Assembly: GCF_964204645.1 (NCBI RefSeq) | Contig: NC_134027.1 | Coordinates: 19,554,560-19,618,559 of the forward strand | Length of the DNA: 64,000 bases | Origin: Tubulanus polymorphus | Lineage: Eukaryota; Animalia; Nemertea | Reading direction: 5' to 3' | Part shown: one piece after another, positions 1 through 64,000 of the stretch | Position numbering within the stretch: the stretch's first letter is position 1 | Layout: every line of letters starts with the position of its first letter | The notes under the pieces: generated by a model | What the model was told of the DNA's origin: nothing | Databases searched by the model: none | The model's input: only the letters and a program-made list of their open reading frames with translations | Program-made: the position numbers and the translations under genes

Positions 1-127
1 TTATATTATCAAAATGATTCTTATAAATAGTTTCTAACAAATCTAATATGAAATGTGTTTTACCACAATTGGTTACTCCAGTAACTAACATATTATGCGG
101 TTCAAATATAAATAAATCTTTATTCAT
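1..127 (-). CDS. A32/FtsK-like DNA packaging ATPase, N-terminal part (runs off window)
   Basis: Manual translation MNKDLFIFEPHNMLVTGVTNCGKTHFILDLL contains Walker A GxxxxGKT; homolog of 23045..23656. Confidence 0.85.
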   Translation of the reverse strand, partial: MNKDLFIFEPHNMLVTGVTNCGKTHFILDLLETIYKNHFDNI

Positions 128-1208
128 TTATTCTTTTAATTTTACTAGATAAAATCCATTCATTAAATTTATCATCATATCCTTTATATTTCACCAAAGA
201 ATACTTTTTTCCTTTAAGAGTTTTTGTTTTCAATACTTTTTCTATTTTGTATTCTATTTCATCTGGATTTGGTACTAATGATAATTCTTGTTCATAAAAA
301 TAACCTAATATTTCTTCATCTTTTAAATCAAACAATTTATAAACAAATGGTTTAGTTAATATTATCTTTTTAATTTTAAATATTTCTTCTGTAAAATTAG
401 GGGTATAACCTTTATAAAATGTTTTTCGATATTTAGAAATTCTAACATGTTGTCCTATTTTAAATTTAGGTTCTCCAAAATCATGTGTAACAAATGCTCC
501 ATATAAATTATTCCAAACTATTTCTGAATTTTCTTCTTTTCTAGCTTGTATAGGTTTCATATTTATAGAACTATGTTTAGAATTATTATAACCTTTCATT
601 AAATCATCTAACACATCGATATATTTATATGTTTCATTAGCAGTAAAATATTTCCACATTCTAGTTTTCAATGTTTTATTAAATCTTTCTATAACAGATG
701 CTTTTTTATCTGAATGTGTTGAAAAATATTCTACATCGTTATCAGATAATAGTTTTTTAAAATGTTTGTTATAAAATTCTTTACCTTCATCAAATTGTAT
801 CTTATCTGGAATAGCTTCTTTAAATATTAATTTGAAAACATTTGTTACTTCTATACCAGTTTTATTTTTAATCGGGATACTCCATGCGTATCTACTGAAT
901 ATATCTATAACATTTAGTATCCAAAAATATCCTTTGTTGTATTCTTCTAAGTTTTTCATATCAATTAAATCTGCTTGCCATTGTTGATCAATATATGAAA
1001 CCATTACTTTTCTTGTTAAATATTTTTTATCCATCTTTTTATGAATTTGATATGTGGGTTGATTTTGTAACCATGATTTTAATTCACTATATTTTATTTT
1101 TTCTTTATCAGATTTAATTTTATCCCATAATTCCGAAACACTTGAATATGATACTTCACTTTCTGGGTTATAATATAACTCTCTTAAATATTGTTCTTTT
1201 TTCATCAT
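120..1208 (-). CDS. Retroviral-like (rve) integrase with C-terminal chromodomain, Polinton type
   Basis: WQADLID, IDIFSRYAW, QFDEGKEF and IERFNKTLK (DDE triad); C-terminal YKIEKVLK..LVKYKGYDDKFNEW chromodomain. Intact 362 aa. Confidence 0.95.
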   Translation of the reverse strand: MMKKEQYLRELYYNPESEVSYSSVSELWDKIKSDKEKIKYSELKSWLQNQPTYQIHKKMDKKYLTRKVMVSYIDQQWQADLIDMKNLEEYNKGYFWILNVIDIFSRYAWSIPIKNKTGIEVTNVFKLIFKEAIPDKIQFDEGKEFYNKHFKKLLSDNDVEYFSTHSDKKASVIERFNKTLKTRMWKYFTANETYKYIDVLDDLMKGYNNSKHSSINMKPIQARKEENSEIVWNNLYGAFVTHDFGEPKFKIGQHVRISKYRKTFYKGYTPNFTEEIFKIKKIILTKPFVYKLFDLKDEEILGYFYEQELSLVPNPDEIEYKIEKVLKTKTLKGKKYSLVKYKGYDDKFNEWILSSKIKRINE

Positions 1209-1211
1209 ATT

Positions 1212-1556
1212 TTAATCCATTAATAATAATTTAGATTTAGTTTCATTTGATTTATTTTCTGGTATAATATGTTTATCATCATCGGAATCATCTTTATCGT
1301 CAGATTTGATTTTATATTTATATATTACACCAGAGAATATAATAACTGTGATTAACCCAATTGTAATATATAATTTATTATTACTTCCAACATTATAAGA
1401 ATTAGATGGATTATTATTTGAATCAATATCAGATTCATTTATATCAGTTAATTTCTTTTTCTTAGCTTTTTTTAATTCTGAAGATCTTTTACCTAATTCT
1501 CTTGCCCATTTAATTTGTTTCTCGGATCTAGCTTTTTTCTTAACTCCATCACTCAT
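1212..1556 (-). CDS. Small basic protein with single TM helix (viral hypothetical)
   Basis: Basic N-terminus and hydrophobic LYITIGLITVIIFSGVIY; disrupted homolog at 21610..21960. Confidence 0.75.
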   Translation of the reverse strand: MSDGVKKKARSEKQIKWARELGKRSSELKKAKKKKLTDINESDIDSNNNPSNSYNVGSNNKLYITIGLITVIIFSGVIYKYKIKSDDKDDSDDDKHIIPENKSNETKSKLLLMD

Positions 1557-2151
1557 TTATTTTAGTTAATTTTTGTTCTGATTCATTTTCTGTTTCGATG
1601 TTTTGTTGTAGTACATCTGTTTCGTTCTTACCTGATTTATATTCCATAGGCTTGATGTTCGAAAATGTTATGACACCAGTAGAAATTAATGTCATAACCG
1701 ATCCTAATTGAAATGAAACATATCCAACCCATTTTTGTAATTCAGTCATAACTAAATAGTCATTTTTCAAATCATTATATAATTTATTTTCATCATCAAT
1801 TGGTATTAACTGGTTACATAACTTAGAATAACATTTAACAATACCATCACTTATAGAGTCGTTTATTCTAGCTAATCTTGCCTCTTCATAAATTTTAAAA
1901 TATTTTATTACTTTATCGGGTTTCATAGAGTCTAGTTCTTGAAAAGTTATTATTTTTCCTAAGAAGTCCTTAGATTTCCCGCCAGCAATTAATAATTCAA
2001 GATGATGCTTACAATATAAATAGTATTCATAATCTATATTGTTATTAACTTGAGCACAATTAGTTGCAACTGTATCTTTATTATCACTTATACCCAAATC
2101 ATCTAATGTCTTTTCAATATCAATACTATTCTTATTAGATTTCTTTGACAT
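1549..2151 (-). CDS. Polinton hypothetical protein (200 aa)
   Basis: Conserved with 20982..21617; TAAATG start; 8-nt overlap with next gene. Confidence 0.8.
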   Translation of the reverse strand: MSKKSNKNSIDIEKTLDDLGISDNKDTVATNCAQVNNNIDYEYYLYCKHHLELLIAGGKSKDFLGKIITFQELDSMKPDKVIKYFKIYEEARLARINDSISDGIVKCYSKLCNQLIPIDDENKLYNDLKNDYLVMTELQKWVGYVSFQLGSVMTLISTGVITFSNIKPMEYKSGKNETDVLQQNIETENESEQKLTKINE

Positions 2152-2454
2152 TTATATTAGAGAAAAAAAGCAAAAAAAAATATTATAAGTATTCTTCAAA
2201 TGATATTAGATAGTTAAAGTTAAAGAACTCTAGTATTGACTACTGATACTAGCTATTTGAATTTAAAGAATTTCTATTCGGATCTATTCAAAATATAAAG
2301 TATTCTCTTTTTGAAAAGAAAATATTAAAAATATAACAGAATTCACTAGCAGTTGAAGTTATTGTTTTTTTAATATATTTTATTTGAATTCTATTTGATA
2401 TCTCACTACTTTTGTTTATCTATTAGGAGCAGTAGTTATAACTGTCCAGATAAG

Positions 2455-3129
2455 TCATTTCGGATCCTTGATATCAAATTCCTCAACATATTGTTCATTC
2501 TGTGGGTTACTATTCCACCAATCAATAAATTTCCTTGCTTTATTCAACTGTTCCAAATATAATTGTAAATCTAGTTTATTAGATTTGGTTTGATTTTCTT
2601 TCTTTTCTAAAGGTCTTAAATTTTTCCAACCCCAAATAAGTTTTTTATTGTATTCATCATTCATGTTAAATTTAGATATTGGTAACACGTGATCAATGTG
2701 GTAATAATCCCCATAATTATCTATATTCATTTTATCATCGAATTGAAATATAATCCATGATTTGAGAAATTCATCTGAACAACCCAATAGATTAGATAGT
2801 GTTTCTGAATGCGTTTCTTTGTTGAATAATTGTGTTAATCTAGACCGTAAACATTGTTTCAATCTAAAATTAAGATCTGTTTGATATCTTTCTCTCATAT
2901 ATTTTGTCATATAATAATTATAATGTTTTATATTATCTTCTCGATATTGTTTGGTGTATAGTTTAGTACAAGTTTTACAACAATATTGAAAACCATCTTT
3001 GCTAATCTTACGCTTACTAAATTCTGTTAATGATTTATTTAATTCACATTTAGAACATTTCTTGTAATATATGTTTATAACGCCAGTGTTATTTGTAATA
3101 TTGATAGTTTGTGGTTGTTCTGGTTCCAT
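2455..3129 (-). CDS. HNH endonuclease with N-terminal Cys4 zinc finger
   Basis: CSKC...CKTC finger; YHIDHVLP...NLRPLEKKENQTKSNK HNH motif. Intact here, frameshifted in B. Confidence 0.85.
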   Translation of the reverse strand: MEPEQPQTINITNNTGVINIYYKKCSKCELNKSLTEFSKRKISKDGFQYCCKTCTKLYTKQYREDNIKHYNYYMTKYMRERYQTDLNFRLKQCLRSRLTQLFNKETHSETLSNLLGCSDEFLKSWIIFQFDDKMNIDNYGDYYHIDHVLPISKFNMNDEYNKKLIWGWKNLRPLEKKENQTKSNKLDLQLYLEQLNKARKFIDWWNSNPQNEQYVEEFDIKDPK

Positions 3130-3284
3130 TTATTATACATATTTTTTTACTAAAACTGATTTATTTTTGTTCGAAATCTATGAGCTGCTCTTTTCCGTTC
3201 CTTGATCTTTTTCATTCCTCGCCGCCGTAGTTGATAAATCATTTCGGATCCTTGATATCAAAATCATACAAGCGGCCGGCCATT

Positions 3285-3625
3285 TATGGCCGGTTTTGCT
3301 TAATGCGCATGCGTTAATTATAATTATAAATTCATTCTATAAATTATGTAAAATAGAAACGACCGACATAAAATATCAAAACGTGTTCGTATTAGGCAAA
3401 ACCGCTCTTATTGGAGCGTTTTTGCTTAATGCGCATGTGTTAAACATAATTATATATTCATTCTATAAATTCTGTAAAATAGAAACAACTGAACATAGAA
3501 AATTCAAACGCATTCATGTCTGCGTCACATGTGTTACATGCGTCACATGCGGCCATTTGTGGCCGGTTTTGCTTAATGCATATGTGTTAATCATAATAGA
3601 AACGACTGAACATAAAAATTCACAA
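3285..3625. repeat. ~120-150 bp degenerate tandem repeats carrying TGCGCATGCG-type palindromes
   Basis: TTTTGCTTAATGCGCATG(C/T)GTTAA...ATAGAAAC units at ~3295, ~3420 and ~3567; homologous array at 19430-19870. Confidence 0.8.
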
Positions 3626-4138
3626 ATCAGATTTACACAATACATTATACAAGTTGTTCAGTCATTTCTTCTAATACATCATTTGATTTCTATAAATACA
3701 ATTTATAATTACAAACATTTTTTCAATTGCTGGTAAATATTTAACTACATCAACAAATGATAAACTTAATCATTGGAGTCTTAATGTTTTTGAAATTCTT
3801 ATATAGTTTCTTCGTCGATCTTTTGGTGATTCTATTGGTTTGATATCCATTGCTGTTGATTCCTCAGTCAGAAAGAGTATCTTGAGTTTCTCTATTGCTT
3901 CTTGATGTGTATGACGTTTTATTAACCTAAAAGATATTAGCGGTAACTCTAGCAATCTAAAAGATATTCTAAATACGCTTAAATATATCTAAAGGTTTCG
4001 TATTTAATAGCCTTAATAACTACAACAAACAGTACTTACATTTAGATTTATAATTGTAAACTATAAACTCCTTATTTCGTTTCGAAAGATAGAATATCCT
4101 GAGCACAATATTACAGCGTATATCCATTTCCGGGGTGA

Positions 4139-4230
4139 TTTCTAGAATGAACACGTCGTTGATTATGTCACGTCATCTAGTTCCGGCGCGCCTTTCTAGA
4201 ATATTCTACACGTTTCTGATTATGACGTGT
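4139..4230. promoter_or_regulatory. Heat-shock-element-like and TGACGT motif cluster
   Basis: TTCtaGAAtaTTC at 4194-4206, TTCtaGAA at ~4140, and TGACGTG motifs; conserved at 18750-18890. Confidence 0.5.
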
Positions 4231-4560
4231 AATAATGTCTCGTCGTTATAGTAACAACTGTAACAGCTGCGAATTTATAGATTTATTCTATGGCTCTGTA
4301 CATTGAATGTATATAGGCTCAAATAGAATCATGTTCTAGTATAAACATCTAGAACAAGCGTGTTGAGACTTGTAAATTATGAGATTTGTGATTCGCTAAC
4401 GTTCGCCGTATACACAACGCGTTGAAGTTGAAAAAAAATCAATAATAAAAACATTTAGATCAATGAAATTAATTAACTCTTTACAATTGAAATATAAGCT
4501 GGTAACATATGTTTACTAGAGTTAATACAACCAACTATATAGCTGAGTATTATCAGGTGT

Positions 4561-4734
4561 TTATAACGATTCAACGTATTTTTCACTATGTGTTGAGTTC
4601 CTTAATTCGATAAATGTCTTTGCTTTAACCAACTGGACTAAAAACAAATGCGTTCTAGTTTTATTGTGTCTTGCTTTTTGAGATTTATCTATATCGATAT
4701 TACATGTTGGGCAGTAGTATTTATTTGCTTCCAT
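4561..4734 (-). CDS. 57-aa ORF: pPolB N-terminal C2H2 zinc finger fused to an HNH-protein-like tail
   Basis: Manual translation MEANKYYCPTCNIDIDKSQKARHNKTRTHLFLVQLVKAKTFIELRNSTHSEKYVESL; counterpart of 18389..18640. Confidence 0.55.
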   Translation of the reverse strand: MEANKYYCPTCNIDIDKSQKARHNKTRTHLFLVQLVKAKTFIELRNSTHSEKYVESL

Positions 4735-4816
4735 TTTAATACTATATTTTTTATTAAAATTGATTTTAGAAGTTCAATGATTTAAATGTTATTCATATAT
4801 ATATGAATATTTTAAG

Positions 4817-5202
4817 AGTAATAGGGGTAATGGGCTTTCATATCAAAGGTTTAATGATCGAGTTCATTAATAACATATATTAAAAAACTATAATATATTT
4901 TCATAACCGCGTGCATTTCAGTTGAATAATAGAATAATTATTATCATTTGAATATATTTGATTATTTGAATTTGTGTATTGTAATTAAATCAATTGGTCG
5001 CGGAGCGGAGCGGTAGCGAAGTGGAGCGACCAATTGATTTAATACAATATGCTTTTTATATTATTGATATCTTAGAATAAATACTTAGTTTTGATATAAA
5101 ATGCACGCGGTTATGAAAATATATTATAGTTTTTTAATATTTTGTTTTTTAATGGGCTCGACCGTTCGACCTTTGGTATGAAAGCCTATTACCCCTATTA
5201 CT
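4817..5202. repeat. Terminal imperfect palindrome (fold-back) of element A
   Basis: AGTAATAGGGGTAATGGGCTTTCATATCAAAGGT... pairs with ...ACCTTTGGTATGAAAGCCTATTACCCCTATTACT; GC-rich apex near 5010. Confidence 0.9.
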
Positions 5203-6148
5203 CCTATACAATAATTTAATCTAATATGTGATTTATCTAAATAATTTTGATATCTTACAATGTTTTCTGGAATCGATCTATTTTTATCATTATGAATTGA
5301 ATCTTCAAATAATACTTTGAATTGTTTCTGCGCATCGAATGAAGTGTTATCATTTACAATTATTGGGGATCTTGTTTCAACTTGCGAAACCTAAAATACA
5401 TATCAAATAAGTTCTAATAGATTGATTTATTCTTTGTATTCCAGCTTTAGTAAAACCTTCACTATTTTCTAAAATGAAATTAACCCAACCATTATTGTTT
5501 TGTTGTTGTATATTATTATAATATTTTGGTAATTCATTCCAATTTAGTGTTCTTACATCTGAATTTGTCATTATTTTTCCAAATTCTTTAGTATATAATA
5601 TTCCTAATCCACCCATTGTTCCAATTTTTTGCTCTAAAATCTTTATTTGAATTAATATTAAATTCATTACATATTTTATAAAACTTAGAAAAATTAATAT
5701 CATTATTCAATTCTTTAAAATATTTTGAACCTGGTAAAGGACATTCTAATTCATCTAATATTAATTTTATTTGAAAATATGTATGAAATCTAAAGAGTGA
5801 TAACATCATTGGTAAACTTGGTTTGTTTAAATGATCATTCCAACTAATTCTACATCCTGTTGTCGCGCAATAAACAGCAAAATTTAATTGGTTCTGCCAA
5901 TACTTCATATTAGATTTCAATAACCATTGTTTTGCCTCATTTAAATTTTTAAAATTAATTGTATACACATGAAATATATTTTCCATCTTTACATGAAAAT
6001 TATTACTTTCAGTAACATAAATATATAAATCAATTAATGAATTTAAAACTTCATTTCTATATGAAATATCTTTATTAAAATCTATTGCTGGAATATAATA
6101 TTTTATTGATTTATTATATTGGAAAGCTTTTGGAAAACTATCTACCAT
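5203..6148 (-). pseudogene. Conserved Polinton protein (WQNQLNFAVYCATTGC family), frameshifted and truncated by element A
   Basis: ORFs 5588..6148 and 5377..5703 are homologous to 27479..28869. Confidence 0.8.
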
Positions 6149-6164
6149 TTATATAATAAAAAAA

Positions 6165-6590
6165 TTAATAATTTATTAATTCTTTTAATAATTTATCTTG
6201 TTCTTCAACTGTTATATGACCATTTAAACTTTTTATACAATCTAGTGTATTTTTCAATTTATTAATTTCTTTTATATTAGTTTTAATTTTTTCTTTATTA
6301 CTTTTTATATTCAATTTTGAACTTATACCAGTTAAAACGCTTGAACTTAATCCTAATACGCCAATTGATATAGCTAAAGGTGTTTATGGTGAAAATATTG
6401 CTAAAAATGTTATTACAGAACTAATTGTAACCGAACCACTTATAATCAAATAATATATAATTTTACTTTTTAAATATTTTTTCTTTTTTATCTTTAAGTC
6501 ACTTTCAAATTCTAATATTTGTTTTTCTAAATATATTTTTAATTTAGTTTTATTTATATCATGAGGAATAATATCAATATTATCATCCAT
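6165..6590 (-). pseudogene. Two-TM small viral protein, disrupted
   Basis: Homolog of 28886..29320 with a premature stop or frameshift at ~6384. Confidence 0.75.
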
Positions 6591-6609
6591 TTATTTAGCA
6601 AAAAAATTA

Positions 6610-7032
6610 CTAATTAGTAAATTTATACGCTACAAATATAACAATAACTGTTCCACCTAAAATCCATATTATTTCATATTTCTGTTGTTCTTTACTTGGG
6701 GTAAAATAATCTGATATTGTAGGTTTATGTAGATGTAATTTTTCTTTATTGGTTACCGTGTTATATAAACTCATTGCATCATCAACTGATTGAAAATCTC
6801 TATGTGAAATTTTCTGATCATATAATTCCTTGTTAATATAATCCATATAGTTTTCCCTTTTTTCTCTATATTCTTCTGCGGCTTTATTGTATTTCTCTAA
6901 TGCTAAGTTATGTCTTTTTTGTTCTGTTAATGATCCATTTTTATCAATATGTTTAAATAAATATCCACCACCAGTAAATGCTAAAGCGTTAACAATTGCT
7001 GATCCTATAATAGTTATAACTGCAGAAGCCAT
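6610..7032 (-). CDS. Conserved Polinton membrane-associated protein (MASAV..NALAFTGG, C-terminal TM)
   Basis: Intact 140 aa; near-identical to 29341..29763. Confidence 0.8.
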   Translation of the reverse strand: MASAVITIIGSAIVNALAFTGGGYLFKHIDKNGSLTEQKRHNLALEKYNKAAEEYREKRENYMDYINKELYDQKISHRDFQSVDDAMSLYNTVTNKEKLHLHKPTISDYFTPSKEQQKYEIIWILGGTVIVIFVAYKFTN

Positions 7033-7258
7033 TTATTTAGTAAAATAATTATGCATTTATATAGGAGGAATATATTTTTGTTTTTCCAAATAATCAATAG
7101 TTAATTTAGATAAAGTAACTGCTAATGTTGATTTTAAAATATAATTTATATCAAATCTATCAACATTAACACTTCATTTTAAATACTTTTTTTTAAACCA
7201 TTGAATAACCAACAGTTCCAACTGATAGTAATGCTAATATATGAATATAATGAAAAAA

Positions 7259-8014
7259 TTACTCTCTACATCTTATAACTAATTCATATATCACAGGAAA
7301 GTTATTTAAATCAATTAAATAACCATTATGATTACTTATTTCTAATTTGAAATTATCGAAATGTGGAATGCAAAGTTTAAAATCACATTCTGTTAAATTA
7401 TAATTTATTTGAGTTCCAAATTGTTTAACATTTTTTAATGGTAAAATATTTAATATACTAGAATTACATGTTGTATCTTTAGTTGCGTCAAATGTTTTTG
7501 TAGGATCAATTAAATTGCAATAAATATAAAAGTGAGTAGAAGTCATTAAATTTGTCTAAGTTTCGATACTTGAATAATCTCTATCTGGAAGAATTCCAAA
7601 CAGTTTAGCTAAAGGTTTTCTTACTAGAAATCTATGTTGTTCATTAGTTAACTTTATTCTTATTTTATTCGAACTATCACTTTTGATAAATTTAATTTCA
7701 AATCTAGCAGCTGCGCCCATTTTTAAACGAGCTCTTTTATTAATTTCTTGCGCTAATGTTTCTAAATTATATAATCCTGGTTTTAGATAAAGATGAAACC
7801 ATTTATTCAAATTTCTAACGTGAATTTTAAAAGCTAAATGATCAAGACTCTTATTCGATATATTATGAAAAGAATTACATAAACTTATATTAACTAATTT
7901 TAAATCAACACAATTCTTAAATTCTCTATCTAATTGAACTAGTAAATTATGTGATTTATAATTTGTAAGTTTTCTAGAATCAACAAATATTCTGTATTCT
8001 TTTAATTCTACCAT
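7259..8014 (-). pseudogene. Minor capsid (penton-like) protein, split
   Basis: IFVDSR, NSFHNI, LKPGLYNL and FYIYCNLI motifs; intact homolog at 34811..35569. Confidence 0.7.
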
Positions 8015-8082
8015 TATTTATAACACAAAAAAATTACTTCGAACCATTAAAAATTAATTTTAATAAAATCTTTCCTAAATAA

Positions 8083-8763
8083 ATGGATGAGAAGATACCA
8101 TGTGAAATTTGTGGTGAACTTATCAGAAAAAGTAATATGGCTCGACATATGAAAAAACATGATGAAAATTATAAACCCCCTAAAATAAACTGCCCAAAAT
8201 GTAATAAATTATTCTCAAGAAATTATGTTAAAAAACATTCAGAGAAGTGCAAAATTAATGGCGCAACAGCTAATGTTGATAGTAACGAAAGAAATAGTAA
8301 TTCTGTTGAAGTTGAACCTGAAATTATTTGGAAAAGACCTTTCTTATTCTATGACAAGGATAATATAAAAGATCATTTCTGCGAGCCTTGTCGAATAAAA
8401 TATAAGAAAACGTTACCAGATAATAAAGAAACAGTTGAAAAGTTAGAAAAACAATATAATGAATTAACAAGAAAAACATATTATTGTAAATATTGTAAAT
8501 TGATTATTACAACAAGTAATTCAAATCTACATAATAGAAAAATAAAACATAAAGAAAACGTAAGAAAATACCAAGAGCTTAATGAAGATCTATTACCATT
8601 AAATTATAAACAAAAATGCCCACAATGTAGTTATGCGACCTTAAGGCAAGAAGGTACTGTGTTATTTTGTAATGAATGTGGATGGCAAAAGAATTTATGG
8701 GGTGAAATTATATTTTATAGCAAAATCTTTAGGATTATTTACAAGTATTCTATAAACTGCTGA
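8083..8763 (+). CDS. Multi-zinc-finger protein (C2H2 and Cys4 ribbons); true C-terminus probably lost
   Basis: CEIC..HMKKH, CPKC..H..C, CKYC..H..H and CPQC..CNEC; TAAATG start; last ~20 codons read antisense into the intein fragment. Confidence 0.7.
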   Translation: MDEKIPCEICGELIRKSNMARHMKKHDENYKPPKINCPKCNKLFSRNYVKKHSEKCKINGATANVDSNERNSNSVEVEPEIIWKRPFLFYDKDNIKDHFCEPCRIKYKKTLPDNKETVEKLEKQYNELTRKTYYCKYCKLIITTSNSNLHNRKIKHKENVRKYQELNEDLLPLNYKQKCPQCSYATLRQEGTVLFCNECGWQKNLWGEIIFYSKIFRIIYKYSINC

Positions 8764-9363
8764 TGATTTCATAACATCCATGATTTTAAATGTTTTATTT
8801 GGATAAACTTCTTCACAATATTTCTTTATTCTTTCTAATAATATCAAATCTTGATTGCATAAATACCAACAATATTTATTACCCCAAACATATTTATACA
8901 CACCTGCTGAACCATCTTCCATAAAAAATCCTTTGATAAAATATTCTTTTTCTTCTAATGTTTCAGGTTCTATATTATAAATATTATCAATTATTTCATC
9001 AAATGACATATGATTCATTCTTTGGAAAAATCTTTTATGTAATAATTCATCTCCAATTTTTATATCAGTTGGTTTTATTTCATCGCCATTTCGTTTAATT
9101 AAACTATGATCTTCTGTAACATCTACAAACCCTAATTTAGTTCTAACTCTATAGATTTTCTTATTTGTTTTATGCCTAATAATATTCTTTAATTTTTTCC
9201 ATCCATTTCTTTTCCAAACATCCATTAAACCATTTATTTGTATTAATTCTTTTTCACCATATGAAATATAAAGTTCATTTTGTTTTGGAATTATTTCTGA
9301 AATTCTTCTTATCAATATTTTATCATTACATTTTAATAATATTGGGGTGTCAGCTGTTACAGA
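8695..9363 (-). mobile_element. Intein (Hint domain plus first LAGLIDADG block) inserted in pPolB motif C; C-terminally truncated
   Basis: In frame after ...KHIEILYFD: SVTADTPILL (block A), WKKLKNIIRHKTNKKIYRVRT, VDVTEDHSL (block B TxxH), YFIKGFFMEDGS (block C). The uninterrupted allele in B reads ILYFDTDSY. Confidence 0.9.
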
Positions 9364-12300
9364 ATCAAAATATAATATTTCAATATGCTTTTCGCCAAAA
9401 AGTCTTTTTCAAAATCTGTTGTAGATATGGTTCTCTGTTGGGTATTAAAATCTATATATTTTTCTAACCACTTCGATTGATTAAATTCAATATATCTATG
9501 TACTTTATTTATTTTCATTCCTTGTTTTAGATAAAATTTTAACATTCTATAATGAACAATATAATTATATTTATTATTTTGAGTAAGTATTAATTTTTCT
9601 GTAAAAACATGATCTTTCAATTTTATTTTCTTCTGGTATTCACTTAAATAACTATCATCTACAGTTAAATGTTCTGGGCAATAAGGTAAGTTTCTTGTTT
9701 TAAACTTTATATTTTCAGGATATTCAAAATCAACTGCAAAGAAATAACCAATTGGTGCTTCATCTTTTAAACTCGCAATTGCGCTTTCCCAATCAGTTTT
9801 ATCACCATTTTCAACTTCTGTTAATATAAAATCTTTATATGGTTGAGGTTGCATCATTGCCCAACCATATAAATTATTGGCGTCAATATATAATAATTTA
9901 TATTCATCATTTGCTTTAAAATACCTATCTCCCATAACACCACTAATTCCACCTCTAATTGATTTTTCAAATAATAAAACCATATCTGGTTCTTTTAATA
10001 AATTTAATTCTACGTTAGTATATTTCAAACCACATTGCCAGGTTAAACCAGGACTAGAGTAGCAATAACAAGGATCAACATTAAAATGATTCAAATTAAC
10101 TTCTCAAAATTTTTCAAATATGTCAGCTAATATCATAACATCTGATTTTAAGTAAAGATCAACTAATTCACCATGATTTTCTATCTTAAAGTGATTCCAA
10201 ATATTCAATGTTCTATTATATACTTCATCTTTAACATATTCATGTTTTAATTCATCATAGAAATGTTCTTTTAATAGTTCAGTTATGTTAAAATCATTAT
10301 GTGATTTATAAAATGAATAAGGAATTGCACCTTTATATCTTAATAATTTAAAATCTTGTTCATTTGGATAATAATATCGAGTTATAACAAAATCATTATC
10401 AACTAAACTTTTTGATAAATTATCTAATGAACTTGCTAGAAATCTATAAGAATCTAAAAATCTAATGCAACCAAATTGAAATGAAATATAATTTTCAGAT
10501 GTTTTAGCTTTATCATATTTTCTTACATTTACGCCATTCATAGCAGTATATTCTTCTATTTCTTGATTAATTGCGCCCAATTTTCCCGATAATTGTTTTA
10601 TAAATAGATGGGTATCATAGCCTGATAAATTATGAAATAATATTGGAACGAAATTTACTTTTTTAGCTCGTAAATTACAATCTTCATGAGCAGCTCCACG
10701 ATATTTTGAATTTAAATGATCATGATCACTAACTTTTTTATCAAATGAATAAAAAGGTTTTTCACAATAACAACAATGGGTTGCATAATTAAAATCAATT
10801 TCATCTTCTTTTGTCATAACTATTCTTTTATTTTTGTTTAATAATTCTGCAAAATCACTTTCAAATTCAATAATTTTGTTACAAAAATTATTAACTACAT
10901 CTTCACCTCTAAAAGAAATATATTGACTTTCATATAATTCAGGATGATTTGATTTTATATAAATTCCATAAGCAGCAGCTCTTTGATGAACTTTTTTGAT
11001 TGTGTTTATAATTGGTGGATCTTGAATTATATCTTCATTTAATTCATTTCCTTTATCCATTGATTTTAATAATTGCTTTTTGTTATATATTTCTTTTCTA
11101 TCTTGATCAGTTAATTCTTTATTCAACGATTCAAAATCCCTACAAATTACAAATGGAACAATATTCTTAAATTTATGATTAGTAAATTTCAATTTATAAT
11201 CTTTTTCTGTTGGCATTATTAATTTACGTTTTTTTATGTTTTAATAATGTATTCTCAGTCATAAATTTAGATTAACATTTTCTACATAGATAAATTTTAT
11301 TATGGTGATCACTTTCTGTTCTAAAGAATAAATCAATTTGTTTTAACCACATATAATGTTCATTTTCATCTTTTTTGTAATATAACAAATCTATAGCATT
11401 TTCATCATCATAATATTCTGTTAAATATAAAGCTTCCAATGTATAATCTTTAATATTTTCACCTTTTGTATTTGGTTATTGCATTAATTCGAATACATTT
11501 ATTTTTAAATTATTATTTTTTTCTATTTTGGGCATCATTTTTATAGTTACTGGATATTGATCAATTTTATATAATGTTTCATATTTCCGGTAATTTGTTA
11601 TTCTAAAACTATGCGTAATATTTTCTGTTTGGTGTAAGCAACTAATAATTGACCATAGAAAACATGTATTATCTTCATTTTGAATATTTATTACTGCTTT
11701 TGTTGTAAATGGTAATTTAATATAAGATGATGCTTTAATATCCTTTTCTGTTGTAAAGTTTGAATCATTTTTAAACATTTTATTACTTTTTGATGTTTTA
11801 TTTCTTTTTGTATTATAAACATTTAAATCTAAATATATAATTTCATTCAATGTTAAGCCAGAACCCTCAAAATATCTTTCTTCAATATGACGTTTAAATT
11901 CATTAAATATTTTTTCTAACTTCTCTTTTATTTGTGTTTTTGAAATTATTTCTTCAGAGTGTGTTTGAATATTATAATCCATTTTTTCTTCTGACTTTAT
12001 AAAACTTACTTTCCCAGAGATACTAATATTCAACATCTGTTATCAAATCTAGTATTTTTTCTATTATTTCATTAAATTTACTATAATCTTCTATTGTTGT
12101 TCCTTTAAAATCTAAATATAATAGCTGCAGGACCAATTTTACTATGTAATGTTTCTAAAATTTCAATTGTATCTTTTATTTCTAGTGAATCAATATAATT
12201 TCTAACATTTTCCATGTAAGGTTTATTTGAAATGGATTTAGTTTTTGAAGTTGGTTTTTTTAATTTTCAGGTTTATCATCAAAATAATCTTTTCCTAAAA

Positions 12301-12594
12301 CATTATTAATCAAATTTTGATGGTGTTTTTGTGATTCGAGATGTCTATTATAATTCCTTTTTACTATAAATTCATTACAAACTTCTCATTTTATTTCATC
12401 CACATTCATATCATTTAATCGTTCTTTTTTTCATTGGAATTTTCTGGAGTTTCAAAATCTATTACATTTTTTATACGATTTGCAGATTTTTCATGTCGTG
12501 ATTTTTGGGATTTATCGATGTATTTTTTAAAATATTGGCAATAATATTGATTTTTATTGACATTATTCTTTTCTGTATGTTTTTCATTCTCCAT
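9364..12594 (-). pseudogene. Protein-primed family B DNA polymerase (pPolB) of element C, fragmented
   Basis: Fragments 11476..12036 (NEDNTCFLWS, OTU-like Cys), 10104..11216 (DFES, FHNLSGYD, DHDHL endonuclease VII-like) and 9357..10094 (IRGG, YIDANNLYG). Motif B is deleted. Confidence 0.9.
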
Positions 12595-12753
12595 TTATAA
12601 GGAAAAAAAATATTTGTGGTGATGAGTGGTGTCTTGACCTCTCGACCTCTGGTATGAAAGCCTACTTTTCCTATTACTTCATTATACACAACTGAAAAAT
12701 TACTTTGGATCTTACAGAGACACGTACGCATTGATTTTTGAAATCTTTTGAAC

Positions 12754-14084
12754 CTACTCGAATACTTCTAGGATTACTGCAATAGCACGACGTTTTGCAA
12801 TGGCTGATGGAAGAGGTTCATTTCCATGAGTAACATTATCATCATCAATTTGTTCTTCATCACCTTCATTTAAATTATCTTCTACTGAGTCACTACTTAA
12901 CAAACTGATATTGTGCAAGACAAAACAACTTATTATAAAATCTACCAGTCTGTTTGGGTCATGCATATCAATATATTTAAGTCGGCGCAAACGACCTTTC
13001 AATAAGGCAAAGCATTTTCGATCCTCATTCGGGTAGAACTGTGTAGAAAGTTGTAGTTCTTTTCTAATTTTTCTAGTCCACCGGTATCTCGGAATGGTGT
13101 TAGTATGACATCACTCAATTCATAGGCCGAGTCTGCCAATAAATGGCTATTTTCTGGAAAAAGCTTACGTCGCTTCTCAAGATCTTCACAAGCAAGTCCA
13201 AGTTTGGAGTTTTTGAGCACTCGGGAATCATGTGTCGAACCTGGCCATCCAACATAGACATACGTGAAAATCATCCGATGATCACATATGGCGGCAACAT
13301 TTATCGAATGGTATTTCTTACGGTTAAGAAACGTCTCTGGGTTCTTTACCGGTGTCTTAATAGGAATGTGTGTACCATCCAGAGCACCAATTACCTTTTA
13401 AAATTAAGAAGATAACGTTTTATAAACACAATTGGTCAATATGATTATTCTACAAAATCAGAGTGGTATTAGACGATACGACCTACCTTTGGAAATTGTC
13501 GCATTTGCTCAAATCCACGAAAAACTTGATAAATATTGTCACCAGTCGGCCACTTAATAAATTTCTTCAGCAGCTTGTTGTTCATGACTTGGCTGATGGT
13601 GGCTGGAAGAATAGACAATATGTAGCAAGTCATATTTTAATTTTTTCTGCATTTATCTCTTGATCAATATCAACTCTTAAGGTGTCGGCTACAGTTCTCT
13701 GAAAAATAATCAAACAACGAACTCACCAATTATCTTAAAGACTGAAGCTTCACAAACTCCAAATACGTCAGCCACTCTTATCAACGGGTCTTGAGTAGCA
13801 CAATAATAAACATAAATCAACATTAGTTTTTCGTACGATATACAAGAGTTTCTGTCAGCAGCGAGTATAGGGATGAGATGGTCTTTCAGGACATCAAAGG
13901 TCGTTCTGCTAATTCTAAACCGAGCCTTGAAATCGTCCGGTGTATATCTACTGATAATTGCAGACAGAGAGTTTTGAATTCGAGGTATTTTTTTTTCTTT
14001 TAGATTTTTGAGTTCTTCAGTAACCTTAAATTCGTCAATTACGTCGTCCTCGAATAATTTTCTTTTTCGACAATGGTATACCAT
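12754..14084 (-). pseudogene. PIF/Harbinger DDE transposase (HARBI1-like), frameshifted, with intron 13395-13486
   Basis: FKARFRISRTTF, FPK|VIGALDGTHIPI joined across a GT-AG intron, GWPGSTHDSRV, LADSAY, RMRIENA, CFVLHN. Confidence 0.9.
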
Positions 14085-14130
14085 TGTCGAAAAAGAAAAT
14101 TATTCGAGGACGACGTAATTGACGAATTTA
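14027..14130. repeat. Perfect 104-bp palindrome with no spacer
   Basis: Arms read base by base around the centre CAATGGTA|TACCATTG (14078/14079). Confidence 0.9.
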
Positions 14131-14361
14131 GATTTAGAGATACCGGCCTACGCAAGAGCGCGTATCCGGTACACTGAAACATTCATCTATCACAAAAGTA
14201 CATAAAATGTTACGAGCGATTTCACGCCGCACGTTTACTTCCTGGTACGCCATTTTGTTGCAGCAACGCGGCGGCCGTTTATTTAAGCGAATTCGATTAT
14301 GGATACGCTAACATACGCAGCAGATAACGCGCGTTATGACGAGTTGCTTAAATAAAAACGC

Positions 14362-14842
14362 CTCAAGACTCTTAAGGTAAATTTATTGCAGGCTACACTG
14401 ATAAATATAAAATTAATATTATGATATAAAATTGATTTTAGAAGGACTAAACTCGTAGATTCATAATAAAAATATGAAAAGTACCAGGACTCGAACCAAC
14501 AATCAAAATTGGGCCGTCAAGTGCTGCCACCATGTGACACCTGGCAAACAGTCTTTGCATCGTCAGCAGTTGCAAAATGTTTTTTGATAATTTTAGGACA
14601 TTTATAGTGATTTCTAGCCTTTGCAAAGAGGTTTTATCATATCCAACGTAGCGGTAGGATATCACATATAAAGGATTATGCGTGACGATATATAGTAAGT
14701 AAAATATCGCCCATTGAAAACATGAAGCGAGAGATTTTCATTGCAAATGAACTAGAGCATGGCGGATTTAGGTTCCAATTTCCGGTTCTGACTAGCGCCA
14801 TCAAACGAGTAATTCAAGAACTTGAATTTGTCGATTTCCCGT
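14362..14842. repeat. Dispersed composite repeat, copy 1 (copy 2 at 44635-45022)
   Basis: 14362-14450 is the reverse complement of 44635-44722; ~14530-14842 matches ~44738-45022 directly. Confidence 0.75.
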
Positions 14843-15239
14843 TTAGGATTAGATAAGAGCCAAATTGGCTTATAAACATCGTTAAAACCACGCTTCAATA
14901 GTTCCCGCCGCCTTACATTCGTCTCATAGCTGCCTTGTGCAAATTAACTCAAGGAGTGGTACAACGTCATACCTAATGTGTTTTTATCCAAAGGGTCTGA
15001 GCCTGATAAAAGATCCATTACTCGAGTAACCGCAGTTATACCACTTAGGTTATAATTCTGGATTGTTTTGACGCTTTAAATCGAAAGCAGCTGACTCTTT
15101 GCTTAACTTGGACCAAATTGGTTGATTTACTTTTTGGTGACAGCCAAACTATATCAGGCCAAGCATATTGCCTTACAGATTTCTCTAATTTCTCAAATAA
15201 ATCCTTCTGAATATCTGAATTTTCTCCACTAAACCCCGA

Positions 15240-15449
15240 TGTGGTTTCTCCGTCATAAGGAAGTAAACATCAACGCTTAGTTTCATACGCTTCGACAGAT
15301 TTATTTTCTTCATAAATCAGCATTAAACGAAGGTTTAAAACAATTAGCTCATCGCCATTTCTTTCTTCAAACCACGCTACCCTTTAATTCCGTTTTTTCT
15401 AGTCTTCCCCCCAGAGGGCAGCACATCCTAGCTAAAATTGTTGCCAACA
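15240..15449 (-). repeat. 3' LTR of BEL/Pao element
   Basis: TGTGGTTTCTCC...GTTGCCAACA, nearly identical to 40736-40950; adjacent PPT GGAGGAGGGTA on minus. Confidence 0.95.
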
Positions 15450-15798
15450 TACCCTCCTCCTTAAGGGAACCTACCCCTTAACGAAATTACAATACAGGCA
15501 CAATTTTCGATAGCCCATTTGAAAATTGCAAAATTGATTAACCAACAATAATCTATGAAAAATTAACACAAAATTTAACTAGAGATAAACACTAGAGGCT
15601 TATGGCCTTAATAAAACCCCATCTAAGATACATGCCAAATAAAACAAAAACAAAATCATCAACATACGTAGCTTACAGTATCCAACATCTCATACATCAT
15701 AATTAAGTATTAAATGCTTCAAATAATCATAAGGATTATTAGCACAACTGCAGTTTAACAAATACAGCCAACTGAAAACATTTTAAAGTTTACACTTC

Positions 15799-17906
15799 TT
15801 AATCGTCACACTCTAGGGAAACCAGCTTATCGATAGGACGAGTTATAACGCGATTGCCCTTAGTTTTGACTAAAACGCTTCGAACTAGACCATCATTTCC
15901 TGGGAAGACCTGCATAACGCGCCCCAACGGCCAGAAATTCCTAGGAGTGGCATGATCGGCCACTAGGACTATGTCGCCTATACGCAAATTCCGTTTCGCA
16001 TCGAACCCTTTATACCGGGCTTGCGCACGTAAAAGACTGGATTCTTTCACTTGATGATCCTTCGTCAGATCTCGCACGTCTCGAGAAAAGCTCTCGCTCT
16101 GAACGCTTTTCAGAATCAACGTTTCGGCATTCCTAAGCTCAGCCACGGTAATGTGCTTAGGTTTCGTACATGTAGTAGCATTTCGATCCAAACCTCGTCT
16201 ACGGCTGATGACAGCTTCTTTGAGCGACTTAACGAACCTTTCGACCCAAGCAACGACGACTTTAACTTTATACCAGGTCGAGAATTTGTTTACGACTTCC
16301 ATTATAACCGACGGAGTCGCACGTTGCTCGGCAATCTGTCCGAACGATTTAAGCCCAGAATTTTTCAGCTCGGGATCGTCGACCAAAAACGCGAGATCCG
16401 GAGATACGTTCGGCCATTTCGGCTTTTATCCTTTCGAAGAAACTCCGGTCCAAATAACCAATTCGACGTGCAGGTCATCTGGTGAGCAGGAAACCCCCTG
16501 GAAACGTCATAAGCAGGGTTAGACTTGCCATCGATAAATTGCCACTGCGATGGACTCGACGCGTCGTGGATTACCGCCAACTTATTAGAAACGAATGTCT
16601 TGAATCTTTTATCGCGATTCCTGATATATTTAATGACGGTAGTAAAAACGGAATCATCGACCGGTAATTCTAAATCATTCTTTATCGCTTTATCGATATT
16701 CACGGACACCACGGCAGCAGACAATTCGAGTCTGGGTATCGATACAGTTTTCAATGGAGCCAGTCACGATTTACAAGTCATGAGCGCAGTGTGTATTTCG
16801 CCGAGTTCATTTTCGACCCTCATATAGGACACCGTGCCGTAACCAACTTCGGACGCATCGGAAAAATGATGAAGTTGTGTATTCACTACACGACCGAAAC
16901 CAGGCGGAAATAAACAACGCGGTATCTTTATTTCCTCGAGCAACGAAATATCCTCCAACCACGCGTTCCATTTATCTACATAGACGAGTGGGATAGGGTC
17001 ATCCCAATTGAGCCCTAGCTTACACAGCTCTTGGCCAATAATCTTTCCGGGAAGCATTATCGGCGCCACGAAACCAAGAGGATCGTATATCGAGCGAGTC
17101 ACCGACAGCAGACCGCGGCGAGTTAACGGGCGAGGTTTCAGTTTGACTTTAAACGTGAAAACATCATTCTCCATATCCCATAAACATCCAAGCGCTCGCT
17201 CGCTGGGCAGATCATTTGAGCCTAGCTCTCTGAGACTAGCTGCTCTCTCCTCGGGTGGAATAGCCTCAAGTAACGCTCTGGAATTCGACGCAAATTTCGT
17301 GAGATTAAACCTGCCCTTTCGTAATAGAGTCTTTACGTTTTTCGCAGTTCTTATTGTGTCGTGTTCATCGTCTAATGATTTCAAGCAATCGTCGACGTAG
17401 AAGTCTTTCCTCACGGTATCAAACGTTGTCGTGTCAAAATCATCTTTATTGTCTTCGGCCGTTTTTTTTAACGCGTAATTACATACACATGGAGAAGAGA
17501 TCGCACCGAAAATATGCACGTTCATGCGATACGGGACGGGTTCAATAGCCAGGTCTCCATCTTGCCACCGCAAGAACCTCATGGCGTCACGATCCCTGCT
17601 CGGCACTCTGACTTGGTGAAACATATTTTCAATGTCAGCCATAAATGCAAATCGGCCTTGACGGAAACGCATCAGGACCCCCACCAAAGCGTTGGTGAGG
17701 TCAGGACCCTGGATAAAGCACATCATTCAGTGACACATCCCTGTACTTAGCGGAACAATCATACACCACACGCAGTTTCCCAGGTTTCTGCGGATGGAAA
17801 ACTGGATGATGCGGTAAGTACCAGATCGTCGAATCTGGAGATTCATCACTTAAACGATTCGGAACGACTTCGGCGAAACTACGTTCGACTAATTTATTAA
17901 TATAGT
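15799..17906 (-). pseudogene. BEL/Pao pol (RT, Pao RNase H, C-terminal domain); integrase core deleted
   Basis: WYLPHHPV, QGPDLTN, ADIENMFHQV, FYVDD, HHFSDASEVGYG, IPRLELSAA, NFWPLGRV..PGNDGLVR. Confidence 0.92.
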
Positions 17907-18502
17907 AGTAATAGGGAATATCTTGTTTCAGATCAAAGGTCGAACGGTCGAGTTCATTAAAAACAAAACGTTAAAAGTAATTTAAAACTATAATATATTT
18001 TCATAACCGTGTGCATTTTATATTAAAACTAAATATTTATTCTAAGATATCAATAATTTAAAAAGCATATTGTATTAAATCAATTGGTCGCTCCACTTCG
18101 CTACCGCTCCGCTCCGCGACCAATTGATTTATTTACAATACACACATTCATATAATCAAATATATTCAAATAATAATAATAATTCTATTATTCAACTGAA
18201 ATACACACGGTTATGAAAATATATTATAGTTTTAAATTACTTTTAATATTTGTTATTAATGAACTCGACCATTCAACCTTTGACCTGAAACAACATATTC
18301 CCTATTACTCTTAAAATATTCATATATATGAATAAAATATAAATGAATAACTTCTAAAATCAATTTTAATAAAAAATTTAGTATTAAAATGGAAGCAAAT
18401 AAGTACTACTGCCCAACATGTAATATCAATATAGATAAATCCAAAAAAGCAAGACACAATAAAACTAAAACACATTTAGAGAATAAATTGAAACTAGAAT
18501 AT
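17907..18502 (+). repeat. Left TIR of B (~596 bp; first 403 bp form a fold-back)
   Basis: 18111-18502 is the reverse complement of 39683-40074; internal palindrome 17907-18309. Confidence 0.9.
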
Positions 18503-18640
18503 TTACAGTTATATTCAGAACAGTTAACAAAGGCAAAGAAATTTATTGAATTATGGAATAATGATCCAAATAATGAACAATACGTTGAGGAATTTGATAT
18601 CAAGGATCCGATGTTTATACTAGAACATGATTCTATTTGA
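18389..18640 (+). CDS. 83-aa chimeric ORF: pPolB N-terminal zinc finger plus HNH-protein C-terminal tail
   Basis: First 38 aa match 39365..39796; LQLYSEQLTKAKKF...EEFDIKDP matches the end of the HNH protein. Confidence 0.6.
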   Translation: MEANKYYCPTCNINIDKSKKARHNKTKTHLENKLKLEYLQLYSEQLTKAKKFIELWNNDPNNEQYVEEFDIKDPMFILEHDSI

Positions 18641-18719
18641 ACCTATATACATTCCATGTACAGAGCTATGGAATAAATCTATAAATTCACAGCTGTTACA
18701 GCCGTTACTATGACGCCGA

Positions 18720-18890
18720 GACATTATGACTCATAATATTACAAACGTGCAGAGAAAATTCTAGAAAGGTGTGCTGGAACTCTGAATAGAGATGACATGT
18801 CATAATCAGAAACGTGTAGAATATTCTAGAAAGGCGCGCCGGAACCAGATGATGTGGCATAATCAACGGCGTGTTCATTCTAGAAATCGC
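18720..18890. promoter_or_regulatory. ~60-70 bp repeats with HSE-like motifs
   Basis: GAAaaTTCtaGAA at 18754-18766, GAAtaTTCtaGAA at 18819-18831, TTCtaGAA at 18878-18885, TGACTCA near 18727. Confidence 0.5.
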
Positions 18891-19429
18891 CCCGGAAATG
18901 AACAGACGCTGTAACATTGTGCTCAGGATATTCTATCCCTCGAAACGAAATTAGGAGTTTATAGTTTACAATTATAAATCTAAATGTAAGTACTGTTTTT
19001 TGTAGTTATTAGGGCTATTAAATATGAAACCTTTATATATATTTAAGTGTATTTAGTATATCTTTTAGATAGCTAGAGTTGCCGCTAATATCTTTTAGAT
19101 TAATAAAACGCCATACGCATCAAGAAGTGATAGAGAAACTCAAGATACTCTTTCTGACTGAGGAATCAACAGCAATGGGGATATCGAACCAATAGAAATT
19201 AGCACAAGAAACACAAGAATCGCCAAAAGATCGACGAAGAAACTATATAAGAATTTCAAAAACATTAAGACTCCAATGATTAAGTTTAACATTTGTTGTT
19301 GTTGTTAAATATTTACCAGCAATTGAAAAAATGTTTTTAATTATAGATTTTATATATAGAAATCAAATGATGTATTGGAAGAAACGGCCGAACAACTTGT
19401 ATAATGTATTGTGTAAATCTGTTTGGTGA

Positions 19430-19870
19430 ATTTTTATGTTCGGTCGTTTCTATTCAGAATGAATATATAATTAGGATTAGCGCATGCGCATTAAGCAAAA
19501 GCGCGCATGAATGCGCGGTTTGCCTAATGCGAACACGTTTAGATGTTTCATGTCGGTCGTTTCTATTTACATAATTATATATTCATTATGTAAATATAAT
19601 TATGATTAACGCATGCGCATTGATCAAAAACGCTCCTATAAGAGCGGTTTTGCCTAGTGCACATGCGTTTGAATTTTCTATGTTCAGTTGTTTCTATTTT
19701 ACAGAATGAATATATAATTATGATTAGCGCATGCGCATTGATCAAAAACGCTCCTATAAGAGAAGTTTGCCCAGTGGTATTATTTAGATATTTCATGTCG
19801 GTTGTTTCTATTATGATTAACGCATGCGCATTAAGCAAAAGCGCGCATGAATGCGCGGTTTGCTCAGTGG
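19430..19870. repeat. Degenerate ~100-130 bp tandem repeats with GCGCATGCGCA motifs
   Basis: (G/A)CGCATGCGCAT at ~19480, 19609, 19727 and 19820. Confidence 0.8.
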
Positions 19871-20001
19871 TATGATTTAGATATCAAGGAATCGAAACAA
19901 CTTATCAAAAGCAGCGAGGAATGAAAAAGGATGACGTTGGTCGAAGAAATGGAAGAGGATTCTAAAATATTAACCAATTTAGTAAAAAATACGTATAATA
20001 A

Positions 20002-20680
20002 ATGGAACCAGAACAACCACAAATTATCAATATTACAAATGACGCTGGTGTTATAAATATATATTACAAGAAGTGTTCTAAATGTGAATTAGATAAATTA
20101 GCTTTAACAGAATTTAGTAAGCGTAAGATTAGCAAAGATGGTTTTCAATATTGCTGTAAAACTTGTTTTAAACTATATACCAAACAATACCGAGAAGATA
20201 ATATAGAACATTATAATTATTATATGGCAGAATATATGAGAGAAAGATATCAAACAGATCTTAATTTTAGATTGAAACAATGCTTAAGATCTAGATTAAC
20301 ACAATTATTCAACAAAGAAACACATTCAGAAACACTATCTAATTTATTGGGTTGTTCAGATGAATTTCTCAAATCATGGATTATATTTCAATTCGATGAT
20401 AAAATGAATATAGATAATTATGGGGATTATTACCATATTGATCACGTGTTACCAATATCGAAATTTAACATGAATGATGAATACAATAAAAAAACTTATT
20501 TGGGGTTGGAAAAATTTAAGACCTCTTGAAAAGAAGGAAAACATAATTAAATCTAATAAACTAGATTTACAGTTATATTTAGAACAGTTAACAAAGGCAA
20601 AGAAATTGATTGATCAATGGAACAATGATCCAAATAATGAACAATACGTTGAGGAATTTGATATCAAGGATCCGAAATGA
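20002..20680 (+). pseudogene. HNH endonuclease, frameshifted in an A-run near 20490
   Basis: ORFs 20002..20529 and 20474..20680 together reconstruct 2455..3129. Confidence 0.85.
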
Positions 20681-20981
20681 CTTATCTGGACAGTTATAAT
20701 TACTGCTCCTAATAGATAAACAAAAGTAGTGAGATATCAAATAGAATTCAAATAAAATATATTAAAAAAACAATAACTTCAACTAGCCATTATTTCTATT
20801 TTAATTTTTAATATTTTCTTTTCAAAAGAGAATACTTTATATCACAAATAAAAAATACTAAAAAAACAATAACTAATACTAAAATTCTTTACTTTTAACT
20901 AAGCTAGTATTAATCGAAAGAGATACTGGTATCATTTTATAATACTTATAATATTTTTCTTATTAAATTTCTCTAATATAA

Positions 20982-21617
20982 ATGTCAAAGAAATCTAATA
21001 AGAATAGTATTGATATTGAAAAAACATTAGATGATTTGGGCATAAGTGATAATAAGGATCCAGTTGTTTCTAATTCTATTCAAGTTAATAACAATATTGA
21101 TTATGAATACTATTTATATTGTAAACACCATCTTGAACTATTGATTGCTAGCGGAAAGTGTAGAGAGTTTTTAACTAAGACTATTACTTTTCAAGAATTA
21201 GATGTTATGAAACCAGATAAAGTAATAAAATATTTTAAGATTTATGAAGAAGCTAGATTAACTAGAATAAATGATTCTATTTCAGATGGTATTGTCAAAT
21301 GTTATTCAAAATTATGTAACCAGTTAATACCAATTAAATTATGTAACCAGTTAATACCAATTAATGATGAAAATAAATTATATAGTGATTTGAAAAATGA
21401 CTACTTAGTTATGACTGAATTACAAAAATGGGTTGGATATGCTTCATTCCAATTAGGATCGGTTATGACATTAATCTCTACTGGTGTCATAACATTTTCG
21501 AATATCAAGCCTATGGAATATAAATCAGGTAAGAACGAAACAGATGGCGCTGTACTACAACCAAACGTCGAAACAGAAAATGAATCAGAACAAAAATTAA
21601 CTAAAATAAATGAGTGA
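20982..21617 (+). CDS. Polinton hypothetical protein (211 aa; 9-aa in-frame duplication KLCNQLIPI)
   Basis: Homolog of 1549..2151. Confidence 0.8.
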   Translation: MSKKSNKNSIDIEKTLDDLGISDNKDPVVSNSIQVNNNIDYEYYLYCKHHLELLIASGKCREFLTKTITFQELDVMKPDKVIKYFKIYEEARLTRINDSISDGIVKCYSKLCNQLIPIKLCNQLIPINDENKLYSDLKNDYLVMTELQKWVGYASFQLGSVMTLISTGVITFSNIKPMEYKSGKNETDGAVLQPNVETENESEQKLTKINE

Positions 21618-21960
21618 TGATGTTAAGAAAAAGGCTAGATCCGAGAAACAAATTAAATGGGCAAGAGAATTAGGTAAAAGATCTTCAGAATTAAAAAAAA
21701 GCTAAGAAAAAGAAATTAACTGATATAAATGAATCACAGACTTTATCTGATAATGATTCAAATAATAATCCATCTGATTCTTCTAATGCTGGAAGTAATT
21801 ATAAATTATATATTACAATTGGATCGGTGTAATATATAAATCAAAATTCAAATCTGATTATAACAATAATGATTCCGATGATAATAAACCTATTATACCA
21901 GAAAATAAGTCAAATCATAAAACCATTGAAACTAATTCTAAATTATTATTAATGGATTAA
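21610..21960 (+). pseudogene. Small basic TM protein, frameshifted
   Basis: Homolog of 1212..1556 with an extra A near 21700 and a deletion in the TM segment. Confidence 0.7.
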
Positions 21961-21966
21961 AATAAG

Positions 21967-23052
21967 ATGAAAAAAGAACAATATTTAAGAGAGTTATATT
22001 ATAACCCAGAGAGTGAAGTATCATATTCTAACGTTTTAGAATTATGGAATAAAATTAAATCTGATAATGGTGGTATAAAATATAGTGAATTGAAATCATG
22101 GTTACAAAATCAACCAACATATCAAATCCACAAGAAAATGGATAAAACTTATTTAACAAGAAAAGTTATGGTTTCATATATCGATCAACAATGGCAAGCA
22201 GATTTAATTGACATGAAGAACTTAGAAGAATACAACAAAGGATATTTCTGGATACTGAATGTTATAGACATATTCAGTAGATACGCATTGTCAATTCCAA
22301 TCAAAAATAAAACTGGTATAGAAGTGACAAATGCTTTTAAATCTATATTTAAAGAAGCTATTCCAGATAAGATACAATTTGATGAAGGTAAGGAATTTTA
22401 TAACAAACATTTCAAAAAACTATTATCTGATAACGATGTAGATTATTTTTCAACACTCTCAGATAAAAAAGCATCTATTATAGAAAGGTTTAATAAAACA
22501 TTGAAAACTAGAATGTGGAAATATTTTACTGCTAATGAAACATATATTTATATCGATGTGTTAGATGATTTGGTGAAAGGTTATAATAATTCTAAACATA
22601 GTTCTATAAATATGAAACCTATACAAGCTAGAAAAGAAGATAATTCAGAAATAGTTTGGAATATTTTATATGGAGCGTTTGTTACACATGATTTCGGAGA
22701 ACCAAAATTTAAAATTGGACAACACGTAAGAATATCTAAATATAGAAAAACATTTTATAAAGGTTATACCCCTAATTTTACAGAAGAAATATTCAAGATT
22801 AAAAAGATAATATTAACTAAACCATTTGTTTATAAATTAGAAGATATAAAAGATGAAGAAATATTAGGTTATTTCTATGAACAAGAATTATCACTTGTAC
22901 CAAATCCAGATGAAATAGAATACAAAATAGAAAAAGTATTGAAAACAAAAACTCTTGAAGGAAGAAAGTATTCTTTGGTTAAATATAAAGGATACGATGA
23001 TAAATTTAATGAATGGATTTTATCTAGTAAAATTAAAAGAATAAATGAATAA
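21967..23052 (+). CDS. rve integrase with chromodomain
   Basis: DDE motifs as in 120..1208; intact 361 aa. Confidence 0.95.
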   Translation: MKKEQYLRELYYNPESEVSYSNVLELWNKIKSDNGGIKYSELKSWLQNQPTYQIHKKMDKTYLTRKVMVSYIDQQWQADLIDMKNLEEYNKGYFWILNVIDIFSRYALSIPIKNKTGIEVTNAFKSIFKEAIPDKIQFDEGKEFYNKHFKKLLSDNDVDYFSTLSDKKASIIERFNKTLKTRMWKYFTANETYIYIDVLDDLVKGYNNSKHSSINMKPIQARKEDNSEIVWNILYGAFVTHDFGEPKFKIGQHVRISKYRKTFYKGYTPNFTEEIFKIKKIILTKPFVYKLEDIKDEEILGYFYEQELSLVPNPDEIEYKIEKVLKTKTLEGRKYSLVKYKGYDDKFNEWILSSKIKRINE

Positions 23053-23656
23053 AGATTTATTGATATTTGAACCGCATAATATGTTAGTTACTGGTGTAAC
23101 AAACTGTGGTAAAACACATTTCATATTAGACTTGTTAGAAACTATTTATAAAAATCATTTTGATAATATAATATTATTTTGTCCTACTTATGAAATGAAT
23201 AAAACATATAATAGAGATATAGTTAAGATAAAAAAGTTTATTATATTAGATCCTAAAACAGTAAAAGAAAATTTAGATAATTGTATAAAAATAGCAATTG
23301 ATACTTATAAAGGATCAAATACATTATTCATTATAGATGATTGCGCAAATTTACATGATTCAAAAGTTAGAGAAAGTGAGTTATGTTATCTAGCTTTCTC
23401 TGGAAGACATTTCGGGATAACAACATGGGTTTTAAATCAAAAATATAATTCAATTGTTAAAGACTTTAGGGAGAATATAAGATTTCTAGTTTTATTTTAT
23501 AACAAAGATAGAAAATCTATGCAACAATCATTAGAAGAAAATCAAATTATACCTACTGAATTACATGATGAATATATGAATAAATTAAAGAATAATAAAG
23601 GTTCAAAATTATTACTGAGACTACAATTTCCCTATGAATATAAATTTATAAAATAA
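23045..23656 (+). CDS. A32/FtsK-like DNA packaging ATPase
   Basis: Walker A GVTNCGKT, Walker B LFIIDD, SGRH arginine finger, VLNQ, FRENIR. Confidence 0.92.
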   Translation: MNKDLLIFEPHNMLVTGVTNCGKTHFILDLLETIYKNHFDNIILFCPTYEMNKTYNRDIVKIKKFIILDPKTVKENLDNCIKIAIDTYKGSNTLFIIDDCANLHDSKVRESELCYLAFSGRHFGITTWVLNQKYNSIVKDFRENIRFLVLFYNKDRKSMQQSLEENQIIPTELHDEYMNKLKNNKGSKLLLRLQFPYEYKFIK

Positions 23657-23671
23657 CTATTTATATATCTA

Positions 23672-23790
23672 TGTATTAGATACCCTATTAGATACCCTAA
23701 TACCTGATACCCCATTAGATACCCTAATACCTGATACCCTAATACCTGATACCCTATTAGATACCTTAAATACTTAAAACCCCCTTTTTT
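23672..23790. repeat. Short tandem repeats (GATACCCTAATACCT-like) between the convergent gene blocks
   Basis: About 8 GATACCC-type units; a related tract lies in element D at ~44225-44305. Confidence 0.75.
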
Positions 23791-23824
23791 ATTTACTATT
23801 ATTTTATACAATTTTCAACTTTCA

Positions 23825-24720
23825 TTACTTTTTGAGTGTTAGATAATTACTTTCTGAATCACTTTCATCATTACTCTCCAATTCACTATCATACCCCATC
23901 AATTTTTTCAAATTCTCTACCGAATTTTCTTCTTCAAATTCTTTATTATTTTTATACTTATTTTTCACCTTTTTTACCGAATCATCAATAGTTGTTTCAT
24001 TGTTATGCTTATTCATCCAATCAAATTTATCATTATTTTCTACTTTATGTTTCATAGAATCTTTATTAGTGTTTGCTCCTAATATTTCATTTACAGTGTT
24101 TGATCCTAATATTTCATTAGCATCGGTTAAATCTAATTCATCTTTATTAGGTGTTGCTAATAAAAAATCTTCATATAATTCTTTACCATTTACTTTTTTA
24201 TTTGAAACAAATTTTGTATCATATCTAAATGGGTGTTCTATAAATTCTCTTCAACCAACACGTTCTATAACATTAGTAATATGTGAATTTGTATTCATAT
24301 GTTTATTCCAATTTGATGGAGCGTTTGAAAATTCACCTTTACAATAATCACAATAATTTCTATTTTTACTAACATTTAATATCATTGCATTATTATATGT
24401 AGTAGGTATTACATTATTAGATGTAGTAGGTATTACATTATTAGATGTAGTAGGTATTACATTATTAGATGTAGTAGGTATTACTGTAGTAGGTATTACA
24501 TTATTAGATGTAGTAGGTATTACATTATTATCAATTACATTACTTAAATTATCAACAACTTCACTTTTATTATTATCGATTTCTATTAGTTTAGTTTTAT
24601 AAATTTTGAAAATAGGATCAAATATCAAAGCTATATTACAAGGTATTACATAATATAAACCATCATTATTTTCATGTGTATCGATTATGGAATATGTTTA
24701 TATACTTTACCTCCTTCCAT
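23825..24720 (-). pseudogene. Low-complexity zinc-finger protein with NNVIPTTS repeats, frameshifted
   Basis: TAAATG start at 24720; ORFs 24251..24628 and 23825..24055; CDYC..HMNTNSH finger; 24-bp minisatellite at ~24395-24530. Confidence 0.6.
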
Positions 24721-24752
24721 TTATATAATATATTTTTATTAAAGTTAAAATT

Positions 24753-25999
24753 TTAATACATAACACTATCTAATTGTGAATTTACAATATTTAATTGCGC
24801 GTCAGATATAATATAAATGTGCATTTTGAAATTTAGACTTCCTTTTTTCTATGTCATGAATAATTGTATTCCATCTTTAGTGTTTTGTAGTTTTTTTCCA
24901 GAACCATGTAATGAATTATCCTCTGTTGTTCTAAAATCTAACCATAATGCATATCTATTGCCGGTATAATAATCAATTTGATTAATATTACAATTTTCAG
25001 ATGATTTCACTTTTTCATTCATAAAATGTTTTCTATTTCTGGCCATTGATCAATCATTCTCATTCCTTGACAAAATATTTTATTTGCTATTCCTTCGATA
25101 GTTATTTCTACTTTTGTTATTTCAGGATTATAATACTTATCAACCTGTATTGCACCATTAGAATATGTTGCAATTGTAAAAAATATTAATATACCTTTAA
25201 TAGATCTTCTTGGGAAGTTAATATTCTCATTAACAATTTCATCATTTGCATTAATATTTACAGTTTTAAATTTATCAATATAATCATATAATAATGAAAA
25301 TCCTTGATTGTATTGAGTTTGAATTGTGTTAGCAATATTTTCATCAGTTACTGTATCATATTCTAAACATATATTCGATAATTTATAACTCATATCTTTA
25401 ACAACGCTAGATAATACAATTTCATTTACAGAAGCAAATGTTATCTCAAATATAATATCTTCTTGAATTGCGTATTTATATAAAGGTGCATTGTTATTTA
25501 TCAATTCAAAGTCTAATGGAATTTTATATTTGCTTCCATAAATCTTTTTTATCAAATTATCTGCGGTACGAGTTACTATTGCGTCATTAGCTCCTGATCT
25601 TAATTTATTATGGTTTTCCGATTGGATGCCTTGAAATATCATATTATTTCTATTTTCTTTTGTTAACTATAAATCTTTATAATGCATAAATAAATTATAA
25701 TCATCTAATGAGATAACTGTTTCTGGACCAATTTTTATAGTTAATTTTTTAATCAAATATCTCCCAACATTATCAACAACATAATTATTATCATGACCAG
25801 TTACTTTTATATCGGCAGATAAATAAATACTATTTGGAACATAAAAAGTATTTTGTGTTAATCGAGGAATTCTAACGTATAAAGTTTCATCGGGATTAAT
25901 AATTGAAGGATTATGAGTAATTATATGATGTGATCTTTCTGCTTTAATAGCATTAGATATTCTAGAAATCTTAGAAGGACTTATATAACTCCCACTCAT
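24753..25999 (-). pseudogene. Major capsid protein (double jelly-roll, hexon-like), disrupted
   Basis: THNPSII..LYVRIP..NVGRYLIKKL, YKIPLDFE, NICLEYD, RSIKGIL, YALWLDFRT..LHGSG resemble invertebrate Polinton-like MCPs (recalled). In-frame TAG at 25667, frameshift at ~25030, further break at ~24850. Confidence 0.8.
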
Positions 26000-26019
26000 T
26001 TATTTAACAAAAAAATTAA

Positions 26020-27462
26020 TTATTTATTTTTTATCATGTTTACTAATCCAAAAATAATTGCACTTACAACTGTAATTAAAAATAAAATAATATGTTCAGC
26101 AGCAAAGTTAAGAATATTCCCTGCAGATTTTAAAACAAACTCAACAATTGATGCAATAACTCCTGGTAATGCTGCAGCAGATTTCTTTGATAGTTCCCAT
26201 AAATATTTTGCTAATTTCTTAAAACCATCTTTAACTTTATCTTGTATAGAATTATTATCATTCGGGGGTTTATCTGGTTTATTTGGAGTAGGAGTAGATT
26301 TTAAAGCATTTGATATTGCTAAACCAATTGTTGTAAATAACATAGTTACAGCTGTTAGAATTGAAAGAATTGTTATTCCTTCAAACTTAAATAATAATTT
26401 TATTCTATCTTTCAATGATATTCTAGAATATGGTTTTATAAGATATCTTTTAAAAACATCCTTTAATCTATCAATATTATAATCATATGATTTTAATAAT
26501 GATTTAATTTCTTCTTTTTGTAATTCTATGTTATATTCTAAATCATCTTTTTCTTTTTCTAAACGTAATTCTTTTTGCCTATATTCTATTTCATCAATTG
26601 CTTGACGATCAAGATCAGATTTTATTTTTTCTATTTCTTTATTTTTATCAGTTAATTCTTTTTCTAAAGTTCTAATTTTTAAATCTCTTATACTTTTATC
26701 ATGCATAATTTTATCAGATGCATGTCTTATACCTTCAATTTCTCTAATTGCTTCATCAGAAAATATATCTAAATCTTCTAATTGTTGATTTGTTGCGTCA
26801 AGTAATCCATTCGGTAAAAGGAGTTCAGTTTGAACTCCTTTTGAATTAGGTTCACTAGTTTTAGAAGTTATATCTTCTTTAGGAATTGTTTCTGGTTCTA
26901 AATTTTCACTAATTATCTTCAAAAAATAATCATTTCTTTGTTTAAATTCTCTTCTTTTTTGATTTATCTCTTCTTCTGTAACATCAGTTATAACATCATT
27001 ATTGATTTTCTTAATTCTAGATTGTTCTAATTGAATAAAAGTTGATTTTGTTATTATTTTATCAAGACTTTTAAGATTTGAAATCTTAAAATAATAGTCA
27101 TCTTTCAAATTCCAATAATAATCACCATTTAAATATTTCAAATCTTTTACTAATTTATCCATACCTTTATTTGTTATATTGAATCCAGATTTTTCTAATA
27201 TTGGTTTGAATTTATCAGCTAATTCTTCATATCCTAAATTTTTCTTTAATAAATCTGGATCTTCATTTTCAATATCTATTCTCGATTTAGCTCCTCTAAT
27301 ATATTCATTAGTATCAGGTCTTGCTAAATTAGAATTATATGCTGTTTCATTACCATCATTAAAACTTTTTTCATTAAAATCAGGTTGTGGTTCATCATCA
27401 ATATATCCTTCATTATTAATTCCCATGTCATCCAATGGAAAACCTTCTCCACCTTCTGCCAT
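26020..27462 (-). CDS. 480-aa coiled-coil protein with C-terminal hydrophobic/amphipathic helices
   Basis: Acidic N-terminus, long coiled coil, GITILSILTAV... and ALPGVIASIV... segments; TAAATG start. Confidence 0.8.
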   Translation of the reverse strand: MAEGGEGFPLDDMGINNEGYIDDEPQPDFNEKSFNDGNETAYNSNLARPDTNEYIRGAKSRIDIENEDPDLLKKNLGYEELADKFKPILEKSGFNITNKGMDKLVKDLKYLNGDYYWNLKDDYYFKISNLKSLDKIITKSTFIQLEQSRIKKINNDVITDVTEEEINQKRREFKQRNDYFLKIISENLEPETIPKEDITSKTSEPNSKGVQTELLLPNGLLDATNQQLEDLDIFSDEAIREIEGIRHASDKIMHDKSIRDLKIRTLEKELTDKNKEIEKIKSDLDRQAIDEIEYRQKELRLEKEKDDLEYNIELQKEEIKSLLKSYDYNIDRLKDVFKRYLIKPYSRISLKDRIKLLFKFEGITILSILTAVTMLFTTIGLAISNALKSTPTPNKPDKPPNDNNSIQDKVKDGFKKLAKYLWELSKKSAAALPGVIASIVEFVLKSAGNILNFAAEHIILFLITVVSAIIFGLVNMIKNK

Positions 27463-27478
27463 TTACATAATACAAAAA

Positions 27479-28869
27479 TTAAAATTTAAAATATAATATT
27501 CCTCCGATTACAATTCCTATACAAGTTATAGCTAATTTAGTATTTTCATGGGATTTATTATCATCATTTAGTTTAATTATATCATGTTGAATATTATCAG
27601 TTTTAATATTTTCTGATGTATTGTAATCTTTTATTTTAGAATCATTATTTAATTTAATATTATTAGTTTTAGTTTCTGTTGATTGAATGTGTTTTTTATT
27701 TTTTTCACCTTCCATTAATTTTGGAGCAGTAATAATCTTTTTATTTATATCATTTAATCCAAATGAATTATTTATTGTTGCAGTTTTAATTAGATTATTG
27801 TAACCAATTATGTTTCCCATCTTTAATACTAAATCATTAGAAATAATTAATAGATTAGGGCCTATACAATAATTTAATCTAATATGTGATTTATCTAAAT
27901 AATTTTGATATCTTATAATGTTTTCTGGAATCGATCTATTTCTATCATTACGAATTGAATCTTCAAATAATACTTTGAATTGTTTCTGTGTATCAAATGA
28001 TGTATTTAAATTTCCAATTATTGGGGATCTTGTTTCAACTTGCGCGCCTAAAATACATATCAAATAAGTTCTAATTGATTGATTTATTCTTTGTATACCT
28101 GATTTTGTAAAACCTTCATTATTTTCTAAAAAATGAAATAAACCCAACCATTATTGTTTTCTTGTTTTAAATTATCATAAAATGTCGGTAATTTATTGAA
28201 ATTTAATGTTTCTAAATCCTTAGTTTCTATTTTACCATAACCTAATTTATTACTATAGATATTATACAAACTATTAGATGGTATGGGAAGTGCACAATAT
28301 CCTGCAATCTTTTTAGGGCAAGGAAGTGATCTTATTGTTCCAATTTTTGTTCTAAAATCAGAATTATTTATATCTATATTAAATTCATTACAAATTTTAT
28401 AAAACTTTGATAAATTAATATTATTATCTAATTCTTTAAAATACCTAGATCCTGGTAAAGCGCACTCTAATTCATTTAATATTATTCTGATTTGAAAGTA
28501 TGTATGAAATCTAAATAAACTTTGAATTAATTTATATTTAGAATTATTCAAATGATCATTCCAACTAATTCCACATCCTGTTGTGGCACAATAAACTGCA
28601 AAATTTAATTGGTTCTGCCAATACTTCATATTAGATTTTAATAACCATTGTTTTTCATCTTTCAATTTTTTAAAATTAATTAAATATACATGAAATATAT
28701 TTTCCATCTTTGCATTAAAATTATTAGTTTCAGTAACATAAATTTCTAAATAAGTTAATGAATCTAAAACTTCATTTCTATATGTAATATCTTTATTAAA
28801 ATCTATTGCTGGAATATTATATTTAATTGATTTATTATATTGGAAAGCTTTTGGAAAACTATCTACCAT
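27479..28869 (-). pseudogene. Conserved Polinton protein (~460 aa) with C-terminal TM, split by frameshift at ~28130
   Basis: ORFs 28126..28869 and 27479..28147; element C reads NNGWVNFILENSEGF through the junction. Confidence 0.8.
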
Positions 28870-28885
28870 TTATATAACTAAAAAA

Positions 28886-29320
28886 TTAATAATTTATTAA
28901 TTCTTTTAATAATTTATCTTGTTCTTCAACTGTTATATGACCATTTAAACTTATTATATAATCTAGTGTATTCTTCAATTTATTAATTTCTTTTATATTA
29001 GTTTTAATTTTTTCTTTATTACTTTTTATATTTAATTTTGAACTTATACCAGTTAAAACGCTTGAACTTAATCCTAATACGCCAATTGATATAGCTAAAG
29101 GTGTTAATGGGCTGAATATTGCTAGAAATGTTATTACAGAACTAATTGTAACCGAACCACTTATAATCAAATGATATATAATTTTACTTTTTAAATATTT
29201 TTTCTTTTTAACTTTTAAATCACTTTCAAATTCTAATATTTGTTTTTCTAAATATATTTTTAATTTAGTTTTATTTATATCATGAGGAATAATATCAATA
29301 TTATCAACTTTATCATCCAT
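28886..29320 (-). CDS. Two-TM small viral protein
   Basis: Two adjacent hydrophobic helices; TAAATG start; homolog in C. Confidence 0.75.
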   Translation of the reverse strand: MDDKVDNIDIIPHDINKTKLKIYLEKQILEFESDLKVKKKKYLKSKIIYHLIISGSVTISSVITFLAIFSPLTPLAISIGVLGLSSSVLTGISSKLNIKSNKEKIKTNIKEINKLKNTLDYIISLNGHITVEEQDKLLKELINY

Positions 29321-29340
29321 TTATTTAGCAAAAAAAATTA

Positions 29341-29763
29341 CTAATTAGTAAACTTATAAGCAACAAATATAACAATAACAGTTCCACCTAAAATCCATAT
29401 TATTTCATATTTCTGTTGTTCTTTACTTGGGGTATAATAATCTGATAATTTAGGTTTGTATAGATGTAATTTTTCTTTATTGGTTACCGCGTTATATAAA
29501 CTCATTGCATCATCAACTGATTGAAAATCTCTATGTGAAATCTTCTGATCATATAATTCTTTATTGATGTAATCCATATAGTTTTGTCTTTTTTCTCTAT
29601 ATTCTTCTGCTGCTTTATTGTATTTCTCTAATGCTAAGTTATGTCTTCTTTGTTCTCCTAATGAACTATTTTTATCAATATGTTTAAATAAATATCCACC
29701 ACCAGTAAATGCCAAAGCGTTAACAATTGCCGATCCTATAATAGTTATAATTGCAGAAGCCAT
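29341..29763 (-). CDS. Conserved Polinton membrane-associated protein (140 aa)
   Basis: Homolog of 6610..7032. Confidence 0.8.
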   Translation of the reverse strand: MASAIITIIGSAIVNALAFTGGGYLFKHIDKNSSLGEQRRHNLALEKYNKAAEEYREKRQNYMDYINKELYDQKISHRDFQSVDDAMSLYNAVTNKEKLHLYKPKLSDYYTPSKEQQKYEIIWILGGTVIVIFVAYKFTN

Positions 29764-29787
29764 TTATTTAGTAAAATAACTACGCAT

Positions 29788-30009
29788 TTATATGGGAGGA
29801 ATATATTTTTGTTTTTCTAAATAATCAATAGTTAAATTAGATAAAGTAACTGCTAATGTTAATTTTAAAATATCATTTATATCAAATCTATCAACATTAA
29901 CACTTCCCATTTTAATTCCTTTTTTTAATACCATTGAATAACCAACAGTTCCAACTGATAGTAATGCGCCATTATATAATCCAGTTATTATCCACTTATT
30001 ATCACTCAT
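29788..30009 (-). CDS. 73-aa hydrophobic viral protein (copy 1)
   Basis: Identical to 34230..34451; degraded homolog at ~7057-7235. Confidence 0.75.
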   Translation of the reverse strand: MSDNKWIITGLYNGALLSVGTVGYSMVLKKGIKMGSVNVDRFDINDILKLTLAVTLSNLTIDYLEKQKYIPPI

Positions 30010-30351
30010 TTATTTATCAAAAAAATTACTATCATCAAAATATTTAGTTAACTTATTTATGATTAATTCAACATTTATTTTATTACTACTTTTATGATTA
30101 TCATATATTTTGGTTAATATGTTTTTAATATCATCAATGATTCCATCTTCATTTAATTCATAATATTCAAAAGGTGATTTAATTAAATCAATTACTTTTT
30201 CTATATTATAATTTTCTTTATTAATCATTGATGCATTGTTAAATGATTTACTTTTTATATCAGTAATTACATCATTTAGTTTAATTCTCATTTCTTTACC
30301 ATGTTTAAAATCAAACCCAAAACATATACTCGGTCCAACAGTTATATTCAT
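30010..30351 (-). CDS. 113-aa hypothetical (copy 1), absent from element C
   Basis: TAAATG start; identical to 34452..34793. Confidence 0.65.
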   Translation of the reverse strand: MNITVGPSICFGFDFKHGKEMRIKLNDVITDIKSKSFNNASMINKENYNIEKVIDLIKSPFEYYELNEDGIIDDIKNILTKIYDNHKSSNKINVELIINKLTKYFDDSNFFDK

Positions 30352-30368
30352 TTATATAGTGAAAAAAA

Positions 30369-31128
30369 TTACTCTCTACATCTTATAACTAATTCATAAA
30401 TTACAGGGAAATTATTTAAATCAATTAAGTGCCCATTATGATTTCTTATTTCTAATCTAAAATTATTAAAACGAGCAATGTATGGTTTGAAATCACATTC
30501 TGTTAAATAATAATTTATTTGCGTTCCAAATTCTTTAACATTCTTCAATGGTAAAATGTTTAGTAAACCAGGATTACAAGTTATATCTTTAGTTGCTCCG
30601 AATGTTTTTGTAGGATCGATTAAATTGCAATAAATATAAAAGTGTGTAAAAGGCATTATATTTGGTGTAGCATCAGCATTGCGTATCCTTACATCTGGGG
30701 TTATTCCTAAAATTTTAGCTAAAAGGTTTTTTAACTAGAAATTGATGTTGATCTTCATTACCTAATTTTATTCTTATTTTATCGGAGCTATCACTTTTAA
30801 TCAGTCTTAATCCAAATCCAGCAGATGCACCCATTTTCAACCGAGCTCTTTTATTAATTTCTTGAGCTAATGTTTCTAAATTATATAATCCTGGTTTAAG
30901 ATAAAGATGAAACCATTTACTTTTATTTCTATCATGAATTAAAAAGACTCTATGTTCAATAGTTTTATCCGATACATTGTAAAAAGAATTACATAAACTT
31001 ATATTAACTAATTTTAAATCAACACAATTCTTGAATTCTCTATCTAATTGTACTAGTAAATTATGAGATTTATAATTTGTAAGCCTTCTAGAATCTACAA
31101 ATATTCTGTATTCTTTTAATTCCACCAT
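30369..31128 (-). pseudogene. Minor capsid (penton-like) protein copy 1, +1 frameshift at ~30721
   Basis: One extra A relative to intact copy 34811..35569. Confidence 0.8.
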
Positions 31129-31145
31129 TTATTTTACATATTTTC

Positions 31146-31499
31146 TTATTCGAAATCTATTTCATGGTGCCCTTTTTCATTCTTACCTTTGTATACGAAA
31201 TAGAAATCTCCAGAACATAATTCTTCTAGATCTTCACTTGATAATCTATGAAATCTATCTGGTAAATATGTTCTGAATTTATGTGTATTTCCTTTTAATC
31301 CTTCATATTCTAAGTGTATAACTAATTTATCTCCATAGTTATTAGTAACTGTATCAATATTTGTAATTAGATATTTCTTATGGATTGTTAATTCTGTTAT
31401 TTTTTTGAATTTATAATCTACAGGTTTTACATTTGTGATATCTTTAATTCTATCTAGAAATAATTTGTTGTTCTCACTGTGTGTTTGTTTTCTCTCCAT
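31146..31499 (-). CDS. 117-aa protein, possible OB-fold ssDNA-binding protein (copy 1)
   Basis: FKKITEL..KYLI..VTNNYG..LVIHL..TYLPDRF pattern, next to pPolB; the function is an inference. Confidence 0.55.
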   Translation of the reverse strand: MERKQTHSENNKLFLDRIKDITNVKPVDYKFKKITELTIHKKYLITNIDTVTNNYGDKLVIHLEYEGLKGNTHKFRTYLPDRFHRLSSEDLEELCSGDFYFVYKGKNEKGHHEIDFE

Positions 31500-31528
31500 T
31501 TATAATACATATTTTTATTAAAATTTGA

Positions 31529-33914
31529 TTAACACGTTAGAATTCTTTTCATTATCTCGTTCTCTTTTGTTTCTTCTCTTTTAAATTTTAAGTATTCATC
31601 TAAATTGCAACCATAAGCAACTGTATGAATTCCATCATCTAAAATATATCTTTTATCATCAAATGGGTTTAGACTTATCTTTTCAATTTCTTCAATAAAC
31701 ATTTCATGATCTTCAGATCTTAAACATCTCATCTTATGTTTTCTAACTTCTTCATTGAATATACAATTGATGTAATCTTTGAAATGAATATTCTTTTCTA
31801 CTACACTTTTGGTTATTCCTTTTAACTTTTTAGCTTCATGTTCTTTAGTTTTATATGAATACATTTTAGATCTAATACCAATGAATTCAATCATTTCTTC
31901 ACCACCTAATTCATCTTTGAATTTACCGGGAACTTTTTTATTATCATTGCTAAACAATTCATGATCTTTAGGATAATTACTGAAATCAAATTGATGTTTT
32001 AATGTTTTTAAATCATCTGTTATGTTATCAGTTTTTATTTTTAATATGTAAGAATCGGTATCAAAATATAATATTTCTATATGTTTTTCTCCAAAAAGTG
32101 GTTGTAATACATTATAATAGAATTCATACATTAGTAATTTTGATAATTCTAAAACTGATGCGCCAACATAGATTGGTTTATTAAATTTCATAGAAGTTCT
32201 TCTCATCTTAACTGCGGCTAAATTTTCATCAAATATTCTGTTACCAATGAACTTAGGATATGATTGTAAATGTCTAATTCTTTTACCATTAATGACTAAC
32301 TCAATATCATTTCTATTTCTAATATTTTCACAAGTCTTACCATAGAATGCATTATTCATTAACTTGAAGAAATCTTTTTCGAAATCAGTTTTAGCTTCAG
32401 TTCTCTGTTTGGTGTTAAAATCTATATATTTTTCTAACCACTTAGATTGTCTAAATGAAATATATCTATGTACTTTTTTTAGAACCATTCCTTGATTTAG
32501 ATAAAACTTTAACATTCTATAATGTACTACATAATTATATTTATCTTCTTGAGTTACCATTAACTTTTCTGTATGAATATGATTTTCGGGTTTAATTCTT
32601 TTTTGGTAATTTGATAATTCTTCATGTGTTACAGTTTTGTGTTCTGGACAGTATGCTAGATTTCTAGATTTAAATTTTTTATCTTCAGGATATTCTAAAC
32701 CTACAACAAAGAAGTAACCAGTATCTGAATCATCTGCAATATCTAGAATTCTTTTCTTCCAATCAAATTTATCATTATTTTCATTCTGTAAAACTTCAGT
32801 TAATTCAAATACTCCATAAGGTTGTGGTTCCATCATTGCCCAACCATACAAATTATTTGCATCTATATATAATAACTTATATCCAGGGTTATCATTTACA
32901 TTGAAATATCTATCACCTAATACACCTGAAACTCCTCCTCTTATAGATTTTTCAAATAATAGTAACTGATCTATATTTGTTAACAAATCCATTTTTATAT
33001 CTGTAAATTATAATCCACAATCCCATGTTAATCCTGGTGATGAATAACAATGACAAGGATCAATATTGAAATATTTTAGGTTTACATCTCTAAACCTTTC
33101 GAATATATCGGTTAATAATAATACATCTGATTTTAAATATTTATCTACTAATTGCCCATGATTTTCTATTTTGAAATGATTCCAAATATTCAATGTTCTA
33201 TTATAGACTTCATCTTTAACAAATTCATTTTTTAATTCATCATAAAATTGTTCTTTTAATAATTCAGTTATGTTAAAATCATTATGATTTTTATAAAATG
33301 AATATGGAATTGCGCCTTTATATCTCATTAATTGAAAATCATCATTATTTGGGTAGTGTTGTTTTAATATCTTTAATTCATCATCAACTAATGATTTTGA
33401 TAAGTTATCTAATGAACTATTTAAAAATCTATATGAATCTATAAATCTTAGGCAACCAAATTGGAATGATATATAATTCTCAGATGTTTTAGCTAACATT
33501 CTAAATTTATAAGTTGGTATTTTATCTTTTGATCTATTTGAATTTAATCTTTCTATTTCATTATTAATTTCTTCTATTTTATGGCATAACTGTTTGATGA
33601 ATAAATGTGCATCATATCCTGATAGATTATGAAATATAACTGGTACAAAATTAATTTTCTTGTAAGTTACAATTTTCATGCGCTGCGCCTCTAAACTTTC
33701 CATTCAAATGATCATGATCTCTAACTCTTTTATCTTTAAAATTAAATATCTTTTCACGATAATAACATTTATCTACAAACTCAAATTCTTCTTTATCTTC
33801 TTCTGTCATTATAATTTCTATATTTGTATTCAATAATTTACTAAATCTTATTTCATATTCAATTAATAAGTCACAAAAATGATTGATAACATTTTCATTT
33901 CTATAATGATAATA
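31529..33914 (-). pseudogene. Duplicated C-terminal two-thirds of pPolB
   Basis: ORFs 31529..32992 and 33008..33703 are near-identical to 35970..38144. Confidence 0.9.
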
Positions 33915-34229
33915 TTCTTTATTGGTTACCGCGTTATATAAACTCATTGCATCATCAACTGATTGAAAATCTCTATGTGAAATCTTCTGATCATATAATT
34001 CTTTATTGATGTAATCCATATAGTTTTGTCTTTTTTCTCTATATTCTTCTGCTGCTTTATTGTATTTCTCTAATGCTAAGTTATGTCTTCTTTGTTCTCC
34101 TAATGAACTATTTTTATCAATATGTTTAAATAAATATCCACCACCAGTAAATGCCAAAGCGTTAACAATTGCCGATCCTATAATAGTTATAATTGCAGAA
34201 GCCATTTATTTAGTAAAATAACTACGCAT

Positions 34230-34451
34230 TTATATGGGAGGAATATATTTTTGTTTTTCTAAATAATCAATAGTTAAATTAGATAAAGTAACTGCTAATG
34301 TTAATTTTAAAATATCATTTATATCAAATCTATCAACATTAACACTTCCCATTTTAATTCCTTTTTTTAATACCATTGAATAACCAACAGTTCCAACTGA
34401 TAGTAATGCGCCATTATATAATCCAGTTATTATCCACTTATTATCACTCAT
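34230..34451 (-). CDS. 73-aa hydrophobic viral protein (copy 2)
   Basis: Duplicate of 29788..30009. Confidence 0.75.
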   Translation of the reverse strand: MSDNKWIITGLYNGALLSVGTVGYSMVLKKGIKMGSVNVDRFDINDILKLTLAVTLSNLTIDYLEKQKYIPPI

Positions 34452-34793
34452 TTATTTATCAAAAAAATTACTATCATCAAAATATTTAGTTAACTTATTT
34501 ATGATTAATTCAACATTTATTTTATTACTACTTTTATGATTATCATATATTTTGGTTAATATGTTTTTAATATCATCAATGATTCCATCTTCATTTAATT
34601 CATAATATTCAAAAGGTGATTTAATTAAATCAATTACTTTTTCTATATTATAATTTTCTTTATTAATCATTGATGCATTGTTAAATGATTTACTTTTTAT
34701 ATCAGTAATTACATCATTTAGTTTAATTCTCATTTCTTTACCATGTTTAAAATCAAACCCAAAACATATACTCGGTCCAACAGTTATATTCAT
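34452..34793 (-). CDS. 113-aa hypothetical (copy 2)
   Basis: Duplicate of 30010..30351. Confidence 0.65.
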   Translation of the reverse strand: MNITVGPSICFGFDFKHGKEMRIKLNDVITDIKSKSFNNASMINKENYNIEKVIDLIKSPFEYYELNEDGIIDDIKNILTKIYDNHKSSNKINVELIINKLTKYFDDSNFFDK

Positions 34794-34810
34794 TTATATA
34801 GTGAAAAAAA

Positions 34811-35569
34811 TTACTCTCTACATCTTATAACTAATTCATAAATTACAGGGAAATTATTTAAATCAATTAAGTGCCCATTATGATTTCTTATTTCTAATCT
34901 AAAATTATTAAAACGAGCAATGTATTGTTTGAAATCACATTCTGTTAAATAATAATTTATTTGCGTTCCAAATTCTTTAACATTCTTCAATGGTAAAATG
35001 TTTAGTAAACCAGGATTACAAGTTATATCTTTAGTTGCTCCGAATGTTTTTGTAGGATCGATTAAATTGCAATAAATATAAAAGTGTGTAAAAGGCATTA
35101 TATTTGGTGTAGCATCAGCATTGCGTATCCTTACATCTGGGGTTATTCCTAAAATTTTAGCTAAAGGTTTTTTAACTAGAAATTGATGTTGATCTTCATT
35201 ACCTAATTTTATTCTTATTTTATCGGAGCTATCACTTTTAATCAGTCTTAATCCAAATCCAGCAGATGCACCCATTTTCAACCGAGCTCTTTTATTAATT
35301 TCTTGAGCTAATGTTTCTAAATTATATAATCCTGGTTTAAGATAAAGATGAAACCATTTACTTTTATTTCTATCATGAATTAAAAAGACTCTATGTTCAA
35401 TAGTTTTATCCGATACATTGTAAAAAGAATTACATAAACTTATATTAACTAATTTTAAATCAACACAATTCTTGAATTCTCTATCTAATTGTACTAGTAA
35501 ATTATGAGATTTATAATTTGTAAGCCTTCTAGAATCTACAAATATTCTGTATTCTTTTAATTCCACCAT
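34811..35569 (-). CDS. Minor capsid (penton-like) protein, intact 252 aa
   Basis: IFVDSR, NSFYNV, LKPGLYNL, LAKILG, FYIYCNLI and LEIRNHNGHLIDLN match the pattern of single jelly-roll minor capsids. Confidence 0.75.
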   Translation of the reverse strand: MVELKEYRIFVDSRRLTNYKSHNLLVQLDREFKNCVDLKLVNISLCNSFYNVSDKTIEHRVFLIHDRNKSKWFHLYLKPGLYNLETLAQEINKRARLKMGASAGFGLRLIKSDSSDKIRIKLGNEDQHQFLVKKPLAKILGITPDVRIRNADATPNIMPFTHFYIYCNLIDPTKTFGATKDITCNPGLLNILPLKNVKEFGTQINYYLTECDFKQYIARFNNFRLEIRNHNGHLIDLNNFPVIYELVIRCRE

Positions 35570-35586
35570 TTATTTTACATATTTTC

Positions 35587-35940
35587 TTATTCGAAATCTA
35601 TTTCATGGTGCCCTTTTTCATTCTTACCTTTGTATACGAAATAGAAATCTCCAGAACATAATTCTTCTAGATCTTCACTTGATAATCTATGAAATCTATC
35701 TGGTAAATATGTTCTGAATTTATGTGTATTTCCTTTTAATCCTTCATATTCTAAGTGTATAACTAATTTATCTCCATAGTTATTAGTAACTGTATCAATA
35801 TTTGTAATTAGATATTTCTTATGGATTGTTAATTCTGTTATTTTTTTGAATTTATAATCTACAGGTTTTACATTTGTGATATCTTTAATTCTATCTAGAA
35901 ATAATTTGTTGTTCTCACTGTGTGTTTGTTTTCTCTCCAT
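35587..35940 (-). CDS. Possible OB-fold ssDNA-binding protein (copy 2)
   Basis: Duplicate of 31146..31499. Confidence 0.55.
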   Translation of the reverse strand: MERKQTHSENNKLFLDRIKDITNVKPVDYKFKKITELTIHKKYLITNIDTVTNNYGDKLVIHLEYEGLKGNTHKFRTYLPDRFHRLSSEDLEELCSGDFYFVYKGKNEKGHHEIDFE

Positions 35941-35969
35941 TTATAATACATATTTTTATTAAAATTTGA

Positions 35970-38900
35970 TTAACACGTTAGAATTCTTTTCATTATCTCG
36001 TTCTCTTTTGTTTCTTCTCTTTTAAATTTTAAGTATTCATCTAAATTGCAACCATAAGCAACTGTATGAATTCCATCATCTAAAATATATCTTTTATCAT
36101 CAAATGGGTTTAGACTTATCTTTTCAATTTCTTCAATAAACATTTCATGATCTTCAGATCTTAAACATCTCATCTTATGTTTTCTAACTTCTTCATTGAA
36201 TATACAATTGATGTAATCTTTGAAATGAATATTCTTTTCTACTACACTTTTGGTTATTCCTTTTAACTTTTTAGCTTCATGTTCTTTAGTTTTATATGAA
36301 TACATTTTAGATCTAATACCAATGAATTCAATCATTTCTTCACCACCTAATTCATCTTTGAATTTACCGGGAACTTTTTTATTATCATTGCTAAACAATT
36401 CATGATCTTTAGGATAATTACTGAAATCAAAATGATGTTTTAATGTTTTTAAATCATCTGTTATGTTATCAGTTTTTATCTTTAATATGTAAGAATCGGT
36501 ATCAAAATATAATATTTCTATATGTTTTTCTCCAAAAAGTGGTTGTAATACATTATAATAGAATTCATACATTAGTAATTTTGATAATTCTAAAACTGAT
36601 GCGCCAACATAGATTGGTTTATTAAATTTCATAGAAGTTCTTCTCATCTTAACTGCGGCTAAATTTTCATCAAATATTCTGTTACCAATGAACTTAGGAT
36701 ATGATTGTAAATGTCTAATTCTTTTACCATTAATGACTAACTCAATATCATTTCTATTTCTAATATTTTCACAAGTCTTACCATAGAATGCATTATTCAT
36801 TAACTTGAAGAAATCTTTTTCGAAATCAGTTTTAGCTTCAGTTCTCTGTTTGGTGTTAAAATCTATATATTTTTCTAACCACTTAGATTGTCTAAATGAA
36901 ATATATCTATGTACTTTTTTTAGAACCATTCCTTGATTTAGATAAAACTTTAACATTCTATAATGTACTACATAATTATATTTATCTTCTTGAGTTACCA
37001 TTAACTTTTCTGTATGAATATGATTTTCGGGTTTAATTCTTTTTTGGTAATTTGATAATTCTTCATGTGTTACAGTTTTGTGTTCTGGACAGTATGCTAG
37101 ATTTCTAGATTTAAATTTTTTATCTTCAGGATATTCTAAACCTACAACAAAGAAGTAACCAGTATCTGAATCATCTGCAATATCTAGAATTCTTTTCTTC
37201 CAATCAAATTTATCATTATTTTCATTCTGTAAAACTTCAGTTAATTCAAATACTCCATAAGGTTGTGGTTCCATCATTGCCCAACCATACAAATTATTTG
37301 CATCTATATATAATAACTTATATCCAGGGTTATCATTTACATTGAAATATCTATCACCTAATACACCTGAAACTCCTCCTCTTATAGATTTTTCAAATAA
37401 TAGTAACTGATCTATATTTGTTAACAAATCCATTTTTATATCTGTAAATTATAATCCACAATCCCATGTTAATCCTGGTGATGAATAACAATGACAAGGA
37501 TCAATATTGAAATATTTTAGGTTTACATCTCTAAACCTTTCGAATATATCGGTTAATAATGATACATCTGATTTTAAATATTTATCTACTAATTGCCCAT
37601 GATTTTCTATTTTGAAATGATTCCAAATATTCAATGTTCTATTATAGACTTCATCTTTAACAAATTCATTTTTTAATTCATCATAAAATTGTTCTTTTAA
37701 TAATTCAGTTATGTTAAAATCATTATGATTTTTATAAAATGAATATGGAATTGCGCCTTTATATCTCATTAATTGAAAATCATCATTATTTGGGTAGTGT
37801 TGTTTTAATATCTTTAATTCATCATCAACTAATGATTTTGATAAGTTATCTAATGAACTATTTAAAAATCTATATGAATCTATAAATCTTAGGCAACCAA
37901 ATTGGAATGATATATAATTCTCAGATGTTTTAGCTAACATTCTAAATTTATAAGTTGGTATTTTATCTTTTGATCTATTTGAATTTAATCTTTCTATTTC
38001 ATTATTAATTTCTTCTATTTTATGGCATAACTGTTTGATGAATAAATGTGCATCATATCCTGATAGATTATGAAATATAACTGGTACAAAATTAATTTTC
38101 TTGTAAGTTACAATTTTCATGCGCTGCGCCTCTAAACTTTCCATTCAAATGATCATGATCTCTAACTCTTTTATCTTTAAAATTAAATATCTTTCCACGA
38201 TAATAACATTTATCTACAAACTCAAATTCTTCTTTATCTTCTTCTGTCATTATAATTTCTATATTTGTATTCAATAATTTACTAAATCTTATTTCATATT
38301 CAATTAATAAGTCACAAAAATGATTGATAACATTTTCATTTCTATAATGATAATATTCACTTTCAATTAGTTCTGGATAATCAGATTTAATATATAACCC
38401 GAAAGCAGCAGCTGATTGATGAATCTTTTTAATAGTATTTGTTTTTGGTGGTTCATCTGAAAAATCATTTTCATTAGAATTTAATTTCTTTCTTTTATAA
38501 TATATTTCTTTTCTATCTTGATCAGTTAATTCTTTATTTAATGATTCAAAATCTCCATATATAACAAATGGAACTTTATTTTTGTAATCATATTTTTTGA
38601 ATTCTAATATTTTATCTTTTTCATTTGGAAAAACTAATTTACAATAATCATGATTTTCACATAATTGTTTATGATTTAATAATGCACTTTCATTACTGAA
38701 TCTATGTAAACATTTTCTACATAGATATATTTTATTATCAAAATCATTTTCTGATTTAAAAAATAAATCAATTCTTTTAATCCACATATAATGATTCTCA
38801 TAATATAGTATATCTATAACATCATTTGAATCATAATCTTTTGATAGATATAAAGGTTCTAATGTATAATGTTTTATATTGTTACCTTTTGTATTTGGTA

Positions 38901-39796
38901 ATTTGATTAAATCAAATACATTTATCTTTATATTATTATCTCTTTCTATTTTTGGGATATTTTTATCTACAAATATTATAAGTTGCAGGATGTAAACAAC
39001 TTATTATAGCCCATAGAAAACATTTATCATCTTCATTTTGTACATTTATTACAGCATTAGTTTTAAATGGTAGTTTAATATAACTCGATGCTTCAATATC
39101 TGGTTCTTTATAATATGATACATTATTTTCATCAATTGGTTTTGATTTAGTTAACTTATTATATTTTGTGTTATAAACATGTAAAGTCATAAATATTATT
39201 TCATCAAATATTAAACCAGATCCTTCAAAATATTTCTCTTCTATTTTAGTTTTTATTTCATTATAACATTTATCTAATTTATCATCTATATGTTGTTTAG
39301 ATATAATATGTTGTGAATGAGAATTTATATTATATATTGGTTTATCTTCAGATTTTATAAACTTTTATAAACTTTTATCGGTTATCTCTATATCTTTTTT
39401 ATTATCTAATGAATTAATATATTTTCTTACATCTTCCATGTATTGTCTTTTATTGTTTAATTTATTTCTTATTCTTTTAATTGTCTTATGTTTCTTATCG
39501 TTATCAGTATCAAAATAATCTTCACCTAAAATATCATTATTCATATTTCTAATATGACTTTTAGATTTTAAATGTTCATTATAATATCTTTTATCACTGA
39601 ATGATTGATTACATGTATCACATTTGTATATTTCTTTTTCATTCTTTAATTCATCTAATTTATTTTCTAATATATCATCTTTATATTCTAGTTTCAATTT
39701 ATTCTCTAAATGTGTTTTAGTTTTATTGTGTCTTGCTTTTTGGGATTTATCTATATTGATATTACATGTTGGACAGTAGTACTTATTTGCTTCCAT
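35970..39796 (-). pseudogene. Protein-primed family B DNA polymerase of B, full length but disrupted
   Basis: ZnFs, NEDDKCFLWA (OTU-like), YGDFES, DHDHL..HENCN (endo VII-like), FHNLSGYD, YIDANNLYG, KLMNNAFYGK, YFDTDS, KMY, KLKGI. Breaks at ~39365, ~38963, ~38100 and a stop at 37449. Confidence 0.95.
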
Positions 39797-40074
39797 TTTA
39801 ATACTAAATTTTCTATTAAAATTGATTTTAGAAGTTATTCATTTATATTTTATTCATATATATGAATATTTTAAGAGTAATAGGGAATATGTTGTTTCAG
39901 GTTAAAGGTTGAATGGTCGAGTTCATTAATAACAAATATTAAAAGTAATTTAAAACTATAATATATTTTCATAACCGTGTGTATTTCAGTTGAATAATAG
40001 AATAATTATTATTATTTGAATATATTTGATTATATGAATGTGTGTATTGTAAATAAATCAATTGGTCGCGGAGC
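39683..40074 (-). repeat. Right TIR of B, truncated at the hairpin apex
   Basis: Reverse complement of 18111-18502; joins directly to BEL gag. Confidence 0.9.
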
Positions 40075-40696
40075 CATCGCTTGAAGATTTGCAATCAATT
40101 AAATTTTCGTACGCACTTAGAAATTGGTAGAATTCGGTAGGATCGCCTGCAAAGGTCGGCATCTCGGCTTTCGGGGGTGTTAAGCTGAGATTACTTTCGT
40201 GCTGCTGGACGACCATTCTCTCCAAGTGGTGAACTAGATCCTGAGACGAGTTCTGAATGGCCACCGGTGATGGCTGATGTAATCGTTGCGGACACCAGGG
40301 GTTCGCATCAACCCTCAGCGGTCTCGCGCTCGTTGGTTGTTGCCCTGCGTTGCTTTCGTACACGCGCTGTTAAGCCGCTGACTGGGCTAATTCGGACTCA
40401 ACACATAACATTTCTTCGCGTGAGTTAAGTTCTAATTCTTCCTGCTTGTGTCTTAATTCAAGCTGCAGACGTTGCCTTTTAAGCGCAAGTTCTTCTTGGA
40501 GGGTGGCTAACTTTGCTTCTAAGCCCTTCGTACAGGCCTCTTCTTCAACCAATCTTTGGTGAATAGAACTACCCGACCGTTGCGACCCACACTGACTTAC
40601 CGAATCAGAGGGCTTTAATCCGTTATCGTCCGAGCCGACGCCATCATATCCGTACGCGACTGTTTCTTCTTCGGAATCCCTTCTTACATCCGTCAT
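40075..40696 (-). pseudogene. BEL/Pao gag N-terminal part
   Basis: PSDSVSQ, coiled coil, PTFAGDPTEFYQF (DUF1759-like). Confidence 0.85.
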
Positions 40697-40735
40697 CGTT
40701 GACTCGTTGTGCCGTTTTAGCTTTGTTTTAAACTA

Positions 40736-40950
40736 TGTGGTTTCTCCGTCATAAGGAAGTAAACATCAACGCTTAGTTTCATACGCTTCCACAGATTTAT
40801 TTTCTTCATAAATCAGCATTAAACGAAGGTTTAAAACAATTAGCTCATCGCCATTTCTTTCTTCAAACCACGCTACCCTTTACTTCCGTTTTTTCTAGTC
40901 TCCCCCCCTCCCCAGAGGGCAGCACATCCTAGCCAAAATTGTTGCCAACA
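40736..40950 (-). repeat. 5' LTR of BEL/Pao element
   Basis: Matches 15240-15449; followed on the plus strand by TSD CCCGA. Confidence 0.95.
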
Positions 40951-42186
40951 CCCGACATTAGTTTATCAACAGCTTGGGCTAACTGGTCCAACATTTTTAA
41001 GACCCTCCATCTCCGACCTAATACAGGTCATAAAGCCAGTATTGTCCTTGAGAAACTGGACGTTTTTATTACGGTCTAAATCTTGGTTGAAAAAAGCAGC
41101 AAATTGGTCTGACGCTCGTCACCAAAATCACAATTATCCTGCTGGTTAAGATAAAACTGGTCACTATCATTACGTAAATAATGAGACTATGAGGCCTCAA
41201 GTCTCTTCTTCATTCCAAGAACTCTGTCATAACAGGATCGACATGAATATCAGAAGTCCCAGGTATAACAAACATGAGCTTTTAGACCCAATGACTCGAC
41301 GAGAAACTTAGGAGTCGATTTCTGTTTAACGACTTTGCCCTTATCTTTATTAGCACGACTAGTCTGAGAATTTTTTACTCGAGGGCCCATAAAAGTCGAA
41401 AAGAATGAGAAAGGACTGACTCCGTCCTTCTTCTATAGCTTGTTTGACATTTCGTCAGCTACATACTTGAACAAGCTGACTCATCCTCATTGGCGACCGT
41501 AATTTCTGACCCAATGTCAAGTAAATATATAGAAAGTTTCACCTTACAAAATTAGATGACCACCGATAGTGAAAACGGACGAAAAACGATTTTGATGAGA
41601 GGATGGTTACTAGGCAGTATCGAGGCCTACAAGGGGAAGTCAGAGCTCCCAATAAAAGATAATTTAACGTAATTGTTATCATAAGACAATCGCTTATATT
41701 CTAATAAAATAGTGCGTATAGCACAAATTAACGTCGACCATCAATCAAGCCTTGACAACCAGTCCGGAAAAATGTCGAGCGGAACAACAACAACCAAAAC
41801 AATAACACCAAACCCGGAAGTGATACATTATGACAATTTGCTGGGTAGTTGGCGAAATATAAATTCTGTTCAGGGGATAAGTTGTGAAAGAAGAATGTAT
41901 CGGGAGACTGATGAGGCTAGCAGCAGCGAGGATGAAAATAATTATCCGATGCATATAGAAAGCGGCGACTTAAATCGCAGCCTCAGGATCTGCTAGCTCA
42001 GGCAGCGGCCTATGCGGGTATACACGCCTCTATCATAGCTACACCAATTAAAGGTAAGCCAAGTAGACTTACAGCCTCAACGCCACAGCGGATACTTCCA
42101 GAGGTGCCAAATCATGGGTCCACCCAGTTCCGATCAAAGGAACATAGGGAAAAGAGGAAAAGGAGGATGAACAAAGGATAGAGGAG

Positions 42187-43497
42187 GTGAGCTATATGCA
42201 AGAGGCAAGACGACAGAGACTTGATGTTGACCCAGTAACTAATTCGACCCTACAGACTTGCAATTACTGTGGGGACAAATTAGATATACAGGGAAATCAA
42301 GCAGCCAAAAAGTTTAAATGTTTCTCTTGTAAAAATAATATGTGCTGGGCTTGCGCAGAAATTCCGCCCGAACTACGGGAAATTGAAGAGTGGATGCTTG
42401 AAAATAGTTACCTTACCCTGACCTGTCAGGAATGTAAACAGCAAATAGGGATTGATATGTCTGAGGGTAATGATAATGCAAAAGCAAGATTCTTGAGAAA
42501 ATGGAAGGAAATTTCGTAAACTAAGAGAAAGTATTGAAAGAAATCGTGCTAAGTCTCAACAATAAAGCTTATAAAAGGGAAGTAGAAAAAATCGAAGAAA
42601 ATGTCCAGAGACTGGGGGAGAGACTAGAAGTTATAGAATTAAAAGAGGAAGCAAGTCAGGATGATGCAAAAGAATTACGGTAAAACGTCATCATGTCAAA
42701 GCGTCCTCGTGCCAAAACGTCCTCGGTCAAAACGTCCTCGTCTGTATTAGGGGCCTTTGTCCTCTCCACACTCAATCAACAGTAGTGGAGAGAGGGCGGC
42801 ACCTCACGATAGTCACCTTTAGGAATCTTGATGTTTTAAAAAATCTGAACTTTTTTTAGATGTATTTAGATCCCTCCTCCGATAGTATGTAATTAGTATG
42901 TTGTAAATAACGTTTGTCTTATGTTTTAAATACTTTTATTTCTGTTTTCGTAAATATTTATCGATGCCTGATACGTCATCTATCTATATAAACGTTAAAG
43001 GTCATAGGGCCCCTTATATTTAGCTTATAACTCGGATTTAACAGTAGTAATAACTATAGGCCAATGCATTGACGGAATTGATTGTATGATAAAGTTATTC
43101 TGGCATGAGTGAGGACGTTTTGACCGACGAAAGTGAGGACGTTTTGACCGACAAAAGCGAGGACGTTTTGACATGAGGACGTTTTGACCCGACACCATAA
43201 AAAAACCTCATTAATGAAGTAATACAGGTAGACAAAATGGAGAGTAAACTTAGAATGAAAAGGGAATTTAAAGAAACATTTGATGATATGAAGGCAGAAT
43301 TAAGGGAATCAGAACTTAGGAAAAATAATGTAATAATCTATAACATGCCTGAATCTCAGAGTGCTGAAGCAAAAACGGGAGAAAAGAGGAACAAAGAAAG
43401 GTGCAGGAATTTTTTGTAGGAACCTTTGGGGTAGATATCGAAAGACCAAAGGTTATAAACAGAATAGGGTCCTTTAAGTAAGAAAAATCGCGGCCAC
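42187..43497 (+). pseudogene. CR1/L2-type LINE ORF1 (PHD finger, coiled coil), interrupted
   Basis: CNYC..CFSC..CWAC..CQEC finger; RESELRKNNVIIYNMPES; cut off at 43497 by element D. Confidence 0.7.
42678..43191. mobile_element. Non-autonomous DNA transposon (MITE) with subterminal inverted repeat arrays
   Basis: Four AAAACGTCCTC-type units at the left end and four GAGGACGTTTT units at the right end. Confidence 0.75.
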
Positions 43498-43606
43498 AGT
43501 AATTGGGAATGTGTTGGTTCAGATCAAAGGTCGAGGGGTCGAGTTCATAAAAAATGAAAAATAAATTCTCGCACGCTCGAATTTATATGAATTCGATAAA
43601 TGATAA

Positions 43607-43825
43607 ATGGAAGATTTCATTCCAACCGGAAGTAGTGATTTGAAACATTATCTCGTAGCTGGAGGGCTAATATTGGCAGCGCTTTACTTTTATTGCGAAA
43701 ATAATAGTAAGGATTTGATGAAAGAAAATATAACATTGAGCAAGAAATTAAAGAAATTAAATGGAAACAATCACAAAAATAAAAAGAATAAAAAAGTTAA
43801 TTTAGAAAATGATTTAGAGGATTAA
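43607..43825 (+). CDS. 72-aa TM plus basic protein of element D
   Basis: TAAATG start; YLVAGGLILAALYFY helix; Lys-rich tail. Confidence 0.5.
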   Translation: MEDFIPTGSSDLKHYLVAGGLILAALYFYCENNSKDLMKENITLSKKLKKLNGNNHKNKKNKKVNLENDLED

Positions 43826-43877
43826 AACAGCATCTTAATGTATTCTTTAATTTATTTAATACATTTTAACTATAAAA

Positions 43878-44150
43878 ATGAGTGAAAATATATTAAATTT
43901 ATTACATCTTATTGACAGAAATCAAGAGCAACTGAAATTAATAATTATGGTTTCAGGTTTAGTTTCTTTTTTAATTTACTCATTAAAACAGCTGTTGGAA
44001 TTCTATGATAACTACAAAATTAAATATACAGAATTAAAAGAAAACATTGATTATATTTCAGAATTAATAATATTAAATGCTGTGAAATATGTAATAACAG
44101 GTATAAAAATTCAAAATCATTATGGAATCATAAATATATTCATGAATTAA
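43878..44150 (+). CDS. 90-aa TM-containing hypothetical of element D
   Basis: AAAATG start and a hydrophobic segment; no recognisable family. Confidence 0.4.
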   Translation: MSENILNLLHLIDRNQEQLKLIIMVSGLVSFLIYSLKQLLEFYDNYKIKYTELKENIDYISELIILNAVKYVITGIKIQNHYGIINIFMN

Positions 44151-45176
44151 ATGATAAATTATATAATTCACATTGAGAAATATAAAATATATTGGTTGAA
44201 AATTTATAAAATATTAGTTAATTAAAAAAGGGCGTTTTAGGTATTAATGTATAAAATACGTATCAAATACGTATTAGATATGTATTGAATACGTATTAAA
44301 TACAAATTATGCTTTATTTCTTAAATTTAAGTCACAGAAGTAATTAAGAACCTTTTTTATTTTATTCAAATATGATATTGTAATTCTTTACATTTGGACT
44401 AGGATAATACAAGAATAATATTAGCAGTTTTAAATCCTTTTAAATCTTGTTAAATAAAAAAACAATAGAATTGAATATGTTAGTATTAGATAAAGTATAT
44501 TATTGTTTTTTTATTTAAATCTTTTTGAATTCTAATCAATTTTTGTTAAACACTAGAATGACTAGAAATCAAATAGATTTAAAAAGAAATTGAATAACTT
44601 TAACTGCTTTAAAATGAACTCATTTTTTATGAACTTTAGTCCTTCTAAAATCAATTTTATTTCATAACATTATTTTATATTTATCAGTGTAGCCTGCAAT
44701 AAATTTATCTTAAGAGTCTTGAACTCACCAACAAAGTGATGACACCTGGCACCAGTCATTACTTCCGTTAGCTGCTTCGAGCGTCATCTCTAAATTTGTT
44801 ATTTTTGGTAGCTTTTTAGTCAACACATTGTCAGGATATCATACTCAAAGGATTATGCGTGCCGTTGTATAGTAAGTAAAATATCGCTAACTAAAAACTA
44901 ACTAAAGCGAGAGATTTTTATTGCAAATGAACTAGAATATGGCGGATTTAGGTTTCAATTTCCGGTTCTGACTAGCGTCATCGAACGAGTAATTCAATAA
45001 CTTGAATTTGTCGATATCCCGTAGGCCTATTGTTGTATAAGCTTATCGTCGTCCCTGGGAAACAGTTTCGGTCGTTATTTCCCGGACCGCCGGTTATTGT
45101 ATTCGTTCCCGGACAGCAAATCGTACGGCCAGTTTATTTGTATATGTTCATTCTCGACGCCAAAAATAATTATTAA

Positions 45177-45492
45177 CAGTGGCGGATTTAGCCTACCGCA
45201 CTTGCCGCTAATGCGGTAGTCAACATTTTTCCTCTAACAACATTTTATTTATTTCATGGATGGATTTGACTTAGCTGATTCCTTGGAAAAAAGTACCCAT
45301 ATTAAAACAGGATTTTTCTCTTCCAAAACCCAGGAAATGTTATCTTAGCCCTTTAAATTTTTCAAAATTTTCTGGGGGAGGACCCAAAACCCCCCAGGCA
45401 CATCGTGCCTTCGGCACTGGTATTGCACATCTCGTGCCTTCAGCACTCGGTTGCCGAAATGCGGTAGTCATATTCCTCTGGATCCGCCACTG
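45177..45492. mobile_element. hAT-like MITE
   Basis: TIR CAGTGGCGGAT...ATCCGCCACTG; degenerate 8-bp flanks ATTATTAA / ATTAATAC. Confidence 0.7.
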
Positions 45493-48400
45493 ATTAATAC
45501 TCGTTACAGACGGCTGTAGTTCTATCGTTGAGGTCAGCGGAGGTCCTACCCGCTCTAATGAGGAGGTCAGCTTGCGCATCGTATCAGTTCTGGACGCGCG
45601 GTCCGGGGGGGGGGGGGGGGCGGTGGGGTGGTGGGTTCATCACGCTACCAAGAATAAGACGATAAGAGGAGAGGAACTTCGCCCAGCCGTATTACTCGCC
45701 TTCGAGAGAAGGACGAACGGACCCGGACAGACCCACTGACGGACCACGTAGACACGAGGAGGGGGAGGTCGCGGGGAGCCTTAGTCCTTAGACATTTTTT
45801 TTATTGAGCGTCGTCCCGTGAAGCCGGGCGTACGGGAGCCTACCGGTGCAGACACAGCTGCAGGAGTTGTATGTTCTGGTGAGTATTTTATTAGTGATTT
45901 TGACCAGGGGGCAAATGGTTACCGTGTCTGGGAAATCCATTACACACGGAAAACGAGTCATGCTGTTCACCGGCAAGTGCTGCCACCTAATCACCTGATG
46001 CCGCGTTCGAGATCAGACGACTATAATCCGTACATGTAACTAGACAGAAAAACGAAAAATGTTAGGCTTAGTGAAGTCTTTATGGAGTTTTTCTTTGCTT
46101 ATTTTGTTTGTTGGAAGTTCGTTAACATCCAACAAACTGTATTTCAACACATCATTACCTCCGGTAGTTATAGGTATGTATATATATTTCGGGATATAGT
46201 CAAGAAGTGTTGCGTTTCGACTTGTAGAGTTGAAGTTGTTGTTGGCGTTGCGCTGACGGTTGTTTATTTGGCAATCTGCCATCCCCAATGCCAATGGCTA
46301 TTGACGTATCCGTATGGTTACTACGTGATATTTTATATAATTTCCAAGACTTGTGTTTTAAAAATGCGAACGTAAATAATCAACATTTCTTCTACAAAAT
46401 GCTTTAAAACAAAAAATTATTTTTTGAGCTGTTATTTATCATTGCATCGATTAGCAATATTGTGTGGTTATGCACTAGTCAATGAAAGTTCTTGGCCCCC
46501 GTCCAACGGAATGAAAAATAGTGATCTAAAGCGCCGGGACAGAGGCGATCCAGCGAAAAAAATCAGTGGAGCGCACAATGGTAACAGCGCAGCTCTCCTT
46601 TAGCGACTAGATTTACCAAAAAGTTAACGATTTATTTGAGCACGTTCTTTTATGCAGCATCTTTAACTGTCCAAGATTACACAGGTTAAAATTCAATGCT
46701 ATTTGCGTCGGAAGAACTTATCTCGCCAAGATCCAACGCTTTGTTCGGTAGTTATGGTAAGGATTTCAGGTCACGTGATCAAAATGTGTCATAGGCTAAT
46801 TAGCGTTTTCCACGCTTCAAATTTTCAATCGCTCATAAAAAACGTATTCTATATCTGATTGAAGCCAAACTTGCTCAGTATACTCAATTTACCGGTTATT
46901 TGTTGTGGTGTAAATTTCATGAGTGTATCTTGCCTAGTTACGGAGCAATAAGTCGTAGTTTGGCGCGCGTCGGCTCATTTCTAGGAAACAAGATGGCGGC
47001 CATGTTTGTTCATGCATTTTTCAAACACGTGAAAAACGCATGCAATTTTTTGGGTCAAATCCACGAGCCGGCTGCTGATTGGCTGGATATTTGACCTCAG
47101 AATATTTTAAGAACATGTTTCAAGTAGAGCATGTCGGTGCGTGCAAGTTTTGGTAGGCCCTGTATCACTCGGAAAAAGTCGTAAACATAATTCAAAGTGC
47201 TCATACGCTAAAATTAATAATTTTAACAACTTGCACTCTACTACATGATAAAATAAGATACTTTATATATTGTTTTCAATTATTACTTTTAAGATTGATT
47301 TAGTAGTCTTTCGCGGATTTTGACCTAAAGTTGGCAAGGTGTTTAAATTGTTTACATCCTGGTCACTGCCGGCTCACACCGGCTGCCAGCTGATCAATCA
47401 AAACACTTCCTGGTTAATTTTTACCACTCTAAATGTCAATTTAGCAAGTAAAACGTCACTTTAGCAAGTAAAACGTCACTTTCACTCAATAAACTCATAC
47501 TTTATTACGAAATCGGCAATATATAAGACGAATAATGGTTAGGCCTACCCAATTTAAAAACTTTGAGTATTTTGCACAAGAATCCAAGTTTTGTCTAAAT
47601 TTTAGCTCATTTTTTGCTAAAAAGAAATTTTATTTTTCCTATCTGCTTCACCTTTAGGTAATCATCTCATCTTGAATACTAGGATATCCCTCTGAAAAGC
47701 AGTTGTTATTCATTTGTTCATGGTTTTTCAATTCCAATTGTCGACCCTTTCGCTAAATAACTGCCGCTGCTAGGCCTAAAATACCCACCAACCAATGGTT
47801 AATCAAATAGATTCTAGAGGATTATATTATCAATTTTCTTTTTCATTCGAATGACTTGCCTAGAAGGAGACCTTTAATTAGATACCAAACATGACATACT
47901 TTTGTAAAATTGACTTTCCGATGAAATATTGACGCAAAACAAGATGGCCGCCATTCCTCGAGCCTCAATTTGAGATATCATGATATAGATATTTCATGGG
48001 TAAATCTGTTAGGGCCTAGGGATCTCTAAAGAAAAACAAAGGCTTTTCCATTCATTTCAATTTGATTTAATTTCGGAAAACCATGTAGTACGTAGATCTC
48101 TTCAACGCTTTATCCTATTCTTCTGCGGCAAGTGAGTATCTGAAATATAATGATATTATTAGTATCTTTTATTTCAGAAGGCTTTAAAACATTGAACTTA
48201 TCCACTAAGATTAGTTATTTCAAATAATAAAGGTCTATAAGGCCATATCGAATCAACTAAATACATTAAAGATGTAGTTAATAAGATTCAAGATGGCCGC
48301 CTTGATACTTACCTTATGGTTACCATGGTAATCAGTATCACCCTGGTGCACGATATCTTCGGTATATTATCTCAAAATTGATATTCCATGTCTTAAGTAT

Positions 48401-49222
48401 CATTTATCTTGAGAAATAAACTATAGTATTGCGTGTTAATGGTTATAGAAGTGGGTATTAATTACATAATTAGTATGCAAATTAGCCTAACTTACATATT
48501 TTTGCAATTACTTACATGAATCTAAAATTACTTTGTATAGACAACTTACTGACCAAGTTAGGTTTTAAACAGATAAAAATTCTCGGAGTTATATTGGTTT
48601 TAATGTTGAATTTAATTCCTTTATCTGGCTAAAAAGCAACAAAACCTAGACACTTCCTGTCTGATACTTTCATTGGAAATGAACTAAAGTGAATTGCGCA
48701 ATCGAATGACAGAAATACTCAAATTTCCACCCTTAGATTGCTTATAACTTTTGAACCGCTTGACCAATTTTGATTCTGTAAAGTGCTGTATGCTTATGCT
48801 ATCCCCTTCTTCATTTTAAGCTATTAGAAAGACACATAGAAATTTTCAACCTGAAATCCCTAGTTATGGGCTTTCAAAGACGAAACCCCTTGAAATCTTG
48901 GTTAGATCAAATTTGTGTTGACCCGGTTTTGACTTCCATCATGACGTCATAACATTGAACGAGGTGGATCAGCTGGTGCGCGTTATTTCACAAACAAAAT
49001 GGCGGCACGATTGAATAGGTTGATATTCATCATTTCTAGCGCAAATACTGATACTTAAGGCGTATGATATAACAGTTTAATGTGTGCGATGTGTTCAATG
49101 ATTCATCTAGTTTTGATATCCCGTGCGTAAGGTAACGTTGCATCAAGATATCTGCCAAAAATGTGGTTTCAAAATGCGGAAATTTACTTCCGTGTTCGCC
49201 ACACAGCTGATTTACTGATAGC

Positions 49223-49597
49223 ATCGGATTTTTAGAGATGAGTCTGATAGGCCTATATACACAACTGGAATAATTGTTTTATCATCATTAATTGAAGCAT
49301 TAGCGATCCGTTATGGAGCCTGATTATTAGTATTAGTTTGTTTACTGCGGCACAATGATGAGCGTTCGCTTTGAAAACAGTCGTGTACAGTCGCTGATTG
49401 ACTGATAGGCCTACAGTGATATCATCAGATTTTTAGAGATGTGTCTGATATACACACGACTGGAGTAGGCCTGCTTGTTTTAATATCATCATTAATTGAA
49501 GCATCAGCAATCCGTTTTGGAGCCTGATTATTAGTATTAGTTTGTTACTGCGGCACAGCGATGAGCATTTGCGTTGAAAACAGTCGTGTACAGTCGC
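49223..49597. repeat. ~200-bp-period direct duplication
   Basis: 49223-49394 resembles 49424-49597. Confidence 0.8.
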
Positions 49598-49699
49598 ATA
49601 GGCAATAGGCCTATCGCATTATACTCTCGTGTTCACTGCGTGTATGTATCAGTTTATACTCGCGCCACGGTGTAGGTCGAGCGTACCAACGATTTGTCT

Positions 49700-52185
49700 G
49701 AGTGAGGATGTAAGCTACTTCCTATCGTGAAATTATTGAAAACCATGTCAGTCGATAAACTTTTTGTTTCGTCAGTAACTGGTACTGTCCTCAAATTTGA
49801 AGAACTTGGGAGCTTCTGTCCTGATTGGTCCGCATATGATAATGAAAAACCTGCGATGAAACTCAGGCTCTCACCAAGTTTGTACCGTATCTTATCGGGT
49901 CACTCAAAGTTTTAGTTGTTTTACATCATTCAAGGGATGTATTACAATAATGAATATTTGTTCAGACAAAAGACCCATGATCAATTTTTCGAATCTCGTG
50001 AAGTCAGTTATCAAAAGTTCGCACTGACCAAAATTGAGTCCTTTCCATATATTTTTTTCTTGTTTAATTTTCAATGAAATAAATTTTTGCCTACCAGTAC
50101 TGTAGGCTAAGTGACTTTTACTTCCCCAAACCAGTTTGGCAAGCCACTGGACCATTGGTCCTTTATTTCCTAATCTTAGTGTAGTGCATTTGATAGGACT
50201 AAAGGATAGCTGCCATAATTTGGACCAATCGTCTAGTCTATTTAGGTCAGATTGAAGGGCTAAACAGTCGTTGATATTTCGAATCTCCCCGTATAATTTA
50301 CTGTTGACTCGTCCGTGAAGAGATAAGATTTGTAGGGTCTTTTACTCCTGCGGTGGCGTCGTTTATAAAAATTCAAAACATGATAGGGCCAAGCACTGAG
50401 CCTTGCGGAACTTCGCTTAACACCTCCGTTACTTGTTGTTTTCTTCCCTTCAAGAAATCAGAAGTCCAATCTATGACTTCACCATCTTAAGGCCTACCAA
50501 TACTACAGAGTTTGCTTATCAAACATTGGTGAGGAACCCTATCAAACGCCTTCTCGAGTCTAAGTAGATTGAGTCAACCATACCTTTTCTCTCTAATATA
50601 CTGGTCCATTTCTCGAGACACGCTGAGAGATTGGTCTGACAATTTCTTTTAGGTACAAAACCATGTTGCGCTGGGGAAATCAACGAGTAAGTGTCTAGGT
50701 GCTGCATAATCTTATCCCTGACGATAGTCTCGAGCACTTTGCAACAAATGCAAGTGAGGCTTACAGGCCGGTAATTTTCTACTTCATCCTTACGTCCTTT
50801 CTTGTCAATGGGCTTTATCAGACCTATTTTCCAGTTCATTGGTAAGAGACCAGAGCCGACTGATTTATTAAAGAGGAGCGACAGCGGTGAACAAAGCTCA
50901 CTGGACAATTCTCTGAGTACTCTCGGATGAATATTGTATAGGCTAATTTATATTTTTCTCTTCTCGTTTTATTTCTCACCGATGCCGGTACATCACTCGA
51001 CGGCATCAAACTTTTGATCGTTTCGTTCAACTCCGGGACTTTTGTATACGTTTAAGTTGTTCAAATGTTCCTTACTAATTCAGCATCTATGATATATCAC
51101 TTAGGCTTGTTAACACCTTCGGCGCTAGATCGGGAAGGCTCGACAAATCTTATCCATGAACACGCTGCTGAAAAAAGTATTAAACATACCTGCTTTCTTT
51201 TTGTCGTCAGATATTGTGTGACGGTCATTGTACTGAGGGGCGGTATATCTGGTTTCTGTTTGGTTCTGGATCAAGTATACCTCCAGAATGCCTTGGGGTT
51301 TTTTTTTCACCTTCATCACAATGGTCTTCTCATATGATCTTAGGGCTCTTTTAATATCTCTTCTCGTCAAGTTTCTTATATTGATATAATCAGCGTATGA
51401 CTTATTATCTTTAGTGGTCAGATATCTCTGCCAGGCTCTCTGTTTCGATTTGACTTTCCTGAGAGCTGCGGCCTTCATCCATTGGGCTTTTTACTTTCAT
51501 CGCGGTCATGAGTAATTTCATTGCTGGGTACAAACCTTCTAATTAAATCATTTATCGAATCTCTTATTACGTTCCACCTAGATATTACAACCAAGCTTGA
51601 TATACAGTCGGGCAAGTTTTGCTTAGACAGTTCGTCTCTCATTTTGTTGTAGTCACCATGTTCGAAATTTTACATACACTTTCTAGGGCTTTCTTTATAA
51701 TTTACTGGGATAATTGTGTCGAAAGTAATGATCACATGGTCGCTCGCTCCAAGAGGGGGTAGTGTCGTAAATTAACAATACAGTTGTGTCCTTTTAAAAC
51801 ACGACATCGAAAATACTAGGTCCCTGGTTATAACGATGCCTGGCTTATCTCTCTTGACATCTTAAAATCAGATTATTTAAATTCTACTCTCGTCAGGGGA
51901 TGTGTTAGGGCTTCTGTAAATGACCCCAACAATCAACTGAGCATTTTCATACTCTAATTTTATCCAAAGATTGTCATTAATTTCGTCAGACGATGGGAGC
52001 TCAAGGTAATCGATACCGTGTTTTACATAGATTATAACTCCTTCCGCCGATACTTAGAAACTGGTAGATGCATCTATGCAGTCACGTGAGTAGTTTTTCG
52101 GATATACCTCCATTAGTAATATTATATCCGGGTTGTTATTACAAACAGATTCGTGGAGTTTATTTGTTAGGGTGTCTCCGTTTGT
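49700..52185 (-). pseudogene. CR1-clade LINE ORF2 (AP endonuclease plus RT), decayed
   Basis: PDIILLMEV, SDHVII, NYRPVSLTCICCKVLE, QHGFV, SEVPQGSVLGP. Confidence 0.88.
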
Positions 52186-53616
52186 CTCATTTTTAGGCCA
52201 GCCGTAGGCTGAGCCTATTACTATACAAATGGAGCGAATTTAAATGACATGGTTTCCACACAAAAGGCTCTTTTGCTTGCCAAGTGAGGGCATATTCGAA
52301 AAAATCACGTATTTAAGCGTAATCCATTCTCGGAATCGTAGCGAGCAGAATTTTGAAATAGGGTCTCATAGAAATGTTTTCTGCATTTTTCACGAAAGTT
52401 AAATCGGGAAAATTTCAATTTTTATCAGCCAATCAGGAAGTTGTGTCTTCCCTGTGATTGGTTTATCTGAAAATATCAGCAGCTGTTCACGTGAATTATC
52501 GCGATTTCATTACTGGCGCTTTTGCGCATGATGTCATGTATCAACACGCGACAATACTTCCGCGTTCGCTACGTGTTCGCTGATTGGCCCATTTACTGGG
52601 AAATTCCACAGAAGCCTAATGTGGTTTGTTACAATCGCTGTGATTGGCCCGACCCGATTCTGGCATGGCTTTAGCTTAGTGGGTTCGAATCCCTTTACGG
52701 GTGAAGATGATGGATCCTATCAATATCTATTGAAACAAATAAGTTTCCCGGTTGGGCAGCCGCGGATATCTACAGTACCGGATGTGTTCCGGTTCGATAT
52801 TTCGAGGTTTCTTTGAATTTTGGAGTGATATTGAAATCCGGTAAATACCAGCGGTAGATTGTGAAAACCCATTGCATGATATTTGTATTACTTAATCAAC
52901 GAAAAGCGTCTGGGCCGCGCCAGGAGTTTTCGTGATTCAAGTAGCGCAATAGCCTACTTCTTCGTCCACCTCAATTTTCACTCCGCCGATCTCTGACACG
53001 GCTCTGTCCCCGTCGGCGCTGTGATTGCACTTTCGTACCACCAAAATTTTTTATTTCTATATCAGGGAGGTCTGGAGAATAAAAAAGTCAAAATTTGGAT
53101 ATCACATAGGCCTGATTTCATCGAATAAGTCGACCATGGTCGTTACGTTTCCGTACTTATTACCACCTAAAACCGTCTGAACAATTTTGTCACAACCAAC
53201 ATTTCGTTTACAGAAATCAGGTGTTCACGTGAATCCGCGGTATCGTCTACTGTTTTACTTCCGGGTTTTATTTTAAGGTTTAAAATTGTATTTCAAGATC
53301 GATTTCTATGAAATCTTTAGTTGATTTGGTGTTTGGGAGGAATTTTTATTGGCTCTACAGAAAATTCATCCTTGACAATTGCGCAAGGTTCGCGAAAAAA
53401 AGGTTTTACCAAATCGGGTGTATGACCTTGATATGCTAATTAGCCATGTGCCCGAATTGCAAATTCAATCAAATTTTATTCTGCCAAAAAATGTTAAATA
53501 CAATTCGCTTTCCGAGAGTTAATGGTATGCTGCATGGAACAAAGTTGTTTTGAGATGGGTCTTGAAGCTATTGAGGTCGAGAGATAACCATCTAGATAGT
53601 TCGTGAGAGTTCCAAA

Positions 53617-53935
53617 GTTTTGAAGACGCTTCAAGGTAATGTCTTGATATTTGTTTTATACGTGTATCTACCCTAGACACATCTTCAGGCCAAAAACTGG
53701 CCCTGTCAGAATCAAGATGGCCGACTGGCAGCCATTGTTGTTCGCCAAAATCAGCACTTTTTACACATTTTTGAAGTTTTCGAGGGAAATTTTGAAGACA
53801 CTTTTATCAATAACCTTGATCATTCGTATATATTTTTATCCCCCGAGGGCCCATCGGCATGTGAAAAATTGAGTTGATCGGACTCAAGATGGTCGTACTG
53901 TGACCTTTTTTGTTCCCAAAAATGTCAATTTTGGC
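53617..53935. repeat. Interspersed repeat copy (second copy at ~62798-63115)
   Basis: AGTTTTGAAGACGCTTCAAGGTAA...CAAGATGGCCG blocks are shared; ORF translations are near-identical. Confidence 0.8.
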
Positions 53936-54389
53936 CTGAATTCTGAGTACTGTAGCTTTCTAATGGTGCGCCATGTTTCATTGCAATTTGTAATGGGTAT
54001 TCTTTGGAAAGGGATCTTTTATATCCGAGAGGGTATTTTTGACCAGGCAATTATGACGCACTTGGCGGCCATCTTGGGGTCATCAGTTCTCATTCGTAGG
54101 TGGAAAAAAAGTTTTTCCACATCATAATTGATACTTAAGCATATTTTGCTACTATAATCAATTGGAAAGTTGTAGCTCATGACATGTTCTATGATCGAGG
54201 TGAGTTTCAAGCTCATTGGTTTTTTTTATGGCCACCAGGGGGCGTTGCACAATACAATAACTTAGTATTTCTATATTACATTCGTTCCTGCTGTCTGTGT
54301 TAACACACGATTTTACTATGTAAATGATATTGAGCAGGGAGTGTATATTGATAAATATAACCCACAGATTACATCATTTATAAAAAGCA

Positions 54390-55000
54390 AATCTGACAGG
54401 CTAACCATTGTGCCCCTTGGGGCTCTTGTTACAATTTTGTTATTTACGATTTTTATAAGGGTTTCACCATTGGCCTTCCTTCGCTCTAATTCCCCTCTCA
54501 GTATAGCAAAATCCTCTTCTTTTGGATCTATCGAGAGCAAATTTTGTTTCCGCTCCGTCGTCATCTTTTATTTCACCCCCTAACAAAGTCATATACCCTG
54601 TCTCTGTGAGCCATATCCACAAACACCACCGTCATCGGTCTACTTGGGTTATTTTTATCCCCCATACGAAAAACTTTTTTATGTCTGGGTGCCTGTGATA
54701 ACCATTATGTTGGAGTAGTTCTAGAATGTACTTCAAGTCGTCATTTTTTCTCCTGTGCATTTGTCGCTCGTTAACATTACCGGTAGCGGGGAAAAAGTCC
54801 CGATCGAGCGATCCTAGCACTGGTGCTTTGAGCTAATTTTCATTTCCCGGCCCCCGTAGGGCGTGGATTTTCATTGACTAGTGCATTACAAATACTAGAT
54901 TCTGTAATTGAATCCTCCTGTCTAGGTTTACACAACTTGGTTAGCATAGAGTCAGTTCCAACAACCAAACAGACATTGCTATATAGCCTACACCATAGAA
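54390..55000 (-). pseudogene. LINE ORF1 C-terminal remnant, probably partner of ORF2 at 49700-52185
   Basis: MTTER...LRGELERRKANGETLIKIVNNKIV is typical of CR1 ORF1 ends; same strand as ORF2. Confidence 0.55.
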
Positions 55001-55821
55001 TTGTTAGCCTAGACGTGAAAATTCTCAAGTAGAAATTGGAGAATATCATGACTTGAACATGCAACCCGTGGATTGCGCCCTAGTCCTACTCTCTCTCTAT
55101 CAACGTGTTCAAGACAATGAACTCTTTTTAACATATAATTCATAATCCTCAACCTAACCCTAACCTTGAACCCTATTCCTACTTCTAAAGATAGGCCTAT
55201 GACATAAAACTATAATCTTATGATATGAATATTTTATATGTTTTTCCTCCTAAAAGAGCGGCATTCATTGATGTTAGTTCATACTAATTTTCTAGAGCAA
55301 CTGGCCTGCGGTTAAGGTATCTGAAGATAATTGCATAGGCTAATGTCATGACGTGAATATCTTGTCCTTTTCTCGTCATTGAAATAACGTCATGATCTTG
55401 AATTTAGATGATTTATTTTCAACTTCTATTTTACAACTCCAACTAGAAAAACTGTGTGCTTAACCATATTTTTGTTTATACATAATGGAGAGAGTACTAC
55501 TGTATGAGTACGCTGACATGTTTTGACGCTGACATGTTTTGACACTGACATGTTTGTGACACTGATATTACTTTTGAGCACAAGAAATTACCTAATCCAA
55601 TTAATACAAACAACTCATCGATGTTGATGCCCCATTTCACATATCAATATCAGGCTGATTAATTTTCAAGAGAATTATATTTAGCATTATTAAACAATAT
55701 TAAATCCACAATAAACGTTAATATACACTCCGATAAAAATCTAAATTAAGACAAAGAAATGTACTGCATGATACTAACCCATTACATATTTGGCATTGAC
55801 CTCCTTTCGATATTATTTTAG

Positions 55822-55978
55822 TCCCAGGCGATGGTGGGAGTCAGATGGAAGCGAGACTTAATAAAAGTTCGGTCGTACATTATTTATGTACTAAGAAGAC
55901 AGATTACTGGTTTGCATTCTGGTTGAATATTGAACTTCTCGCACCATTAGTGTTAGATTGCTTTGTGGATAACATGAG
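55822..55978 (+). CDS. PLA2G15: PLA2G15/LCAT-family lipase, exon 2a (157 nt)
   Basis: AG|...|GT; PGDGGSQMEARLNKSSVVHYLCTKKTDYWFAFWLNIELLAPLVLDCFVDNMR; TACTAAC branch point at 55772-55778. Confidence 0.9.
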
Positions 55979-56008
55979 GTGAGTTGTTCTTTCCCTTAAT
56001 ATTTGCAG

Positions 56009-56165
56009 TACCCGGTGATGGTGGCAGTCAAATCGAAGCGAAACTGGATAAAAATCAAACGGTAGCATTTTACTGCCATAAAAAATCAGATACTTGGTTT
56101 CCACTGTGGTTGAATATTGAGCTGTTAGCTTGGCCGGTGGTCAAATGTTTTGTAGATAATATGAG
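56009..56165 (+). CDS. PLA2G15: PLA2G15/LCAT-family lipase, exon 2b (157 nt, alternative)
   Basis: AG|...|GT; PGDGGSQIEAKLDKNQTVAFYCHKKSDTWFPLWLNIELLAWPVVKCFVDNMR. Confidence 0.9.
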
Positions 56166-56192
56166 GTTTGTACTATGAATGTTGTGTGCTTA

Positions 56193-56412
56193 GGCTAAAA
56201 AAAATTAATACCTTGTTTCTCCGCTCTGCTGAGCTTAAATGTTGACCCGGCCGGCCGCCTATCTACCCTATACATTACTTTTTTAAAAATCGTGATCAAT
56301 TTTACCATAACAGACCCGGCCGCTATAGAAATGAACTGTTTATAAATTTTATCAAATTTTACAAAAATGACCCGGCCGCTGCGGAGAAACAAGGTATCAT
56401 TTTTGTTTAGCC
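56193..56412. mobile_element. PIF/Harbinger (Tourist-like) MITE
   Basis: TIR GGCTAAA..ATACCTTGTTTCTCCGC / GCGGAGAAACAAGGTAT..TTTAGCC with TTA TSD on both sides. Confidence 0.8.
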
Positions 56413-58628
56413 TTATCTACCGTGTTTCAAAAATGACTGTCTACTGCACTTTTACGGCGAGCTCATGTAATCTTGAATATTGTAGAGTCATTTCAATTGC
56501 ATTCTGAAAGTATTTTAGCAACCATTTCCGTTAATTTCACTAAATTATTGTTTGGTCAGGGGCTCGTTGGATTCGTGCCTGTTAAAAGGTGATTTGGTAC
56601 ACATTTAGCAAGTTTTCAAAATATTGGTGCTCCATATGGAATTCAAAACAAAAATGTTACCAGTGCTTGGTAAATTTTACCGGGAAATGAAGCTTACATA
56701 GCCAGTTCCATGCCATCATGTCTTTTGTGACTTAGTTTAGTTGAACAATGTTGTACAATGTGCATTAATCAATTATTTTTAACAGACTGCCAGCGCTGAT
56801 ATTTTCATTACCAATCCTCAAATCCGAACAAAGCTTTAGGAAGTTTTTGGAGTCTGTGTTGGTTTTTCCTGTAGGCCTAATTATGTACATGAAAACTACA
56901 ATGATAATCAATCACTTTGACTAATGGATATTTTGAAAAAACTTCCTAGTGAGTTCCCTATTTCTTTGTTAGCTCCAATTTAGGCCTATTGGATATTACT
57001 AAGTATTTGCTTTTGAATGTTTGAAGAAGTGCTCAAATTTTCCTGGTTTATTCATTAGAAATGCATTAAATCTTGCCTTACATGAACGTGGCCAACTTAA
57101 AATATCGACTAGTTCGGACGAAAGTAAAATCATCTGACTTCCTGTAATTTACTTACCATGTACTTTCCTATCCTTAACTTGGACCAATGTTTTGCAGTCT
57201 CATTTTGTCCGAGGTAGGCCTGGTTAACTGTATTAAGGCACTGGTTTTTTTTACAACTTTTTAGGAACAGCTGTGTTGATCCTAGCAGAATGGTCCTGAG
57301 AGTAACTTTCTGTTAGCTCTTGGTGGCACAAATTGTAACCAATGTATATAAACAGCTGATAATTTAGGAGGGAAATAGGTGTTGGAATTGATATGGCAAG
57401 TTTTGTCCATCAGCTCTTTTAAAGCTGTTTGGAAGCAGTGGGAGAAAATATGTGCAAAATTTCAATGAATTTTTTCCCCATTCGATACTAATTGATGCTT
57501 GACCTATTTTGATGATGACATCAGTGATGCCCTATATCAAGAACATAGTATTGATCGTTCTGCCATGTGCTAGTGAGTCAAAGGGAAAACCCATTACCAT
57601 ATCATCTAAGTTGAACATGCTTACTACACAGCGCAACATGATTTCATCTTGTTTATACTGTTTATACGTTATTGCAAATCCAAGAAAAATCGATTTTTGT
57701 GCACAATGTACTCAGTTAATCCTACTGGTCCTCATCCTCGCTTGCCTTGGTCTGATTGCCGCCCGCCCAAGCTCACGCCAACATTAACCCTGGCAGCAAA
57801 CCCTTCATTGGTCTATTACAATGCCAAAAATTTCTCGGGCGAACAGGTTAATGCCCAACGCCCACCAATCTATATATCTAGCCGATCAAATGAATTGTAT
57901 TTCTCCGGCAAGTTTGCTCTATGAAAACCACACATCTGATTAACTATAAGATATATAGACTGGTGGCCGCTGAACGGGAACCTGTCCGCCCAAGAAATCG
58001 TGGGCGATGTAATAGAAGACCATTGAGGGATTTGCTGTCAGGGTTTGTGTTGGCACCAGAGCTTTGTGGCGGGCAGCTGGAAAGTGAGGATGACTGGACC
58101 TATGGTCCTATATTATTTCATCTAAAAAAAAACAACACATTTTTACACTTGATACTGCTGTATTACTGGATCCAGACTACAACTATTTTGTAATCAACTA
58201 ATAGACAACTGGAAAATCTTGTTATACATTGAAAGTTCCTTGTAACCAGTATCAAAATATATTTTTTGTTTGCCAGTATTAAATATCAAATAGTCTGAGC
58301 AGATTTTTACATATCGTCGAAATTTTGATATGAAATTGTTGTAGCGTCAAACGTACGTACTGTATCTGTTGTTAACAAGGTTCTGTTGTTCAGACTGACT
58401 TACGGATCGACTTTATATTAGAGCTAACTAAAAGATAGGATTAACTCCTAAAGTCTATTTATTTTTGATTGTCCACGATCTTTTTGGGATATTTCGCTTA
58501 ATTTTGTGTGTGCATACCTCAAATAGGTAGGTCTTAATCGAGTCAGTAGAGTTGTGCAGTCCAGATTTTAAACTGACTCCTAAAATGGAATAATCTTGAC
58601 TAAACCTTGATTGATTACAAAGTGCTAT

Positions 58629-58709
58629 TCACACATCAATGAGATGTACGATGTATCACACATCAATGAGATGTACGATGTATCACACATCAATGAGATG
58701 TACGATGTA
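58629..58709. repeat. 27-bp minisatellite x3
   Basis: TCACACATCAATGAGATGTACGATGTA repeated three times. Confidence 0.9.
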
Positions 58710-59194
58710 TTACTAGTTAGCCAATCTATGTAACTATTCCTAATAAGACTGCTTCTTCGAACCTCAGGACTCTAAAGTCCTCTTGTTGTTCTAAGCTCTA
58801 AACTAGACTATCCGTACAGATTTTCTTAGCTTCTGGCGGTCTCTTCTAAGCCACGGTCACACAGAGATGATTTGGCCCGGAACAGGCCTGAGTCAAATTT
58901 GGCCCATGCTAATTAGAGGCGCTCTCACACTGAAACCATACCTGAACCACTCAATACTGAACGATGCTCAAACACAGCGAAGTGAGTCATTTCCGGAACC
59001 TGTTGCAATTCACGTTCTATGATTTGACCTGTGCTAAAATTTAGCTCAGTCTAAGTGTATTTTTCGTCAGGCACGGGTACATTACGCACCAGTTTATTCT
59101 GGGTCAAAAAAGCTTTACGATTGCGGCTATTATTGAAATAATAGTGGTTTTTAGCCCACTTGAGACTATCCGTCCATCCGTCCGTTGTAGCGCA

Positions 59195-59730
59195 TAAAGT
59201 GTTCTATGATTGGGATGAGTTTCAAGTTCATTGTTTTTTGTATATGGCCACCAGGGGGCGTTGAATAATACAATATCTTAGTATTTCTATATTATATTTG
59301 TACCAATACATATTTTGTTACCGCAATCACATGCAAAGTTGTAGCTCATGACATCATCTATGATTGTGGTGAGTTTTAAGGAAATTAGTTATTCTATATG
59401 GTCACCGGGGGGGGCGTTGAATAGTAGAATAACCTGGTATTTCCTTATTATATTGGTACCTAGGCATATTTTGTTACCATGATCAATTGCAAAGTTGTTG
59501 TTCATGACATGTTCTATGAATATGGTGAGTAAAAAGGTTATTGGGTTTTGAATATGGTCACCAGGGGGCGTCGAATAGTAGAATAACTTAGTATTTCCAT
59601 ATTAAATTGGTAACGAGGCATTTTTTGTTATCACAATCAATTATAAAATCGTAGCTGCTGACATGTTTTATGATTGTATTGAGTTTCAAGGTCATTAGTT
59701 TTTGTATATGGTCACCAGAGGGCGTTGAAT
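59195..59730. repeat. ~155-bp tandem repeat x4 with a CTCF-like motif (single related unit at ~54150-54280)
   Basis: ATGG(C/T)CACCAGGGGGCGTTG-type motif at ~59245, 59398, 59554 and 59709. Confidence 0.8.
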
Positions 59731-59971
59731 ATTGAAATTGTTAGATTGTTGAGCATTTGAAACCACTTCCCAAGTGGGCATGGTGTCCCTGGACCCCTAG
59801 TTGTAAATTTCTTTCTGAGATCGCTATAAATCAAATCAAAAACAAATAGGCATTGTAATTATATCTTCATGGTAATCCCTGTTGACATCTTGTATTTCTT
59901 TAGTTAGAAATTTAGTGTTATGGCTGTGGTTAGTAGCACTTTCAAAAAACTGTTTAAAAATTTATTCTCAG

Positions 59972-60090
59972 GTTGGTGTATGACAACAAAACCCGCGCTA
60001 CATTTAACTCACCAGGAGTGGAAACGCGTATTAATGGGTTTGGCAATACGTCAGGTGTTGAATATTTGGATGAAAGTCAATTATCAATTA
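59972..60090 (+). CDS. PLA2G15: PLA2G15-like exon 3 (119 nt)
   Basis: LVYDNKTRATFNSPGVETRINGFGNTSGVEYLD; phase compatible with exon 2a or 2b; AG/GT ends. Confidence 0.9.
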
Positions 60091-61520
60091 GTAAGTCATT
60101 TAAACTCACAAAATCAATGATCAGTAGCTACTAACTCTAGTACTAACTCTCAAGGATTGTGATAGGATCTTTTAAGTTCAACTAAGTTATCCAGGGATGA
60201 AAATCTTCCGCGGATTTCCGTGGTTGGAGGTCCATTTTTATCATTCTTGAGATGATGAAGATCCGTTGAGAAAATGATGGGGGGCTAGGGTGTTGGGGAA
60301 AAGTTGAGAGTTAGATCGTAGCATACTTAAAGAACAGACCGTAAAAGCGTCTCTAGACCCACTGTGAGATCAATGATACTATGATATACGTGTAATAGCC
60401 CAGCAGAGGAAATCTATATTTAGAATCTGTGGTCGCGTATCCAACAAAGCATAGCCTACGTGACTGCAATTAACTGATATCTATCTCAGTGTAGAGTTAA
60501 CAAATAAAAACCCACAGTTAGATCTGTAAAAAGTTTATTTTCTTGACAGTTTTCGATGATTGGGCTTTGTTTAAGCCTCGAAACTGTCTAGAAAATAAAC
60601 TTGTACAGATCTATATTTGTTATCATAGCCTACGTGCTTAATAAAAGTTGTCTTTGTTTTAATTCAGGCACAATGTGCTTGTCTTGAGTGAAAGATTGGA
60701 AGATTATAGGTTAAGGGCTCCTCTTGGGACCCTACTATTTGTTCATTTAGGTATGAACATGTTCTAGTTAGTGATTTGGATATCGCCAGAGCCATCCTTT
60801 TCATGTACTCCAGACATGAACAACGAACGATCAACCATGTGGCAGCAGTCTTATTTTGTCATTGGAAAATGGGCCTCAGTTGCGCCAAAAACTCCTTGAA
60901 ATTTCAAAATTTTCTTGGGGGAGGTCCCCTTTAGGGATATGCACCTTTAGCCAGCAGTAGTTACCCTAATACATTTATTTCAAATTTGTCTGCGTTTTTT
61001 AAACGTTTTTTAATCTTTTTTCATCCCTGGTTATCATGTTCATCTTAATCTACTTTAATTTCAATTGATTCTACTTTTCTCTGAAGAACCAACACTTTGT
61101 TTTCTTGATTAACTAAACTTGAGTCCGAGCAACCACAGAAGGCAGTACTTCTATCTAACATCTCGGTGACTTGACAATAATATTACGAAAATCCCACGAA
61201 AAAGTCCAAAAATTCCTGAAGATGACTATGAGAATATAGTTGAAACGTTGAATAAACAACATGAGCTCAAGGAAACATTTTTAGACTTAATTTTTTCATC
61301 TTTACTGTTGGATTCTTCGTAATATATTATATAGCGAAATGTATTATTATTTGCATAATATATTATATTATTATGTACATCATTTAGTAAACTGTTGTGT
61401 AATCTTGAATTCTGTATTTTCTATATAGTAACTATACTTTTCTATTTATTGTACTGCCAATTGACGGAATTTGAAGAAATATGTTAAAATATGAAATATG
61501 TTAGAATTTCTTATTTTCAG

Positions 61521-61619
61521 CAACGTATTTTCATGAGATAGTTGTAGAGATGGTGAAATGGGGTTATGTTCGTGGACGGTCTGTCAGAGCTGCTCCATTT
61601 GACTTTAGACGTTCAGCCA
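61521..61619 (+). CDS. PLA2G15: PLA2G15-like exon 4 (99 nt)
   Basis: TYFHEIVVEMVKWGYVRGRSVRAAPFDFRRSA (APYDWR-like motif); AG/GT ends. Confidence 0.9.
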
Positions 61620-62173
61620 GTAAGTATGATATGAAATTCGAAAGCTTTTATAATAGTCTTGATTTAAGTCAGAGCCATTCACGGGCTCAAACCTCATTTT
61701 TCCGTAAGGAAAAACCACGGTGATCAAAATTTTCAATTGTATTTTATTCAAATATACAGTGGCATATGAATTTGGCCAACCATCCAATCACATGTGTACT
61801 GTGATTTCCAATTTCAAAATCATAACACCCTGCTTCATTTCTGACAGGTGAGGTTGGTTTGTAACTATGAAACAACTTGAATCAATCAATAAAATAAGTA
61901 AGAGGGAAAATCTTCCCTATTTCAAAATCGCAAAAAAATTTGTGATAATCTTATAGATGTCGATGATGCATAAACTAAATACATCTGAACAAGGAGCAAC
62001 TGCTGATGTGGTTGGCAGTATAGCCTATGCTGTAAAAAGACTGCTATCATGTCCAATTGAGGTTACCAAGTATCGTATATTTAGAAGTAGATAAAGAGGA
62101 CTGGCTCCAGATTCCCACGCTGTCCCACTTCACATTGTACGTAAAATTCGTAATTTTGTTTTTTTTTTTTCAG

Positions 62174-62404
62174 ATGAAATGAGCGACTATTTTATTCAAC
62201 TGAAAAAACTAATCGAAGAAACTTACGCAATGAATGGCAATAAGAAGGTAGTGATAATACCCCACAGTATGGGTAATATCGTTGCGCTGTACTTCCTGAA
62301 CAAAATAGTCAATCAAGCATGGAAAGATAAATATGTCAAAACAATGATTACACTGGCTGGACCATGGGGTGGTGCTTCAAAATTAGTCAGATTAATGGCG
62401 TCAG
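62174..62404 (+). CDS. PLA2G15: PLA2G15-like exon 5 (231 nt) with catalytic Ser
   Basis: KVVIIPHSMG nucleophile elbow, WKDKYV, GPWGG, MASG|GT; later exons are outside the window. Confidence 0.92.
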
Positions 62405-63625
62405 GTTAGTAGAGTAGTTGTTAATATTTGTCTTAGGTGTTCATATGGTAGGCCTCTGAGATGATAGGTTGTAGAGCAGGGTGAGTGAGTGATTTAAGTG
62501 TTTTTGACTATGGTTTCCAAGTCGTTATTTGATGTGAGTGAATGGTTTAGGTTCCAGGATAAGGTAAGGTAGTGTTCCAGGATAACGTAGTGTGGGTGAG
62601 CAATGCTTGTGACTGGGGTGCTAGAAGTTTCCTTTATTTTTGGTTTACCTTTGTTAGCGATATGAAGTTGGCATTGAGCCAATTTCATGTAAAATCGCGG
62701 TACGTTTTTAGCCCACTTGGGACTTAAGTCCCAGCGGGCTATTGCGTTCACTTTTCGTCCGTCCGTCCGTCCGTAGACGGAATCCAGTTATTTTGGGAAG
62801 TTTTGAAGACGCTTCAAGGTAACGTCTTGATATTTGGGTTACACGTGTATCTACCCTAGAAACAACATCTTCAGCCCAAAAACTGGCCCTGTCAGAATCA
62901 AGGTGGCTGACTGGCAGCCATTGTTGTTCGCCAAAATCAGCACTTTTTACACATTTTTGAACTTTTTGAGGGAAATTTTGAAGACGCTTCGATCAATTAC
63001 CTTGATCTTTCGGATATATATGAATCCCCCCAGGGCCCATCAACGAAACAAAAGTTGGGTCAGTCGGACTCAAGATGGCCGTCCTATGACCTTTTTAGTG
63101 CCCAAAAATGTTAATATTTACTTCGAATACATTCCCTGGGAAAATACACTATAGCCATATTGCTTTTGGCTAGGCAGATAACGCCCGAATCGACTTTTGG
63201 TAGGGGCGCCGTAACTTAGCGCCATCTGGCGAGACGCCACCATCTTTTTGCTTGGCGCTTGTTCTCTAGAGAACGTGTTTCGGCAGTGCTCGTAAATCGG
63301 TTAAAATTCTTCGTGTTGGATCGGACATCCGTTCTAATTGATATAAGAAACAGACATAAGAGTGATTGATCTTGGAATAGAAGTCGAACTTCGGGTGAGA
63401 TCGTTTTTAATTTATGCGCATTTCAACATTTTGCCACCGGTTTTCTACTTCCGGTTTCGCGGGAGCGCCGTGCTGTTTTCTAAGCGGCTCCTCCCGCCTT
63501 ATATATTTAATAATTATCATTCAACGTAATTGATTTCCGTCTCATCATTCACGAAAATTAATTATCTGTACTAAAAATCGTATCAATAATTAACCCTTCA
63601 TTTTCAGCTTATTTTAGGGTTTAAC

Positions 63626-64000
63626 ATGTCGGATCACGACGTCTCCAGTTCCTCTAGGGGACCGAGATTTAAACGTTTGGGTAAGGTTGATACACCTTCT
63701 AAGACCCCAGCGTCCTCATCGGGCAAGGTTGATACACCTGAATGCCCGGATACTCGGAAACAGGGCAATGATCCGGGACGATTCGTGTCTAGGTCCAGGT
63801 CCCGATCGAGATTTAGTCGGTCCGACTCTTCGTCTCCTACTAGGCGTAGGCACCAGCGCTCTAATAAAAAACGACGTCGTTCACCGTCTGACCCCAGCTC
63901 TGGGTCAAGGTCTCGTTCTAGGTCCCGTTCTAGAGTAAGTCGAACCTATTCTCCGTCACCTACCAGGCGTAGGCACAAGCGTGCTCATAAGCAACAACGT
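63626..64000 (+). CDS. Arg/Ser-rich ORF open to the window end, probably retrotransposon (DIRS-like) ORF1 in the lipase intron
   Basis: Manual translation MSDHDVSSSSRGPRFKR...SRSRSRSRF...SPTRRRH has no stop in 125 codons; the family assignment is a guess. Confidence 0.45.
   Translation, partial: MSDHDVSSSSRGPRFKRLGKVDTPSKTPASSSGKVDTPECPDTRKQGNDPGRFVSRSRSRSRFSRSDSSSPTRRRHQRSNKKRRRSPSDPSSGSRSRSRSRSRVSRTYSPSPTRRRHKRAHKQQR

Follow-up and report, generated by a model that had tools for sequence, protein, structure and literature searches.

A broken LAGLIDADG intein at motif C of a Polinton-type DNA polymerase and its likely giant-virus origin

Elements B and C and a truncated intein

The 64,000-nucleotide stretch of Tubulanus polymorphus DNA analyzed here, referred to as the window, contains two adjacent elements, B and C (Table 1). 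Element B has the features of a Polinton/Maverick, namely, inverted repeats, an rve integrase, a packaging ATPase, a protein-primed PolB (pPolB; PF03175), and a weak capsid match (E 0.005). Its two pPolB copies, at 31529-33007 and 35970-37448, both read ILYFD|TDSY, with the bar marking the site at which the polymerase of element C is interrupted. Element C also has inverted repeats, and no integrase, ATPase, or capsid was found within its bounds.

The minus-strand frame 8695-9408 of element C translates as the end of a polymerase N-extein running into an intein. The insert begins directly behind ILYFD, and the 40 bases preceding it share 92.5% identity with both B copies; an exact full junction (C) and two empty junctions (B) are thereby found in one window. 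A sequence-only reading of this DNA had described a polymerase broken at YFD|TDS by the start of an intein with Ser1, a block B T-x-x-H, and a LAGLIDADG block C, along with an empty allele in the sister element. All of these are present, the empty allele in both B copies. That reading had also proposed a search for Hint or LAGLIDADG profile matches, and these were found. The window fragment scores 33.8 bits (E 5e-8) against TIGR01445 intein_Nterm, above the cut-off of 24.5, and matches PI-PkoII in the PDB (E 4e-5). Its match to Pfam Intein_splicing (E 1.1e-5) falls under the gathering score because the window copy is shortened.

Intein homology stops at 8707, and blocks D to G are thus missing. 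The terminal Asn of block G and the +1 residue are deleted, and of the LAGLIDADG motifs only block C is left. The polymerase of element C additionally carries an in-frame stop at 10101-10103. The window's copy of the intein is therefore dead, capable of neither splicing nor homing, as the earlier reading had stated, although that reading put the end of homology at 8695 and the losses at blocks E to G and the C-extein only. Whole-genome reads from a different study under the same species label (a marine metagenome, X5, with 0.17 of words and 5 pieces, was left out) cover the intein at a depth of ~190 to 260. The reads depart from the window sequence at both breaks, with 72 departing at the insertion point. 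Neither deletion is the usual form in the species, and most copies lack them. Among 19 listed polymorphic intein positions, 12 are third codon positions (p 0.007; 40 of 235 variant rows listed), and of three second-position differences found in the window copy alone, one falls in block C.

The window also extends into host DNA, where RT fragments and an exon of phospholipase A2 type are found. The exon points to a eukaryotic, probably animal, chromosomal context, and the chromosome that hosts element C is most likely the animal's own. As most relatives of the intein come from metagenome assemblies, the element could in principle belong to a free virus, a protist symbiont or contaminant, or an assembly artefact. 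We regard this as very unlikely given the extension into host DNA, the Pao and DDE_Tnp_4 elements nested in C, a decay like that of chromosomal copies, the deep coverage in independent reads, and a relative (P0144) whose contig was binned with a symbiont of clam gills.

Table 1. Positions of features within the window
Feature	Position	Strand	Evidence or remark
Element C, intein carrier	5010..18105		Inverted repeats ~86% alike; nested DDE_Tnp_4 transposon and Pao retrotransposon; ends approximate
Deletion junction, intein blocks D-G and C-extein lost	8706..8707	-	Loose-ended reads, 95 on one side and 138 on the other; homology to full relatives stops
Intein remnant, 219 residues out of ~350 (N-terminal splicing region plus the initial half of the LAGLIDADG endonuclease)	8707..9363	-	Profiles and relatives
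Block C, first LAGLIDADG motif	8911..8943	-	Translation, alignment
Block B T-x-x-H	9106..9117	-	Translation; T and H invariant in intein alignment
Ser1, first residue of block A	9361..9363	-	Sequence; junction identical in all full relatives
Last 13 N-extein codons, first half of polymerase motif C (ILYFD)	9364..9402	-	DNA identity to both B copies
~270-nt deletion and frameshift, motif B lost	9403..9404	-	206 and 255 loose-ended reads
Degraded Polinton pPolB N-extein (EndoVII/HNH-type)	9404..11240	-	Pfam PF03175 (E 9e-6), PF02945; 56% to P0001
Element B, Polinton	18111..40074		392-bp inverted repeats (98.7%), rve integrase, A32 ATPase, two empty pPolB copies
Empty site YFD|TDS, element B pPolB copy 1	32059..32060	-
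Empty site YFD|TDS, element B pPolB copy 2	36500..36501	-
Lone host exon, group XV phospholipase A2-like	62095..62409	+	E 3.7e-19

Complete inteins in other Polinton polymerases

Polinton-type pPolBs make up 8 of the 10 best long homologues. Relatives designated by P numbers are represented by their protein sequences. In other Polinton polymerases, complete inteins of 333 to 354 aa return in frame to TDS, one of the outcomes by which the sequence-only reading was to be judged, within uninterrupted open reading frames of 1476 to 1693 aa. The insertion site is polymerase motif C, YGD|TDS or its equivalent, known as PolB site III or pol-c and described for the Mimivirus R322 intein (PMC549080). 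The complete inteins have Ser1, block B, both LAGLIDADG motifs with their acidic residues (blocks C and E), a terminal Asn, and, as had been expected, Thr at +1 in most cases. The intein end is HN|T in most, KN|T in P0004 and P0005, and SN|T in P0001, while P0138 has Ala at +1. Identity to the window fragment ranges from 43% to 65%, the highest value being with P0001, whose full intein was compared across 207 aa.

Pfam LAGLIDADG_3 and Hom_end match P0143 and P0433. The predicted model of P0143 (pLDDT 70) has a HINT horseshoe fold with an inserted endonuclease; its best PDB matches are TliVMA (E 1e-15), PhoVMA, PI-PkoII, PI-PfuI, and PI-SceI, and its best BFVD matches are giant-virus polymerases. 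Hedgehog-type relatives, named beforehand as evidence against an intein, do not appear: the nearest solved folds are inteins, with no hedgehog entry among the 41 PDB matches listed. It is thus scarcely credible that a Hint domain of hedgehog or bacterial intein-like type, cleaving without splicing, or a chance resemblance accounts for the insert. The Intein_splicing score under the cut-off would fit such a domain, but TIGR01445 is above its own, and the relatives possess an internal LAGLIDADG endonuclease, the terminal Asn, and the +1 Thr. The endonuclease, together with flanks that would restore motif C in the full-length relatives, rules out hedgehog, BIL, and Vint Hint domains.

The intein is not confined to one polymerase lineage. 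The pPolB of P0005 gives no significant BLAST match to that of element B and represents a second, unalignable lineage, and its intein is 50% identical to the window intein.

Wider scans gave few additional hosts. Among 10 loci from a metagenome scan, L018 is the sole Polinton-type locus, a 4.2-kb contig with the polymerase alone. No further full intein hosted by a pPolB was present among the best 150 matches in a scan of 50%-identity representatives, probably because such proteins are hidden under other representatives. The IMG/VR scans (17 and 80 loci kept) contained no Polinton-like best match, and the GTDB scan returned only archaeal or viral-looking contigs. Two other relatives, P0317 and P0427, are intein-only fragments.

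Homing and the origin of the intein

Full and empty alleles of closely related polymerases were compared. In the P0433 family (136 members; 7 full versus 6 empty alleles), 10 fixed differences separate full from empty alleles, every one of them between residues -7 and +44 relative to the site. The 120 columns surrounding the insertion point hold all 10, and the remaining 1071 hold none (Fisher p 8e-11). Identity between full and empty copies is 83% directly after the site versus 98 to 99% far away, and full copies are 98.6 to 100% alike among themselves just after it. This clustering fits the prediction of homing with co-conversion. The close outgroups of the family share 3 to 4 of the 10 full states and 1 to 3 of the 10 empty states, and the tract could instead mark resistant or recombined empty alleles. 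A second pair, P0124 (full) and P0127 (empty), has exteins 99.5% identical with no differences around the insertion site, and precise loss explains it equally well as homing.

The intein may be one that still splices but no longer homes, gained once, inherited vertically, and occasionally lost precisely, with the flank differences reflecting ordinary Polinton recombination. The intein and N-extein trees show the same three groups, as plain vertical descent would predict, pairwise identities run parallel (45 versus 46, 74 versus 66, 57 versus 49, and 76 versus 84%, in rows without the window extein), and the P0124/P0127 flanks are unchanged. We nevertheless consider this account improbable, as both LAGLIDADG motifs are retained across inteins merely 39 to 57% alike, no mini-inteins were seen among the Polinton matches, the fixed differences of the P0433 family concentrate at the site, and the presence of the intein in the unalignable P0005 lineage needs a lateral move. 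The proposal of homing among Polinton copies made in the earlier reading draws sequence evidence from the full and empty alleles, and homing is the likely means by which the intein spreads among these copies.

In phylogenetic trees, all 12 Polinton intein rows form one clade (support 100/100), with a p-AU of 0.31 for the P0005 intein lying inside versus beside the others. The adjoining clade (13 rows, 99/97) includes ChoanoV1 and giant-virus MAG contigs, and the branch uniting the two has support of only 89/91 and 92/83. A C-terminal signature, picked after viewing the sequences, is present in 9 of 9 full Polinton inteins, 9 of 10 from the ChoanoV1 clade, and 0 of 20 others. By raw identity the ChoanoV1 clade does not stand out: its mean is 41.3%, compared with 41.3% for an Asgard archaeal intein and with 40.0% across 17 others.

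These relationships favor, without proving, a giant-virus PolB of the ChoanoV1 clade as donor. The donor may instead have been an archaeal or phage PolB allele or an unsampled intermediate, with the intein and its homing unchanged, and we give this a minor but real chance. Two Asgard MAG PolBs (L108 and L109) have the same allele, with 39 to 41% identity to P0143, an Asgard sister to the Polinton inteins is not rejected (p-AU 0.065), and three PolB inteins of phage type, all on long branches, attach to the Polinton side (98/93) when included. Against this, the ChoanoV1 clade is nearer than the Asgard rows in all careful trees, the phage trio is just 33% identical on a very long stem, and both Asgard and phage rows lack the C-terminal signature. 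Polintons and giant viruses, moreover, have eukaryotic host cells in common.

The sequence-only reading had likened the N-terminal region to the Mimivirus PolB intein and pictured a move from a giant-virus PolB into a Polinton pPolB during co-infection, a route that is conjectural. Giant-virus inteins are indeed relatives, and the trees favor such a donor. Mimivirus as the closest relative is rejected, however, since other Polinton inteins are closest, the ChoanoV1 clade comes next (39% between the window fragment and the ChoanoV1 intein), and the Mimivirus lineage is farther away (29% for Megavirus courdo11 when a full relative was aligned by structure). The capture, too, seems to have happened once, long ago, with the intein then diverging alongside the Polinton polymerases, and does not look like a transfer into the element of the window animal.

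Taken together, we assign a probability of roughly 0.78 to the reading that the insert is a broken LAGLIDADG intein of a YxD|TDS Polinton pPolB family, predicted to splice, likely to home, and likely derived from a single ancient entry from a giant-virus PolB.

Proposed mechanism and comparison with known systems

Class 1 inteins splice by an established mechanism. On the basis of the conserved residues, Ser1 of a complete Polinton intein would perform the N-O shift, aided by the block B Thr and His; Thr+1 would then attack, the terminal Asn would cyclize, and motif C would be rejoined, so that the polymerase is expected to work only after splicing. The sequence patterns suggest that the endonuclease, with its two motifs, would cleave empty YxD|TDS sites, after which repair off a full copy would transfer the intein plus some flanking codons. 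With many Polinton copies per nucleus replicating side by side, an intein could encounter empty targets with no need for meiosis, and its persistence in an animal would thereby be explained.

A broader version, which we hold with somewhat more belief than doubt, is that of an active, widespread intein family in animal genomes, with a giant-virus PolB origin, long cycling by homing between chromosomal copies and viral ones across several invertebrate lineages, and a jump between two deep pPolB lineages. Polinton replication in animal cells would then be splicing dependent, and the intein would be a fossil trace of giant viruses and Polintons having occupied the same cells, in animals or their close relatives. 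If true, a Polinton intein family in animal chromosomes would redraw the map of eukaryotic inteins and suggest a route of persistence in which a multicopy viral element offers empty targets, with no need for meiosis. Through the intein, contact of Polintons with giant viruses could be traced. The intein also makes testable the translation and activity of endogenous Polinton polymerases in animal cells, through the spliced product and excised intein, and recombination among Polinton copies, through conversion tracts. Annotation calls for caution, as intein-bearing genes resemble oversized or broken polymerases.

Surveys assign eukaryotic inteins to fungi and algae, to some protists, and to giant viruses (PMC5784728, PMC10710043), and one review calls inteins mostly limited to microbes (PMC7765530). 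The literature searched yielded no account of an intein either from a Polinton or from an animal chromosome, and as far as that literature reaches, this is the first intein in a protein-primed polymerase.

The giant-virus PolB inteins (Mimivirus R322, PMC549080; ChoanoV1, QDY51635.1) share with the Polinton inteins the YxD|TDS site, Ser1, block B Thr and His, two LAGLIDADG motifs, terminal Asn, +1 Thr, and a length of ~350 aa (351 aa in Mimivirus, PMC549080; 359 aa in ChoanoV1). Whereas their hosts are delta-like PF00136 polymerases, the Polinton host is a protein-primed PF03175 polymerase whose site has drifted (YFD, YMD, YSD, ASD, YLD). The Polinton carrier is an integrated, multicopy element in the cell's chromosomes, and its inteins form their own clade. 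PI-PkoII, PI-PfuI, and TliVMA (archaeal) and PI-SceI (yeast) have the predicted two-domain fold in common with the Polinton intein, with 12 to 20% identity in structural alignments and other host proteins or hosts.

Klebsormidium, Tetrabaena, and a labyrinthulid have inteins in viral-type DNA polymerases on their nuclear scaffolds (PMC10710043), and these likewise reached a eukaryotic nuclear genome via an integrated viral polymerase gene. Those genes are giant-virus-like and from algae and a protist, whereas here the carrier is a Polinton, most likely in an animal, with full and empty alleles in many copies. Finally, HNH and VSR nuclease insertions are known in Polinton pPolBs (PMC10748475) and have been suggested to be the outcome of intein invasions (PMC11071308). 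They, too, place a nuclease domain within a Polinton polymerase, and the window pPolB itself has an EndoVII/HNH-type domain. Those domains, however, are described without Hint and remain in the protein, and the word "intein" is absent from PMC10748475, whereas here Hint and LAGLIDADG domains lie together in motif C, with precise empty alleles.

The truncated intein of element C

On the minus strand, frame 8695-9408 reads LFGEKHIEILYFD and then, from 9363, a Ser-initial insert at polymerase motif C (YxD|TDS) of the protein-primed DNA polymerase (pPolB) of element C. The insert scores 33.8 bits against TIGR01445, the intein N-terminal splicing region (cut-off 24.5), matches Pfam Intein_splicing at an E value of 1.1e-5 with a score under the gathering threshold, and has PI-PkoII as a PDB match. 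We put the probability that it is an intein at about 97%; the reading frame and the TIGR01445 score bear out the sequence-only reading, which had placed blocks A (Ser1), B, and C at motif C. As similarity to full relatives stops at 8707, only 219 of ~350 intein residues are left, with blocks A, B, and C kept and blocks D to G and the C-extein missing. That reading was right about the loss of blocks E to G and the C-extein, but block D is lost too and the similarity ends at 8707, not 8695. With this loss, an in-frame stop upstream of the intein, and a ~270-nt deletion with a frameshift at 9403, the copy is dead, as had been claimed. The empty sister allele, ILYFD|TDSY, is read at the matching place in both element B polymerase copies, and over the 40 bases that lead up to it both share 92.5% identity with element C.

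Features of the window
Feature	Coordinates	Content
Element A	1-3513	Inverted left arm of element B, 86.5%
Element C	about 5010-18105	Own inverted repeats; contains DDE_Tnp_4 transposon and Pao retrotransposon
Zinc-finger ORF	8083-8763 (+)	zf-U1, Cys-rich; opposite strand, runs into cut intein end; no counterpart in element B
Intein frame	8695-9408 (-)	Ser-initial insert starts at 9363
In-frame stop	10101-10103	Element C polymerase
DDE_Tnp_4 (Harbinger-like) transposon, Pao retrotransposon	12754-14099 and 15239-17726	Nested in element C
Element B	18111-40074	392-bp inverted repeats (98.7%), rve integrase, A32 ATPase, weak capsid match, PF03175 polymerases
Tandem duplication in element B	29455-33917 and 33898-38358	4.46 kb, 99.7%; gives two empty pPolB copies
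Related Pao piece	about 40100-41100	Immediately right of element B

Element B is a Polinton by its repeats and gene content; in each of its two pPolB copies the part that precedes the palm region is split among several ORFs. An integrase, ATPase, and capsid were looked for in element C and none was found. Elements A, C, and B abut, with junctions at about 5000-5020 and 18090-18110 that mirror each other, and A and B both turn their integrase arm towards C, which may mean that element tips are favoured as insertion targets or that the arrangement is a linked, segmented one. The host DNA to the right of element B contains fragments of reverse transcriptase (RT) and, standing by itself, one exon that resembles group XV phospholipase A2 (E 3.7e-19). 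As these occur together with Polintons and nested DDE_Tnp_4 and Pao elements, the elements very probably sit in an animal chromosome.

In raw whole-genome reads of a different study under the same species label (X6; 1934 Mb read), intein depth is about 190-260, which for an assumed genome of 0.3-3 Gb would correspond to some tens to some hundreds of copies. Reads depart from the window at 8706/8707 (95 and 138) and at 9403 (206 and 255), and its two deletions are therefore an atypical form in the species. Another 72 reads depart at the boundary of extein and intein (9364), the point from which empty alleles have to differ. Of the 22 in-intein variant positions listed, the window copy alone differs at three, each a second codon position; among the remaining 19, third codon positions account for 12 (p 0.007 against one third). 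Because 40 of 235 variant rows are listed, this excess is a hint, not a measure, of purifying selection on the intein. One X4 contig (depth 34) omits 419 bases of the intein within 8933-9353 and represents a further degraded variant.

Complete inteins in related polymerases

Polinton-type pPolBs make up eight of the ten best matches in a search of longer proteins, with P0001 (1693 aa, 66%) ranking first; other matches listed are mostly PF00136 polymerases and topoisomerases. By a strict pattern, the N-junction is found in 36 of 550 collected proteins that also match the pPolB extein. Complete inteins span 333-354 aa, with Ser as the first residue behind YGD, YMD, YSD, ASD, SSD, or YLD. Block B is retained, as are the two LAGLIDADG motifs, and the final HN, KN, or SN is followed by Thr, giving the in-frame return to TDS expected in other copies. 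Polymerase-plus-intein ORFs run without interruption in P0001, P0005, P0248, P0442, and P0448, among others; the P0433 cluster, 136 members in all, has seven such ORFs among the 15 members listed, carried by contigs between 95 kb and 1.0 Mb long. The contig of another relative, P0144, was deposited alongside the MAG of a symbiont from Ctena orbiculata, a clam, and its host may thus be a bivalve.

The predicted model of P0143 (pLDDT 70) best matches the homing-endonuclease inteins TliVMA (E 1e-15), PhoVMA, PI-PkoII, PI-PfuI, and PI-SceI; hedgehog-type kinship, named beforehand as evidence against the claim, is absent from the structure matches listed. Its best named matches in BFVD are giant-virus polymerases (phycodnavirus fragment, 32%; Pandoravirus hades, 26%; Megavirus courdo11, 29%). 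Related inteins occur at DQD|TDG in type II topoisomerases (P0006, P0052, P0087, and others), and the likeness of this site to the polymerase motif hints at non-allelic jumps.

Probable homing among Polinton copies

Thirteen of the 15 listed P0433-cluster members extend across the insertion site, seven full and six empty. The 10 fixed full/empty differences all fall in a stretch that runs from residue -7 to residue +44 relative to the site; the remaining 1071 columns have none (Fisher p 8e-11, which overstates independence because the copies are related). Compared with each other, full and empty copies are 98-99% identical far upstream, 92% across the 61 residues that lead up to the site, and 83% across the 60 that follow, against 98.6-100% among full copies around it. 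Co-conversion of flanks is an established trace of homing endonucleases, and this tract is plain and, as a sequence pattern, matches what co-conversion leaves. In another pair, the exteins of P0124 (full) and P0127 (empty) are 99.5% identical with zero differences near the site. Recent homing is likely, in line with the homing among Polinton copies that the sequence-only reading proposed.

An equal reading of the flank tract is that it marks resistant empty alleles, since close outgroups have 3-4 of the 10 full states and 1-3 of the 10 empty states and so fit either direction of exchange. Both readings require a nuclease or recombination focused on the insertion site. The empties (P0535, P0537, P0538, P0539, P0541, and P0542) show at least three motif C flanks, YTDCDS, YFDTDA, and YGDTDA, which could be cleavage-resistant variants. 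The pPolB of P0005 belongs to another lineage, has a domain that by eye is VSR-like, and gives no significant BLAST match to the element B polymerase (best E 1.0), yet its intein is 39-50% identical to other Polinton inteins; a lateral move between deep Polinton lineages would therefore be needed, on the basis of this single protein.

The data show where the intein sits, that full and empty alleles exist, and which splicing and nuclease residues the family conserves, and they include a predicted fold. By known intein chemistry, a Ser1 N-O shift followed by Thr+1 attack and Asn cyclisation would religate motif C. As the insert splits the catalytic motif, an unspliced precursor should be unable to polymerise, and imprecise intein loss would be lethal to the element. 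In homing, the endonuclease would cut empty copies and repair would copy the intein in; targets might come, without meiosis, from the many copies in a nucleus or from viral genomes that replicate together, and first entry may have taken place while one cell held both a Polinton and a giant virus.

Origin of the intein and its relation to known inteins

Polinton inteins form one clade in both the 59-row and 45-row trees (supports 100/100; all roots are midpoints). Their three main groups agree with those of the N-extein tree, where C has the empty B as its sister and P0124 coincides with the empty P0127. This comparison of intein and extein phylogenies, suggested beforehand as a check, argues that the intein has long resided in this pPolB lineage and diverged along with it, empties being scattered within.

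The neighbouring clade of PF00136 inteins (99/97) includes that of ChoanoV1 PolB (P0457; 39% to the window fragment) and giant-virus-context contigs L028 (GVMAG) and L022 (minor capsid P11). ChoanoV1 infects a choanoflagellate and has relatives in Imitervirales. The joining branch has supports of 89/91 and 92/83, not starred. A C-terminal signature, picked after viewing the data, occurs in 9/9 full Polinton inteins, 9/10 of the ChoanoV1 clade, and 0/20 others. Mean identity of Polinton inteins is 41.3% to the ChoanoV1 clade, the same 41.3% to an Asgard archaeal intein, and 40.0% to 17 others, and an Asgard sister position is not rejected (p-AU 0.065); against an Asgard donor, both careful trees put the ChoanoV1 clade beside the Polinton inteins. 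Two archaeal MAG PolBs (L108:6266-10255 and L109:7685-11683), one MAG titled Promethearchaeota, an Asgard lineage, carry a 336-aa intein of the same allele as the Polinton inteins; at about 41% identity it stands far nearer to giant-virus and Polinton inteins than the PDB archaeal inteins do.

Five long-branched rows were omitted from the careful trees. Three are phage-type PolB inteins, which a 101-row quick tree makes sister to the Polinton clade and a mixture model joins to the Polinton side with 98/93 support. This speaks for a phage-side donor, but they are 33% identical, long-branched, and without the signature; their joining on a long stem is either artefact or real exchange. Such phage-type PolBs (phrog_262; L072, L078, L101, and related IMG/VR loci) carry 355-357-aa inteins at VGD|TDG. 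As signature and tree favor a giant-virus donor while identity, the Asgard AU test, and the phage rows go against it, that donor is likely, short of proof. The sequence-only reading had named the Mimivirus PolB intein as a close likeness; the ChoanoV1 clade is the nearer one.

The full-text literature searched, with subscription journals, Repbase, InBase, and bioRxiv supplements outside its scope, describes no intein in a Polinton, protein-primed polymerase, or animal chromosome, and an earlier note is possible. None is described in the available portions of PMC12220804, PMC3671162, PMC7765530, and PMC2362128; the word intein has 0 occurrences in those of PMC10748475, PMC8502044, PMC11131425, and bioRxiv 10.64898/2026.10.13.758929; and two supplementary files of PMC10710043 give 0 matches for polinton, maverick, metazoa, animal, adintovirus, or organellar. 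A known kind of element, the intein, is thus found in a host class and genomic home without a description in that literature. By comparison, excerpts of earlier work count 257 inteins in 231 eukaryotes, none in animals (PMC5784728), suggest intein invasions as the source of the nucleases inserted in Polinton pPolBs (PMC11071308), and place the 351-aa Mimivirus intein at YGD|TDS (PMC549080).

Follow-up and report, generated by a model that had tools for sequence, protein, structure and literature searches.

Organization of the locus

The 64,000-nt stretch of the genome of the nemertean Tubulanus polymorphus analyzed here (the window) contains five coding exons of PLA2G15 (Table 1). A query with exon 2A identified, with 100% identity, protein XP_074644583.1, annotated as lysosomal phospholipase A and acyltransferase-like, and the translation of exons 1-2A-3-4-5 reproduces 240 of 240 residues of this entry. 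The gene product contains an LCAT domain (Pfam LCAT, E 6e-82) and the nucleophile motif, and its best structural relative is LPLA2; when isolated, exons 2A and 2B were not recognized by Pfam.

Exons 2A and 2B are neighboring homologues with the same length and phases, and code for the same region of the protein: both match residues 12–62 of the human PLA2G15 chain (E 2e-18 for 2A and 1e-12 for 2B). The first-pass annotation, made from the sequence alone, had described two 157-nt copies with intact AG/GT sites, a retained cysteine pair and open frames, separated by only 30 nt, and every element of this description was confirmed, the spacer being exactly 30 nt. The acceptors are TTTTAG in 2A and TTGCAG in 2B, the donors GTGAGT and GTTTGT, respectively, and the cysteines occupy exon positions 22 and 46. 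The copies share 33 of 51 amino acids and 105 of 157 nt (67%). Splicing of exons 1-2B-3-4-5 likewise leaves a frame open across 240 codons. As anticipated in that annotation, joining both copies shifts the frame, with a premature stop at codon 94; retention of the spacer leads to a stop at codon 92, and skipping of both exons to one at codon 85.

Table 1. Coordinates of the features in the window.
Feature	Positions	Strand	Remarks
Coding exon 1, signal peptide to PVVI	46059–46173	+	tblastn 100% to P0001 1-38; ends in phase 1
Intron 1, 9,648 nt, to the 2A acceptor	46174–55821	+	
Branch-point-like motifs in intron 1	CTAAC (A at 55777), TTGAC (A at 55799)	+	motif matches only
Exon 2A, 157 nt	55822–55978	+	form present in an RNA contig and in RefSeq
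Spacer 2A-2B, 30 nt	55979–56008	+	
Exon 2B, 157 nt, intact duplicate	56009–56165	+	none spliced seen
Trp29Leu variant site in 2B, TGG to TTG	56096	+	window has G; contigs from X1, X2 and X3 have T
Exon 3, 119 nt	59972–60090	+	equivalent segment varies in gastropod isoform pairs
Exon 4	61521–61619	+	
Exon 5, nucleophile motif PHSMG	62174–62404	+	later exons lie beyond the window
Integrase-chromodomain ORF	120–1211	-	
Integrase-chromodomain ORF	21961–23052	+	
polB ORF	10104–11240	-	
polB ORF	33008–33703	-	
492-aa ORF	31529–33007		
492-aa ORF	35970–37448		
Pao/BEL retrotransposon	about 15800–17700		

The first part of the window (1–40000) is an AT-rich block, with ca. 24% GC, containing several Polinton/Maverick-like pieces. 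Within it, an ORF on the reverse strand (8695–9408) showed a hit to an intein splicing domain (E 1e-5, below the cut-off), begins just after a YFD motif and adjoins protein-primed DNA polymerase B ORFs (9357–11240); judging from its sequence, it seems to be an intein within a polymerase of the Polinton/Maverick type. Additionally, a 154-nt unit occurs in 3.5 tandem copies in intron 2 (59184–59731), with another copy in intron 1 (54110–54289), and there are imperfect, MITE-like inverted repeats at 57758–58077 (72%, about 300 nt) and 60519–60613 (78%, 97 nt).

Presence of the duplicate in sequencing runs

The reading of the duplicate as an assembly or haplotype artefact is refuted by contigs from three sequencing runs, and we assign it a negligible probability. 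A single 465-nt contig from run X1, which may be the assembly's own source, covers 2A, the spacer and 2B, and contigs from runs X2 and X3 lie on both exons at equal depth and extend across their splice sites; besides, 2A and 2B are merely 67% identical, which also argues against this explanation. The contigs of these runs, which represent two samples, agree in a T at position 56096, leading to the change Trp29Leu in 2B, and are without differences in 2A. Position 29 is aromatic in 337 of 340 homologue rows (a redundant set).

Geometry of the pair and predicted splicing outcomes

The spacer consists of the 2A donor, followed without a gap by the 2B pyrimidine tract and AG. Its lone branch-like motif has the A at 55999, 9 nt from the AG, and the next A is at 55972, already within exon 2A; the best branch-like motif serving 2B would thus sit inside exon 2A. 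Steric interference is expected for donor-to-branch distances below 50 nt (PMC5740500), and the entire spacer is shorter than this. In the account of C. elegans given in PMC4165533, which cites a minimum intron of ca. 40 nt, excision of the spacers of egl-15 (14 nt) and let-2 (30 nt) was never seen. By the considerations of these two sources, inclusion of both copies faces a double barrier, the short spacer and the frameshift. The spacer would be unspliceable, since the 2A donor and the 2B acceptor lie too close together to accommodate a branch point. Since both exons are of length 3n+1, the steric block and the frameshift both apply, and the latter would act as a second safeguard, with nonsense-mediated decay (NMD) probably removing mRNAs that carry both copies or neither. 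The spacer length and the outcomes for the frame support the view that only one copy is permitted per productive mRNA.

Duplex energies of the donors were calculated against the U1 motif. The 2A donor (GAG/GTGAGT) is the strongest of the gene, with -10.8 kcal/mol, versus -7.5 for that of 2B, which falls in the range of donors 1, 3 and 4 (-8.6, -5.6 and -7.5, respectively). Exon 2A would be the default winner, and we infer that its dominance stems from its leading position in the pair and its better donor. Just 3′ of the 2B donor there is a very high-copy short repeat (56190–56430, with summed contig depth of 1e4 to 3e5); this insertion, situated 25 nt from the donor, could influence the use of 2B.

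Competing base-pairing elements around the exons, as expected for exclusion of the docker/selector (Dscam) type, were not found: local folds around the splice sites had z values of -0.32 to 0.89, nothing unusual, and the introns contained no complement longer than 10 nt.

Selection on both copies

The two copies differ at 22.3 of 31.6 synonymous sites (pS, 71% of them) and at 28.7 of 121.4 nonsynonymous sites (pN; Fisher p 2e-6), with a pN/pS of 0.33 (bootstrap 0.20–0.54). This corresponds to a dS of ca. 2.1, near saturation and with a lower bound of 0.88, and a dN of 0.28. The resulting dN/dS of ca. 0.13, a comparison proposed in the first-pass annotation, speaks for purifying selection. The 30-nt flanks of the two exons share 11 of 30 and 9 of 30 bases. 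Sixteen columns are conserved in at least 90% of the homologues (119 of 119 examined), and 2A keeps all 16 and 2B 15, having lost Pro41, which is 94% conserved; 17 of the 18 amino acid differences are located in the 35 variable columns (p 0.004). The family-profile score of 2A exceeds that of 54 of the 119 homologues, and that of 2B only six, placing it in the low tail.

In simulations of neutral decay (100,000 per step, indels omitted), splice sites, frame and 15 of 16 columns stayed intact in 26%, 4% and 0.1% of the cases at 0.05, 0.1 and 0.2 substitutions per site, respectively. This decay is fast in relation to a dS of at least 0.88, which indicates that translation of 2B persisted through most of its history; likewise, an unused copy stays intact only up to ca. 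0.1 substitutions per site, so that any silencing of 2B must be very recent. As judged from their sequences, the copies are old and selected as protein; both appear to have been under purifying selection, averaged over their history, with Trp29Leu as a counter-hint for the present.

These values also bear on the interpretation of 2B as a regulatory decoy or poison exon, whereby joining of 2A to 2B or retention of the spacer would send the mRNA to NMD and tune the level of the enzyme. The stops at codons 94 and 92 agree with this role. Nevertheless, a poison exon needs no conservation of amino acids in its own frame, contrary to the observed dN/dS; the 30-nt intron is under the C. elegans minimum of ca. 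40 nt cited in PMC4165533, and the RNA structure showed nothing unusual. We therefore consider this explanation very improbable.

Transcripts and current use of exon 2B

In run X4, a single 1,643-nt contig of depth 58 lies exactly on 2A, and its loose ends correspond to the 3′ end of exon 1 and the 5′ end of exon 3. This 1-2A-3 arrangement was the sole spliced contig found, in one spliced, RNA-like run available as contigs; the same run contained no contig for 2B and no 2A-2B joint. Since contigs lose rare variants, run X4 indicates that 2A was dominant in that run, and not that 2B is unused. Of the exon junctions listed in the first-pass annotation, 1-2A and 2A-3 were thus found, and 1-2B, 2B-3 and 2A-2B were unseen in this contig set. 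A further run, X5, whose RNA status is a guess, had no contigs matching at 90% or 80% likeness. RefSeq contains the 2A protein only, in a cluster with a single member and without isoform label. Queries with 2B found nothing closer than 69%, either among 5.8 billion clusters (9 hits from 11 candidates) or among 1.84 billion representatives (the best 150 of 328 hits).

We interpret 2A and 2B as, probably, mutually exclusive exons kept apart sterically, of which 2A is the dominant form and 2B a minor, or tissue- or stage-restricted, alternative. The main rival, to which we give a clearly lower probability and hold to be unlikely, proposes that 2B served as a genuine alternative exon during most of its history, was recently silenced and has begun to decay, leaving a gene that is now 2A-only. 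It agrees with RNA contigs limited to 1-2A-3 and a single RefSeq protein, with the occurrence of Trp29Leu in two samples, with the weaker 2B donor, and with a branch that is longer for 2B (0.49) than for 2A (0.28). However, the ca. 0.1 substitutions per site over which an unused copy stays intact are a small part of a dS of at least 0.88, and one RNA-like run seen as contigs cannot reveal a minor isoform; also, Trp29Leu is a single amino acid variant, too little to gauge the constraint on 2B. Regarding the claim in the first-pass annotation of either/or isoforms, the one-copy geometry, the selection of 2B as protein and differences at lipid contacts support the mutually exclusive reading in part, no 2B having been seen spliced in.

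Residues exchanged between 2A and 2B

Position k of the exon aligns with residue k+28 of LCAT; exon 2 covers LCAT residues 29–78 and LPLA2 chain residues 12–62. Exon 2 had been credited with the PGD oxyanion residue and the membrane-binding domain; PGD is identical in 2A and 2B and is thus not switched, and of the membrane-facing surface this exon contains a part only, the remainder lying in exon 3. The Asp of PGD corresponds to Asp13 of LPLA2, beside the oxyanion hole (PMC6027918), and the cysteines kept in both copies to the Cys50-Cys74 disulfide of the LCAT membrane-binding domain (PMC6277198). Simulations and mutants of LCAT identified as lipid-buried residues W48, L64, F67, L68, L70, L117 and A118 (PMC5880497). 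Five of these seven map to exon 2, and two of the five differ between the copies: W48 (Y in 2A and F in 2B) and L70 (L and P). Exons 2 and 3 together hold the equivalents of the lipid-buried LCAT residues W48-L70 and L117-A118.

Other differences affect P69 (P/W), Y51 (T/H) and the residue adjoining the second Cys (D/K), and the N-glycan sequon moves from position 13 in 2A to 15 in 2B. The unusual residues of 2B occur elsewhere in the family, with W41 in 5 of 340 rows, P42 in 11 and K45 in 2, and the same WP at positions 41-42 is present in a full-length family protein of 428 aa. A 2B isoform would present another lipid-facing surface and hence dock on membranes differently. The catalytic site is the same in both forms, any effect of the swap being predicted on membrane docking; a differing lipid preference of the isoforms, as had been proposed, we only infer.

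Exon 2 in relatives and age of the duplication

Searches by tblastn and with a profile, which did recover both 2A and 2B in the window, found no second copy of exon 2 in 80 of 80 metagenome loci. Among 42 loci picked as intron-bearing, 40 contain an exon 2 flanked by AG and GT (157 nt long in 31); 32 have at least 300 nt on both sides, and there are only 22 distinct peptides. Such an exon, mostly of 157 nt, across loci indicates that the exon boundaries are old and that the duplication is not general. None of 197 proteins belonged to an isoform pair differing in exon 2 only.

In a tree of exon 2 (51 columns), 2B grouped weakly with Lineus longissimus and one further relative (94/75); a clade of 2A and 2B was not rejected (p-AU 0.18), and these 51 columns do not date the duplication. 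The tree with the rest of the protein groups the three at 97. Lineus shares seven residues with 2B against 2A and five with 2A against 2B, and the further relative shares four with 2B and seven with 2A. From these sequences, an early-nemertean origin of the duplication is possible.

Apparent switching of exon 3 in gastropods

Six of 12 same-gene isoform pairs vary in the block equivalent to exon 3, and all six are from gastropods: Patella vulgata (XP_050397998/999), P. caerulea (KAK6174414/413), Haliotis asinina (XP_067651148/149), H. cracherodii (XP_071092371/372), H. rufescens (XP_046365940/XP_046366021) and Aplysia californica (XP_005094703/704), all of them gene models (P0021/P0022, P0018/P0023, P0175/P0092, P0113/P0176, P0177/P0178 and P0173/P0087). 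The members of each pair differ in 16–25 of the 43–44 columns of this block and in none of the 332–335 other columns downstream of exon 1. Variation is greatest in the loop around LCAT L117/A118. One form is long, with an extra His-containing loop, and the other is 2–3 aa shorter. As read from annotated gene models, limpets, abalones and Aplysia apparently have mutually exclusive exons at this position; our search found no description of these pairs. A tree of exon 3 (44 columns) did not distinguish one from several gastropod origins (p-AU 0.32).

The other six pairs vary in the N-terminus (Ostrea, Centruroides and Tachypleus), in one residue (Mytilus) or in the C-terminus (Loxostege and Saccostrea). 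The 11 differences between forms X1 and X2 of Saccostrea echinata (P0062/P0170) are all in the last ca. 60 residues, suggesting that this oyster gene has an alternative last exon that arose by duplication.

The gastropod pairs differ only in exon 3, the site of the second lipid-buried loop, and it therefore seems that the membrane surface was made switchable twice in this family. The occurrence of the gastropod pairs suggests that the family tolerates either/or exons next door, which would support the mutually exclusive reading of the nemertean pair. We tentatively propose that the membrane-docking face of PLA2G15 became splice-switchable at least twice in Spiralia, through exon 2 in nemerteans and exon 3 in gastropods, and that the nemertean duplication may precede the separation of Tubulanus and Lineus, the annotated protein of Lineus then containing a 2B-type exon; as a whole, this scenario is doubtful, albeit possible.

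Comparison with known systems

Work on PLA2G15 and LCAT concerns lysosomal lipid turnover and HDL metabolism. If the mutually exclusive reading is true, isoforms that share the same catalytic core and differ only in the membrane face would provide ready-made pairs for testing substrate selection, and natural swap experiments on the choice of membrane or lipid, such as BMP-rich vesicles versus other surfaces. Likewise, the repeated duplication of neighboring exons of this gene, in two phyla, would bring a lipid enzyme into convergent exon duplication, a known pattern in which ion channels are prominent (PMC9741552).

We found no description of mutually exclusive exons in the PLA2G15/LCAT family in a search with subscription journals and bioRxiv supplements outside its scope. 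Neither PLA2G15 nor LCAT is listed in the 10 files supplementing the human catalogue of mutually exclusive exons (PMC5740500), in which the control FGFR2 was found; the supplement of PMC9741552 gave no match either, with the FGFR2 control absent as well.

The splicing of tandemly duplicated exons is in itself an ordinary, already known mechanism. The closest likeness is with exons 9/10 of let-2 (30-nt spacer) and 5B/5A of egl-15 (14 nt) of C. elegans, which are also adjacent homologues of equal length and phase, separated by less than 40 nt, and pairs of this type share with 2A and 2B a conserved core with differences on the surface (PMC4165533). In contrast, the C. elegans pairs were validated by RT-PCR and all five short-spacer clusters described in that source are 3n (PMC4165533), whereas 2A and 2B are 3n+1 and use of 2B is unseen. 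Human PLA2G15 (LPLA2; PDB 4x90) and LCAT (PDB 4xwg and 5txf) belong to the same family and have in common with the nemertean protein the positions of Asp13/Cys31 and Cys50-Cys74. The gastropod pairs resemble 2A/2B in that the same gene gives two isoforms differing in one homologous, membrane-facing block; nevertheless, their block is exon 3, from a separate duplication and with forms of unequal length (by 2–3 aa), and that of Tubulanus is exon 2. Finally, the mutually exclusive exons of coq-2a/coq-2e also concern a lipid-pathway enzyme of an invertebrate that has two splice forms, although its fold is unrelated and the change in substrate choice was demonstrated experimentally (PMC7434440), whereas the effect of 2A/2B is predicted, and on docking.
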